This document shows, one piece after another, positions 1 through 55,850 of a stretch of DNA of 55,850 nucleotides. The translations under genes were made by a program, and so were the position numbers. The DNA comes from Candidatus Phoenicimicrobium oleiphilum (GTDB lineage: Bacteria; Atribacterota; Phoenicimicrobiia; Phoenicimicrobiales; Phoenicimicrobiaceae), in the NCBI GenBank assembly GCA_039638295.1, contig JBDIWJ010000007.1:1-55850 (forward strand), given 5' to 3'. The notes below the pieces were generated by a model. It ran no database searches. It had not been told where the DNA came from and saw only the letters and a list, made by a program, of their open reading frames with translations. Each line of letters opens with the position of its first letter. Position 1 is the stretch's first letter.

Positions 1-137
1 CTTTTTCTTTCTTTTGTGTTATTTTTTATGGTTATATTATACCATATTAGGTCTTTATATGCAAATAGAAGGTGACTTTTCACACGGTCTGACGTCCCCC
101 TGACATACTGACATACGGGGGAAAGGATGCACTTGCT

Positions 138-1388
138 ATGAAAGAAAATAATTCATTTGATATTGCGGTAATTGGCGGGGGACCGGCCGGGATGATGGCA
201 GCTGGTCGAGCAGCAGAGTTGGGAGCAAAAGTAGTTTTAATTGAAAAGAATGAGATTTTAGGTAAAAAATTATTGCTTACCGGCAAGGGACGCTGTAATT
301 TTACCCATAATGAGCTTGATATAAGGAAATTTGCCGAAAAGTTTGGCAAAAATAGGCGTTTTCTCTATAGCGCTTTATCGACTTTTGGTGCGCTCGAGGT
401 AATTAATTTTTTTGAATCCAGAGGAGTAAAAGCTAAAGTAGAACAGGGAGATAGAATCTTTCCAGAGAATAGTAATGCCCGAGACATATTAAATGTATTG
501 GTAAAATATTTAAAGGAGGGGAAGGTCTATATTTTATTAAATGTCGAGGTGGTTGGCTTTAAAGAAGAGGATCAAAAAATATCTTATGTTCTGCTTCGAA
601 ATCAAAAATTAAGTGCTGATAAATATATTCTCTGTACAGGTGGAAAGTCTTATCCTCAGACTGGTTCTACCGGTGATGGCTACCGCTGGGCTGAACAATT
701 GGGACACACTGTAATCCCGCCTGTACCAGCTCTAAACCCGGTAAAGACTTCAGAAAGTTGGGTAAAAGAACTACAGGGTCTATCTCTTAAAAATGTTTCT
801 CTTAAATTATTTAAGAATGGCAAGAAGAAAGACGAGCGTTTTGGGGAGATGCTTTTTACTCACTTTGGAATAAGTGGCCCTATAGTTATGGATATGAGTA
901 AAAACATCGGGGATTTGATGAAGAACGGCCCGGTAAAATTAATTTTAGATTTAAAACCTGCCCTTGATTTTAAAAAATTGGATAAACGTATCCAGCGAGA
1001 TTTTCAGGAGTTCAAGGGGAGAATGTTCAAGAATTCACTGAAAGGATTATTGCCCTTATCGATGATACCGGTAATTATTGCACTTTCTGGTATAGATCCT
1101 GAAAAAAAAGTGGATTACATCAGACGGGAAGAAAGAAATAAATTGGTTCACCTATTAAAAGAATTAGAATTGACATCCACCGGTTTGTTAGGATTTAAGT
1201 GGTCAGTGGTAACCAGCGGGGGAGTTGCCCTTAAGGAGGTAGACCCGAATACGATGGGTTCTAAGAAGATTAAAAATCTATATTTTGCAGGAGAAATATT
1301 GGACCTTGACGGACCTTCTGGAGGGTATAATCTCCAGGAATGCTGGAGTACTGGATATCTAGCCGGCCAAAATGCTGCAAAACATTAA
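138..1388 (+). CDS. NAD(P)/FAD-dependent oxidoreductase, HI0933/YhiN family
   Basis: GGGPAG dinucleotide motif, GKKLLLTGKGRCNFT, TGGKSYPQTGSTGDGY, GEILDLDGPSGGYNLQ. Confidence 0.92.
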   Translation: MKENNSFDIAVIGGGPAGMMAAGRAAELGAKVVLIEKNEILGKKLLLTGKGRCNFTHNELDIRKFAEKFGKNRRFLYSALSTFGALEVINFFESRGVKAKVEQGDRIFPENSNARDILNVLVKYLKEGKVYILLNVEVVGFKEEDQKISYVLLRNQKLSADKYILCTGGKSYPQTGSTGDGYRWAEQLGHTVIPPVPALNPVKTSESWVKELQGLSLKNVSLKLFKNGKKKDERFGEMLFTHFGISGPIVMDMSKNIGDLMKNGPVKLILDLKPALDFKKLDKRIQRDFQEFKGRMFKNSLKGLLPLSMIPVIIALSGIDPEKKVDYIRREERNKLVHLLKELELTSTGLLGFKWSVVTSGGVALKEVDPNTMGSKKIKNLYFAGEILDLDGPSGGYNLQECWSTGYLAGQNAAKH

Positions 1389-1433
1389 AAAATAATTGAC
1401 CAGGATAATTAATTCAATTAGAATAATATTATT

Positions 1434-2144
1434 ATGATATCCATAATAATTCCCACATTAAACGAAGAGGATTATTTACCCAAACTTTTAGATTCTTTAA
1501 GAAAACAGAACCTTAAGGAAGATTATGAAGCAATTATTGCCGATGCGGGTTCTACTGATAAAACCATAGAAATTGCTAAACAAAAATACGGCTGCAGGGT
1601 GGTCCCGGGAGGTTTACCGGCTAAAGGGAGAAACGAAGGGGCTAAAGTTGCTCAGGGAAATTTATTATTGTTCCTGGATGCTGACTTGATATTACCTGAG
1701 GGTTTTTTAGATACTCTTTTAAAAGAATTTAAAGAGAAGAATCTCGATATTGCTTCTACTGATTTAGAGTTTTTATCTAATAAAAAGATTTATAAAATTG
1801 CTGCCTTCCTCTGCAATATCTATTATAGATTTACTCAGCGCATCTTGCCCCATATTAGTCAATGTATTTTGGTAAAGAAAGATATCCATAATAAAATAGG
1901 TGGATTTGATGAAAAGATTAAACTTTGCGAAGATTTTGACTATGTTAAAAAGATGGGCAAGATAACTAAATTTGGGCATATAAGTAAAATAAAATTTTAC
2001 TCTTCAGTAAGAAGATTTGAAAAAGATGGATTAATTTATACTTTTCTAAAACTTTTATTTGCTCACCTTTATATTGCCCTTTTTGGTCCCATTAAATCAG
2101 ATATTTTTAGATATCGTTTTAGCCATTATTTGAAAAATAGATAG
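1434..2144 (+). CDS. Glycosyltransferase family 2
   Basis: ISIIIPTLNEE, DAGSTD, RNEGA, LFLDAD, GGFDE..ED motifs. Confidence 0.9.
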   Translation: MISIIIPTLNEEDYLPKLLDSLRKQNLKEDYEAIIADAGSTDKTIEIAKQKYGCRVVPGGLPAKGRNEGAKVAQGNLLLFLDADLILPEGFLDTLLKEFKEKNLDIASTDLEFLSNKKIYKIAAFLCNIYYRFTQRILPHISQCILVKKDIHNKIGGFDEKIKLCEDFDYVKKMGKITKFGHISKIKFYSSVRRFEKDGLIYTFLKLLFAHLYIALFGPIKSDIFRYRFSHYLKNR

Positions 2145-2408
2145 AATTATTTCTGATAATGATAACTTTTGTTATTAATTACTATCTACTATTTTCCGCA
2201 AGATTGCCACACTCCCTATTTCTCCTGTGGATAACGATACATCGTCTCCTTACCTTACAATTTTATTTATTTTTGGATTTTAATTATGATATAATTAAAA
2301 AAAATTGGTTAATTACTTTAAAAATAGATATTTAAGAATTGGACCCCTTGTCTAACAGAGTTTTAGGGTGATGATCGATTAAAAAGTATAAATAAGAGGT
2401 AAAAATAG

Positions 2409-3644
2409 ATGAAATTTCTTCATTTAGCTGATGTTCATTTAGGAATGGAAAATTATGGACGGTTAGATCCTTCTACTGGTTTACACACCCGATTGCAGGA
2501 TTTTATAAATTGTTTTAGTTTTGCTATCGATATTGCCTTAGAGGAGAAGGTAGATTTAGTAATTTTTGCTGGGGATGCATACAAAAATAGCAATCCTAAT
2601 CCTACCCACCAATGTGAATTTGCTCAACAGATTTATAGATTAAGTGAAGCAAAAATTCCAGTGGTAATGATAAATGGAAACCATGATAATCCTGTATCTT
2701 TCGGCAAAGCTACTGCCCTCGACATTTTTAATACTTTAAATGTTCCTGGGGTAAGAGTGTTAACTGAACCTGAACTATTAAATATAGAGACCAAATCAGG
2801 TCCTATTCAGGTATTTGGTCTGCCCTGGCCCACTAAAAACCTCTTTCTTGCCAAGGAAGAATATAAGAATTTTACTGATGAAGAAATTACCAAAGAAATT
2901 CAGAAAAGAGTAAGTGAAAAAATTATTGAATATATTCATCTGATGAAGTCGAATATGCCTGCCATCTTTGCTGCTCACCTTACTGCTGCTGAAGCTACCT
3001 ATTCCGGTTCAGAAAGGTCGGCTATAATCGGAAGGGACCCGGTATTCCCTACTCATATCTTAGCCCAGAAAGAGTTTGATTATGTTGCTTTAGGACATAT
3101 TCATAAATTTCAGGATTTGAATTTCAATAGCCATCCCCCGGTAGTCTATTCAGGAAGTATCGAAAGAATAAATTTCAGTGAAGAGAAGGAAGACAAAGGA
3201 GTTTGTTTGGTAAATATTGAAGGTGGCAAAACTTCTTATGAATTTATCCCTGTTCCCGCCAGAAAATTTATTACCATAGATGTTACCATTTCTGAGGAAC
3301 AGGACCCTACAAATACAATAATACGAGAAATTGAAAAGTATGATTTATCTGAAGCCGTAGTGAGGGTGTTTTATGCTATGTCAACAGAGAGAGAAGATTT
3401 GCTGGATTTTAAAAGAATAAATTCTGCCTTAGAAAAGGCTTTTTTGGTAACTACTATTGCCAAAAAATCAAAACCAGTAGAGCGAGTTAAGAGAGTAGAA
3501 GTATCAGAAGATTTAGGGATGCTGGAGGCTATGGATAAATATATTCAGAGCAATCCTGAGTTAGTACCTTTGTCTGATGAATTAAAAAACTACGCCCAGG
3601 AATTAGAAAAAGAACTTGAAGAAGTAGAAGGGGAAAGAAATTGA
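2409..3644 (+). CDS. sbcD: Exonuclease SbcD (Mre11-like metallophosphoesterase)
   Basis: HLADVHLG, AGD, GNHD, ALGHIH, YSGS motifs; overlaps the start of sbcC. Confidence 0.92.
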   Translation: MKFLHLADVHLGMENYGRLDPSTGLHTRLQDFINCFSFAIDIALEEKVDLVIFAGDAYKNSNPNPTHQCEFAQQIYRLSEAKIPVVMINGNHDNPVSFGKATALDIFNTLNVPGVRVLTEPELLNIETKSGPIQVFGLPWPTKNLFLAKEEYKNFTDEEITKEIQKRVSEKIIEYIHLMKSNMPAIFAAHLTAAEATYSGSERSAIIGRDPVFPTHILAQKEFDYVALGHIHKFQDLNFNSHPPVVYSGSIERINFSEEKEDKGVCLVNIEGGKTSYEFIPVPARKFITIDVTISEEQDPTNTIIREIEKYDLSEAVVRVFYAMSTEREDLLDFKRINSALEKAFLVTTIAKKSKPVERVKRVEVSEDLGMLEAMDKYIQSNPELVPLSDELKNYAQELEKELEEVEGERN

Positions 3645-6229
3645 TACCAGTAAAATTAGCCTTGAAAAACTTTTTAAGTTACGGGGAAGATGTTCCTCCT
3701 CTCGATTTTACTCAGTTTCATATTGCCTGTCTTTCAGGAAAAAATGGTCAGGGCAAATCTGCCCTTTTAGATGCTTTAACCTGGGCAGTATGGGGGGAAG
3801 GCAGAAAATCCAGCCAGGAGAAGAAGGCTGATAATAGCCTGCTTCAGATTGGCCAGAAAGATATGCAGGTGGAATTTATATTTGATCTGGAAGGAGACAG
3901 ATATCGCATTATCAGGAGTTTTTCTCTGGTTAAAAAAAGTTCTCGTCCCAGTTTAGAATTCCAGGTTTTTAGTCAAGAAAAGAGTGAGTATATTTCTCTA
4001 ACTGCTCCCTCTATTCGAAAAACCCAGGAAAAAATTATTAAAACTTTAAGGATAGACTATCAAACCTTTATCAATTCTGCTTTTATCCTTCAGGGGCGAA
4101 TTGATGAATTTAGTCGAAAAAGCCCAAGAGAAAGAAAGGAAATCTTATCCGAGATTTTAGGTCTTTCTCGCTATGATGAACTTGCTAATTTAGCTAAATC
4201 CCACCTTAGAAAAGTTAACAATATTATTATGACCAAAGAAGGTAGATTGGACTATATCAATCAAGAAATAAGCAATATTGATTTTTACAAACAAAAGATA
4301 AAGGAATTGTCAGAAAGTTATAGTAAAATTTCCCAAAAGTTAAAGAAAAAAGAAGAGGAGGTTACTAAATTAAAAGAGAAAATTAATCTTCTAAAACATA
4401 AAAGTGAACAGTTTGAAGAATTGGAAGGGCAAATAAGACAGCAAAGACAGGAAATTGCACGAGAACAAAAACAGATTGAATTAAAAAAGAATGAAATTGA
4501 AGACTGCCAGAAGATAATTTCCCAAAAAGAGAAAATTTTAGTTAATTTTAAAAATTATCAGAAATTCAGTGCCGAATATAATGAATTCACCCGAAAACTT
4601 CAAAAAATTAGAAAGATAGAAGAAGAAAAAAATATTATTGGGAGAGCGATAGAAAGCGAGAAAGCTGATATAGTTGTAAAGTTTAGAAATAAACAGGATA
4701 GGTATAAAGATCTTTATGTTAAGGTTGAGCAAGGAGCAAAGCATAAGGCTATACTTTTAGAATTAGAAAAAAAGATGAAGGATATGAAATTTTTCCAGGA
4801 AGAGAGCGAAAAAATTCGGCAGGAAGGTAGTAAACTTAATATAGAAATAAATATTATTAAAGGTAAGATAGAAAGGTTAGAAAAAGATAACAAAGATAAT
4901 CAAGAAAAATTGCGTCTTTTGAGGGAGAATCCGGAAGGAGAATGTCCTTTATGCGAAGCGAAATTAAATGTAGAGAGAAAAAGGAAGATTGAAGACAATA
5001 TAAACAAGGAAATAAATTCAAATCGTAAAGAGATAGATAAGTTAAAAAGAGAAGAAGAGAAACTAAATATACAAAAGGAAAAATTAATAAATAAATGGAA
5101 AGAGACTAATCAAAAATTAAGAGATAAGGATATATGGCAACAAAAGTTGAACAAAGCATATCTTGAATATGAAGAATCTAAACAGGCAGCAAAAATAATG
5201 ACAGGTTTACTGGAAGAGATTAAAGAAATTGAAAAAGTCTTAAAAGAAAGAAGTTATGCTCTAAGGGAACAAGAAAAGTTAAAAGAGCTTGATAAGCAAA
5301 TTAAGGATATTGGTTATAATGAAGAAAGGCATCAGCAGCTTGCTCGTAAAACTGAGGAACTACGTAATGCCCCCCTTGAGAAGGCAAAATTAGAAGAGGC
5401 GGGGGAAAAGATTGATTTTTTAAGAAACACACTTTTGGAGTTAGAAGAAACTTGTCAAAAAAAAGGATTAAATTTAAAAGACCTAAATAAGAGAAAAGAG
5501 AAGATAAAAGAAGAATTAAAAGAACTTTCTCCCCTAAAAGAAAAATTAAATCAAGAAGAACAATTTTTAAAATCTATTCAGACTCAAAAAGATAGAATTT
5601 TAGAAGAAAGAGGAGGTTATCAGGCCAAGTTTGACCAGTGCCTTAAATTAGAAAAAGAGAAGAAAGAGATAAATAAAGAATTGAAAAAAAGCAAGAAAGA
5701 GCAAAATATTTATGAGAAATTGATTATAGCTTTCGGGAAAAATGGAATTCAGGCTTTAATTATTGAAAATGTTTTGCCCGAAATAGAAGAAGAAGCTAAT
5801 AATCTTCTGGCTAAACTAACTGATAATAGTACTCAAATAACTATTGAATCTCTTCGTGATTTGAAGAGTGGAGGCATAAAAGAGACATTGGATATCAAGA
5901 TAAGTGATGAATTAGGCATCCGTGACTATGAGCTGTATAGTGGGGGAGAGGCCTTTCGGATAGATTTTTCTTTAAGGATTGCCCTTTCTAAATTATTAAC
6001 TAGAAGGGCAGGGACCAAATTAAGAACCTTAGTAATGGATGAAGGATTTGGCACTCAGGATGAAGAAGGGATAGACAATCTGGTACAGGCTATCCAATCT
6101 ATAAGTGATGATTTTGATAAAATATTAGTCATCACTCATCTGGAATCATTAAAGGATGCCTTCCCGGTAAGAATCGAGGTAACCAAACTTCCTGAAATTG
6201 GTTCCCGCTTCGAGATTGTAAAAAATTAA
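3641..6229 (+). CDS. sbcC: SbcC/Rad50-like SMC ATPase
   Basis: Walker A GKNGQGKS, long coiled coil with CPLC zinc hook, YSGGE signature, DEGFG Walker B. Confidence 0.92.
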   Translation: MIPVKLALKNFLSYGEDVPPLDFTQFHIACLSGKNGQGKSALLDALTWAVWGEGRKSSQEKKADNSLLQIGQKDMQVEFIFDLEGDRYRIIRSFSLVKKSSRPSLEFQVFSQEKSEYISLTAPSIRKTQEKIIKTLRIDYQTFINSAFILQGRIDEFSRKSPRERKEILSEILGLSRYDELANLAKSHLRKVNNIIMTKEGRLDYINQEISNIDFYKQKIKELSESYSKISQKLKKKEEEVTKLKEKINLLKHKSEQFEELEGQIRQQRQEIAREQKQIELKKNEIEDCQKIISQKEKILVNFKNYQKFSAEYNEFTRKLQKIRKIEEEKNIIGRAIESEKADIVVKFRNKQDRYKDLYVKVEQGAKHKAILLELEKKMKDMKFFQEESEKIRQEGSKLNIEINIIKGKIERLEKDNKDNQEKLRLLRENPEGECPLCEAKLNVERKRKIEDNINKEINSNRKEIDKLKREEEKLNIQKEKLINKWKETNQKLRDKDIWQQKLNKAYLEYEESKQAAKIMTGLLEEIKEIEKVLKERSYALREQEKLKELDKQIKDIGYNEERHQQLARKTEELRNAPLEKAKLEEAGEKIDFLRNTLLELEETCQKKGLNLKDLNKRKEKIKEELKELSPLKEKLNQEEQFLKSIQTQKDRILEERGGYQAKFDQCLKLEKEKKEINKELKKSKKEQNIYEKLIIAFGKNGIQALIIENVLPEIEEEANNLLAKLTDNSTQITIESLRDLKSGGIKETLDIKISDELGIRDYELYSGGEAFRIDFSLRIALSKLLTRRAGTKLRTLVMDEGFGTQDEEGIDNLVQAIQSISDDFDKILVITHLESLKDAFPVRIEVTKLPEIGSRFEIVKN

Positions 6230-6247
6230 AAAAATTATGATATCCAA

Positions 6248-6276
6248 GCAGGAATTTATTAAGCGATGTTGAATAT
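6248..6276 (+). promoter_or_regulatory. Sigma-H-like promoter (AGGA-N17-GAAT)
   Basis: gcAGGAattt...gttGAATat upstream of the sugar SBP gene; same motif at 28212, 35566 and 42124. Confidence 0.55.
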
Positions 6277-6409
6277 ATTAATATACAGGAAGTTTAAGTT
6301 TGTACACTGTTCCCTGACAAAGTTAAGTGAAGGGAGGTGAAGGAAGAATTTAGTTAATAAGAAATAAGAAGAAAGTTACTATATAAAATTTTAAAGGAGG
6401 TTTGTATCT

Positions 6410-7684
6410 ATGAAGAAGTTATTTGTCGTTTTTCTTTTTGTAATTTTTGTATCTATAACAGTTAATGCAGCAACCGATATTGAAATTACTTTCTGGACTC
6501 ATGAAGACCCAAACAGAACAGAAATTGAAAATAGATATATTGCAGAATTTGAGCAGGCTAACCCAGGAGTTACTATTAAGAGAGTCACTAGTGGTTCAGG
6601 ACAAATTCAAGAATTAATTCTTACTGCTTTTGCCGCAAACCAGGGTCCAGATATCTTTAATATGTCTATTGAAGATGAATATGCCTATATAGTAAATGAG
6701 CGTCTTGCTCCTGTCGATTTTGAAGCTGCTGGTTATCCCAGTCTTCAAGCAATTTATGATGCCTACATTCCAGGAGTATTAGACCCGGTTACCTATAAAG
6801 GTCAACTCTATGGCCTTCCATTAGAGTTGACTAACTGGTGTATTTATATTAATAAGAAAATATTCAGGGATGTGGGGCTTGATCCAGAAAAAGATTATCC
6901 CAAAACCTGGGAGGAAATGATGGAGGTGTCTGATAAGATAGCTATTCGTGAAGGGGAGATACTAAAAAGAAGAGGATTTGATTTTAGATACCCCTATTAC
7001 CTGGTTTCCTGGGTACCGATGGTTGAACAATTGGGGGGAAAGTTGATAAGTGATGATGGAAAAACAGCTATTATTAATGAGGAAGCCTGGCTTAAAGTAC
7101 TTGATTATATGAGAGAGTGGGGACCAAACGGCAGAAACTTGGGTTCACCTACTTATACTAATGCCCGAAAGCTTTTCAATAAGGATAATAATGATGTAGC
7201 TATGTGTCTTACTGGTCTTTACCAACAGGGAAGAATTAGAGCAGATAATCCTGAATTCTATGAAAGCGGTGAATGGATGGTAGTGCCATTTCCGGTATTT
7301 GAAAATGCAGTAAAAGATGTTCCTGCTGCCTATTATGGGCACTATTATATGGTCAACGGCCAGAAACCTAAAGAAAATCAGCAAATTGCCTGGAAATTTA
7401 TTGCCTTTATGCTCAGTCACCCTGAAGAATATCTTACCAAAGTTAACATTGTCCAGCCTACAGTTAAATTAATGGAATCAGCTACTTTCAAATCTATGCC
7501 TTACTCTGAGGTGTTTAAGAATGATATGGCCAAAGGGCATATCGTATATTACGGAGAGAGCAGTGCAAAAATTCAGTCACTTATTAGAGAAGCAGTTGAA
7601 TCAGTAATGTTAGCTGGTGTTTCACCAGAGGATGCTTTAAAAACATTAAAGAGAAAAGTTCAGGAAGTGCTTGAAGAAGGTTAA
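6410..7684 (+). CDS. Carbohydrate ABC transporter substrate-binding protein (CUT1)
   Basis: Signal peptide, ITFW, PDIF, GQLYGLP, PKTWEEM motifs; SD AAAGGAGG. Confidence 0.9.
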   Translation: MKKLFVVFLFVIFVSITVNAATDIEITFWTHEDPNRTEIENRYIAEFEQANPGVTIKRVTSGSGQIQELILTAFAANQGPDIFNMSIEDEYAYIVNERLAPVDFEAAGYPSLQAIYDAYIPGVLDPVTYKGQLYGLPLELTNWCIYINKKIFRDVGLDPEKDYPKTWEEMMEVSDKIAIREGEILKRRGFDFRYPYYLVSWVPMVEQLGGKLISDDGKTAIINEEAWLKVLDYMREWGPNGRNLGSPTYTNARKLFNKDNNDVAMCLTGLYQQGRIRADNPEFYESGEWMVVPFPVFENAVKDVPAAYYGHYYMVNGQKPKENQQIAWKFIAFMLSHPEEYLTKVNIVQPTVKLMESATFKSMPYSEVFKNDMAKGHIVYYGESSAKIQSLIREAVESVMLAGVSPEDALKTLKRKVQEVLEEG

Positions 7685-7701
7685 TAACTTTTGTTAAAAC
7701 C

Positions 7702-7742
7702 ACAGGGCTGGGCTATTAGTTTTGACCTGGCCCTGTTTTTAT
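7702..7742 (+). terminator. Hairpin with T-tract between SBP and permease genes (attenuator or mRNA stabiliser)
   Basis: acagggc...gccctgt followed by tttt. Confidence 0.5.
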
Positions 7743-7761
7743 TATTGAGGGAGTGTAATTA

Positions 7762-8676
7762 TTGATGAGCAAAAGGATACAAAGTTATAGCATTGAACGA
7801 CAAAAAGCACGTTGGGGATGGATATTTGTTGCTCCTACACTCATCTTTTTTTCCTTGTTTAGTTTTTATCCGATTTTTAATGCTTTTTATGCCAGTTTAT
7901 TTAGAAAAAAACTGCTATCATTGAAGCCACCTGATTTTATTGGTTTTAATAATTATAGTTATCTTCTTAAATCTCCAGATTTTTGGAACTCTATAAGGGC
8001 TACCGTGGTTTTTACCCTGGGGACTTTTATTCCTCTTTTAATTTTTAGTCTTATTTTTGCAATTTTTATAATGTCGAGAAAGAGATTTCAGAATTTTTTT
8101 CAGATGGCTTACTATTCTCCGGCAGTTCTATCCTCAGTTGTAGCCGCAGTAATCTGGTTACTTATTTTTGACCCGAGGGGATTAGCCAATCAATGGGTAA
8201 ATTTTGCCCTGAATACACCTGGTATAGACCATAAGTGGCTGGCGAGTTCAGTAATGGTTCAAATCTCTGCAATGATGGTTTATTTTTGGAAATATGTGGG
8301 CTATTTTACTATAATTTTTATCGTAGGATTAGCCTCTATTCCTCAAAGTATTTATGAGGCATCCAAAATAGATGGAGCAAATGATTGGAAAAATTTTTGG
8401 TATATTACCCTTCCACTTTTAAAACCCACTACTATTTTAGTATCTATTATGTCTATGCTTCAGTGTCTGAAGACCTTCAGTACTCAATATTTATTTACGC
8501 AGGGTGGAGCACCGCTGGCTCCAATAAATGTAATCACTTTAAATATTTATCATACAGCCATAAGAGATCATAGGATAGGTCGAGCAAGTGCGATGAGTAT
8601 TATTTTGTTCATTATAATGCTATTTTTTACCTGGCTACAATTTAAATTTTCTCGGACAGACGAAGTCAGTTATTAA
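7762..8676 (+). CDS. Sugar ABC transporter permease
   Basis: Multiple TM segments, EAA motif YEASKIDGA. Confidence 0.9.
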   Translation: MMSKRIQSYSIERQKARWGWIFVAPTLIFFSLFSFYPIFNAFYASLFRKKLLSLKPPDFIGFNNYSYLLKSPDFWNSIRATVVFTLGTFIPLLIFSLIFAIFIMSRKRFQNFFQMAYYSPAVLSSVVAAVIWLLIFDPRGLANQWVNFALNTPGIDHKWLASSVMVQISAMMVYFWKYVGYFTIIFIVGLASIPQSIYEASKIDGANDWKNFWYITLPLLKPTTILVSIMSMLQCLKTFSTQYLFTQGGAPLAPINVITLNIYHTAIRDHRIGRASAMSIILFIIMLFFTWLQFKFSRTDEVSY

Positions 8677-8689
8677 GGAGAAATATATT

Positions 8690-9565
8690 ATGGACCATAA
8701 ATTAGAAAGAAAAAAGATTAAGACTTCCTATCAATCCTTGGTAATAGATATATTTATATGGGTATTTCTTATTTTTGCAGCGCTATTTATTCTTGCCCCT
8801 ACAATATTTATGTTTACTGCCTCATTAATGCCAGCAAGTGATGTCGTGAAGATGCCTTATCGATGGATACCCGGGGGTTTTTACTGGCAAAATTATTGGC
8901 AAGGAATAAGAGGAAATGATGGAAGTTTTATCTATATCAGAAATATCTTAAACTCATTAATAGTAGCGACAGTGGTATCTGTTTCTACAGTGTTCCTTTC
9001 GGCTTTAGCGGGATTTGGTTTAGCAAAATATTACTTTAAAGGCAGGGCTTTGGTCTTTATGATGATTATGGGGACAATGATGATCCCTTTTGAAGCGATA
9101 ATGATCCCACTTTATCTAGTTACTACAAAATTAGGACTTCAGGATTCATATGCTGGTTTAATAGCCCCTTTTTTGGTAAATGCCTTCGGAGTCTTTCTAA
9201 TGAGACAGTACTTTATTACCTTCCCGGATGAAATACTGGATGCGGCCAGAATTGATGGAGCGAGTGAATTGATGATTTTTAAAACAATTATTTTACCAAA
9301 TAGTGTTCCGGCTATTGCAACTTTGGCGATTTTGACTTTTAAAGCTCAATGGGATAATTTATTGTGGCCCTTACTAGTAGTGCAGAGTGAAGAGATGAAG
9401 ACTATACCTTTATATATTGTTAAATTTATGGCTGAAAAACATACTGATGAAGGGGCAATGATGGCAGTTGCCGCCATAGCGAGTATCCCGATATTAATTG
9501 TATTTTTTAGATTATCTAAATATTTTCTGGGGGGTGCAGCTCTATATTCATCGAGGAAAGGATAA
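8690..9565 (+). CDS. Sugar ABC transporter permease
   Basis: TM segments, EAA motif LDAARIDGA. Confidence 0.9.
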   Translation: MDHKLERKKIKTSYQSLVIDIFIWVFLIFAALFILAPTIFMFTASLMPASDVVKMPYRWIPGGFYWQNYWQGIRGNDGSFIYIRNILNSLIVATVVSVSTVFLSALAGFGLAKYYFKGRALVFMMIMGTMMIPFEAIMIPLYLVTTKLGLQDSYAGLIAPFLVNAFGVFLMRQYFITFPDEILDAARIDGASELMIFKTIILPNSVPAIATLAILTFKAQWDNLLWPLLVVQSEEMKTIPLYIVKFMAEKHTDEGAMMAVAAIASIPILIVFFRLSKYFLGGAALYSSRKG

Positions 9566-9576
9566 TTAAGATAACT

Positions 9577-10152
9577 ATGAAAAAGCTTTATATTTTTGAT
9601 ATGGGTGGCGTATTGACTTATAATACCGATGTTTTTCCAAACATCATTAATTATCTTAAAATCACTGAGGAAGAATTTATTACTTATTCTGGTGAAAACC
9701 TGAGAAAACTTATTGATGGGAAGATTGGTACTGATGAATTTTGGACAAAGTTTTCCTTAAAGTATGGTAAAAAGGTGGAAGAAGAATTATTCAGTAAATT
9801 TTTTAATCCGAAGATAAATCAGAGGACTAGGGATATAATAGAACGACTTAAAGAAATTTCCAGGGTGGTTTGTGGCACTAATACACTTGATTCTCATTAC
9901 GATTGTCATTTAAAACATGGAGATTATAATATCTTTGATAAGGTTTATGCTTCAAATAAAATGGGAGTATCCAAGCCTGACCCAGATTTTTATTGGTATA
10001 TTTTAAGGGAAGAGGGAGTTAAGCCGGAAGACACAGTCTTTATAGATGATACCGAAGAAAATATCCTTTCTGCCCAAAAAATTGGCATCAAATCTATTCT
10101 TTTTACTGATCCCGATTCTTTAAAACAACAAATAAAGTCATTTTCCGATTAG
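9577..10152 (+). CDS. HAD-superfamily phosphatase (YihX-like)
   Basis: FDMGGVL motif I, KPDP, FIDD. Confidence 0.88.
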   Translation: MKKLYIFDMGGVLTYNTDVFPNIINYLKITEEEFITYSGENLRKLIDGKIGTDEFWTKFSLKYGKKVEEELFSKFFNPKINQRTRDIIERLKEISRVVCGTNTLDSHYDCHLKHGDYNIFDKVYASNKMGVSKPDPDFYWYILREEGVKPEDTVFIDDTEENILSAQKIGIKSILFTDPDSLKQQIKSFSD

Positions 10153-10166
10153 GAAGGAGAATAATT

Positions 10167-11005
10167 ATGGTTTTTAATTCCCATGGACGCTTGCGTTCAG
10201 TACTACTCTGTAAACCAACCTATTATGAAATTTGTGACTTTAGCGAGGTTGCCTCTCAACATCTTAAAGAAGGATTTAGAGTTTCAAGGGAAGATGCAAT
10301 TAAACAACACCAAGAATTTGCAGAAGTATTCCGACAGTTAGAGATAGACATCAAATGGCAAATCGCCCAACCTGGCCATCCCGACCAGGTAGCAACCAGA
10401 GATTTTGGGGTTAATACAGCAAAAGGTGTATTAATCGGTAATTTTCTTTATGCAGATAATGAAGGAGATACTGAATTAGCTATCGAAACCCTTGAACAGT
10501 TAAAAGTACCTATAATAGGCAGAGTGATAGAAGGGTCGTTAGAAGGTGGTGATTGTTGGTATTTAGATGAATATACTATGGTGATAGGGATAGGGAAACG
10601 CACTACCTGGGAGGGATAAAAGAAGCAGAAAAAATACTTGATTCCTTTAATATCAGGGTTATTTCGGTTCAGTTTAAAGCAAAATGGAACCATCTGGATA
10701 TGATATTTTCAGTAGTTGCCTCCAAAACAGTTATGTTATGCCCCGAGGCCTTACCAGATGATTTCTTAAAATATTTAAAAAACGAAAGATATAAAATTAT
10801 TTCTATTCCTAGCAAGGATGTATTTGCAGGAACATTAAATCTTTTAGCCTTAGGTGATGAAAAAGTGCTCTCCTTTAAAGAAAACAAAATCGGAAACGAA
10901 AAACTTAAAGCTTGGGGACTGGAAGTTTTTGACCCTTCTTTAAGTCAATTTCTAATGGATGGTTCTGGCCCCCATTGTCTTTCCTTTGAGTTGGCTCGAG
11001 ATTAG
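10167..11005 (+). pseudogene. Amidinotransferase / dimethylarginine dimethylaminohydrolase-like gene split by a 1-nt frameshift near 10615
   Basis: 5' ORF has TRD and LEGGD; the shifted frame from 10616 reads IKEAEKILDSF...NHLDMIF...GSGPHCLS, about 279 aa when joined. Confidence 0.8.
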
Positions 11006-11278
11006 ATTTTATCTTTGAATATATTCCCGATTATTCTCTAAAATTAACAACTGTGTTGAATTTAACCTCCCTTAACTTCAAAATTTATCGTATGTATTTT
11101 TAAAATATTTTAAAAGACATTATTGTAAAATAATTTAAAATATGTTTTAATAAATAGTAAAATAATTAAATATATTTTAAAAATATATACACCTTAAACA
11201 TTTAACTAGAATTAAAGCTGAAGTTTTTGGTATGTCGCTTAGCTGACATTCCACCGGGGAAAAGAGGATAAAGTCAAA

Positions 11279-11833
11279 ATGATAGCTGAAAATGTAAAAC
11301 TGGGAAATAAGATCCGCAAGTTACGTATTTCTAAAAAAATAAACCTTACTGATTTGGCAAAAAAGATAGGTAAAACCCCCAGTTATTTAAGTCAAGTAGA
11401 AAGGGGGATGGCTTCCCCATCCATTATGGCTTTAAGAGAGATATCCAAAGTTTTGAATGTGCCCATGTTTTATTTCTTGATTGAGGATAAAAAACAAAAC
11501 ATAATAGTAAGAAAAGATGAACGTAAAGTTTTACAATTTCCTAAATCTCGTCTGACTTATGAATTACTATCACCTGATGCGAGTCAACGAATTCAGATGA
11601 TCAAAACCCGAATAAATAGAGGGGCAAGTAGCTGTACTAAACCGCTTTCTCACGAAAGTGAAGAATGTATTCTGGTGATGGAAGGAAAGATGGAAATTAA
11701 AATTGGGGATGAACTTTTCATATTAGAAGAGGGTGATAGTATCTATTACCTTGCGAGCATTCCCCATAAAATTACCAACATTGGAGACAAAGATCTTATT
11801 ATTATTTCCGCAAGTACACCCACTAATTTTTAA
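11279..11833 (+). CDS. XRE-family HTH + cupin transcriptional regulator
   Basis: LAKKIGKTPSYLSQVERG HTH; C-terminal cupin HESEE...GDSIYY...PH. Confidence 0.9.
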   Translation: MIAENVKLGNKIRKLRISKKINLTDLAKKIGKTPSYLSQVERGMASPSIMALREISKVLNVPMFYFLIEDKKQNIIVRKDERKVLQFPKSRLTYELLSPDASQRIQMIKTRINRGASSCTKPLSHESEECILVMEGKMEIKIGDELFILEEGDSIYYLASIPHKITNIGDKDLIIISASTPTNF

Positions 11834-11998
11834 AACTTATTTTTGCGGGATTTTTTCAAATAAAATAATGGTAGATTAGTAGCTGATAATCCACATTTTT
11901 ATAACTAATAATGTGTTTTTTGATAGAACTAAAAAATATAATTTATAAAAAAATTAATAAGAAGTACTGTGAGATGGAAGACAAAAAAAGGAGATAAG

Positions 11999-13375
11999 GT
12001 GTTAAGAATCAAAAATGCCCGGATTGTGAAAAATGAAGAGTTGAAAGAAGTAAACATATATGTTGAAAGAGGAAAAATAAAAGATATTGTACCTGGAGAC
12101 GAGATCTTGCTCCCCGTGGAAAAGGAAATAAATGTAAAAGGAAATATAGTATTTCCTGGCTTTATCGACCCTCATGTTCATTTTGATGACCCCGGTTTTA
12201 CTGAAAGAGAGGATTTCGAAACAGGAACCAGAAGTGCTGCGGCTGGCGGTATCACCACAATTATCGATATGCCTTGCACTTCTATCCCTCCGGTTACTAA
12301 TGGTAAAAACTTTGATTACAAATTAAATATAGTAAAACCAAAAGCTTATGTAGATTTTGCTTTCTGGGGAGGGGTAACTCCCCAGCAGGTAGAATCAGGA
12401 GAATATAGAAAAAGTTTAAAAGAGTTAAAAGATAAAGGCATTATTGGGGTGAAATTTTACACCATTTCTGGAATGAAGCTCTATCCCAGGATGACAGTCC
12501 CTGATATGGATAAAACCTTTAGAGCAGTAAAAGAGTTAAACTTAATTTGTGCAATACATGCAGAAGATTGTTATCTGGTAGATTATTATTCCAATCTTAT
12601 GCAAGAGATGAGGAGAGAAGACCCTGAGAGTTGGTATGAAGGTAGAACATATGAAGCTGAACCAGAGGCAATATGGTCTGTGGTGGCAATTACAGAAAAA
12701 GTTAGAAATAAACTTCATATTGTCCACCTTTCTACCAAGGAAGGATTAAACATTATTCGTTGGGCGAAAGTTCAAGGATTAGATGTGAGCACAGAAACCT
12801 GCCCTCAATACTTAATCTTTACAATAGAAGATTTTAAAAAGGTTGGCTCATTATTAAAAATTGCTCCGCCTTTGCGTAAAGAAGAGGATAGGGAAGAACT
12901 TTGGAGAGGATTAAAAGATGGCTCAATCGATTTTATCAGCACTGATCATGCAGCAGGGAAATATCCGGAGGAAAAATCGGAATCAAATATCTGGAAAAAT
13001 TATGCAGGTATTCCAGGTACACAATTAGCTGTTCCCACTATACTTCATTACGGATACCACCAAGGAAGGTTAACTTTGGGTGAGATTCAGAAGCTGATGT
13101 CAGAAAATATTGCCCAAAGATATGGACTGCATCCTCAAAAAGGAGTAATAAAAGTCGGAGGTGATGCAGATTTTACCGTTGTGGATTTAGATAAGAAATG
13201 GGTAGTAGAACCCTCAAAATTAGAAAGTAAAGGTAAATATTCTCCGCTTATCGAAAAAGAGTTAACAGGAAAAATTTATATGACTATTGTTCGTGGAGAA
13301 GTAGTGTATAAAGAAGACAAAGGAATTGTTGGAACTAAAGGATATGGAAAGTTAATAAAAACTAAAATTAAGTAG
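11999..13375 (+). CDS. Allantoinase/dihydropyrimidinase-family cyclic amidohydrolase
   Basis: PGFIDPHVH, AAAGGITTIIDMP, HIVHLS, ETCPQYL, STDHA; GTG at 11999 follows SD AAGGAG. Confidence 0.85.
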   Translation: MLRIKNARIVKNEELKEVNIYVERGKIKDIVPGDEILLPVEKEINVKGNIVFPGFIDPHVHFDDPGFTEREDFETGTRSAAAGGITTIIDMPCTSIPPVTNGKNFDYKLNIVKPKAYVDFAFWGGVTPQQVESGEYRKSLKELKDKGIIGVKFYTISGMKLYPRMTVPDMDKTFRAVKELNLICAIHAEDCYLVDYYSNLMQEMRREDPESWYEGRTYEAEPEAIWSVVAITEKVRNKLHIVHLSTKEGLNIIRWAKVQGLDVSTETCPQYLIFTIEDFKKVGSLLKIAPPLRKEEDREELWRGLKDGSIDFISTDHAAGKYPEEKSESNIWKNYAGIPGTQLAVPTILHYGYHQGRLTLGEIQKLMSENIAQRYGLHPQKGVIKVGGDADFTVVDLDKKWVVEPSKLESKGKYSPLIEKELTGKIYMTIVRGEVVYKEDKGIVGTKGYGKLIKTKIK

Positions 13376-13568
13376 AACATCTTAGGTATTATAAATTTTA
13401 ATTGAGGTACATCTTTTAAAAATTTTAATTTTGAAAAAGTATTAGAAAAAAATAAAAGAATATGAATAAAATATATCCAAATCTTTAGGGGTATGATTAC
13501 AATTTTAGTAATTTATCTTAGTAATTATTTAAATAAAATTCATCCATAGAAAGGGAGGAAGCTGATAA

Positions 13569-14552
13569 ATGCAAACTATATTTAAAGGTAAACATTTTAT
13601 TACACTTCAGGAGTGGACTAATGAAGAAATAGACACCTTGCTTGAAGTCTCTTTTGATTTAAAGAAAAAATTTGCTATGGGTATACCAACTCCTTATTTA
13701 CTATATAAAACAATATTTTTAATGTTTTTTGAACAGTCAACCCGAACCAGAAACTCTATGGAAGCAGGAATTGCTCATTTAGGTGGTCATGGTACTTTTC
13801 TAGATACCAGCACCATGCAAATATCTCACGGTGAGGCAATTAAAGATACAGCTATTATTTTATCCAGATATGGTCATGCTATAGCTTGTAGAAATTGTTT
13901 CTGGGAAGTAGGGAATAAATATTTGAGAGAAATGGCAAAGTGGTCTACGGTTCCGATTTTGAATTTACAATGTGACTTATATCATCCTATGCAAGGAATT
14001 GCTGATTTAATGACTATGAGAGAAAAAGTCGGAGATTTAAAAGGTACTAAGGTATCTATTATCTGGGCTTATGCAACCAGTCATAAGAAACCAATTTCAG
14101 TTCCACTTACACAAGTTCTTTTGTTCCCGAGATATGGAATGGATGTGACACTTGCCTATCCAAAAGGATTTGAGTTGCCAGATTGGGCTATTAAACAAGC
14201 TAAAGAAAATGCTGAAAAACACGGTGGAACCTTAATCTTAACTCATGATATGGAAGAAGCGTATAGAGGGGCAGATATAGTTATACCCAAGAATTGGGGA
14301 AGTTGGGTAACTAATCAAAAAGACGAAGTAGTGGATGCTTTGCTTGAGTCCTGCAATACCTGGAAATGTACTGAGAAAATGATGAAACTTGCCAATAAGG
14401 ATGTAATGTATATGCACGCACTCCCAGCTGATAGAGAGAAGGAAGTTGAAAATTCAGTTATTGATGGCTCCCATTCTATTGTATATGATGAAGCAGAGAA
14501 TAGATTACATACAGCAAAAGCAGTTATGACACTCACCATGGGTGGTAAATAA
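13569..14552 (+). CDS. YgeW-like carbamoyltransferase
   Basis: STRTR, HPMQ, WAYATSHKKPISVP loop typical of YgeW/AOTC-type enzymes, MHALPADR, EAENRLH. Confidence 0.8.
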   Translation: MQTIFKGKHFITLQEWTNEEIDTLLEVSFDLKKKFAMGIPTPYLLYKTIFLMFFEQSTRTRNSMEAGIAHLGGHGTFLDTSTMQISHGEAIKDTAIILSRYGHAIACRNCFWEVGNKYLREMAKWSTVPILNLQCDLYHPMQGIADLMTMREKVGDLKGTKVSIIWAYATSHKKPISVPLTQVLLFPRYGMDVTLAYPKGFELPDWAIKQAKENAEKHGGTLILTHDMEEAYRGADIVIPKNWGSWVTNQKDEVVDALLESCNTWKCTEKMMKLANKDVMYMHALPADREKEVENSVIDGSHSIVYDEAENRLHTAKAVMTLTMGGK

Positions 14553-14740
14553 AACATAGAAAGTTTAGTTAATATAGTTTCCTTAGAAATTTATTAATCA
14601 AAAATAATTGTAACTAGATCATAGAAGATTAAAATAGAATAGTTTTATGAACAGTTGAGTATACTAAAAGGGTAAAAATTATATCTATTATTTATGATAA
14701 TATTTAGAAAATTAGATTTTCGAGAGGATGGAGTTGATAG

Positions 14741-15691
14741 ATGACTAAATTAGCAGTATTAGCTATTGGAGGTAATTCCTTAATTAAAGATAAACAACAT
14801 GAGACTGTGGAAGATCAATACAATGCAGTATGTGAAACAGCTAAACACATTGCTGGAATGGTTGAACAAGGGTATGATGTAGTAGTTACTCATGGTAATG
14901 GTCCTCAGGTAGGGTTTATCTTGAGACGTTCAGAAATTGCCCACCAGATAGCAGGGATGCATCTTGTGCCTTTAGTAAACTGTGGGGCAGATACTCAAGG
15001 GGCTATTGGGTATCAGATTCAACAATCTCTCTATAATGAATTTAAAAGGAGAGGGATTAAAAAGAATGCAGCTACGGTAGTGACTCAAGTGGTGGTAGAT
15101 AAAAATGACCTTGCATTCCAGAATCCTACTAAACCCATAGGTACATTCTATACCAAAGAACGAGCAGAAGAACTGCAAAAAGAACATCCTGATTGGGTTA
15201 TTATTAATGATGCAGGAAGGGGATACAGGAGAGTCGTTCCTTCTCCTATGCCAGTAGAAATTGTAGAACAAGAAGCCATTAAGATGTTGGTGAAAAACGG
15301 CTTTAGTGTGGTCGGTGTTGGTGGAGGCGGAATTCCTGTAATTCGTAAAGATGATGGTACATTAGAAGGAGTAGATGCAGTTATCGATAAAGATAATGCC
15401 TCAAGTCTTCTGGCAATAAATATTAAAGCAGATGTCTTTATTATCTCTACCGCAGTAGAGAAAGTATATTTGAACTTTAATCAACCAAATCAAATTGCCT
15501 TAGATAGATTAACTGTAGTAGAGGCTAAAAAATATATTGAGGAAGGGCATTTTGCCAAAGGAAGTATGCTTCCCAAAATTCAGGCAATTATAAGATTTCT
15601 GGAAGCTGGAGGGAAAGAGGCAATTGTAACTAATCCAGAGTCTTTAGAGAAAGCACTAAAAGGTGAAACCGGAACCCATATCTATTCTTAA
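14741..15691 (+). CDS. arcC: Carbamate kinase
   Basis: AIGGNSL, THGNGPQVG, PTKPIG, RRVVPSP, GGGGIPV, VIDKD, GSMLPK. Confidence 0.95.
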   Translation: MTKLAVLAIGGNSLIKDKQHETVEDQYNAVCETAKHIAGMVEQGYDVVVTHGNGPQVGFILRRSEIAHQIAGMHLVPLVNCGADTQGAIGYQIQQSLYNEFKRRGIKKNAATVVTQVVVDKNDLAFQNPTKPIGTFYTKERAEELQKEHPDWVIINDAGRGYRRVVPSPMPVEIVEQEAIKMLVKNGFSVVGVGGGGIPVIRKDDGTLEGVDAVIDKDNASSLLAINIKADVFIISTAVEKVYLNFNQPNQIALDRLTVVEAKKYIEEGHFAKGSMLPKIQAIIRFLEAGGKEAIVTNPESLEKALKGETGTHIYS

Positions 15692-15818
15692 AAAACAACC
15701 ATTTTAGCTACATAATTTATCTTATTTTAGTATTGCTTATTCTGTAGCTTTGTCTTTTAAACTTTATATTAATTATTGTGACAACTTTATTAGAAATTCT
15801 ATTAATTAGGAAAGGAAA

Positions 15819-17054
15819 ATGGATATGAGTTATGTAAAGAAATTAAAATGTTTATTGTGTGGAACAGAATACGGTTCAGATGAAGTAAAATATAATTGTC
15901 CAAATTGCGGAGACGAAGGCGTTTTAGAAATTATTTATAACTATCCTGAGATAAAAAAAGTTTTTAATCAGGAATCCCTTATAAAAAATCAAGAATATTC
16001 GATGTGGAGGTACTTACCTCTTTTACCGGTGGATGATCCCACCAAAATTGGTCCGTCAAAAGTTGGTTGGACTCCCTTATATGAGGCTAAAAGAATAAGA
16101 GAAGATTTAGGAATGCCAAATCTCTGGATTAAAGATGACGGAAGGAACCCCACTGCCTCTTTAAAAGATAGACCTTCTGCTATTGCTTTAGTAAAGGCTC
16201 AGGAATTAGGAGAAAAAATTGTTACCTGTGCCTCTACTGGTAATGCAGCCTCGTCTCTTGCTGGTGCTGCTGCCTCAGTAGGATTAAAGAGTTACATTTT
16301 TGTTCCTCAAACTGCACCAAGTGCTAAGATTGCCCAGCTTTTGGTATTTGACTCAACTGTCTTCGCGGTAAAAGGAACTTATGATGAAGCCTTTGATCTG
16401 TCCATTGAAGCTACCAGAGAATTTGGATGGTATAACCGAAATACTGCTTTTAATCCTTATATGGTAGAGGGGAAAAAGACGGTAGCTTTAGAAATTATTG
16501 AGCAAATGAGTTTTGAGGTGCCCGATTATCTTTTTGTCCCGGTAGGAGATGGTTGTATCATTTCCGGTGTGGCTAAGGCTTACAAAGATATGTTTTCCCT
16601 AGGTTTTATTAATCATTTGCCTAAACTGGTGGCGGTACAAGCCGAAGGATGTAAACCCATTGTAGAGGCAGTAAATAGTGATGGGGAAGTGAAATTTGTG
16701 GAACCAAATACAATTGCCGATAGTATTGCTGTAGGGATTCCCAGAAATCGTCTAATGGCAGTAAGAGATGTAAAAGAATCGAAAGGATTTGGTGTTGCGG
16801 TAAGTGATAAGGAGATACTGGAAGCGATTAAATATTTGGGGACAACACAAGGTATTTTTGCTGAACCGGCTGGCTCCACTGCCTTTGCTGGTATGATAAA
16901 AGCATTACAAGAAGGAATTATCTCTAAAAATGATAAAGTTGTGGTTCTAGTTACCGGAAGTGGTTTAAAAGATGTGGAAAGTGCCAAAAAAGCAGGGGGG
17001 AGGGCTTTAATAATAGACCCCACTTTAGAAGCAGTAAAGGAGATAATAAACTAA
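15819..17054 (+). CDS. Threonine-synthase-like PLP enzyme (fold type II) with N-terminal Zn ribbon
   Basis: CxxC..CxxC, NPTASLKDR (PLP Lys), ASTGNAA, EGKKT, PVGDG, TGSGLKD. Confidence 0.85.
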   Translation: MDMSYVKKLKCLLCGTEYGSDEVKYNCPNCGDEGVLEIIYNYPEIKKVFNQESLIKNQEYSMWRYLPLLPVDDPTKIGPSKVGWTPLYEAKRIREDLGMPNLWIKDDGRNPTASLKDRPSAIALVKAQELGEKIVTCASTGNAASSLAGAAASVGLKSYIFVPQTAPSAKIAQLLVFDSTVFAVKGTYDEAFDLSIEATREFGWYNRNTAFNPYMVEGKKTVALEIIEQMSFEVPDYLFVPVGDGCIISGVAKAYKDMFSLGFINHLPKLVAVQAEGCKPIVEAVNSDGEVKFVEPNTIADSIAVGIPRNRLMAVRDVKESKGFGVAVSDKEILEAIKYLGTTQGIFAEPAGSTAFAGMIKALQEGIISKNDKVVVLVTGSGLKDVESAKKAGGRALIIDPTLEAVKEIIN

Positions 17055-17056
17055 AA

Positions 17057-18181
17057 GTGAACGATACCGAAAAAAAAGAATTAAATGATCTTCTTCGGAA
17101 TCTCATTCAAATTGAAAGTGTAAATCCTCCGGGGAATGAAAATCAAATTGCTGAATTTATAGTGAAGTTTCTTTTAAAAAACAATATTTACGCAGAGTTA
17201 GTTCCCTTAGAAGAAGGCAGGAGTTCGGTTATTGCAAAAATTGAAGGAGAAGAAGAGAGAGATATCACCTTTTGTGGTCATCTAGATACGGTGAGAGTGA
17301 ATGAAGAGAATTGGACAAAACCCGTTTTTGAAGGATTGATTGAAAACGGAAAAATGTACGGTATAGGGGCATCAGATATGAAGGGTGGAGTAGCTGCCAT
17401 CCTTTACACTGCAGTACTTTTAAAAAAAAGGGGGAGTATACCCAAAAAAACAGTTAAATTTGCCCTTACTGCAGATGAAGAATGGAGATATAGAGGTGCG
17501 AAGAGTTTAGTTGACGGGGGTTATTTTGAGCGGACAGATTTTCTTATTATCACCGAACCTTCCAACCTTTACGTTTCTACCGCGGAAAAAGGAGAATTAT
17601 GGATGAGAGTTAAATTTTTCGGGAAATCTGCGCATGGTTCAACTCCTGAGGCAGGAGTAAACACTATTATTCCGGCGAGTAAACTTATTGTAAATGTTAC
17701 CGAAAAATGTGGAAAAATATTTGAAACAGATTCTTTTTGGGGTAAAACTTCAATAAATATTGGAAAATTTCAAGGTGGAACACAGGTAAACATTGTCCCT
17801 AATTATTCAGAAGTGGACTTTGATTTCAGAGTGATTTCAGAAAAAGATAAAGAAAAAGCAATAGAATTAGTCAGAACATTAGGAGAGGAAATTGCAAAAA
17901 AACATAAGGTGCGGTTTACAGAAGAGATTTTTAACTACCACTCTCCGATCTTTACCAGCTCAGATAACCCTTTTGTAAAAAAGTTTTTACAAGCAGCCGG
18001 AATGAAGGAAGTGATAGTTACTAAATACTGCACTGATGGAGCAACAATCATCCCGGAAAAGAAGATACCTTTTATTATTTTTGGACCCGGTGATATTGCC
18101 CAGGCTCATCAAAATGATGAATATATTGAATTAGAATCTCTTTATCGAGCAGTAGATACATTTTTAAAATTCTTAACGTGA
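17057..18181 (+). CDS. M20 metallo-hydrolase (ArgE/DapE/YgeY-like)
   Basis: GHLDTV, SDMKGG, DEE, EPS, AHGS, AHQNDE. Confidence 0.88.
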   Translation: MNDTEKKELNDLLRNLIQIESVNPPGNENQIAEFIVKFLLKNNIYAELVPLEEGRSSVIAKIEGEEERDITFCGHLDTVRVNEENWTKPVFEGLIENGKMYGIGASDMKGGVAAILYTAVLLKKRGSIPKKTVKFALTADEEWRYRGAKSLVDGGYFERTDFLIITEPSNLYVSTAEKGELWMRVKFFGKSAHGSTPEAGVNTIIPASKLIVNVTEKCGKIFETDSFWGKTSINIGKFQGGTQVNIVPNYSEVDFDFRVISEKDKEKAIELVRTLGEEIAKKHKVRFTEEIFNYHSPIFTSSDNPFVKKFLQAAGMKEVIVTKYCTDGATIIPEKKIPFIIFGPGDIAQAHQNDEYIELESLYRAVDTFLKFLT

Positions 18182-18199
18182 CAAAGAGTGTCTCCTATT

Positions 18200-18605
18200 G
18201 AGTGGGTTACAGGTTATGAGTTGCAAGATTAACTCGTATATATTATTTCGTGAATCGTATCTCGCATATTAGTGTAGAGTGTTTAGTGTACAGCGTATAG
18301 AAAAATACAGTGATGAGTAATATGTAATGAGTAACAAGTGAAGGTTACGAGTTACAAGTTTACAACTTCGGAGGCAGTGGTTCGATAAATCGAACTCCTT
18401 TCGGATCGAATAAATTCGGTCCCTACAAAAGACAGTAAACCTTTTGTGATTTCTTAATCGGTAGATTTCGAGGTTTTAATCCTCATTTTCACGGGGATAG
18501 AATTTTAAATTATAGTTTTTACTTACCCACTTTTGCGGGCATAAGTTTAGCTTTAAGTTTTCAATTTAATAAAAACCATACGCTAAACGCTATATGCAAT
18601 ACTTT
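18200..18605. repeat. Mosaic intergenic repeat: heptamer tracts plus REP-like palindromes
   Basis: tcgtgaatcgtatctcg, gtaatgagtaa, gttacgagttaca, gtttacaacttcggagg; segments recur at 41800, 52225 and 55450-55650. Confidence 0.7.
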
Positions 18606-18642
18606 TCATTAACTAAAACTAATATAAAAAGGAGGACATGAA

Positions 18643-20103
18643 ATGATTGATTTAACTATCAACGAAGAGCAACTTAAGAGAACTATAGAAAGGGCTAGAG
18701 AAAAAAATATTATCATCCCCACTTTTGAACAGATGAAAAATCCACAACTTGTACCAGATAAAATTAAAGATAAGTTAAAAGATGTGGGATTGTGGGATAT
18801 TAATCCCTATAATCTTTTTCGAATAACATGGAAAAATGAACCAGTAAAAAAAGGCGGACTCTTTAACGGGGTCAATTTTATCGAATTACCCCCTGAATTA
18901 ACCGGGGTTAAGGCCCGAATTATTGGGCTAGTAGGTAAATGGTTTCCTACTGGTGCTCATAAAGTGGGGGCTACCTTTGGGTGCTTGGTTCCCAGATTGG
19001 TTACCGGGCAATTTGACCCTACTTCTCAGAAAGCAGTTTGGCCTTCTACCGGCAATTACTGCCGGGGTGGAGCCTACAATGCCGAACTTCTCTCTTGTGA
19101 GTCAATTGCCATTCTACCGGAAGGAATGAGTAAAGAGCGTTTTGACTGGTTATCCAAGGTAGCTGGAGAAGTAATTGCAACTCCCGGAACAGAGAGTAAT
19201 GTAAAAGAGATTTTCGATAAGACCTGGGAGTTAAAAAAGACTAGGGATAATGTAGTAATATTTAATCAATTTGATGAGTTTGGTAATCACCTCTGGCATT
19301 ATGAAATTACTGGTCATGCTATGGAAGAAGTTTTGTCTCAGATTATGAGTTCAAAGGATAATTATGCCGGAGTGGTTTTAACTACTGGTTCCGCTGGTAC
19401 TCTGGGTTGCGGAGATTATATGAAAGAAAAATTTCCTACTAGTAAAATAGCTGCTGGTGAAGCCCTACAATGTCCCACACTTCTTGCAAATGGTTTTGGC
19501 GCTCATCGTATTGAGGGGATAGGTGATAAACATATCCCTTGGATTCATAATGCAAAAAATACTGATATGGTTATTGCTGTAGATGACAACAATTGTATGG
19601 GGATAGTTCGTTTATTTAATGAACCCGTGGGGCAAAAGTATTTAATCAAAAAAGGTGTTTCTGCAGAAATAATTGAAAATTTACCCTTAATGGGTATTTC
19701 CAGTGTGGCTAATATGATTATGGCTATCAAGTTTGCCAAATATTATGAACTTACCGAAAAAGATATAGTTCTAACTGTCTTTACTGATTCTATGGAACTT
19801 TATAGTTCCAGATTAAAAGAGTTAGAAGAAGAGTTTGGACCCTATGATGAAGATGATGCAGCTATCGATTTTCATCGTAACTTGCAGGCACTTTCTATTG
19901 ATTATATGCAAGAATTGACATATTATGATAAGAAGAGAATTCATAATCTAAAATACTTTACCTGGATAGAACAACAGGGGAAGGATTTAGAGGAGCTAGA
20001 TGCTCAATGGTATGATTATGAAAACTACTGGAATGGTATTCACCGACAAGCTAATGAAATAGATAGATTAATTAAGGAATTTAATAAGAGAGTGGGCCTT
20101 TAG
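18643..20103 (+). CDS. PLP-dependent enzyme, tryptophan-synthase-beta fold, substrate unknown
   Basis: FPTGAHKVG (PLP Lys), PSTGNY, FNQF, TTGSAGTL, HRIEGIG. Confidence 0.8.
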   Translation: MIDLTINEEQLKRTIERAREKNIIIPTFEQMKNPQLVPDKIKDKLKDVGLWDINPYNLFRITWKNEPVKKGGLFNGVNFIELPPELTGVKARIIGLVGKWFPTGAHKVGATFGCLVPRLVTGQFDPTSQKAVWPSTGNYCRGGAYNAELLSCESIAILPEGMSKERFDWLSKVAGEVIATPGTESNVKEIFDKTWELKKTRDNVVIFNQFDEFGNHLWHYEITGHAMEEVLSQIMSSKDNYAGVVLTTGSAGTLGCGDYMKEKFPTSKIAAGEALQCPTLLANGFGAHRIEGIGDKHIPWIHNAKNTDMVIAVDDNNCMGIVRLFNEPVGQKYLIKKGVSAEIIENLPLMGISSVANMIMAIKFAKYYELTEKDIVLTVFTDSMELYSSRLKELEEEFGPYDEDDAAIDFHRNLQALSIDYMQELTYYDKKRIHNLKYFTWIEQQGKDLEELDAQWYDYENYWNGIHRQANEIDRLIKEFNKRVGL

Positions 20104-20184
20104 GCCAGATATATTAAATTATTAATTATTGGTTACTAATAAAATAAATAAACGAATGTAATTAAAAAAAATAGGAGGTTTCCA

Positions 20185-21138
20185 ATGCGTAGTTTCTTAG
20201 GAAGAGATATCCTTTCTTTAAAGGATTTTGAGAGAGAAGATTTTTTTAGAATTTTCGAAGTTGCTAAAAAATTCGAGCCTATTGCAAAAAATCGTAAAAA
20301 CATTAACATTCTGGCTGATAAAACTATGGTAACCGCGTTCTATCAACCAAGCACTCGTACTCGCTTGTCTCATGAGGCAGCCATGCACCGTCTTGGAGGT
20401 CATGTGCTTGGTTTTGCGGATGCGAAAATGACCCGAGCTGGTGATTTCTACCAGGAAAGTATTAAAGATACTGTTAAAATGTTAGAATATTATGGTGATG
20501 TGATTGTTATGCGCCATTTTCAACAGGGTGCCCCCGCTGAAGCAGCAAAATGGGCTAGTGTACCTGTAATTAATGCCGGTGATGGTTGGGGAGAGCATCC
20601 AACTCAGGTTTTAACCGACCTGTATACTATTCTGCAGGAAAAAGGCACTATTGATGGTTTGACTTTCCTTTGCGTTGGCGATATGCGTATGCGTACTATG
20701 CACTCCATTTCATACGCACTTACACAATTTGATGCACGAGTTATTTACGTGGCCCCTCCTGCAATGTCAATGACAGAAGAATTTAAAGCCGAGTTAAAAA
20801 ATTACAATTTGCGTTTTAAGACAGCCGAACATGTTGCTGATGTCATTAATGAAGCGGATGTTATCTATATGGAACCTGTTGTACAGGCTGATTACACTGT
20901 AGCTCGTGAAGAAGTGAAATCAGATAAAGGCTTAACTCCGGATAATTACTGTGTAACTCGCGAACTTTTGGAAAAGAAAGCAAAGTCCAATGCAATTATA
21001 TTGCATTCCCTTCCGAGAATGGATGAACTACCGCCGGATGTCGATATCACCCGACATTCCCGTTATTGGCAGGAAGCCTTTAACGGTGTTGTTTTAAAAA
21101 TGGGTTTACTCTCATTAATTCTAGGCGCCGAAGAATAA
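20185..21138 (+). CDS. Aspartate-carbamoyltransferase-like protein with divergent acceptor site
   Basis: PSTRTRLS, NAGDGWGEHPTQ, HSLPR. Confidence 0.82.
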   Translation: MRSFLGRDILSLKDFEREDFFRIFEVAKKFEPIAKNRKNINILADKTMVTAFYQPSTRTRLSHEAAMHRLGGHVLGFADAKMTRAGDFYQESIKDTVKMLEYYGDVIVMRHFQQGAPAEAAKWASVPVINAGDGWGEHPTQVLTDLYTILQEKGTIDGLTFLCVGDMRMRTMHSISYALTQFDARVIYVAPPAMSMTEEFKAELKNYNLRFKTAEHVADVINEADVIYMEPVVQADYTVAREEVKSDKGLTPDNYCVTRELLEKKAKSNAIILHSLPRMDELPPDVDITRHSRYWQEAFNGVVLKMGLLSLILGAEE

Positions 21139-21292
21139 ATTTCTGTTAAAAAACAAAATGATTCTATGTAGTTGGGAAAATAACTACGCTAGAAGTAAAA
21201 CTTTTATGTGGAGAAGTTACACTAGTATTATACATATAACTATGACAGGAGACAATTTCGACTGAAAATGTCTCCTATCACGCATTTGGGAG

Positions 21293-23611
21293 ATGAAAAT
21301 AATGAAATTTAGCGAGGTAAATAAACCTGTAAAACGGGTTGATGCTTATGAAAAAGTTACCGGAAAGGCTAAATTTGGTGCTGATTTATTCTTCCCTAAT
21401 ATGCTTTATGGTAAGGCATTGCACAGTAAATATCCTCATGCCCAAATTATAAAAATAAATACGGAGAAAGCTTTAACCTATCCAGGGGTAAAAGCAATTA
21501 TCACGGCAGAAGATATTCCTAATAATAAATTTGGGGTGATTATCCAAAATCAACAAGTTTTAGCGCAAGAAGAGGTCTTATATATAGGTGATGGGATTGC
21601 GGTAGTTGCTGCTGAGACTAAAGAGGCAGCTTCCGAAGCTATAAAGCTAATCGAAGTAGAATATAAAGAATTGCCAGGGATTTTTGATCCAGAGGAAGCA
21701 GCAAAAAAAGATGCACCCTTAATACATTCAGAGTTAGAAGATAATCAGGTGGTTCATCATCGAGTAAGAAAAGGAGATGTAGAAAAGGCTTTTACCCAAG
21801 CAGAAGTAATATTGGAGAGAGAATATACTACCCAGTTTGTAGAGCATAGTTATATCGAACCAGAAGCAATTATAGCGGTTCCCTATGAACACAATAGCTT
21901 AGTTACTATTTATGGTTCAATTCAGAATCCTTTTTCTTGTAGAAATGCCGTGGCAAATGTACTTAAAGTGCCCTTGAATAAAGTGAGAATAATTCAGAAT
22001 CATATGGGAGGGTCATTTGGAGGCAAGGACGAAGTTATATCTTCTATGGCTGCCCGGGCTGCGGTGTTGGCTTTAAAAACTAATCAACCGGTTAAAATGG
22101 TAAATACCAGAGAGGAATCGATTTTAGAAAGTTATAAACGGCATCCTTATAAAATGAAATATAAGGTAGGCGCCACTAAAGAGGGTAAATTGGTAGCAAT
22201 GGAGATTAAATGTATAGCTGATAGTGGAGCCTATGCCTGCCAGACTCCTTTTGTTACCTGGCGCTCAGTTGTTCAAGCAACAGGTCCCTACGAATTACCT
22301 AGTGTGAAAACAGATACTTATGGCTATTACACCAACAATATCTATACCGGGGCAATGAGGGGTTATGGTTCCCCCCAGATTGTCTTTGCTCAAGAATCCT
22401 TGATGGATGAACTGGCGGATGAATTAAAGATGACTCCTTTGGAGTTACGTTTAAAAAATATATATCATAATAATTCTATAACCGCCAGTGGGCAGAAATT
22501 AGATAACCATCAGGTAAGTCTGGAAGAAGTAATTGCCAAAGCTGTTAAGGCAAGTAATTACATAGAGAAATATATAGAATATAACAAATCCCAATTGGGA
22601 GATAAAAAAAGAGGAATTGGTATGGCTGTCAGTTTTCGGGGTTGTAGCTTGGGAGCTGAGGCTACTGATGCTGCTGGGGCTATAGTGGCTATTCAGCGCG
22701 ATGGCAGTATTTTAATTTCTTCTGGGTTAGCTGAAAACGGTGAAGGTTTGAAAACTGTTTTTAGCCAGATAGCAGCTGAGGAATTGGGAGTAGATATTAA
22801 AAGAATTAATTATATGGAGGTTGATACTTCGGTATCCCCGGAGAGTGGAGCGACTGTTGCCTCTCGCAGCACCTTATTAGGAGGTAATGCAGTAAAGAAT
22901 GCTGCCCAGCAAATAAAAAGAACTATTACAGAAATGATTGCAGATAAATTTAAGGTTAAATCAGGTGATTTAGTTTTAAGAAACGAGAATATATACAATA
23001 AGAATAATAATCAAAAAATTATGTCTTTTGATGACGCAGTTGATTTAGCTAATAAATTGGGGGTATTTTTATCTGCCTATGGGTGGTATAAAGCCCCGGA
23101 TATCTCCTGGGATGAAGAAACTGGTCAAGGTCGACCCTATTTTACTTACGTTTATGGTTGTCAGATAGCTGAGGTAGAAGTTGATACTGCTACCGGGCAG
23201 ATAGAAGTATTAAAGATGGTTGCTGCACATGATGTAGGAAGAGCCATAAATCCTGTGACTTTGAAAGGACAAATATACGGTGGGATAATGATGGCATTGG
23301 GTTATGGTATTATGGAAGAAGTAGAAATCGCAAGTGGTTACATAAAAAATACTAATTTTGATGAATATTTAATTCCTACCATAAAAGATATGCCTGAAAT
23401 TATACCGATTATTGTAGAAAATCCTGATCCTCATGGACCTTATGGAGCCAAATCTATCGGTGAACCGACTTTAGAACTAGGAGCACCAGCTATTGCCAAT
23501 GCAGTAGCTCAAGCTACTGGTAGAAGAATCAGACATTTACCCCTTAATTTAGAAAGGGTTTTGCTGGGACATTCTTTAAGTAAGGGAGGGACGAAAAATG
23601 ATATCTTATGA
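21293..23611 (+). CDS. Xanthine dehydrogenase-family Mo-binding subunit
   Basis: GGSFGGK, GAMRGYG, TVASR, HDVG, GAKSIGEP. Confidence 0.92.
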   Translation: MKIMKFSEVNKPVKRVDAYEKVTGKAKFGADLFFPNMLYGKALHSKYPHAQIIKINTEKALTYPGVKAIITAEDIPNNKFGVIIQNQQVLAQEEVLYIGDGIAVVAAETKEAASEAIKLIEVEYKELPGIFDPEEAAKKDAPLIHSELEDNQVVHHRVRKGDVEKAFTQAEVILEREYTTQFVEHSYIEPEAIIAVPYEHNSLVTIYGSIQNPFSCRNAVANVLKVPLNKVRIIQNHMGGSFGGKDEVISSMAARAAVLALKTNQPVKMVNTREESILESYKRHPYKMKYKVGATKEGKLVAMEIKCIADSGAYACQTPFVTWRSVVQATGPYELPSVKTDTYGYYTNNIYTGAMRGYGSPQIVFAQESLMDELADELKMTPLELRLKNIYHNNSITASGQKLDNHQVSLEEVIAKAVKASNYIEKYIEYNKSQLGDKKRGIGMAVSFRGCSLGAEATDAAGAIVAIQRDGSILISSGLAENGEGLKTVFSQIAAEELGVDIKRINYMEVDTSVSPESGATVASRSTLLGGNAVKNAAQQIKRTITEMIADKFKVKSGDLVLRNENIYNKNNNQKIMSFDDAVDLANKLGVFLSAYGWYKAPDISWDEETGQGRPYFTYVYGCQIAEVEVDTATGQIEVLKMVAAHDVGRAINPVTLKGQIYGGIMMALGYGIMEEVEIASGYIKNTNFDEYLIPTIKDMPEIIPIIVENPDPHGPYGAKSIGEPTLELGAPAIANAVAQATGRRIRHLPLNLERVLLGHSLSKGGTKNDIL

Positions 23612-24479
23612 ATTTTTAACCAGCAAAAAGATAGAAGAGGCTTTGGATTATTTAGATAAATTCAGTAAAGTTCAGATATTGGCTGGGGGGACGGACTTGT
23701 TGGTAAATATTCATAAAGAAAGTCCCCGCTTACCGCATTTTGATTACCTATTAGATATAAGTAATATTCCAGAATTAAAATTCATTACTTTGGTTAAAAA
23801 TTTTATAGAGATAGGTCCTTTGGTGACTCATTTCCGATTAATTGAAGAACCACTTATTAAAGGTAATTTTCCCATTTTATCAACTGCTGCCCAAACTATT
23901 GGGTCAGTCCAGATTCGTAATCGAGGTACTATAGGGGGTAATATTGTGAATGCTTCACCAGCAGCAGACCTCTTACCTCCATTGATTGCTCTAAAGGCTG
24001 AGGTAGTATTAACTTCTAAAAAAAGTGAAAGGATATTATCCTTAGAAAAATTTTTAACTGGTCCCTATAAAACTAAATTACAAGCTGATGAATTATTAAC
24101 TAAAATAAAAATTCCCTTACTTGGTGATGGTTATTACACTGATTTTCAAAAAATAGGTCGGCGAAAAGCATTATCAATTGCGAGGTTGAATCTTGCTCTG
24201 GTTACTAAAATAGACGAAAAAGGTGTTTTTCATGATACCAGAGTTGTACCAGGATCAGCTACCCCTTATCCTCAATCTTTTCCAGTGACTGAAGAATCTG
24301 TCAATGGTAAATCAATATTTAATATTGATTTAGAGGAGATTGGCGAAATAGTTAGTAAAGAAATGGTTTCTATCACTGGAGAAAGATGGTCCACACCATA
24401 CAAGAAACCAGCTATTGCAACTCTAATTAAGAGGGCATTGGAAAAGATTATCAAGGAGGCAAAAACCAATGAAAATTAA
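23598..24479 (+). CDS. Xanthine dehydrogenase-family FAD subunit
   Basis: AGGTDL, IGSVQIRNRGTIGGN, ASPAAD. Confidence 0.92.
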   Translation: MISYEFLTSKKIEEALDYLDKFSKVQILAGGTDLLVNIHKESPRLPHFDYLLDISNIPELKFITLVKNFIEIGPLVTHFRLIEEPLIKGNFPILSTAAQTIGSVQIRNRGTIGGNIVNASPAADLLPPLIALKAEVVLTSKKSERILSLEKFLTGPYKTKLQADELLTKIKIPLLGDGYYTDFQKIGRRKALSIARLNLALVTKIDEKGVFHDTRVVPGSATPYPQSFPVTEESVNGKSIFNIDLEEIGEIVSKEMVSITGERWSTPYKKPAIATLIKRALEKIIKEAKTNEN

Positions 24480-24945
24480 TAAGATTACGGTAACTTTCAT
24501 TGTCAATGGTCAGGAAGTAACCTTAAAGGTGGGTTCTAAGGAGCGTTTACTTGATACTTTGAGGGAACAATTACAATTAACCGGGACCAAAGAAGGGTGT
24601 AGTGTTGGTGAATGCGGAGCCTGTACAGTTATCCTTGATGGAAAGGCAGTCCCTTCCTGTTTGATTCTTACCGGACAGATTGGAGGAAGCGAAGTTTTAA
24701 CTATTGAAGGGTTGGAAGCAGATGGAAAGCTTGATCCTTTACAACAAGCCTTTATTGATTATCATGCTGTACAGTGTGGTTTTTGTACTCCCGGGATGTT
24801 AATGTCTGCTAAGGCCTTACTTATACATAATCCTCATCCCAGTCGAGAAGAAATTAGAACAGCTTTAGAGGGGAATCTATGCCGCTGTACCGGCTATGAA
24901 CAGATTATCGAGGCAATTGAAAGTGTAGCTAAGAATTGTCAGTAG
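24469..24945 (+). CDS. Xanthine dehydrogenase-family 2x[2Fe-2S] subunit
   Basis: GCSVGECGACTV, QCGFCTPG, NLCRCTGY. Confidence 0.94.
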   Translation: MKINKITVTFIVNGQEVTLKVGSKERLLDTLREQLQLTGTKEGCSVGECGACTVILDGKAVPSCLILTGQIGGSEVLTIEGLEADGKLDPLQQAFIDYHAVQCGFCTPGMLMSAKALLIHNPHPSREEIRTALEGNLCRCTGYEQIIEAIESVAKNCQ

Positions 24946-24985
24946 AACCGTCCCCCTAACAATCTAGGGGAGGAGATTTTTTTAT

Positions 24986-26344
24986 ATGTCTTCCATTTTA
25001 ATTAAAAATATAAAAGAAATTGTAACGATGGACAGAGAAAGAAATAGACTGAAAGGTTACAGTCTTTTAATCAAAGATAATAAAATTAGTAAAATTTCCG
25101 ATAAGATAGACTTTGAAGCTGATGAGGTGATTGATGGTTCTGATTATTTCCTTTATCCTGGTTTAATTAATACCCATCATCATTTTTATCAAACCTTAAC
25201 CAGAAATATTCCTCAAGTACAGAATGTAGAGTTATTTAATTGGTTAAAATATCTTTATCCTATTTGGGCTCGCTTAATTCCTGAAGCGGTTTATTACAGT
25301 AGTCTAGTAGCTATGGGAGAACTTCTAAAGACTGGTTGTACTACCTCTGTTGACCAGTTCTACGTTTTTCCTAAAGGTCAGCCAAAAGAACTGTTGGATG
25401 AAGAATTCAGGGCAGCTAAGGAAATCGGAATAAGGTTTCATGGTTGTCGAGGGAGTATGTCTTTGAGTAAAAAAGATGGAGGATTACCTCCTGATGAAGT
25501 AGTTCAAACAGAAGAAGAGGTGCTGGCTGATTCTCAGCGGGTTATCGAAAAATTTCATGATTACAAGCCTTTTGCTATGCAAAGAGTGGTTTTAGCCCCC
25601 TGTTCTCCCTTTTCGGTAACTGAGAACCTTCTGAGAGAATCGATTAAATTGGCCCGAAATTATAAAGTGGAAAGCCATACCCATTTAGCAGAAACCAAAG
25701 ATGAAGAAAAATTTTGTCAGAAAATATTTGGCATGCGGCCCCTTAAATATATAGAAAAAGTTGGCTGGTTGGGTGATGATGTCTGGTTTGCTCATTGTGT
25801 TCACCTGACTGAAAGTGAGATAGATTTATTGGCTGAAACAGGAACAGGAGTAGCACATTGTCCAGTTTCTAATCAAAAACTGGCTTCTGGAGCAGCGAAT
25901 GTCCCTTATATGTTGAAAAAGAAAGTACCAGTAGGATTAGCAGTTGATGGTAGTGCTAGTAATGATTCTTCTAATATGATTGCTGAACTTAAATCAACAC
26001 TTCTAATACATCGTTTAATTTATGGCATCTCCAGTATGTCTGCTGAAGAAGTAATGGTTATGGCTACCAATGGTGGTCGAGATGTCCTTAACCAGCCAGA
26101 AGTTGGGAGCATAGAAGAAGGAAAAGCAGCAGATATGTTCTTAATCAATACTAAAAAATTGGGATTTGCTGGTGGGTTATCAGATTCTGTTTCTGCTCTG
26201 GTAACTTGTGGTGATTCTCAAATTGTGGATATCACTATAGTTAATGGTAAAATTGTAGTTCGTGATGGAAGGTTGGTTACTATTGATGAAAATATAGTGG
26301 CGGAAAAAGCCAATAAAATTTCTCAAGAAATGATTAAAGGATAA
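24986..26344 (+). CDS. 8-oxoguanine deaminase / AtzB-like amidohydrolase
   Basis: NTHHHFYQ, APCSPFSV, HTHLAE, HCPVSN, VDGSASND. Confidence 0.85.
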   Translation: MSSILIKNIKEIVTMDRERNRLKGYSLLIKDNKISKISDKIDFEADEVIDGSDYFLYPGLINTHHHFYQTLTRNIPQVQNVELFNWLKYLYPIWARLIPEAVYYSSLVAMGELLKTGCTTSVDQFYVFPKGQPKELLDEEFRAAKEIGIRFHGCRGSMSLSKKDGGLPPDEVVQTEEEVLADSQRVIEKFHDYKPFAMQRVVLAPCSPFSVTENLLRESIKLARNYKVESHTHLAETKDEEKFCQKIFGMRPLKYIEKVGWLGDDVWFAHCVHLTESEIDLLAETGTGVAHCPVSNQKLASGAANVPYMLKKKVPVGLAVDGSASNDSSNMIAELKSTLLIHRLIYGISSMSAEEVMVMATNGGRDVLNQPEVGSIEEGKAADMFLINTKKLGFAGGLSDSVSALVTCGDSQIVDITIVNGKIVVRDGRLVTIDENIVAEKANKISQEMIKG

Positions 26345-26348
26345 AAAA

Positions 26349-26453
26349 TGTCATTGAGAGGAATAAAGCAAGCTCGTCCCAGCGAAAGCAGGGGAAGCAA
26401 TCTTATCAGTTATGAGATTGCCACGCCCTGATAAATGAGGGTTCGCAATGACA
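26349..26453. repeat. Palindromic extragenic element (TGTCATTG...CAATGACA ends)
   Basis: Terminal inverted repeat with internal gaagcaatct/agattgcc arms. Confidence 0.65.
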
Positions 26454-26566
26454 AGAGAGAGAGTTGCTAAATAATTTATTTTGTAGTACCTAAGGTTAAT
26501 AAATTGGAAATAGTTGGGATAAAATTATTAAGTTTATACTTATTTTGAAGAGAGGGAGAAAGAAAA

Positions 26567-27898
26567 ATGTTGATAATCGGAGACGGAACGGTTCTTACTT
26601 TTGATAAAGATTCTCGGGTTATCTCTAACGGAGGTATAGCCATTGAGGGAGAGGAAATTTTAGATATAGGAGATACAGAAGAATTACAAAAAAAATATCC
26701 GGAAGCTACTTTTAAGGATGTCCAGGGCAAAATAATAATGCCGGGTATGATTAATACTCATATGCATCTTTATAGCACCTTTGCTCGAGGAATGGACCTT
26801 AAAACTGGCCAGCCCCCTAAGAAATTTGTGGAGATTTTGGAAAAATTATGGTGGAGATTAGATAGAACTTTAAATGAAGAAGATATATATTATAGTGCAA
26901 TTTATGCTATTCTGGATTGTGTAAAGAAAGGGGCTACAACTATTTTTGACCACCATGCCAGCGGTAATCTTATTGATGGTAGTTTAGATATAATTACGGA
27001 AGCAGTTCGTCAAAGCGGTATCAGAGCTAGTTTAGCTTATGAAATTTCTGATAGGGATGGTCACGAAAAGGCATTAGAGGGGATTAGGGAAAACGAACGG
27101 TTTATAAAAAAAACACAACGTGAGGGTAATAGCTATTTAAGAGGAATGATCGGGCTTCACGCTTCTTTTACCCTGAAAAACGAGACTTTATCCCAAGCAG
27201 CTTCCTTAGCTGATGAGTTGGAGGTACCTTTTCATATCCATGTCGCAGAAGGTATAGAAGATTTTTATGAAAGTAAAACTCGAGGGTATAAGGGGGTGGC
27301 ATATCGTCTCGATCGTTTTCATATCTTAAGGCCCGGTACTTTAGCTATCCACGGAGTTCATCTTCAGGAAGAAGAATTGGAAATTTTAAAGAACAATGAC
27401 AGTTCTTTAGTTCATAATCCTGAGTCCAATATGGGTAATGCGGTAGGATTTGCTCCGATTAAGACTGCCTTAGATAAAGGTATAGTAGTAGGATTGGGGA
27501 CTGATGGTTACACTTCAGATATGTTTGAAAGCATTAAAGTAGCCAACCTCTTGCAAAAACATGAATTACATCATCCTCAGGCTGGCTGGAATGAGGTCTT
27601 TCAGATGGCTTTTAAGAATAACCGTGAGATTGCCACCAGATCTTTTGACAAAACTTTAGGCATACTTAAGGCAGAGGCCCCTGCTGATATTATAGTGGTA
27701 GATTATTATCCACCCACACCCATTACCAGCGAGAATGCTTACTTTCACATCCTATTTGGTATAAGTGGCGACATGGTCGATACTACTATTGTGGGTGGTA
27801 ATATATTAATGGAAGATAGGGAAATAAGTGGTTTGGATTATCAAAGAATCACCCGAAGAGTAAAAGAACAAGCCGAAGACTTCTGGAAACGATTTTAA
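26567..27898 (+). CDS. ssnA: SsnA-like amidohydrolase
   Basis: HMHLYSTFARG, LWWRLD, DHHAS, GLHASFT, HNPESNMGNAVG, GTDG. Confidence 0.88.
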   Translation: MLIIGDGTVLTFDKDSRVISNGGIAIEGEEILDIGDTEELQKKYPEATFKDVQGKIIMPGMINTHMHLYSTFARGMDLKTGQPPKKFVEILEKLWWRLDRTLNEEDIYYSAIYAILDCVKKGATTIFDHHASGNLIDGSLDIITEAVRQSGIRASLAYEISDRDGHEKALEGIRENERFIKKTQREGNSYLRGMIGLHASFTLKNETLSQAASLADELEVPFHIHVAEGIEDFYESKTRGYKGVAYRLDRFHILRPGTLAIHGVHLQEEELEILKNNDSSLVHNPESNMGNAVGFAPIKTALDKGIVVGLGTDGYTSDMFESIKVANLLQKHELHHPQAGWNEVFQMAFKNNREIATRSFDKTLGILKAEAPADIIVVDYYPPTPITSENAYFHILFGISGDMVDTTIVGGNILMEDREISGLDYQRITRRVKEQAEDFWKRF

Positions 27899-28022
27899 AA
27901 CTCCTCACCTTCCTCAAGATAAAATTACCTATTAAAATATTACCAAATATTTTTTAAAATCTGGAATTACCAGGTTATTATATATTTTTTTAAAAAAATT
28001 AAAAAATATTTTCAATTTTTTC

Positions 28023-28050
28023 TTGACATTATTTAAAGAATAGATATAAT
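28023..28050 (+). promoter_or_regulatory. Sigma70-type promoter TTGACA-N16-TATAAT
   Basis: Perfect consensus hexamers at 28023-28028 and 28045-28050. Confidence 0.75.
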
Positions 28051-28056
28051 AACCAT

Positions 28057-28186
28057 TGTATAATTAATTAATAATTGTTTGCAGGCCATACAGACTTGAA
28101 GCAACAAACAACAAAACAATCTTTTTCATAATTATACCTCCTTTATAATGAGCCCGTTTTGAGGTAAGCAAAGCGGGCTTTTTGAT
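28057..28186 (+). ncRNA. Candidate ~130-nt small RNA with anti-Shine-Dalgarno segment
   Basis: Consensus promoter, no + strand ORF, CTTTTTCATAATTATACCTCCTTT, then intrinsic terminator. Confidence 0.55.
28151..28186 (+). terminator. Intrinsic terminator
   Basis: agcccgtttt...aaagcgggct followed by tttt. Confidence 0.75.
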
Positions 28187-28211
28187 TTTTATGCTTTTAT
28201 TAACAAAAAAG

Positions 28212-28239
28212 AGGATTTTTTAAGGGATTTGTAGAATTA
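28212..28239 (+). promoter_or_regulatory. Sigma-H-like promoter (AGGA-N18-GAAT)
   Basis: gAGGAtttt...gtaGAATta. Confidence 0.45.
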
Positions 28240-28289
28240 TAAATTATATATAATATGATTGTGACCCAAAAAGTAGACAAAATAGTAAG

Positions 28290-28366
28290 GTAGGGGCACG
28301 ATGCATCGTGCCCATAGGGGAAATTAGATAATAATATTAAGAGGGCACAATTCATTGTGCTCCAAC
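28290..28366. repeat. Inverted pair of GTAG-type REP palindromes
   Basis: GTAG-gggcacgatgcatcgtgccc and gggcacaattcattgtgctc-CAAC. Confidence 0.7.
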
Positions 28367-28397
28367 AACTTAATTATAACTAAAATTATAATTTACT

Positions 28398-28583
28398 ATG
28401 AAATTATCTACTTACACTCCCCACGAAAGATCTTGCTGGCCTTATGCCGACGGTTTTACTTCAACTAATTATAAGGCAGGATATGGAAGTATAGCTATTG
28501 ACCCGGAATATGGAGTGTTCCGCTATGGGGACATACTCTATATCGAAGGTTATGGAATAGGACTTGTGGAAAGATATAAATAA
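28398..28583 (+). pseudogene. Truncated 3D (Asp-Asp-Asp, MltA-like) domain remnant
   Basis: STYTP...DGFTS...GYGSIAIDP...GDILYIEGYG stops before the expected EDxG/IDxY motifs; no SD. Confidence 0.55.
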
Positions 28584-28937
28584 AATTGAGAAATACCTTT
28601 TAAATTTGGATTTTTAGTAATAATATTAATTATTTAATTATATTTCAGTAAATTAAGCAAATTAGATTAATAAAAATATACTGTATCTGGAACTAAATTC
28701 TTGTTTTTTTTCTGGGCGTTTGGTATATTTATAATTGTAACCATATAAAGAGGGAAATAAAATCCGGGAAGAACAGTATAAAAATATTCGAATAGTATGA
28801 CTAAAGATAGACTGATTTGCTGCCTTAATTGTAATAGAATTTTGTAGAAGCAAAACATCCTACCAGAATAATCAGTGATGTTATAGATAGTATAAATAAT
28901 AGCCTGTATTAAATTAAGCAGGTATAAAGGAGTAGCT

Positions 28938-30473
28938 TTGGATAATTCGAAAGGTTATGCAATCGAATTACACGGAATCGTCAAGCGGTTTCCTGGTGTA
29001 GTTGCCAATGACGGTATCGATCTTAAGGTTCGTCGTGGCGAGATTCACTGCCTTCTCGGAGAGAACGGCGCAGGTAAGACAACTCTAATGCGAGTTCTCT
29101 ATGGCCTTTATCGACCCGAAGAAGGGGAAATTATCTTAAACGGCCAATCGGTTCATATGACTTCCCCCCGGGCTGCACTCAATCACCATATCGGTATGGT
29201 TCACCAACACTTTCGACTCGTTCCTACGTTATCAGTAGAGGAGAACATTATCCTTGGGCTAGATGAAGGTACCGGACCCCTCATGAATTTTCGTAAGACA
29301 CGTGAAAAGATCTCGGCAATTGCTGATGAGTATGGTCTACCAGTAGATCTACAGGCTAAGATATGGCAACTAGCGGTTGGCCAGCAGCAACGTGTTGAAA
29401 TCTTAAAGGCTCTATACCGTGAGGTCGATATTCTGATTATGGACGAGCCAACGAGTGTTCTTACCCCCCAAGAGGTCGATCAACTATTTACTACACTGCG
29501 TACTTTAGTTGACGATGGGCTGACTATCATTTTTATTACTCACAAACTCGACGAGGTAATGAAAGTGAGCGACCGAGTGACAGTACTACGACAGGGGAAG
29601 CACGTGGCAACCCTGTCTACCGCTGAGACAGACAAACCTACTCTGGCTAAGCTAATGGTCGGTAGAGAAGTAGTCTTTCGACTTAAAAAGAGCCCGATAA
29701 AACGAAGAGAAAAATTCCTTGAGGTGAATGATCTGTATGCACTAAATGACCGTGGACTTCTTGCCCTTCGTGGGGTATCGTTTGAACTCTTTGGTGGAGA
29801 GATACTTGGTGTAGCTGGGGTATCAGGAAATGGTCAACATGAACTTGCCGAGGTACTTACTGGACTGCGTAAGTCGGCAAAGGGTAGAGTATTCTTAAGG
29901 AAAAAGGAAATTACTAATTGTTCCACACGAGAAATAAATGACCTTAAAGTTGCTCATATCCCGGCAGAGAGAATCAGGATGGGGATTGTCCCCTCTCTTA
30001 GCATTTGCGAGAATCTAATTCTAAAAAAATATCGCCATTCCCCCTTTTCCCATGGAGAGTTTCTTGATAATAAGGAAATTGAAGAAAATACTCGCCGTGC
30101 GATATTAGACTACAAAATAGTTGCTCCCAGCTACGAGATACCTGTTAAGCTCCTCTCAGGAGGAAATATTCAAAAGGTAGTCCTGGCACGTGAATTATCC
30201 GAAGATCCTATCCTGATTATAGCGGTTCACCCTACCTATGGTCTCGATATCGGTGCTACCGAGCAGGTCCGGCAAATACTCTTAGCACAACGGGAACGGG
30301 GTGCCGCAACTCTACTTATCTCAGAGGATCTGGAGGAGATTATGACACTGTCTGATCGGATAATGGTCCTATTTAATGGTGAGGTAATGGGAATCCTCGA
30401 TGCGGAAGGCGCCAATATAGAAGAGATTGGTTTGATGATGGCCGGTACACGATATAGAGGAGAAGAATTATGA
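28938..30473 (+). CDS. Nucleoside/CUT2 ABC transporter ATP-binding protein
   Basis: GENGAGKT, MVHQHF, DEPTSVL, LSGGNIQK, ISEDL; two ABC domains. Confidence 0.93.
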   Translation: MDNSKGYAIELHGIVKRFPGVVANDGIDLKVRRGEIHCLLGENGAGKTTLMRVLYGLYRPEEGEIILNGQSVHMTSPRAALNHHIGMVHQHFRLVPTLSVEENIILGLDEGTGPLMNFRKTREKISAIADEYGLPVDLQAKIWQLAVGQQQRVEILKALYREVDILIMDEPTSVLTPQEVDQLFTTLRTLVDDGLTIIFITHKLDEVMKVSDRVTVLRQGKHVATLSTAETDKPTLAKLMVGREVVFRLKKSPIKRREKFLEVNDLYALNDRGLLALRGVSFELFGGEILGVAGVSGNGQHELAEVLTGLRKSAKGRVFLRKKEITNCSTREINDLKVAHIPAERIRMGIVPSLSICENLILKKYRHSPFSHGEFLDNKEIEENTRRAILDYKIVAPSYEIPVKLLSGGNIQKVVLARELSEDPILIIAVHPTYGLDIGATEQVRQILLAQRERGAATLLISEDLEEIMTLSDRIMVLFNGEVMGILDAEGANIEEIGLMMAGTRYRGEEL

Positions 30474-31549
30474 CGGGACGCGTGGATTTCAAAATTGAAA
30501 GAAGACCAGTTGCATCTGGATTCATCGTGTTCTTAGTCTCGCTTATTGCTATTTTTGCAGCGTTGGCGGTAGCAGGGATATTCTTCCAGATTTATGGAAT
30601 CTCTCCCATTAGAGCCTATCAATTACTGCTACGGGGATCATTGGGAAGCACATTTGGGCTGACCGAAACAATACGTCGGGCGATTCCTCTATTACTTTGT
30701 GGGGTTGGGTTAACGATTGCCTTCCGTGCTTTCTTCTGGAATATTGGAGCCGAAGGACAGCTTCTTATGGGAGCAGTTACCGCAGCTGGAATTGCTCTTT
30801 TTAGTAAGCTACCTGGTCCGTTACTCTTACCAGCGATGTTTATAGGTGGGTTCTTGGGCGGAGCCGCATGGGGACTTATTCCAGCCATCTTAAAAGTTAT
30901 TTTGGGGGTAAATGATGTCATTACGACTTTAATGATGAACTATGTTGCCATATACTTTGTTGAGTGGTTAATCCACGGTCCTTGGAAAGGGCCATCCGCG
31001 CGTGGATTTGCCTATTCTGATACTTTCCCGCGTGCTGCATGGCTGCCGACCATCTATGGTACCCGCATCCATTGGCCGACCTTAGTCTTGGGACTTGTTC
31101 TTGCTGTTGTAATGTATATATTAATTAACTACACCAGGAGTGGGTTTGAGATCAGGGTTATTGGAGAGAACCCTGATGCAGCAAGGTATGCGGGTATTAG
31201 TCAACTCAAGACGACTCTACTTGTAATGCTTATTTCCGGGGGTTTTGCGGGATTGGCTGGAGTGGGGGAGATTGCGGGTATTCATATGCGGCTATTGGGG
31301 CCGACTCATATCTCAATGGGTTATGGGTATACCGCAATCATCGTCGCCTGGTTAGCACGACGCAATCCCTTAGCTGTGATAGTAACATCTCTTCTGTTTG
31401 GGGTTATTATGTCCGGAGGGGATGTAATTAAAGTATCACTTGGGCTACCGTTCCAATTAATTAATGTATTTAACGGATTAATATTATTCTTCCTTATTGG
31501 AAGTGAGATTCTTCTTCGCTACAAAATATCCTTTTTTTTGAGGAGGTAG
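30470..31549 (+). CDS. Nucleoside ABC transporter permease
   Basis: WNIGAEGQ, GENPDAARYAGI, TM segments. Confidence 0.9.
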   Translation: MTGRVDFKIERRPVASGFIVFLVSLIAIFAALAVAGIFFQIYGISPIRAYQLLLRGSLGSTFGLTETIRRAIPLLLCGVGLTIAFRAFFWNIGAEGQLLMGAVTAAGIALFSKLPGPLLLPAMFIGGFLGGAAWGLIPAILKVILGVNDVITTLMMNYVAIYFVEWLIHGPWKGPSARGFAYSDTFPRAAWLPTIYGTRIHWPTLVLGLVLAVVMYILINYTRSGFEIRVIGENPDAARYAGISQLKTTLLVMLISGGFAGLAGVGEIAGIHMRLLGPTHISMGYGYTAIIVAWLARRNPLAVIVTSLLFGVIMSGGDVIKVSLGLPFQLINVFNGLILFFLIGSEILLRYKISFFLRR

Positions 31550-31551
31550 TT

Positions 31552-32481
31552 ATGGGTTGGGAAACCTGGATAATTACAACACTTAGTCGTTCTCTTGCCT
31601 ACGGAACTCCGCTTCTTTTGGGAACGCTTGGTGAGATATACGCGGAGCGTTCCGGCGTGCTAAACCTTGGCGTTGAGGGAATGATGATTATGGGAGCCTA
31701 TTCGGCCTTCACTACTACCTATATTACCGGAAATCCATGGAAGGGAATCCTGGTAGGAGCAATTGTCGGCGGTGTTTTCTCCCTGGTCCATGCTTTTGCC
31801 AGTGTAACACTTAAGGCGAATCAGGTCGTTTCCGGACTTTCCCTTACCATGCTTGGTCTTGGTCTGTCAGGTATGTTTGGACGCGGTTGGGAGGGTAAAC
31901 CACTTCCTGCTACTATTTCTAAAATTACTATTTCGGGTCTTTCTAAAATTCCTCTCTTGGGACCGATCTTTTTCGAGGGGCAGAATTTGATTGTCTATAT
32001 GACAATCCTCCTCGTCCCCTTATTGTGGTATATTCTCTATCGAACGCGAATTGGGATTACGATACGCTCTGTAGGTGAGAGCCCTGCTACTGCTGATTCG
32101 TTGGGGATAAATGTTGCTCGAGTCCGCTATGTATGCGTTTTTATTGGTGGAATCCTTGCGGGTCTATCTGGAGGGTATCTCTCGGTTGCCTATCGACCGG
32201 CATGGACCGAAGGAATGACTGCCGGAATGGGATGGATTGTTATTGCGTTGACCATATTTGCCTTCTGGAACCCAGTCTACGGTATGCTGGGGGCTTATTT
32301 ATTTGCGGCTCTCTACCACCTGGCATTCCGCATGCAGATATGGGTGTCACCGGAACTACTTAAGGCGATGCCATATGCCTTCGCAATATTGGTTTTGATC
32401 TTTGTATCCCGAGGGACATTACAGAAGCGAATGGGAGCGCCAGCTGCATTAGGCTTACCTTATACAAGGGGTGAAGAGTAA
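31552..32481 (+). CDS. Nucleoside ABC transporter permease
   Basis: ERSGVLNLGVEG, GESPATADSLGI, PAALGLPY. Confidence 0.9.
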   Translation: MGWETWIITTLSRSLAYGTPLLLGTLGEIYAERSGVLNLGVEGMMIMGAYSAFTTTYITGNPWKGILVGAIVGGVFSLVHAFASVTLKANQVVSGLSLTMLGLGLSGMFGRGWEGKPLPATISKITISGLSKIPLLGPIFFEGQNLIVYMTILLVPLLWYILYRTRIGITIRSVGESPATADSLGINVARVRYVCVFIGGILAGLSGGYLSVAYRPAWTEGMTAGMGWIVIALTIFAFWNPVYGMLGAYLFAALYHLAFRMQIWVSPELLKAMPYAFAILVLIFVSRGTLQKRMGAPAALGLPYTRGEE

Positions 32482-32728
32482 GTATGGAAAATAATGAAAA
32501 AATATAACTAAGGGCATAGCAAGATGAAGGAAATATTTTATTGCTTGATGTTTGTGCAAACTATTAAAAATGAGGGAGGTGAGGCGTTTATTCCTAAATC
32601 TATCTCATCTGTATTCTGGATAGTTAGTACTGCACTATCCTGAATATGTAGTAAAATAAGCAGTGAAGATTGTGAAAATCAAAAGGCTGTTTATACAGCC
32701 TATAATATATAATAAGGGAGGTTATAAA

Positions 32729-33907
32729 ATGTTTACTCAACGAAATAAAGTTGTGTTGGTAACTACATTAATAATAGTAGTCATCTTCAGTCTTACTTCA
32801 GTAATGATGGCAAAGGAGTATGTTCCTGGCACGCCACTCAAGGCAGGGTTCATCTATGTCGGACCGATCGGTGATCTGGGTTGGAGTTATGCCCATGATG
32901 AGGCACGGAGAATCTGTGATGATACCTTCCCCTGGCTGGAGACAGTCTATGTAGAGGCTGTTCCCGAGGGGAGTGAAGGGCTCTATATTGACAAGCTGAT
33001 CAGGGAAGAGGGTTGTGATGTCATCTTTACCACCAGTTTTGGCTTTATGGATGGAACACTGATTTCAGCACAGAAGTATCCAGACAAGATATTTGCCCAC
33101 TGCTCCGGGTTCAAACGTAATCCTAATATGATGACCTATATGGCAGATTTTTATCAGATTTACTATCTGAATGGGTTAATCGCTGGAGCGCTTACTAAAA
33201 CAAATAAGACTGCTTATGTAGGTGCCTTCCCAATTCCTGAACTAAAACGCCATATGGGTGCTTTCACTGTGGGAGTCCGGGAAGCCAAACCCAAAGCCGA
33301 GGTGCATATACGATGGATCTACGAATGGTTTAGTCCCACAGCCGCCAAGGAGGCTGCCGAGGCATTGATTGCTGACGGATGTGATGTATTTGCTTTTACC
33401 GAGGATTCACCAACGGTCGTACAGGTTGCCGCAGAAAAAGGATTCCCGTCCTTCGGGCATTACTCACCGATGTACGATTTTAGTCCCGAACATGTTGTCT
33501 CTGGACAGATCGCGCACTGGGAGGAAATTTACCTTGACTTCCTGGCAAAGGTCTATGCTGGTGTATACACGGCGCACAACCTTGCCGATGTTGACTACTG
33601 GTGGTTGCTTAAGGAAAAGGCAGTAGAGATGGGAGCCAAGCCGGGAATGCTGATAAATCCCACCTATGAGGATAAACTAAAAGCGATCCACATCAATGAC
33701 CCCGTTCTGGGGATGATCAGTGTCTACGACCTGGTTTTGAAGCGGCTGGAGCAGATGGCTGATCCGTCAATGGTCTTCGATCCATTTAACGGGCCGGTCT
33801 ACGACCGCGAAGGAAACCTTAAAGTTCCAGAGGGCTTACGCATGTCGGTGTTTGAGTTAACCACTATGGACTGGGCGGTGGACGGCATCGTCGGTCCCTG
33901 GGAATAG
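32729..33907 (+). CDS. BMP-family (purine nucleoside) substrate-binding protein
   Basis: GFIYVGPIGDLGWSYAH, FTTSFG, HCSG; ATG 32729 follows SD GGGAGG. Confidence 0.9.
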   Translation: MFTQRNKVVLVTTLIIVVIFSLTSVMMAKEYVPGTPLKAGFIYVGPIGDLGWSYAHDEARRICDDTFPWLETVYVEAVPEGSEGLYIDKLIREEGCDVIFTTSFGFMDGTLISAQKYPDKIFAHCSGFKRNPNMMTYMADFYQIYYLNGLIAGALTKTNKTAYVGAFPIPELKRHMGAFTVGVREAKPKAEVHIRWIYEWFSPTAAKEAAEALIADGCDVFAFTEDSPTVVQVAAEKGFPSFGHYSPMYDFSPEHVVSGQIAHWEEIYLDFLAKVYAGVYTAHNLADVDYWWLLKEKAVEMGAKPGMLINPTYEDKLKAIHINDPVLGMISVYDLVLKRLEQMADPSMVFDPFNGPVYDREGNLKVPEGLRMSVFELTTMDWAVDGIVGPWE

Positions 33908-33920
33908 AATAAGAGAAGTT

Positions 33921-33972
33921 AAAAAAAATCGGGCGGTAACCTTCACTAAAAGAGGGCAGCCGCCCTTTTTTT
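33921..33972. terminator. Bidirectional terminator between convergent genes
   Basis: aaaaaaa..gggcgg...ccgccc ttttttt. Confidence 0.7.
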
Positions 33973-34708
33973 ATTCCTTTCTTATATTTTTAAAAGCTTC
34001 CAGGCAGAGGTCAGTCAGCTGGTGAAATATGGGGTTTATTTTTTCTTCATCAGTAACAACTTCCCGAGTCAAGTGATTGGCTACTACGGTAAGGATGGTT
34101 CCTATTTTAACTTTTCGGAGGTAACCGATAGTAAAGAGGGCAGAAGATTCATTTTCCACACTTAAAACATTGGAATCAATCCATACCTGTTCCCTTTTCA
34201 GAAAATCAGGATCGGCAAATACTGAGCCCTTGTAGAAGGCGTCATGGCTCATAATTATTCCTATGTGAGATTTTAGATTTTTGCTGCGGGTTGCTTTTAT
34301 GAGGGCATCTACAATATCAACATTCGCGACAGCGGGGAATTCTATTGGTATATATTCTACTGATGTGCCCTCCAATCTCACTGCTGAGGTGGGTATGATA
34401 ATATCCCTTAAGTTTATATTTTTTTGCAGTGCTCCGGTGGTGCCAAGACGGACTAAATACTTTGCGCCGGACATGATAAGTTCCTCCAGGGCGATGGCAG
34501 CAGAAGGGCAGCCCATACCGGTTGAGGTAACACTGACCGTTAATCCTTTATATTTTCCAGTATAAGTTGTATATTCATGGTGTTGAGCAATTAATTGAGG
34601 ATTTTCGAAATGTTCAGCAATCAGATGACAACGGCCGGGATCACCTGGCATTATTACAAATTCTCCTATTTGACCCGGTTCTATCTGAAGATGATGCATC
34701 TTTTTCAT
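33971..34708 (-). CDS. udp: Uridine/nucleoside phosphorylase (PNP_UDP_1)
   Basis: PGDPGR, STGMGCPS, RLGTTG, RLEGTS, VENESS. Confidence 0.85.
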   Translation of the reverse strand: MKKMHHLQIEPGQIGEFVIMPGDPGRCHLIAEHFENPQLIAQHHEYTTYTGKYKGLTVSVTSTGMGCPSAAIALEELIMSGAKYLVRLGTTGALQKNINLRDIIIPTSAVRLEGTSVEYIPIEFPAVANVDIVDALIKATRSKNLKSHIGIIMSHDAFYKGSVFADPDFLKREQVWIDSNVLSVENESSALFTIGYLRKVKIGTILTVVANHLTREVVTDEEKINPIFHQLTDLCLEAFKNIRKE

Positions 34709-35469
34709 ATCTTTTTCCCCTCTCCCTTTTGAAGGTCGACCAAAGCTCCAGCAGCGATGGTTATTGCCTTATCAATGCTTTTTTGCAGTTCGTCTTTTGT
34801 ACCTTTTTTGCCGGTGATTAAATTTCCCGCAGCCACCAGTATTGCACCCACTTGTACTTTTCTCAGAGAGCCTATCACATAAAGGGCAGAAGCTTCATTC
34901 TCGATGGCTAAGACTCCAGCTTCAGCCCAGATGGCGACTCTTTTTTTATAATTTCCGAAGGCAAAAGGAGATTCCATGTAAAAAGCATCATGGGTTCTAA
35001 TTATTCCCAAATCATAGTCAGTGCTTTCTTTTTTAGCCCGATTTCGTAGGGCAGTAACAGTGTGATAATCTGCCACTGCCGGGTATTCTATGGGGATATA
35101 TTCTTTAGATGCCCCGTCCCCGCGAACAGCTCCGGTTGCAATAATTATATTCCCGGGGTTTATTTCGGGGGAGAGGGAACCACAGGTCCCCACTCTGATA
35201 AAATATTTACAGCCTATATTGGTCAGTTCTTCTATGGCTACAGCAGCTGACATACATCCGATTCCGGTGGAGCAGACCGCCATAGGCTTATTTTCGTAGC
35301 TGCCGTTGTAAATATGAAATTCCCTGTTCTCTACAATTTTTTCAGAATCCTGGAAAAATTTTGCCCCAATATAGTCTGCTCTTTCGGTATTTCCGGGTAG
35401 CAATACCGCTTTATTCACTTCACCTTTTTTGCATCTTATATGATATTGTACTTGTTCCAATTTTCCCAC
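34705..35469 (-). CDS. udp: Uridine/nucleoside phosphorylase paralogue
   Basis: QYHI, STGIGC, RVGTCG, RGDGAS, HDAFY, IENEAS. Confidence 0.85.
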   Translation of the reverse strand: MGKLEQVQYHIRCKKGEVNKAVLLPGNTERADYIGAKFFQDSEKIVENREFHIYNGSYENKPMAVCSTGIGCMSAAVAIEELTNIGCKYFIRVGTCGSLSPEINPGNIIIATGAVRGDGASKEYIPIEYPAVADYHTVTALRNRAKKESTDYDLGIIRTHDAFYMESPFAFGNYKKRVAIWAEAGVLAIENEASALYVIGSLRKVQVGAILVAAGNLITGKKGTKDELQKSIDKAITIAAGALVDLQKGEGKKI

Positions 35470-35528
35470 TCCTTTTAAATAATAAAAAATAATGCAAGAA
35501 ACAGTTCTTTGTATTGGTAATATATTTA

Positions 35529-35557
35529 ATGATAGTCTATTTTAAAAACTCCGTCAA
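35529..35557 (-). promoter_or_regulatory. Sigma70-type promoter for the udp pair
   Basis: Minus strand TTGACG-N17-TATCAT. Confidence 0.55.
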
Positions 35558-35565
35558 TTAAAAAG

Positions 35566-35592
35566 AGGATTTCTAAAAGTTTTGTAGAATAT
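35566..35592 (+). promoter_or_regulatory. Sigma-H-like promoter (AGGA-N17-GAAT)
   Basis: gAGGAtttc...gtaGAATat. Confidence 0.55.
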
Positions 35593-35656
35593 TAATATAT
35601 ATAATTTAGTAGATAAAGATAGTAAAATCTAAAAAATAAATTAGGAGGTAACCACT

Positions 35657-35974
35657 ATGGCTTTTAATGTAGTTTTTATCGCTCATACCCCTGATGCAGA
35701 ACCGGAAAAACACCAGTGTGTAGTCGAAACACCTAAATACAAACTCCTGGTAAGGTTAGTAAAGAATCAGGAGCAGGCGGTAGAAGTTTGCAAAAAGTTG
35801 GTTAGAGAAGAGGGTATTCATTCCGTACTCCTCTGCCCGGGATTTACCCATCAGAATGTGGCAGAGATATCCAAAGCAGTAGGAGAGAATGTAGGAATTT
35901 CAGTAGCTCGAGGAGATGGCCCGAGTAGTAAGGTAACCAGAGAAGTAATGAAAAGAGAAGGTTGGTTTTCCTAA
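35657..35974 (+). CDS. Small conserved protein, DUF6506-like
   Basis: Strong SD; PDAEPEKH and EGIHSVLLCPGFT motifs. Confidence 0.7.
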   Translation: MAFNVVFIAHTPDAEPEKHQCVVETPKYKLLVRLVKNQEQAVEVCKKLVREEGIHSVLLCPGFTHQNVAEISKAVGENVGISVARGDGPSSKVTREVMKREGWFS

Positions 35975-35987
35975 AAAATTGAAAAAT

Positions 35988-36027
35988 AAAAAACCTATCG
36001 GGAGATTTAACTCCTGATAGGTTTTTT
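35988..36027. terminator. Bidirectional intrinsic terminator
   Basis: aaaaaacctatcgggag attta actcctgataggtttttt. Confidence 0.8.
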
Positions 36028-36038
36028 GTTTTCTATTG

Positions 36039-36341
36039 TTAACAAGTAGAAGCTGGGCCGCTGTAGGGATGGACTAAAAATCCTCTCTGAAGAAAAAAGT
36101 TAGAATAGTCAATCTTAAAACCTTTATATTGATCTATTAAACTTTTATCTGCCACAAAATCAATACCATCTTCTGAGTAGATTTCGTCATTTTCTTTTTG
36201 CTCATCCAGAGCAAGATTAAAGCTTGGGCCGCCTCAGCCAATTCCTGCTAAAAATATTCTTATCTTTTTGTTCGTTGCATTTTTTTGTTCTAAAACTTTT
36301 TTTATTTCCCCTAAAGCTTTGTTGGTTACTTTTATCGACAT
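36039..36341 (-). CDS. HesB/IscA-like selenoprotein, 100 aa, Sec at codon 36 (absent from the ORF track)
   Basis: MSIKVTNKALGEIKKVLEQKNATNKKIRIFLAGIG-UGA-GGPSFNLALDEQKENDEIYSEDGIDFVADK...STC*; SD AAAGGA; hairpin 19 nt after UGA. Confidence 0.92.
36198..36214 (-). promoter_or_regulatory. SECIS-like hairpin of the HesB-like gene
   Basis: UUGCUC-UGGAU-GAGCAA starting 19 nt 3' of the UGA at 36236-36234. Confidence 0.75.
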
Positions 36342-36396
36342 TTCTTATCCTTTCTAAATAATTAAATTATTTATTTGATATTAACATGTAAATGTA

Positions 36397-36425
36397 ATAA
36401 TACTATATATGAGTAATTTTGTCAA
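36397..36425 (-). promoter_or_regulatory. Sigma70-type promoter for the HesB-like gene
   Basis: Minus strand TTGACA-N17-TATTAT. Confidence 0.6.
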
Positions 36426-36492
36426 CATTAATGGTAAATTAATTTTAAATTTTAGAAAGGTTTTATTTTCACCGGTAAACTACCGGTGGAAC

Positions 36493-37146
36493 TTAGCTCC
36501 CTCAGCCGCCGCCACTTGAAGTAACAGTAATATTTACGGTATCACTTTTAGTTATCTCGCCTTCTGTATAACTTACGGTGATAATCGCGGTAGTAGTTGA
36601 GCATGATGACAATACTGTAATTACTCCATTAGCGATTGTGACCTTAGTGTTATTTGATGCATAGGTACAAGCACTAAGTGCTATATCAGCAGAAGTATCA
36701 TTATCATAATGAGCAGTAACGGAAGTTATTTTCTTTGAGCTACCTGCTGCTATCGACATAGTGGTAGGAAGTACTTCTATCGAAGTAAGTAAGGCTTCAT
36801 TTACTGTAATAGTAAACGATTGAGTGTCTGATTTACTACCATCAGAGACCTCTACCACGACTTCGTTTTCACCAATTTGACTTTCTATCGGAGTCCAACT
36901 GATTACCCCGGTGGTAGAATTAATGGTCATACCAGAGGGATAAATAATTAGGGAATAAGTTAAAGTGTCTCCGTTAAGGTCAGTGGCATCGACATCATAA
37001 GTATAGGCCACACCTTCTTTAGCAGTAGTTATTGGATCAGATTCAATTGATGGTGAAATGTTGAAAAGAAAACAACCAGTAAATAAAAATGCAATAAAAA
37101 ATACACTTAAACTGAGCAATAATTTTTTATTTTTAATGATAATCAC
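36493..37146 (-). CDS. Ig-like-domain lipoprotein; ends at UGA 36502 or, if recoded, ...SSGGG-U-GS at UAA 36493
   Basis: Basic N-terminus, hydrophobic helix, lipobox LFTG-C; YTYDVDATD..GDTLTYSL..PSGMTINSTTGVISWTP Ig repeat; second Big-like domain. Confidence 0.8.
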
Positions 37147-37197
37147 CTCCTTTCTGGAAAAACAAAAAAATAATATATCTATCTTAAAATATATTAT

Positions 37198-38235
37198 TTA
37201 AATTATCCGTATTTTTTTACCAGAGGAAACTTTTATGACTTTACCAATAACTTGGCTGGAAGTAAATCCTTTTTGGAAGAGCAATTCTTTTGCTTTTTCT
37301 GCCTGTTCAGGACTAATAGATAGTAATAATCCTCCTGAGGTTTGCGCATCATATAGGATGATTTCCTTTTCTGAAGGAATGTCCTGTTTTGTTTCAACCG
37401 AACAGGAGTAAATTTCCTTGTTTTTCAATGTCCCTCCCGGAATCATCCCCGAAGAAATATATTTATCCAGGCCGTCTATTACCGGAATATCATTAATCCA
37501 CAATTCAGCCCCCAGTTTATTTTTAGTCAGCATCTCACTTAAATGTCCAATCAGACCAAAACCGGTGATATCAGTCAAACCGTGTATGGATAATTTTAAT
37601 AGTTCTTTGGGAAGTTGATTTAGTTTGGCCATCCAAAAAATAGCTTTTTTTACAGTGTCTGGCTCGGCAATATTAGCCTTAAGGGCAGTAGATAATATTC
37701 CGGTACCCAGGGGTTTGGTTAATATCAGTAAATCTCCTTCTTGAGGAGTATCATTATAAATAATATTCTGAGGATGAATTAATCCCACTACAGCCAATCC
37801 ATACTTTGGTTCTTTATCTTTTATGGTATGTCCACCCACTAAAAGAGCGCCAGCTTCTGCAACTTTATCTGCCCCTCCTTTTAAAATAAGTCCAAGATCA
37901 TCTACTCTATCTTCGGGAAAAGCAACTATATTTAAAGCAAGAAGAGGGTTTCCTCCCATAGCAAAAATATCACTTAAGGCATTAGCTGCGGCAATTTGTC
38001 CAAAAGTGTATGGGTCATCAACTATCGGGGTAATGACATCCAGGGTAAAAATAAGGGCTTGTTTATCGTTTAATCGATAAACAGCAGCATCTTCATATTT
38101 TTCAAACCCAGCTAATAAATTATTATCTTTTAGAACATTAATTTTTTTTAAGACCTCACCGAGATCTTTAGGATTTAATTTAGCTGCTCATCCAGCAGCA
38201 GAAGCCATTTGAGTTAATTTTCTTTTGTCTATCAA
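37198..38235 (-). CDS. selD: Selenophosphate synthetase SelD, selenoprotein form (Sec16), 345 aa
   Basis: TTG start 38235 with SD AAGGAG; LTQMASAAG-UGA-AAKL, EDAAVY, PIVDDP, ANALSD, GGHT, TKPLGTG, TDITGFGL, DAQTSGGLL; in frame with track ORF 37198..37959. Confidence 0.95.
38150..38168 (-). promoter_or_regulatory. SECIS-like hairpin of selD
   Basis: AAGAUCUC-GGU-GAGGUCUU starting 19 nt 3' of the UGA at 38190-38188. Confidence 0.78.
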
Positions 38236-38265
38236 ACCTTTTCTGTCTCCTTTCTGATAAGTTAT

Positions 38266-40155
38266 TTAGCTAAGTTTATTTTTTAATATTCTAACATTTT
38301 CTTTTCGTTGAGTAATATTTTCCTCATCCATCTTATTAAGCAAAGGAATTATATATTTGCGGCTTATCCCTAATAAGTCCCTCACCTGACCAATAGAGAT
38401 GGAGCCCTTTACTTTTAAAAAATCTATTAATTTATTTTTCATAATATCATAATTTTTACTATCTAGTAAAATTCCGTCGCTTAATTTGATAATTTCTCCT
38501 TCTTGAATCAAAAAATCTATAATTTCTTTGCTGCCAGCAATTTGAGAGATAAGTGTTTTCTCCTTGGGGGGATTGGTAAAATTTTCTTTCAGGATTTTTA
38601 ATATTTTATCCATTAACTCTTTTTGGGAAGCAGAAAGTTTAGGTTTGCGGGAAGGTAAAAATATCATTCCCCTTTTTAAATTTATCTTATTTGCCTTAAT
38701 CAGAGATTTTATCAGGCCATTAAATATTTCTGGTTTAAGATAATAGAAATAACTTTGAAATTTGTTTAAGGGGAAGCCGATTTGCAAAGGAGATAATTCA
38801 TATTCCTGGTTCAATCTTTTCATAAAATTTATTATCTGCTCTTGCCAGTAGTTTTTATCAATTAGCCAGGAAGAGGTAGCAATTAATTTACCTTCTTGTT
38901 CTAACAACTCTGTTATATTCATAATGTTTGAATACGAAAAATTACTATTAATTAATAAATTATCCTTTTTAATAAAGTTATCCTTTTTTAGTTCAGCTAA
39001 GATTAATTCTCTTAAGTCAAGTTTTGCGCTTTTCTGTAAAAGATTAACTATGTCTTTGTCTTTAAAATGATGCTTGTAGGCTAAAGGGTCGATAATTAAT
39101 CCCCCACCAATAGTTTTAGGAGGGCTCGGTATTCTTAAGATAAAGCGGTCTCCCAAAAATGTTGCCTGCGGTTCTTTAAAGCGAAGTTGGGCGAATCCTG
39201 TTTCACCAGGACAAAGAGGTTTGTTTTCGGGAAAAAATATTTTAGCCAGGGTCTCTTTGGTTCCAGTAAAAAAAACTACTTCTGACCGATTTTTTAAGGA
39301 ATAATTTTTAAGTTGAGGTTGGGAGAGAAGTTGTATCTGGACATCTAAGTATTTACTGGCTTTAATCTGTTTAGTTCCAAAGACGATGTCTCCTCTATGA
39401 AGTTCGTTTTTTTCTATTCCTGCTAAGTTAAGGGCTACTCTGCTTCCCGGAAGAGCTTTTTCTACTTTCTCTTTGTAAGTTTGTAAACTTCTCAGGCGAG
39501 TTTTTTGATAAGAAGGGAAGATGGTTGCTTCCATTCCTTTATAAAGAGTGCCTCCTTTAAGAGTACCGGTTACTATTGTGCCACTTCCTTTAATATTAAA
39601 GACCCGGTCGATGTATAGTCTTGGTTTCCCTATATCTCTCTGGGGTTTCATCTGAGGAATCAAGTTTTGAATGGCTAATTTTATTTGTTCAATTCCTGTT
39701 TTTTTTACCGTACTTACTTTTACTATTGGTGCATTGAAGAGGACAGTATTTTTTAACCTCTCTTTAATCTGTCTTTCTACAATATTTACTCTACTTTGGT
39801 CTACCAGATCAGTTTTAGTTATAGCAATGATACCATACTTTATGTGGAGGAGTTCAGTAATTTGGAAATGTTCTTCAGTTTGAGGCATCCATCCTTCCTT
39901 TGCATCAACAACTAAAATTACCGCATCGATTCCGGTTGCTCCAACTATCATATTCTTTACCAGGTTTTCGTGACCAGGAACATCGACTATTCCAACTTTT
40001 TCTCCCGAGGGAAGTTTCATCCAGGCAAACCCCAAATCAATAGTCATACCTCTTTCTTTTTCTTCGGGTAGACGGTCAGTATCTATGGAAGTTAGAGCAT
40101 AGATTAAGGCTGTTTTACCATGGTCAATATGTCCTGCTGTACCGAAAACAAACAT
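38266..40155 (-). CDS. selB: Selenocysteine-specific elongation factor SelB
   Basis: GTAGHIDHGKT, EEKERGMTIDLGF, DVPGHE, C-terminal winged helix LGISRKYIIPLL. Confidence 0.96.
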   Translation of the reverse strand: MFVFGTAGHIDHGKTALIYALTSIDTDRLPEEKERGMTIDLGFAWMKLPSGEKVGIVDVPGHENLVKNMIVGATGIDAVILVVDAKEGWMPQTEEHFQITELLHIKYGIIAITKTDLVDQSRVNIVERQIKERLKNTVLFNAPIVKVSTVKKTGIEQIKLAIQNLIPQMKPQRDIGKPRLYIDRVFNIKGSGTIVTGTLKGGTLYKGMEATIFPSYQKTRLRSLQTYKEKVEKALPGSRVALNLAGIEKNELHRGDIVFGTKQIKASKYLDVQIQLLSQPQLKNYSLKNRSEVVFFTGTKETLAKIFFPENKPLCPGETGFAQLRFKEPQATFLGDRFILRIPSPPKTIGGGLIIDPLAYKHHFKDKDIVNLLQKSAKLDLRELILAELKKDNFIKKDNLLINSNFSYSNIMNITELLEQEGKLIATSSWLIDKNYWQEQIINFMKRLNQEYELSPLQIGFPLNKFQSYFYYLKPEIFNGLIKSLIKANKINLKRGMIFLPSRKPKLSASQKELMDKILKILKENFTNPPKEKTLISQIAGSKEIIDFLIQEGEIIKLSDGILLDSKNYDIMKNKLIDFLKVKGSISIGQVRDLLGISRKYIIPLLNKMDEENITQRKENVRILKNKLS

Positions 40156-40167
40156 AGAAACCTCTTT

Positions 40168-41586
40168 TTATTTCATCTTGGAATAAACTGATTTAATTAT
40201 TTTTATTACTAAATTATCTGTTGAAGGGTCAATAGTACGTGGATCTAAAACAAAATATTCTTTTTCTTTTCTTCCCAGAAGAGGAGGGTGGGATAATCGC
40301 AATTCTTTAGAAAAAATTTCTACTGGACAAGGGGGTTTGATGATTATCAATTTTGTGGGTAAAGTTTGTCCGGGCAAAGAACCTCCCCCAATAGCAGTTT
40401 GCCCTTCTTTAGTAAATGCTGGGATACCTTCTTCTTTTAATTCTTGACAGATATTTTGGCTGCGTAGTTCAATTTTTTCTAAGGGGCAGGAAATCATCTT
40501 CCAGATGGGAATTTTAGTAACCGCTTCATCCTTTAAATAATACAATAAAACTTCTTGTAAGATAGTTAAAGCCATTTTGTCTACTCTGAGGGTTCGAAAT
40601 AAAGGGTGTTGGGATATTTTCTTCAGATAAATCTCTTTTCCACAAATAGCTCCTCCCTGAGGGCCTCCTAAGAGTTTATCTGTACTAAAACAGACAATAT
40701 CAGCACCTGCCCTAATATTTTCTTGAACAGTTGGTTCGTGCTTTAGTCCAAAAGTTTCGGTGGCTAAGAATGTCCCACTTCCCAAGTCTACTACTACCGG
40801 TAAATTATATTTTCCCCCTAATTTTTTAAGTTCTTTAACTTCAACTTGGTGAACGAAACCGTTCATATGAAAATTACTTTGATGGACTTTTAGGATTAGG
40901 GAAGTATTTTCATTAATTGCTTTTTCATAATCACCAATAAAAGTCTGGTTAGTAGTTCCTACTTCTCGAAGGTGAGCACCGCTCTGTTCCAATATCTCTG
41001 GAATGCGAAATCCTCCCCCAATTTGCACTAATTCTCCTCTGGAGACAATCACTTCTTTGTTTTTAGCCAGGGTATTTAGTATCAAGAATATGGCACCAGC
41101 ATTATTATTAACTATTAGGCTTTTTTCTGAATGGCTGAGGGTACAGAGTAATTTTTCGACAATTTCTCCTCTTTTCCCTCTATTCCCTTCTATAAGATCA
41201 TACTCTAAATTAATATAACCCTGAAGTGTATTCTGGATTGTTTTAAGTATTTCTTCGCCCAGAGGTGCTCTTCCCAGATTGGTATGGAGGATTACCCCAC
41301 TGCCATTTATAACTTTTTGCAGATAAGACACATTTTCTTTTTCTAAATATTCTTTAATTTTATTTATCCTTTCTTGTGCTGAATAGAGGTGGCTATTTTT
41401 GCGAGCATTTTTTTTCTCTTCGGAGATAACTTTTCTTACTGTTTGGGTAAGTATTTTTCGGGAATATTTTTGTATTAAAGGTTTTAGGGCTTTATTTTGT
41501 AAAATTATTTCTACACTGGGTATTTTGGATAGTAATAAATTTAAATTATTATTGTTTAAATCTTTATTATTCTCATTATTCTTCAA
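40168..41586 (-). CDS. selA: L-seryl-tRNA(Sec) selenium transferase SelA
   Basis: VINGSGVILHTNLGRAPL, VNNNAGA, SRGELVQIGGGFR, EVGTTN, STDKLLGGPQ. Confidence 0.96.
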   Translation of the reverse strand: MKNNENNKDLNNNNLNLLLSKIPSVEIILQNKALKPLIQKYSRKILTQTVRKVISEEKKNARKNSHLYSAQERINKIKEYLEKENVSYLQKVINGSGVILHTNLGRAPLGEEILKTIQNTLQGYINLEYDLIEGNRGKRGEIVEKLLCTLSHSEKSLIVNNNAGAIFLILNTLAKNKEVIVSRGELVQIGGGFRIPEILEQSGAHLREVGTTNQTFIGDYEKAINENTSLILKVHQSNFHMNGFVHQVEVKELKKLGGKYNLPVVVDLGSGTFLATETFGLKHEPTVQENIRAGADIVCFSTDKLLGGPQGGAICGKEIYLKKISQHPLFRTLRVDKMALTILQEVLLYYLKDEAVTKIPIWKMISCPLEKIELRSQNICQELKEEGIPAFTKEGQTAIGGGSLPGQTLPTKLIIIKPPCPVEIFSKELRLSHPPLLGRKEKEYFVLDPRTIDPSTDNLVIKIIKSVYSKMK

Positions 41587-41630
41587 TTAGCAAAACTTCT
41601 CCTTTGGTGATATTTGAAGATAAATATTAA

Positions 41631-41729
41631 TGGCGGGAGGGGTAGGAATCGAACCCACCGCGGCAATTACCATTAATTACCGCCCACGGATTTGAAGTCC
41701 GCAAGGCCCACCAGAGCCTATCCGCTCCC
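41631..41729 (-). tRNA. selC: tRNA-Sec (anticodon UCA)
   Basis: 6-bp D stem with 4-nt loop, anticodon loop CUUCAAA, 10-bp variable arm, GGUUCGAUUCC T arm, G discriminator, encoded CCA; directly upstream of selA. Confidence 0.97.
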
Positions 41730-41763
41730 TCTTAATTTAACTTTTTAAGATATTTTATTTTTA

Positions 41764-41792
41764 ATTATAAATTGTATTGCAAGACTTTACAA
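41764..41792 (-). promoter_or_regulatory. Sigma70-type promoter for selC-selA-selB-selD
   Basis: Minus strand TTGTAA-N17-TATAAT. Confidence 0.6.
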
Positions 41793-41799
41793 GAGTATG

Positions 41800-42080
41800 T
41801 ATAAATTCGTATCTCGTATTATAACGTAAAGCGTTTAGCGAATAGCGTAGAGGATACAGTGATAAGTAATGAGTAATTAGTGACAAGTTACGAGTATTAA
41901 ATTTTAAAAAATAGGGGTACATTACTATTCACCCTATAAGTAAACCGGCTGGTTGATAAACTAAATTCAATTGGTTAATTGGTCAATTGGTGAAATCGGC
42001 TAATTGATTTTGACTGGTAAACTGGGTAACTGGATAACTAATTCGTATCAGGTATTGCGCTAAGAAAAAGAGAAAGAAAA
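41800..42080. repeat. Mosaic heptamer/octamer intergenic repeat
   Basis: ttcgtatctcgtat, gtaatgagtaa, caattggt-taattggt-caattggt, actggtaaactgggtaactggataact. Confidence 0.7.
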
Positions 42081-42123
42081 ATTAATAAGCATAATCATTT
42101 TTTATTTATTTTAGAAAAAAAAG

Positions 42124-42150
42124 AGGAAATTTGTAAATTTTGTAGAATAT
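42124..42150 (+). promoter_or_regulatory. Sigma-H-like promoter (AGGA-N17-GAAT)
   Basis: gAGGAaatt...gtaGAATat. Confidence 0.55.
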
Positions 42151-42244
42151 AAATAACATAAATAAGGTAATATAATTTTGAGAATTAAGAAAAATTAATT
42201 TACTAATTATAGATACTAAGTTCATAAAAGAAAGGATACTTGAT

Positions 42245-43438
42245 ATGAAAATAGGATTATATAATCTGGTTTCAGAAGTACACAATGAAAAACATATTGA
42301 TAGTACTTTGCAAGGTTTTTTAACAGATATTGAAGAAAAATTAGGTGAAAAGTTTGAGAATATAAGTTTAATAGATTTTAACCAAAGAAATTATTTTTCT
42401 CTTATCTTTATTAAATCTGGCGGAGTGGAGGGAAATTTTAAACAGATTTTTACCCAAATTAATGGACCTTACCTGCTTTTATCCAGTAGATGGCATAATT
42501 CTTTTGCCGCCTCTTTAGAGATTGCTTCCTTTTTAAAACAGAAAAGAGAAAAAGTAGAGATAATCCATGGTGACAGTGATTATATTGCCAGGAGGATAAA
42601 GGAACTTAGTAAAATATTTGAAGTGAAAAGTAAATTAGCCTCCACTAAATTAGGAGTTATCGGTAAGCCGTCCGATTGGCTTATAGCCAGTGATGTAGAT
42701 TATCTGAAGGTAAAAGAAACTTTAGGGATTTCATTAATTGATATTGAAATGGATGAATTGGTTAAAGAAATTGACCGGGGTCATCGTTTTGACCATCCTA
42801 AATTAAACGATATTAAGAATAAAGAGTTTGATAGTAAATCAATCGATGGGGCACTGAAAATATATAGCGGGTTTAAAGCTATCATAAACAAATATAAACT
42901 TGATGGCATTACCGTAAGATGTTTTGACTTGCTGGAAATTTATAAAAATACCGGTTGCCTTGGTCTTTCCTTATTAAACGATGAGGGGATTATAGCTGGT
43001 TGTGAAGGCGATATTCCCGCTCTTGTATCTATGGTTATTCTGCACTATTTAACTGGCGGGCCTATTTTTATGGCTAATCCTTCCAGTATTGATATTAACC
43101 AGAATGAAGTAATTTTAGCTCATTGTACTTTGCCTTTAAATATGCCTGATAAATTTTATTTAAAAACCCACTTCGAATCAGGTCTGGGAGTGGGGATTCA
43201 GGGAGTCATTGAGGAAGGGGAAGCCACTATCTTTAAACTCTCCAGCGATGCTAAAAATTATTTTGTATCCGGTGGGGAGATTTTAGAAAATTTAAACAAA
43301 GAAAATCTATGCCGTACACAAATCAGGATGAGGATAGATGAAGATATAAAATATTTTTTACAAAGTTCGTTGGGTAATCACCATCTGATTTGCAAAGGTG
43401 ATCATAGTGAGTTGGTAAAAGAATTCTTTAAATGGTAA
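42245..43438 (+). CDS. L-fucose/arabinose isomerase-fold protein
   Basis: PSDWLIAS, TVRCF, GCEGD, FMANP, AHCT, THFESG, CRTQ, GNHH. Confidence 0.72.
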   Translation: MKIGLYNLVSEVHNEKHIDSTLQGFLTDIEEKLGEKFENISLIDFNQRNYFSLIFIKSGGVEGNFKQIFTQINGPYLLLSSRWHNSFAASLEIASFLKQKREKVEIIHGDSDYIARRIKELSKIFEVKSKLASTKLGVIGKPSDWLIASDVDYLKVKETLGISLIDIEMDELVKEIDRGHRFDHPKLNDIKNKEFDSKSIDGALKIYSGFKAIINKYKLDGITVRCFDLLEIYKNTGCLGLSLLNDEGIIAGCEGDIPALVSMVILHYLTGGPIFMANPSSIDINQNEVILAHCTLPLNMPDKFYLKTHFESGLGVGIQGVIEEGEATIFKLSSDAKNYFVSGGEILENLNKENLCRTQIRMRIDEDIKYFLQSSLGNHHLICKGDHSELVKEFFKW

Positions 43439-43485
43439 AATTATAAAAATGGAATGTATCACTATTTTTAATTAGGAGGAGAATA

Positions 43486-46400
43486 ATGGGAGATATTATG
43501 CGGCCAATATCCTTTAAACGACTACTTTATTGGATAACTGAGGAATATAGGAAACAGCGAACCATTTTTGGGATACCAGAATCACAATTTTTTAAGAAAG
43601 AAAACCCAAAAAGTATTCAGATATTTAACGAAATTTGTGACACTCCTATAGGGCCAGCAGCAGGGCCCCACACTCAGTTGACTCAGAATATTATCGCTGC
43701 CTATCTGGTTGGGGGGCGCTTTTTTGAGCTTAAAACCGTACAAAAACTAGATAGCCTGCAATTTGACAAGCCCTGTATTGATGCCCGAGATGAGGGTTAT
43801 AATACCGAATGGTCTACTGAACTTTCTCTGGAACAGGCATATAGTGAATATGTTAAAGCCTGGATACTGCTTCACTTTATAGAATCAGTTCTTGATATAC
43901 GAGCTACTACAAAACCTTCTTTTATTTTTAATATGAGTGTTGGTTATGACTTAGAGGGAATTAAAACACAACGTATGGATTCATTTATTAATGGTTTAAT
44001 TGATGCCTCGGAACAACCAGTATTTAAACGTTATCTGGAGGAATTAGATTTTTTTGTTCAAGGAACAAATTTTCAAGAGATTAATAATCTAAAAGGAAAT
44101 ATTGAAAACCTAAAGAATATTTCCAGAACTATTTCCCCTTTTATTACTCACTCTGTAACACTTTCTACTATGCATGGATGTCCTCCCCTTGAAATAGAAG
44201 CGATCTGTAAATATCTTTTGACAGAAAAAAAACTTAATACTTATGTGAAATTAAATCCAACTCTCCTGGGATTTAGAAAGGTCAGGGAAATACTGGATAA
44301 CCTGGGTTTCGATTATATATCCCTTAAAGAATCTACATTTACTAAAGATTTGCAATGGAATGATGCGATAGGTATGCTTGAACGACTTTCTAAAGTAGCC
44401 ACTGATTGTGGCTGTAATTTTGGGGTTAAACTCTCCAATACGCTGGGAACGGTAAATACCCTCGGTGTCCTTCCGGGAGAGGAGATGTATTTATCGGGAC
44501 GCATTCTCTTCCCGATTACTATCACTTTAGCTTCCCGTTTATCGAAGGAGTTTAAAGGGACTCTTCCTATATCTTACTCAGGAGGAGCATCCCAGCTAAA
44601 TATCCTTCAGATTTTTGAAACAGGAATTAAACCAATTACAATGGCTACCAACCTCTTAAAACCAGGTGGCTATCTTAGAATGGTGGAGATGGCCCGAAAA
44701 TTAGAACCAATTATTAGCGGGAAGAGGCAACTCAAAATTATTGATGTGAAAAAACTCGAAAAATTAGCCAAAGAAGCCCTTGGGGAAAAATATTATCGGA
44801 AGGGTTGGAGAGGCACGAAGGAAATTTGCGTTGATCAAAAACTACCTTTAATTGATTGCTATACAGCTCCCTGTGTTTTTTCCTGTCCCATCCGACAGGA
44901 TATTCCTGAATACATTCGATTAGCAGGTAGTGGACAATATAATAAAGCTTTGGAACTTATCTATTCAAAAAATCCGCTTCCCCATATAACTGGCTATATT
45001 TGTGACCATCAGTGTATGTATAATTGTACTCGACTCGATTATGAAGGAGCGGTTAATATTCGCGAAGTGAAAAAGATTGCGGCTGAACAGGGAGAAGTTA
45101 CCTACAATGTTAAGAGTTACATCACTGGTGAACAGTTTAATGAGTTGGATACAAAAGTAGCGGTTATCGGTGCAGGACCAGCAGGATTATCTGTAGCTTA
45201 TTTTCTGGCTAAAGCTGGATTTAAGGTTACTGTATTTGAGAAACAAGATTCTCCCGGTGGGGTAGTGAGCCATATACTGCCTAATTTTAGAATCCCTGTC
45301 TCTGCTATCGAAAAAGATATTGCGATTATCAAAACACTAGGGGTGGATTTCCAGTTTGGGGTATCAGAAGAGTTTTCTATTAATAATTTAAGTAAAGAGG
45401 GATATAAATATATCTTTATCGGGATTGGTGCAGAAGTTTCAAGGGAACTAAAGTTAGCGTGTGACAATAGCAACAACTATAAAGCTCTGGATTTTTTAAG
45501 GTCTTTTAATAAAAATGCAGGAGCTCTTAATCTTGGTCGAAGGGTTGCCATAATAGGAGGGGGGAATACTGCTGTGGATAGCGCAAGAGCAGCGCTGAAG
45601 GTTGACGGTGTTGAGAAGGTTTTTATCATTTACCGTCGTACTGAGGAAGAAATGCCGGCAGACCGTGAGGAATATGAACACGCACTTGAAGAAGGGATAA
45701 TTTTCAAATCCCTCTTGTTACCAGAATCATTTTCTCAAAAAGGTATTCTAAAATGCCGTCGAATGACTTTAGGCGAACCTGATGAAAGTGGTCGTCGACG
45801 TCCTGTCCCCACTGAAGAGACCGAAGAAATTGATGTAGATTCTGTAATCAGTGCTATTGGAGAGATTCCAGATATCAGGTTCCTAACTGCTCAAGGAATA
45901 AAACTTGAGACTGGAAACAAGCCTTATGCAGACCCAGAAACTCTGGAGACTAATGTGAAAAATGTTTTTATAGGCGGCGATGCCTATCGTGGACCCTCGA
46001 CCGTGGTCCAATCTATTGCCGATGCCCGAAAGGCAGCAGAGGCTATTATTAAAAAGGAGATGCCAGGCTGGAAAGGTTTAGATAAGGATTTTAAACTGAA
46101 ATTCAATAAAAAACAACAGATTTCCGAGATTTACCGTAAAAAAAGTCGTCTCATTCCTGAGGTAATATCCGAAGACGATAGGGTAATAACTGAAAGTGAA
46201 GCAGAGCGGTGCCTAGAGTGTAAGATTATCTGCAATAAATGTATGGATGTCTGTCCAAATCGGGCAAATGTGGCGATTGAGATTGATAAGAAAGAAGATT
46301 TTCAAGATGTCTTTCAGATTCTCCATCTTGATGCACTGTGTAATGAATGTGGAAACTGTGCTACATTTTGTCCCTATGATGGCAAACCATATAAAGATAA

Positions 46401-46650
46401 GCTGACTCTTTTTACAACCAAAGAGGACTTTGAAAATAGCACTAATAACGGTTTTATAGCTGCCGATTACACCGATAGTCAGTTAATAACCCTGAGGTTG
46501 AATGATAATCTGTGGAAATTAAAATTGGGTAAAGACGGTAAATTGATTCCTGTAGATTCACAATGTCCGGATGATTATAACATCAAAGAACTTAAAAAAG
46601 CCAGCGCAATAATAAGCACTGTATTAAAAGATTACAATTATTTAATTTAA
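43486..46650 (+). CDS. ygfK: YgfK-type Fe-S flavoprotein oxidoreductase
   Basis: GPAAGPHTQL, ELKTVQ, STMHGCPP, KLNPTLLG, KLSNT; GltD-like GAGPAG and GGGNTA; C-terminal CxxCxxCxxxCPNRAN and CNECGNC. Confidence 0.92.
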   Translation: MGDIMRPISFKRLLYWITEEYRKQRTIFGIPESQFFKKENPKSIQIFNEICDTPIGPAAGPHTQLTQNIIAAYLVGGRFFELKTVQKLDSLQFDKPCIDARDEGYNTEWSTELSLEQAYSEYVKAWILLHFIESVLDIRATTKPSFIFNMSVGYDLEGIKTQRMDSFINGLIDASEQPVFKRYLEELDFFVQGTNFQEINNLKGNIENLKNISRTISPFITHSVTLSTMHGCPPLEIEAICKYLLTEKKLNTYVKLNPTLLGFRKVREILDNLGFDYISLKESTFTKDLQWNDAIGMLERLSKVATDCGCNFGVKLSNTLGTVNTLGVLPGEEMYLSGRILFPITITLASRLSKEFKGTLPISYSGGASQLNILQIFETGIKPITMATNLLKPGGYLRMVEMARKLEPIISGKRQLKIIDVKKLEKLAKEALGEKYYRKGWRGTKEICVDQKLPLIDCYTAPCVFSCPIRQDIPEYIRLAGSGQYNKALELIYSKNPLPHITGYICDHQCMYNCTRLDYEGAVNIREVKKIAAEQGEVTYNVKSYITGEQFNELDTKVAVIGAGPAGLSVAYFLAKAGFKVTVFEKQDSPGGVVSHILPNFRIPVSAIEKDIAIIKTLGVDFQFGVSEEFSINNLSKEGYKYIFIGIGAEVSRELKLACDNSNNYKALDFLRSFNKNAGALNLGRRVAIIGGGNTAVDSARAALKVDGVEKVFIIYRRTEEEMPADREEYEHALEEGIIFKSLLLPESFSQKGILKCRRMTLGEPDESGRRRPVPTEETEEIDVDSVISAIGEIPDIRFLTAQGIKLETGNKPYADPETLETNVKNVFIGGDAYRGPSTVVQSIADARKAAEAIIKKEMPGWKGLDKDFKLKFNKKQQISEIYRKKSRLIPEVISEDDRVITESEAERCLECKIICNKCMDVCPNRANVAIEIDKKEDFQDVFQILHLDALCNECGNCATFCPYDGKPYKDKLTLFTTKEDFENSTNNGFIAADYTDSQLITLRLNDNLWKLKLGKDGKLIPVDSQCPDDYNIKELKKASAIISTVLKDYNYLI

Positions 46651-46719
46651 CTTTAAAATTCAAAATTTATGACGATAGTAATGTAATTTTGGCTTTACCA
46701 GTATCATTCTAGTATCTTA

Positions 46720-46789
46720 TGTCATTTCCACGAAAGTGGGAACCCAGAATAATATTTAAAGATAAGTTCCTGTTTCCACGGGAATGACA
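46720..46789. repeat. Palindromic extragenic element (TGTCATT...AATGACA)
   Basis: gtcatttccacgaaagtgggaa...ttcctgtttccacgggaatgac. Confidence 0.65.
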
Positions 46790-46802
46790 GAAAAGAGTTG
46801 TA

Positions 46803-46935
46803 TGGCGATACGCAATACGCAATAAGTTAGTGTAAACTTTAGTGGTATAGTTAGGTAGAAATAAGAATACTACTTTTTTGTATCTTTTCTTCTCTTTCTT
46901 AACTCGATACTGGATACTATATACTCGATACTATA
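46803..46935. repeat. Heptamer mosaic repeat, opposite orientation
   Basis: gcgatacgcaatacgc; tatcttttcttctctttcttaactcgatactggatact resembles 55555-55585. Confidence 0.55.
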
Positions 46936-47010
46936 TTTTATAATAACTTGGCAAGAGCATTTTTTAAGTGATAAAATATATATTGGATTAGGAGGTGGTG
47001 AATCCGACTT

Positions 47011-47940
47011 ATGGAAGAATCATTCGGAGATTTAAAGGGATGCCAAAAAACTTATCAGAAAACTGCTCTCTCTCAGTATTTTGCTCCTCAGAAAATAGAG
47101 GAAGCACTGGAAATTTTATCTAAATATGGAGAAGAAATTAAAATAATTGCTGGAGGGACCGACCTGTTAGTTCAATATTATGACCGACTTTATGAAATCA
47201 ATAACTGGTTAGATTTAAAAAACATTATAGAATTAAAGAAGATAAGAATAAGCAAGAATCAAATGGAAATTGGGGCGACGGTTACCCACTCCCAATTAGA
47301 AAACTCTGAAGATATCAAAAAGTACTTTCCCATCTTAAGTCAAGCAGCTGCTGATATTGGTTCTCCCCAGATAAGAAATCGAGGGACCGTGGGAGGGAAT
47401 ATTGTTAATGCCTCACCAGCTGGTGACCTTTTGCCTCCTTTAATGGCTTATGACGCTCAATTTAAATTGCTCTCTGTTCAAAAAGAAGAGCTAATTCCCG
47501 CGGAAGAATTTTTTGTAGGACCTAAACAAACTATTATAAAACCAGACCAATTATTGACTCAGGTAATCCTTCCTCTGCCATATGAAAAAACTTATGATAG
47601 CTGGATTAAAATTGGTAAGAGAAGGGCTTTAGCCATTGCCACTATTACTTTAGCTTTGGTAGTTAAAATGGCTGAAGATAATAAAACAATTAAAGAGGCA
47701 AGAGCCTGCTTGGGCTCAGTAGCACCCACTCCTATTCAAATAAAAGAGATTAGAGAAAGAATGATAGGAAAAAACTTTAATCAATTAGATTTTAATCAGT
47801 TAGGACAGATGGTAGAAGACAAGATTTCACCTATTGATGATATTAGAGGGACCAGGGAATACCGCAAAGATGTAGCCAAAGAAATAATGATCAATGCCTT
47901 AGAAGAAGTGTATTCAAGTTGGTGGAGGTCATATAAATGA
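47011..47940 (+). CDS. Mo-hydroxylase FAD subunit (second set)
   Basis: AGGTDL, IGSPQIRNRGTVGGN, SPIDDIRG. Confidence 0.92.
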   Translation: MEESFGDLKGCQKTYQKTALSQYFAPQKIEEALEILSKYGEEIKIIAGGTDLLVQYYDRLYEINNWLDLKNIIELKKIRISKNQMEIGATVTHSQLENSEDIKKYFPILSQAAADIGSPQIRNRGTVGGNIVNASPAGDLLPPLMAYDAQFKLLSVQKEELIPAEEFFVGPKQTIIKPDQLLTQVILPLPYEKTYDSWIKIGKRRALAIATITLALVVKMAEDNKTIKEARACLGSVAPTPIQIKEIRERMIGKNFNQLDFNQLGQMVEDKISPIDDIRGTREYRKDVAKEIMINALEEVYSSWWRSYK

Positions 47941-48440
47941 CTAAATTAATAATAGAGTTGACCATTAATGGTAAGAAAAAAAAGGTAGAGACTACTCCTT
48001 CAACTCGTTTACTGGATTTAATAAGAGATGACCTGCATTTAACCGGAACCAAAGAAGGTTGCGGAAAAGGTGAATGTGGAGCCTGCACAGTGATAATGAA
48101 TGGTGAGTTAGTAGCATCCTGTTTAGTGCTGGCGCCTCAGGCTGATGGAGCAGTTATCACTACTATTGAAGGAGTAGGAGATGACAAAGGTCTGGATCCA
48201 GTTCAAGAGGCTTTTATAGAGAGCGGGGCAATTCAATGCGGATTCTGTACCCCGGGAATGATTTTAGCTGCTAAAAAAATGCTCGAAGAAAATCTCCATC
48301 CTACCGAAGAAGAAATAAAGCGGGGTATTTCTGGAAACCTCTGCCGCTGTACCGGTTATCAAAAAATATTTGATGCTATCAGATTAGCGGCAGATAGGTT
48401 ATCCAGTAGAGATGGGGGAAGGGGTGAAGAAGATGCCTAA
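47937..48440 (+). CDS. Mo-hydroxylase 2x[2Fe-2S] subunit (second set)
   Basis: GCGKGECGACTV, QCGFCTPG, NLCRCTGY. Confidence 0.94.
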   Translation: MTKLIIELTINGKKKKVETTPSTRLLDLIRDDLHLTGTKEGCGKGECGACTVIMNGELVASCLVLAPQADGAVITTIEGVGDDKGLDPVQEAFIESGAIQCGFCTPGMILAAKKMLEENLHPTEEEIKRGISGNLCRCTGYQKIFDAIRLAADRLSSRDGGRGEEDA

Positions 48441-49713
48441 AGAATATGTAGGTAAAAATATTTTCAAAGTAGATGCCTATGACAAAGTAACCGGCAAGGC
48501 TATATATGCTGATGATATATATTTTGATGATATGTTGTATATAAAGATTAAAAGAGCCACTTATCCCCATGCTTATTTACGCCGAATAGATATTAGTAAA
48601 GCACAAAAATTACCAGGGGTAGTAAGGATAATCACTGCTGCTGACATCCCCTGGGTTAAAAATTTTGGTTTGATTATTAAAGACCAACCGGTTCTTGTTG
48701 GAGTTGGTCAGAAAATGCGTTATATGGGTGATGCTTTGGCAATAGTAATTGCCGAAAGTAAAGAGATCGCGTCTAAGGCAGTTAAATTAATCGAGGTGGA
48801 AGTAGAAGAATTAGAAATAATTTCCGACCCCTTGCGAGCTATGGAAAAAGATGCCCCTCTTATTCACCAAGATGGCAATATCCTGGCTACCCATTACCTA
48901 GAAAAGGGGGACATAAAAAAAGGTTTTGCCCAGGCAGATGTGGTTGTAGAAAATGAATACAGAACAAGCTTTTTAGATCAGGTTCCCCTTCAGGTAGAGG
49001 CTGGGGTGGGGGTTTTTGACCCGGAAACTGAGATTATCAAACTCTGGGTAGCTACTCAATGGCTTCATGACACTCAGGCAGATATTGCCCAATCTTTAAG
49101 TTTACCTAAAGAAAAGATAAGGATTATTCAACCAGTTATCGGAGGTGCCTTTGGTAAGAGAGAAGATATCTCGGTTCATATCCATCTGGCTTTAGCGGCA
49201 ATGATTACTAAAAAGCCAGTTAAACTCACTTATACTAGAGAAGAATCAATGATTACTCAATCTAAACGGCACGCTTTTATTGTTCGAGCAAAAACTGGAG
49301 CGACTAAAGAAGGTTATTTAACTGCCTGGCAGGTGGAAGTGATTGGCGATACTGGGGCTTATGCCTCCAGTGGTCCAGCTGTAGTACATAAAGGTATGTA
49401 TCATTGTACGGGGCCTTACAATGTAGATAATGTAAAAGGTGTGGCCTATACTGTTTATACTAACAATACTTATGCGGGAGCGATGCGTGGTTTTGGAGCT
49501 ACTCAGATGGCTTTTGCTTATGAATCCCAGATGGATATTTTAGCTCATAAATTGGGGATTGACCCGGTTCAATTCCGTTTACAAAATGCCTATAGTATCG
49601 GTTCTTCTACCCCCAATGGGCAGGTATTGACCCATAGTGTAGGAGTGAAAGAGACCATTAAAGGAGCGGTAGATTTAGCTGGCTGGGAGGAATGGAAGGA
49701 GGGAAGACTATGA
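48433..49713 (+). CDS. Mo-hydroxylase large subunit, N-terminal half
   Basis: KVTGKAIYADD, GGAFGKRED, GAMRGFG; ATG 48433 overlaps the upstream gene. Confidence 0.9.
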   Translation: MPKEYVGKNIFKVDAYDKVTGKAIYADDIYFDDMLYIKIKRATYPHAYLRRIDISKAQKLPGVVRIITAADIPWVKNFGLIIKDQPVLVGVGQKMRYMGDALAIVIAESKEIASKAVKLIEVEVEELEIISDPLRAMEKDAPLIHQDGNILATHYLEKGDIKKGFAQADVVVENEYRTSFLDQVPLQVEAGVGVFDPETEIIKLWVATQWLHDTQADIAQSLSLPKEKIRIIQPVIGGAFGKREDISVHIHLALAAMITKKPVKLTYTREESMITQSKRHAFIVRAKTGATKEGYLTAWQVEVIGDTGAYASSGPAVVHKGMYHCTGPYNVDNVKGVAYTVYTNNTYAGAMRGFGATQMAFAYESQMDILAHKLGIDPVQFRLQNAYSIGSSTPNGQVLTHSVGVKETIKGAVDLAGWEEWKEGRL

Positions 49714-50714
49714 AGAAACGTGGGAGAGGAATAGCTACTATTATGTTCGGTTTTGGTTATGGAGAAGGATTTCCTGACCACTCCATTGCTTCAGCAGAAG
49801 TTGAAGATGAGGGAAAGATTCTAATAAGAACTGCTGCAGCAGATGTAGGACAGGGTGTTTTAACTGTAATTACTCAGATTGCAGCAGAGGTTTTAAAGGT
49901 GAAGCCGGAGGTAATCAGAATTATTCCTGGCGATACTCATTTAACTAAAAATTCCGGCTCTTCTTCAGCAACCCGGCAGACATTTTTTACTGGCAATGCA
50001 GTGAAAAAGGCTTCAGAAGGGTTGTTGAGTAATATTTATCATTATGCCAGTATTGAGTTTAGAAGCAATTATGTAGAATTAGGAATAAAAGATGGTTATA
50101 TTTTTAGAAATGATAATCCAAATAATAAAATAAGTTATTGGGAATTAGCCAAGAGGGTAAAAGAAAAAGGTGATTGTTTAAAGGCAGAAGCGTCCTTCTT
50201 CCCTCACACTGATAAACCCGACCCCAAAACCGGACAGGGCGAAAAAGTTTATGTGGCTTATACCTTTGTTACCCAGGTGGTTGAAGTGGAAGTTGATACC
50301 GATACGGGTATTGTTCAAGTATTAAATGTGTATACTACGGCAGATATCGGTAAAGCTGTAAATCCTAAGAACGTGGAAGGGCAGATAGAAGGAGGAACCG
50401 TCCAGGGGATAGGTATGGCTCTGATGGAAGAGCAGGTTGTTAAAGAAGGCATCACCTTGAATCCGGATTTAACCGGTTATCTAATTCCTACTTCTATGGA
50501 CACTCCTCTCTTCACTACTCGGATAGTAGAAAACGAAGATTCAGAAGGGCCTTTTGGAGCCAAGGGAATCGGGGAACCGGCTACTATTGCCACTGCTCCG
50601 GCCATTGCCAATGCCATTTATGATGCCACAGGGGCAAGAATCTGCGACCTTCCTATCACTCCGGAAAAGATTCTAAAAGCCCTGAAAGAGAAGAGAGGGG
50701 ACTGCAAGGAATAG
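49710..50714 (+). CDS. Mo-hydroxylase medium subunit, C-terminal half
   Basis: MKKRGRG, DVGQG, SSATRQT, GQIEGG, GAKGIGEP; ATGA coupling with SD GGAGG. Confidence 0.9.
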   Translation: MKKRGRGIATIMFGFGYGEGFPDHSIASAEVEDEGKILIRTAAADVGQGVLTVITQIAAEVLKVKPEVIRIIPGDTHLTKNSGSSSATRQTFFTGNAVKKASEGLLSNIYHYASIEFRSNYVELGIKDGYIFRNDNPNNKISYWELAKRVKEKGDCLKAEASFFPHTDKPDPKTGQGEKVYVAYTFVTQVVEVEVDTDTGIVQVLNVYTTADIGKAVNPKNVEGQIEGGTVQGIGMALMEEQVVKEGITLNPDLTGYLIPTSMDTPLFTTRIVENEDSEGPFGAKGIGEPATIATAPAIANAIYDATGARICDLPITPEKILKALKEKRGDCKE

Positions 50715-50752
50715 CTAATTTGAAAGTTAATTTTTTACATAATTTTAAGGTT

Positions 50753-51967
50753 TTACCTCTTTGGATTAGATAAGAGACTAGCCCGGGTTACGGCTTTAGT
50801 GCCAAATTTTTCTCTGATTTTATCTAAGGACTGAGTAAGCTGTTCTAATTTATCACCTTTTTTATCCTCTTCCTCTCTTAAGAGCTTCAATTGTTTTCTT
50901 TCATTTCCCGAAGCAAGATTGGAGAGTTTTATCCCTAAAAGTCTAACCCCGCCTTTTTTACATCTTACTTTGCCCAGGAGTTCTACCACGGTTTTAAAGA
51001 TGATATCATCAAGATTGGTAGGGTTTTCTAAAGTCTTAGACCTGTTAAAGGTAGTAAAATTCTGAAATCTTATTTTTAAGGTAATGGTTCGGCCTTTATA
51101 ACTTTTTCTTCGGGCGACATAACCCACCTGCTGAGAAAGTTTGAGCAATTCTTTTACCAAAATTTCTTTTTCGGTTATATTAGTGCTAAAAGTCGTTTCT
51201 TTGCCGATAGATTTTGCGGTTGATGGAGGAGTAACCGGATTCTCGTCTATCCCCTGAGCCAGAAGTTTTATCTTTTTTGCGTTTTTCCCCAGAAGATTTT
51301 CCAGGATAGAATCAGGCATCCGGGCTAATTGTTCTACCCGGTAAATACCGGATTTGTTAAGTAATTCTTCCGTCTTTTTCCCTATGCCCCAGAGAGCAGA
51401 GATGGGGAGGGGATAGAGAATTTTTTGAATATCTTTTGAAGGGATGATGTAGAAACCGTCCGGCTTCCCCAGGTTGGTGGCTATCTTGGCTAAGAATTTA
51501 TTCTCTGCTATTCCTACCGAAACCTTGAGTCCTAATTCTTGATAAACTCTTTCTTTAATTTTTCTGCCGATTATTTCAGATGAGCCAAAGAGTGATTCAC
51601 ACCCGGATACATCTAAAAAAAGTTCATCTACACTCAACGGTTCTATTAGAGGGGTATAAGTGCTGCATACCTGAAAGAATTTGCGGGATTCCTTTAAATA
51701 TTTGTTCATTTGGGTGGGGACAAAAATTCCTCGGGGGCATTTTTGGCGAGCTTCCCAGATAGGCATACCAGCACGAATACCATATTTACGGGCTTCATAG
51801 GAAGCGGTACAGACTACTCCACGATTCAAATTACTTACTCCTCCGCCACTTATTCCTCCTACAATAAGAGGTTTATCCCGATAGGCCGGGTTATCTCTTT
51901 GTTCTACGGAAGCAAAGAAGGCATCGAGATCCAGATGAATTATGGATAGACGATTGATGTTGTCCAC
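50753..51967 (-). CDS. dinB: DNA polymerase IV (Y family)
   Basis: HLDLDAFFASVE, ASYEAR, SVDE, KPDG, KSIGKETTF. Confidence 0.95.
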   Translation of the reverse strand: MDNINRLSIIHLDLDAFFASVEQRDNPAYRDKPLIVGGISGGGVSNLNRGVVCTASYEARKYGIRAGMPIWEARQKCPRGIFVPTQMNKYLKESRKFFQVCSTYTPLIEPLSVDELFLDVSGCESLFGSSEIIGRKIKERVYQELGLKVSVGIAENKFLAKIATNLGKPDGFYIIPSKDIQKILYPLPISALWGIGKKTEELLNKSGIYRVEQLARMPDSILENLLGKNAKKIKLLAQGIDENPVTPPSTAKSIGKETTFSTNITEKEILVKELLKLSQQVGYVARRKSYKGRTITLKIRFQNFTTFNRSKTLENPTNLDDIIFKTVVELLGKVRCKKGGVRLLGIKLSNLASGNERKQLKLLREEEDKKGDKLEQLTQSLDKIREKFGTKAVTRASLLSNPKR

Positions 51968-51989
51968 TATTTTTTATTCCTTTCTGACT

Positions 51990-52265
51990 AATTAGTCGTT
52001 GGTGAATAGTCGTTAGTATTTAGTTAGCCAGTTACCCGGTTTGCCAGTTAATATTAATTCACCAATTCACCAATTGTCCAATTGCCCGATTTAACAATTC
52101 GCCAATTTTTTATGTCTACCGGTCAGCCAGTCTACCAGTCTCCCGGTCAATTTAGTCAATGGTGAATGAATCCTATGGCAAACACAAGGTTTGCCCCTAC
52201 TTCAGGCACCTGGTTTCCATCTCCTTCACGAGATACGATTCACGAGATACGAGATACGAATTTAT
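51990..52265. repeat. Octamer/heptamer mosaic repeat with GTAG-REP, overlapping the dnaE 3' end
   Basis: agttagccagttacccggtttgccagtta (inverted match to 42011-42039), ccaattca-ccaattgt-ccaattgc, cacgagatacgattcacgagatacgagatacg, ggcaaacacaaggtttgcc-cctac. Confidence 0.72.
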
Positions 52266-55200
52266 ATTCACAATCTTTCGGGCGATTATTTTAGAATCAC
52301 CATCATTTTTACTTAAAGTACCTTCTATCAAAAGAGGTGCTTCCTTACGAAATAGATTAGAATATTTTTGATAGACTGCTGGAAAGGTAATTGCCTCAAA
52401 GAAACCCGCTTCATCTTCCAGGAGCAGGAAAGCCATAACTTGTCTTTGTTTGGTGAATTGTCTTCTCACTTGAATTAGTATTCCTACTACGAAGATGGGT
52501 TTCTGGTTGCAAATATCTTCTATTTGATTGGACTTTATAATTGAAAAGCAGGCTAGTTCTTTGTAGTATCTGCTTAAGGGATGGTCACTTATATATAAAT
52601 CGAGTATTTCTTTTTCTAAATTCATTTGGAAAGATTTAGAAAAGGGATATGCGGGGATTGAGTCAGAGGCAATAAGTTCAGTATTCCGTAATTCTCTCTC
52701 TTCGGATATTTTATTTTTAACCCTATCTTTAGCCTTTTTTCTAACCTCTTTTAAAGTAAGAGGAAGTAAAGTCAATAGTGCGGAACGAGAATAAGTAGTA
52801 AAATCAAAAGCACCCACCTTAATTAGATTTTCTATCAATGGTTGATTGATTCTTGAAGATATAGTTTTGCAGCAGAAATCATACAGGGAATTAAACCTTT
52901 GGTATTCCTTTCTGAGGGATAGAATCGATTTTAAATGTTTTTCCCCCATACCTTTTATTTTACTCAATCCCACCCGGATAGCTCCTTCTTCTACGGTAAA
53001 GCCAGCTTCACTCTTATTTATATCAGGAGAGAGTACTTTAACTTTAAGGCGTCGGGCTTCCTGAATATAACGGTCAGGAGAATAATAACCCATACCACAG
53101 GTGAGTAGGGAAGCCAGGTAGTAAGCGGGATAATGTACTTTAAGATAACAGGTTATAAAAGAGATCAAGGCATAGGAGGTACTGTGTGCTTTATTAAAAC
53201 CGTAGTGAGCAAATTTGGAAATTAGATTAAAAATATTTTCTGCTTCTTCTTGAGTATTCCCTTGATTTATGGCTTTTTTAAGGAAATTATCTCTCTGTTT
53301 TTCCATTTCTACCGGCGAACGAGAGCTGATGGCTCGACGAAAGAGGTCGGCTTCTCCTAAGCTAAGATTGGCAAAAGCAGAAACTACCTGCATAACCTGT
53401 TCCTGATAAAGGATAACTCCAAAAGTGTCTTTTAAAATGGGTTCCAATTTGGGATGTAGATAAATTATTTCTTCTTCTCCCCGTTTTCTTTTAAGATAGT
53501 GTTCAGTCATTCCACTATCTAAGGGACCTGGTCGATATAAAGATAAGGCAGCAATTAAATCGTCTAAGCAAGAAGGAGAAACCTTCTTTAGAAGAGAGGA
53601 CATCCCTGAACTTTCCAACTGGAAGACTCCCAGAGTCTTGCCCTCTTGCAGGGCAAAAAAAGTAGCTTTATCGTCAAGAGGAATTTTATTAAGATCAATA
53701 TCTGTATTATTTTCTTTTAACATTTCTAAAGTCTTTTTAATTACAGTAAGGCTGCGGGAGCCCAGGATATCCATCTTCAATAAGCCTAAATCTTTGATGG
53801 ATTCTTTTTCATATTGGCTGACTATCTCTCCCTGATTAGTTACCTCCAGAGGGACTACTTCTGAAAGCGGTCTATCTGAGATTATCATTGAGGAGGCGTG
53901 TACGGAGAGATGTCGAGGTTTTCCTTCTATGGCCTGAGCAAAAGAGAATAGTGATTTAAGGGGTTCCTGGTCACAGGGAAGTTTTTGCAGTTCAGGTAAA
54001 TGTTTAAGAGCAGCTTTAATTACTCCTGGTGAGGAGAATATAGGCATAAATTGGGCAATTTTATTTATTTCCTGAGGGAGGAATCCCAGTGCTCTCCCCG
54101 CATCTCGAATGGCTGAGCGGGCAGCGTAAGTGGAAATAGTGCTGACATGGGTTACCCGATTATTCCCAAATTTCTTAAATATATAAGAGATTACTTTTTC
54201 TCTCCCCAGCTGACCAAAATCAATATCTATATCCGGAAGGTCTATTCTTTCCGGGTTGAGGAATCTTTCAAAAAAGAGTCGGTATTTTAGAGGGTCTACC
54301 TCAGTGATATTAAGAAGATAAGAGACTAAACTGCCAGCCGAAGAACCCTTTCCCGGTCCTACTGGGATATTGTTCTGTTTAGCAAAGCGGACTATATCCC
54401 AGACAATTAGAAAATATCCGGCAAAACCTATCTGATTGATTATTTTTAATTCATATTCTAAACGGGTTTTGACTTCTGGTGAGGGGAGAGAATAATATTT
54501 TTTGAGTCCATCCAGACAAAGTTTTTTTAAATAATCCTGAGCAGAACAATAAGAAGAGGGGAGGGGATATGCCGGGAGATGAATTTCTTCTAAATCAAGT
54601 TTTAAGTTGCATTTTTCAGCGATTTTAATTGAGTTTTTAAGGGCTTGAGGCACCCGGGAAAATATTTTTTCCATCTCTGAGGGGGACTTAAAGTAGTATT
54701 CGTCAGTCTCCAGTCTTTGGTGATAAAACCTTTCCTTTGTTCCCAAATTAGCAATCTTGTTTAAAAGACGCTGAGAGGAGGCTTGATTTTTTTCTAAGTA
54801 ATGAACATTATTAGTTGCTACTACGGGAATATTTAATTTTCGTCCCATTTCTATCAATTGGGAATTAATTTCTTTTTCTTGAGCGAAGCCATGAAAATAC
54901 AATTCTAAGTAAAAGTTTTCTTTACCGAATACCTGTTGATACCAGCAAGCAGCTTTTTCGGCTTGTCTGACCTTCTTTTGGGAAAGAAGAAGAGGTATTT
55001 CTCCGTTATTACACCCGCTTAGACCAATAATTCCTTTGCTGTATTTAACCAAGATATCTTTTTCTATAGCTGGGATAGAGTTAGGATTAGATAAATGGGC
55101 TTTGGTAATAATCTGACAGAGATTATTGTATCCCTTTTTATCTTTGGCTAAAAGAAGAAGGTGATACACCTCTTTAGATTTTTGATTAGTTTTGATCCTT

Positions 55201-55400
55201 ATTTCACAGCCGATAATGGGTTTTATTCCTGCACTCTTTGCTTTTTTATAAAACTGAATAGCACCATAGAGCCCATCATGGTCAGTCAAGGCCAATGCTG
55301 CCATCTTAAATTTTGCAGCTTTTTTTATTAAATCCTCAATACTGCAAAGTCCATCTTGCATACTGTATTGAGAATGTACATGTAAATGCACCATATCCAT
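52197..55400 (-). CDS. dnaE: DNA polymerase III alpha subunit paralogue (probable error-prone DnaE2-type)
   Basis: PHP HLHVHSQYS, LTDHD, FERFLNPER, PDIDIDF, GFNKAH, OB fold; about 1067 aa; adjacent to dinB. Confidence 0.9.
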   Translation of the reverse strand: MDMVHLHVHSQYSMQDGLCSIEDLIKKAAKFKMAALALTDHDGLYGAIQFYKKAKSAGIKPIIGCEIRIKTNQKSKEVYHLLLLAKDKKGYNNLCQIITKAHLSNPNSIPAIEKDILVKYSKGIIGLSGCNNGEIPLLLSQKKVRQAEKAACWYQQVFGKENFYLELYFHGFAQEKEINSQLIEMGRKLNIPVVATNNVHYLEKNQASSQRLLNKIANLGTKERFYHQRLETDEYYFKSPSEMEKIFSRVPQALKNSIKIAEKCNLKLDLEEIHLPAYPLPSSYCSAQDYLKKLCLDGLKKYYSLPSPEVKTRLEYELKIINQIGFAGYFLIVWDIVRFAKQNNIPVGPGKGSSAGSLVSYLLNITEVDPLKYRLFFERFLNPERIDLPDIDIDFGQLGREKVISYIFKKFGNNRVTHVSTISTYAARSAIRDAGRALGFLPQEINKIAQFMPIFSSPGVIKAALKHLPELQKLPCDQEPLKSLFSFAQAIEGKPRHLSVHASSMIISDRPLSEVVPLEVTNQGEIVSQYEKESIKDLGLLKMDILGSRSLTVIKKTLEMLKENNTDIDLNKIPLDDKATFFALQEGKTLGVFQLESSGMSSLLKKVSPSCLDDLIAALSLYRPGPLDSGMTEHYLKRKRGEEEIIYLHPKLEPILKDTFGVILYQEQVMQVVSAFANLSLGEADLFRRAISSRSPVEMEKQRDNFLKKAINQGNTQEEAENIFNLISKFAHYGFNKAHSTSYALISFITCYLKVHYPAYYLASLLTCGMGYYSPDRYIQEARRLKVKVLSPDINKSEAGFTVEEGAIRVGLSKIKGMGEKHLKSILSLRKEYQRFNSLYDFCCKTISSRINQPLIENLIKVGAFDFTTYSRSALLTLLPLTLKEVRKKAKDRVKNKISEERELRNTELIASDSIPAYPFSKSFQMNLEKEILDLYISDHPLSRYYKELACFSIIKSNQIEDICNQKPIFVVGILIQVRRQFTKQRQVMAFLLLEDEAGFFEAITFPAVYQKYSNLFRKEAPLLIEGTLSKNDGDSKIIARKIVNINSYLVSRESYLVKEMETRCLK

Positions 55401-55419
55401 TTTTTAAAATCCTTTCTTA

Positions 55420-55649
55420 CTAAATCAGTCGTTAGTGAGCGGATACAATACACCCCTACCTCCGAAGTTATAAACCTGTCACCTATCACTTATTACTCAT
55501 CACTAATTACTAATTATCAATTAACCAGCTAACTAACTAACCAACTATATCCGCTATCTTTTCTTTCTTCTTAACGAGATACGATTCACGAGACTTGTCC
55601 TCGTGAAAATGGGGATACGAGATACGAATTAATTTTGCAACTCGTATCC
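55420..55649. repeat. Mosaic intergenic repeat, inverted relative of 18200-18380
   Basis: cctccgaagttataaac, ttactcatcact, cgagatacgattcacga, ttgcaactcgtatccc. Confidence 0.7.
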
Positions 55650-55663
55650 CGAACTAATGTTTG
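55650..55663. promoter_or_regulatory. LexA (Cheo-type) SOS box candidate
   Basis: CGAAC-TAAT-GTTTG matches GAAC-N4-GTTY, upstream of dnaE-dinB. Confidence 0.6.
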
Positions 55664-55697
55664 TATCGGAGGGCAAAAAAAATATAAGTAATCTTTT

Positions 55698-55850
55698 TTA
55701 ATCCTGTTCCTCTTTTTCCTGCCCTTTCTCTACTTCTTTAATTTCTCCAGCTTTTATTTCTTCTCTAAGGAGTTTGATTAACATCAAGGCATTTTTAACT
55801 GCTTTAGCTTTATAATGATTGTTCATAAAGATATATTGGTCGGTGGTTTT
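55698..55850 (-). CDS. C-terminus of a DUF72 (YecE-like) protein, partial at the window edge
   Basis: KTTDQYIFMNNHYKAKAVKNALML...QD*, resembling the YxFxNNH..A..NA tail of DUF72. Confidence 0.65.
   Translation of the reverse strand, partial: KTTDQYIFMNNHYKAKAVKNALMLIKLLREEIKAGEIKEVEKGQEKEEQD

Follow-up and report, generated by a model that had tools for sequence, protein, structure and literature searches.

The window, a 55,850-nucleotide stretch of a JS1-class Atribacterota genome (Candidatus Phoenicimicrobium oleiphilum), contains all four genes for selenocysteine (Sec) insertion, selA, selB, selC and selD. They are arranged on the minus strand in the order selC-selA-selB-selD and are followed, again on the minus strand, by a gene for a predicted Ig-stalk selenolipoprotein and by a hesB-like gene. 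The features of the locus are the following.

36493..37146, minus strand: Ig-stalk selenolipoprotein gene, taken with its UGA read through; 217 codons from GTG, with ATT at 37137 as the likelier start
37135..37152, minus strand: likely translation start, Shine-Dalgarno AGGAGGTG, 6 nt, then ATT as putative start codon
37072..37146, minus strand: lipoprotein signal peptide with the lipobox FTG-C at its end, Cys25 in GTG numbering being the predicted lipidation site
36799..37053, minus strand: Ig domain 1, He_PIG (PF05345), residues 32-116; Pfam E 1.4e-17 and AF2 model
36520..36789, minus strand: Ig domain 2, Big_2/LigA-like, residues 120-209, with Cys160 and Cys182; AF2 model, Foldseek and hmmsearch
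36496..36519, minus strand: flexible tail Ser-Ser-Gly-Gly-Gly-Sec-Gly-Ser; mean pLDDT 52 for residues 211-217
36502..36504, minus strand: UGA codon, predicted Sec; TGA in 43/43 homologues
36470..36488, minus strand: bacterial SECIS hairpin, 8-bp stem and GUU loop 21 nt past the UGA; fold and covariation
36039..36341, minus strand: HesB-like selenoprotein gene (TIGR01911) with an in-frame UGA and its own promoter-like site at 36425-36397
37198..38235, minus strand: selD, UGA-recoded (TIGR00476)
38266..40155, minus strand: selB with a C-terminal SECIS-binding winged helix (PF09107, E 7e-16)
40168..41586, minus strand: selA (PF03841)
41632..41730, minus strand: tRNA-Sec (selC)

The selenolipoprotein gene ends TCA AGT GGC GGC GGC TGA GGG AGC TAA, with the TGA at 36504-36502 and the TAA at 36495-36493. 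An earlier note on this DNA had read the TGA as a Sec codon in a gene flanked by two UGA-recoded genes, and both neighbours do carry an in-frame UGA (selD, TIGR00476; HesB-like, TIGR01911), with hairpin loops 27 nt and 25 nt past it, respectively. Close relatives with named public records (66-77% identity) are from Atribacterota and include Ca. Sediminicultor, which PMC11227167 places in the JS1 class Phoenicimicrobiia. A 20-bp inverted repeat at 35984-36031 forms a bidirectional terminator-like site between hesB and a convergent DUF6506 gene.

Homologues were gathered in two sets. The search of 61 genomes yielded 30 loci with 32 matches, of which 30 were complete two-Ig genes that all end in TGA at this position (30/30); of the other two, one runs off a contig end and the other encodes a different, longer protein and has TAA. 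Twenty more regions gave 18 matches, five of them contig-cut and 13 with a complete 3' end, and TGA was again present in 13/13; these 13 genes had been picked by protein similarity and were absent from the training alignment. TGA thus ends each of the 43 homologous genes whose 3' end is complete; these genes belong to two families, f1 and f2, in 31 genomes and, being drawn from related genomes, do not represent 43 independent events. The earlier note had named UAA or UAG at this position in homologues as evidence against Sec, and neither was found among the 43. In the genome of the window, TGA terminates 202 of 1048 long ORFs (19%). The first 30 homologues share 32-77% identity with the window protein, and the UGA codon persists across deep, well-supported branches of the protein tree. 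As a control, longer Ig paralogues with other C-termini had TAA at 11 and TGA at 6 of 17 complete ends, with the hairpin at none of the five testable TGA ends.

The hairpin itself proved to be as the earlier note had described it, a perfect 8-bp stem at 36488-36470 with G first in the loop and no U-tract; it begins 13 nt past the UGA. Folding of the 60 nt from the UGA gave -15.2 kcal/mol (z -2.34), a value equalled by 5/200 shuffles. The published bSECIS model, as given in the part of PMC13188914 that lists loop, spacing and energy, describes a loop of 3-9 nt with G in its first two positions, 16-37 nt from the UGA, and an energy of at most -7.5 kcal/mol; the window gene falls within these bounds with its GUU loop at 21 nt and a bare stem of -10.9 kcal/mol. 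The doubt that had been voiced over the spacing (+22) and the single loop G is answered by the family, whose loops lie 18-27 nt past the UGA (22/43 at exactly 21 nt), inside the published range, and read GUU in 27/43 and GGU in 11/43 genes. The bare stem reaches -7.5 kcal/mol or lower in 23/43 genes, with weak stems in a few paralogues. Over a set of 30 genes, pairing is seen in 95.4% of stem cells, a share reached in 0/500 shuffles, and two-sided changes occur at 7/8 pairs, a number reached in 2/500; slid-register controls pair at 22-48% versus 95%. The hairpin is therefore retained and covarying in the homologues, whose loss of it the earlier note had named as a point against Sec. In a scan of the same genome for SECIS-like hairpins past long-ORF stops, about 1% of stops had one (11/732 TAA, 3/282 TAG and 2/261 TGA), and one of the two TGA cases is the window gene. 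Rfam holds no family for the window hairpin. We rejected a terminator at 36470-36488, given the missing U-tract, the retained loop G and the absence of the hairpin from the terminator-scan list; the real terminator-like site lies past hesB.

The distribution of the gene follows that of the Sec machinery. selA was detected in 39/61 genomes and in 30/31 genomes with a complete selenolipoprotein gene, and in the remaining genome the start of selA is visible at a contig end. Nine genomes of another class have neither the selenolipoprotein gene nor selA. Seven selA-positive genomes yielded no copy, and contigs were checked in five of these (all except G018 and G036): in G004, G017, G021 and G024 the sel contig stops before the usual place of the gene, and in G048 the contig starts just upstream of selA. 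RNA runs were set aside as evidence for transcription, as they offer contigs only and in one of them coverage is even over the whole 10 kb, intergenic DNA included.

One expectation of the earlier note failed. It had predicted Cys substitutions at the Sec position and had counted their absence against the proposal, and none was found in 43 genes or among the 194 database proteins listed (in one search, the best 120 of 738 matches). A 2026 review states, in the passage concerned, that nearly all selenoproteins possess a Cys form (PMC13188914). Because the other evidence is strong, we take the missing Cys form as an unusual peculiarity that the available sequences suggest for this family, and not as a refutation. 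Three database proteins (P0212, P0270 and P0343) have Trp at the Sec position, either because the genes were called with a different code or because the codon is truly TGG.

The missing Cys forms, and the mere 1-11 codons that remain past the UGA, are what would be expected if the UGA simply ended translation and the hairpin served to terminate transcription or to stabilise the RNA. Yet an ordinary stop would have had to stay TGA in 43/43 genes at up to ~60% divergence in AT-rich, TAA-dominated genomes in which the longer Ig paralogues switch stops freely, and beside a hairpin that keeps its loop G and has no U-tract; the gene is, moreover, found only alongside Sec machinery. We regard an ordinary stop as extremely improbable. 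The same observations, TGA in every homologue, a covarying hairpin and the machinery at hand, sustain the original claim, and we hold it highly probable that the window UGA is decoded as Sec. Since an in-frame UGA and a covarying SECIS accompany all complete relatives, the product of the gene is very likely a lipoprotein with the C-terminus Gly-Gly-Gly-Sec-Gly-Ser.

The AlphaFold model (mean pLDDT 91) comprises a signal helix, Ig domains at residues 30-116 and 120-209 and a low-confidence tail, and the best matches of the stalk are LigA (8gyr; Foldseek E 2e-10, hmmsearch E 2e-9) and cadherin-like repeats. Together with the He_PIG match (PF05345, E 1.4e-17), these results uphold the two-Ig-domain stalk that had been proposed. 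The proposed lipid anchor also gains support: Gly24-Cys25 is conserved in at least 90% of 30 alignment rows, and with Lgt, LspA and BamA encoded in the same genome, the probable product is a lipoprotein in a cell with two membranes. The lipobox is missing from L027 and from some tandem f2 paralogues. The presence of BamA makes the periplasm as likely a location as the cell surface, so the 'surface' placement of the earlier note is unproven. Cys160 is invariant in 30/30 homologues and aligns to a core Val of LigA, which suggests that it is probably buried; a role as resolving cysteine was dropped on account of this alignment and of its likely position at the far end of the domain. Of 62 longer forms in the database, 15 have both a Gly tail and Cys160, 5 the tail only, 2 the Cys only and 40 neither. 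Database proteins P0166-P0205, a sister clade of lipoproteins with four Ig domains, lack the Gly tail and in most cases Cys160 as well, and provide a natural control without Sec.

Cys182 is present in 18/43 genes and marks one supported clade (98/94) made up of f1 and copies linked to ars genes, and most genes without it have no second Cys near Sec. In the model, the strand 185-195 pairs with 198-209, which would put Cys182 beside the tail and make a Cys182-Sec bond feasible. The Gly/Pro tail ranges from 2 to 15 residues across the family, and the residue after Sec is Gly in 26/43 genes. Variant tails create classic redox motifs, CxxU in L027, L047 and L035:1610 and UxxC in L010; the loci concerned are L027/L154, L047, L035:1610-2323 and L010.

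The hairpin model also matched genes without any Ig domain, and a second hairpin model was used to scan 86 genomes of the phylum for such tiny genes. Eighteen were found in 17/22 f2 genomes, with one further metagenome copy (L124-L140, L159, L081), and the hairpin model scan found none in f1 genomes or in the genome of the window. At 23-25 codons, each consists of a ribosome-binding site, a signal of 21-23 residues, a lipobox Cys (19/19), Sec and a stop, and the ends read Cys-X-Sec-Gly/Ala in 17/19 and Cys-Sec-Leu in 2/19. The predicted mature product would be a seleno-lipopeptide of 3-4 residues. Their hairpins are 93.5% paired, with covariation at 7/7 pairs and 0/500 shuffles doing as well. 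No selA, selB, selD or tRNA-Sec was detected in two of these 17 genomes, which are 85% and 89% complete; this counts against the Sec reading of the tiny genes unless contigs are missing. Six tiny-gene loci adjoin a DUF1573 lipoprotein gene and five of these also a redoxin gene. A pattern search of metagenomes returned 6 matches, 2 of them tiny genes and 4 due to chance, and 1/11 weak matches of model R1 that were examined is a tiny gene. Decayed remnants, with tail and hairpin and no intact gene, lie at L045:3003-3068 (minus strand), L046:3361-3426 (plus strand) and L141:1501-1552 (minus strand), the last in a genome without detected Sec machinery.

At the other extreme, database forms with 3-4 Ig domains, among the matches listed, likewise end Gly-Gly in their protein records; the 4-Ig form was absent among 52 genomes searched. 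The layout is thus signal-Cys-(Ig)n-Sec-Gly, where n is 0, 2 and probably 3-4. Because the spacer varies from none to 3-4 domains while the Sec tail is kept, function probably resides in the tail, with the Ig domains as a spacer.

Such a tail need not act as a free group, and Sec could instead engage a partner as a ligand or through a covalent link, whether at a metal centre in an envelope enzyme, in a diselenide dimer or with some other component of the envelope. A flexible tail of this length on a rigid spacer would suit that role, as would the tandem paralogues found in several genomes, and a passage of PMC13510729 describes how the Sec of MccSep reaches from an Ig-like domain into a heme site. 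However, sel genes and hesB are the only conserved adjacent genes and no other conserved partner gene was found, the residues past Sec vary freely (Gly in 26/43), and a lipopeptide of 3-4 residues offers little binding surface. We therefore judge a ligand or link quite unlikely.

The two families differ in their place beside the sel genes, the gene lying after selD in f1 and upstream of selC-selA in f2. Their start regions differ as well: ATT stands 6 nt past the Shine-Dalgarno site in 15/15 f1 genes, one of which has GTA where the others have GTG, while 8/8 f2 genes have ATG or GTG 5-7 nt past the same Shine-Dalgarno. From this comparison, the GTG at 37146 is probably part of the Shine-Dalgarno site and the true start AUU (ATT at 37137). 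The name Sec215 in the earlier note holds for numbering from GTG (215 of 217); with ATT as the start, Sec would be residue 212 of 214.

A probable AUU start suggests translational control, the f2 unit sits directly upstream of selC-selA, and the Ig stalk is already complete before the UGA. These features would fit a UGA-SECIS unit that serves mainly as a selenium sensor: by binding SelB or pausing the ribosome it would tune the sel genes downstream or the stability of the protein, and Sec would have no chemistry of its own. In f1, however, no sel-operon gene follows, and hesB is served by a separate promoter-like site; in paralogues and tiny genes the unit persists although sel genes are far away, and every tiny gene retains the lipobox Cys. 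A sensor role seems to us very improbable.

We favour instead redox or metalloid chemistry by a selenol that is tethered to the membrane in the envelope and recycled by CcdA and thioredoxin, and give this mechanism as a whole an even chance. SelB would insert Sec at the UGA, and the product would be exported and lipidated at Cys25, so that two Ig domains would serve as the spacer for a reactive selenol displayed in the cell envelope. Oxidants or soft metalloids (As(III), Hg, Cu or sulfur species) would be the reaction partners of the selenol, and an exported thioredoxin, itself supplied by CcdA, would return it to the reduced state; in the Cys182 clade a Cys182-Sec bond could close. The lipid-Cys-X-Sec-Gly sister lipopeptides would act likewise at membrane level, free of a spacer. 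A candidate reductant path is encoded in the same genome at G000:C24:17935-19575 (minus strand), where a ccdA-like gene is followed by one for an exported CxxC thioredoxin, beside nifS/nifU-like genes.

Three paralogues lie among ars genes. One (L151:4169-9852) comes after arsR, an arsP-type permease gene, two thioredoxin genes, ccdA and acr3; another (L152:86-3965) lies between acr3 and arsC, with one intervening gene; the third (L044:3-2210) follows an arsP-type permease gene and has lost its signal peptide and first domain. This arsenic link is limited to 3 genomes of one genus, one copy being truncated. The CxxU and UxxC tails and the DUF1573 and redoxin genes beside tiny genes also speak for the favoured chemistry, and the lack of a partner Cys in most copies speaks against it. 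VIT1 is also among the genes of these clusters.

Most selenolipoprotein copies adjoin sel genes, an arrangement that fits selenium handling equally well. The exported Sec tail would then capture, store or relay selenium together with the HesB-like protein and SelD and feed selenium-dependent molybdenum enzymes. A Sec-type hesB adjoins the gene in 26/28 genomes that have a UGA-type hesB, and its placement takes two forms: it lies downstream in f1 and is divergently oriented in f2. Screens of the window's own genome (91% complete) gave only SelD, the HesB-like protein and the Ig-stalk protein as credible selenoproteins, and the missing Cys forms would suit selenium-specific chemistry. The genome also encodes YqeB (contig C5), and the window contains a large purine/pyrimidine catabolism region (11969-27895 and 43486-50711) with two xanthine-dehydrogenase-like (molybdenum hydroxylase) clusters and a YgfK-like gene; YqeB and these clusters make it probable that a labile selenium cofactor is in use as well. 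Against such a role, one Sec per 214 residues makes poor storage, the ars-cluster paralogues and tiny genes lie far from sel genes, and ordinary selenoprotein genes also cluster beside sel genes. Selenium housekeeping is, on this evidence, possible although unlikely. Elsewhere in the genome, on the minus strand of G000:C20, frames of 289 and 380 codons are split by one TGA with a weak hairpin and may be a broken gene, adjacent genes or another case of recoding.

We compared the Ig-stalk protein with catalogued families. No NCBIfam family matches it, and Pfam recognises the Ig domains only. Two of the tiny lipopeptides, compared in the same way, have no NCBIfam match either, giving just generic lipoprotein-signal matches below cut-off. 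A profile search of 1.84 billion representatives was dominated by long He_PIG-repeat proteins and was uninformative on other phyla. The Big_2 repeats of Leptospira LigA/LigB and cadherin-like domains are the top stalk matches, yet they belong to long repeat proteins without a Sec tail. Eukaryotic SELENOK and SELENOS end Gly-Gly-Sec-Gly. As outlined in bioRxiv 10.1101/2021.05.15.444318, they are anchored in the membrane and carry Sec in a disordered segment, 2-3 residues before the C-terminus, but their SECIS is in the 3'-UTR and they have no Ig stalk; we liken them by layout alone, as an analogy without a claim of homology.

Table 1 of PMC13188914, a 2026 table of 119 prokaryotic selenoprotein families, has no matching entry, and the main texts of that paper, of deep-Sep (PMC12013277) and of BSepDB (PMC13326102) make no mention of Atribacter, Ig-like or lipoprotein; our search of the published literature found no paper on an Ig-stalk Sec-tail family. 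The nearest described case is SaoC (NF040734), a Cys-Cys-COOH (seleno)lipoprotein reported by Haft and Gwadz (bioRxiv 10.1101/2022.07.06.499078); its fold, motif and operon are not those of the Ig-stalk protein. SaoC, as described there, shares a lipoprotein signal, Sec at or near the C-terminus, a GGU-loop SECIS past the UGA and a history of being overlooked by annotation pipelines, but it is mostly Cys-Cys, has Sec in 3/52 species and belongs to a nine-gene SAO operon. The Ig-stalk protein, by contrast, has Sec throughout its family, placed after glycines on an Ig stalk, and shows no NF040734 match, Cys-Cys/Cys-Sec end or SAO operon. DUF1573/OS_HP2 (PF07610, NF041425) is likewise an Ig-like exported protein with a Sec form, and its Cys form adjoins several tiny genes; the best BLASTP E is however 0.72, the Ig-stalk protein has no PF07610 domain, and the Sec motif given in Table 1 of PMC13188914 is UGC, whereas the Ig-stalk protein has Sec on a terminal tail. 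KCU-star (NF033934) and selenobacteriocin (TIGR04081, SGUG motif) resemble the tiny genes, as far as their family entries go, in being small with Sec near the end. The claim of an uncatalogued family thus stands, and from the sequence comparisons the Ig-stalk Sec-tail lipoprotein is very likely a real selenoprotein family with decoding of a known kind and a new architecture.

Catalogued prokaryotic selenoproteins nearly all have Sec in a folded active site and Cys relatives, and pipelines rely on these traits. The Ig-stalk family has neither, so databases list the protein cut at Gly-Gly, and the missing Cys form would explain why methods based on Cys/Sec pairs overlook it; the sister genes of 23-25 codons are below normal gene-calling limits. 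The family suggests that selenoproteome surveys have a blind spot for terminal Sec tails without a Cys form. The predicted lipid-Cys-X-Sec-Gly product, minimal and within reach of chemical synthesis, would allow the role of selenium outside the cytoplasm to be probed, including possible protection against arsenic, mercury or oxidants. If the prediction is true, this lipopeptide of 3-4 residues would be the smallest genetically encoded selenoprotein; we know of none smaller.

Taken together, our results lead us to a broader proposal, tentative and rated somewhat below an even chance, that JS1-class Atribacterota use a Gly-Sec-Gly envelope tip for which no Cys substitute exists, carried on stalks of 2-4 Ig domains or as a lipopeptide of 3-4 residues that acts like a membrane selenol cofactor. 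This tip may be the main product of the Sec machinery in the genome of the window. It also suggests why subsurface anaerobes retain a costly Sec system that, in our screen, would otherwise serve only SelD and the HesB-like protein.
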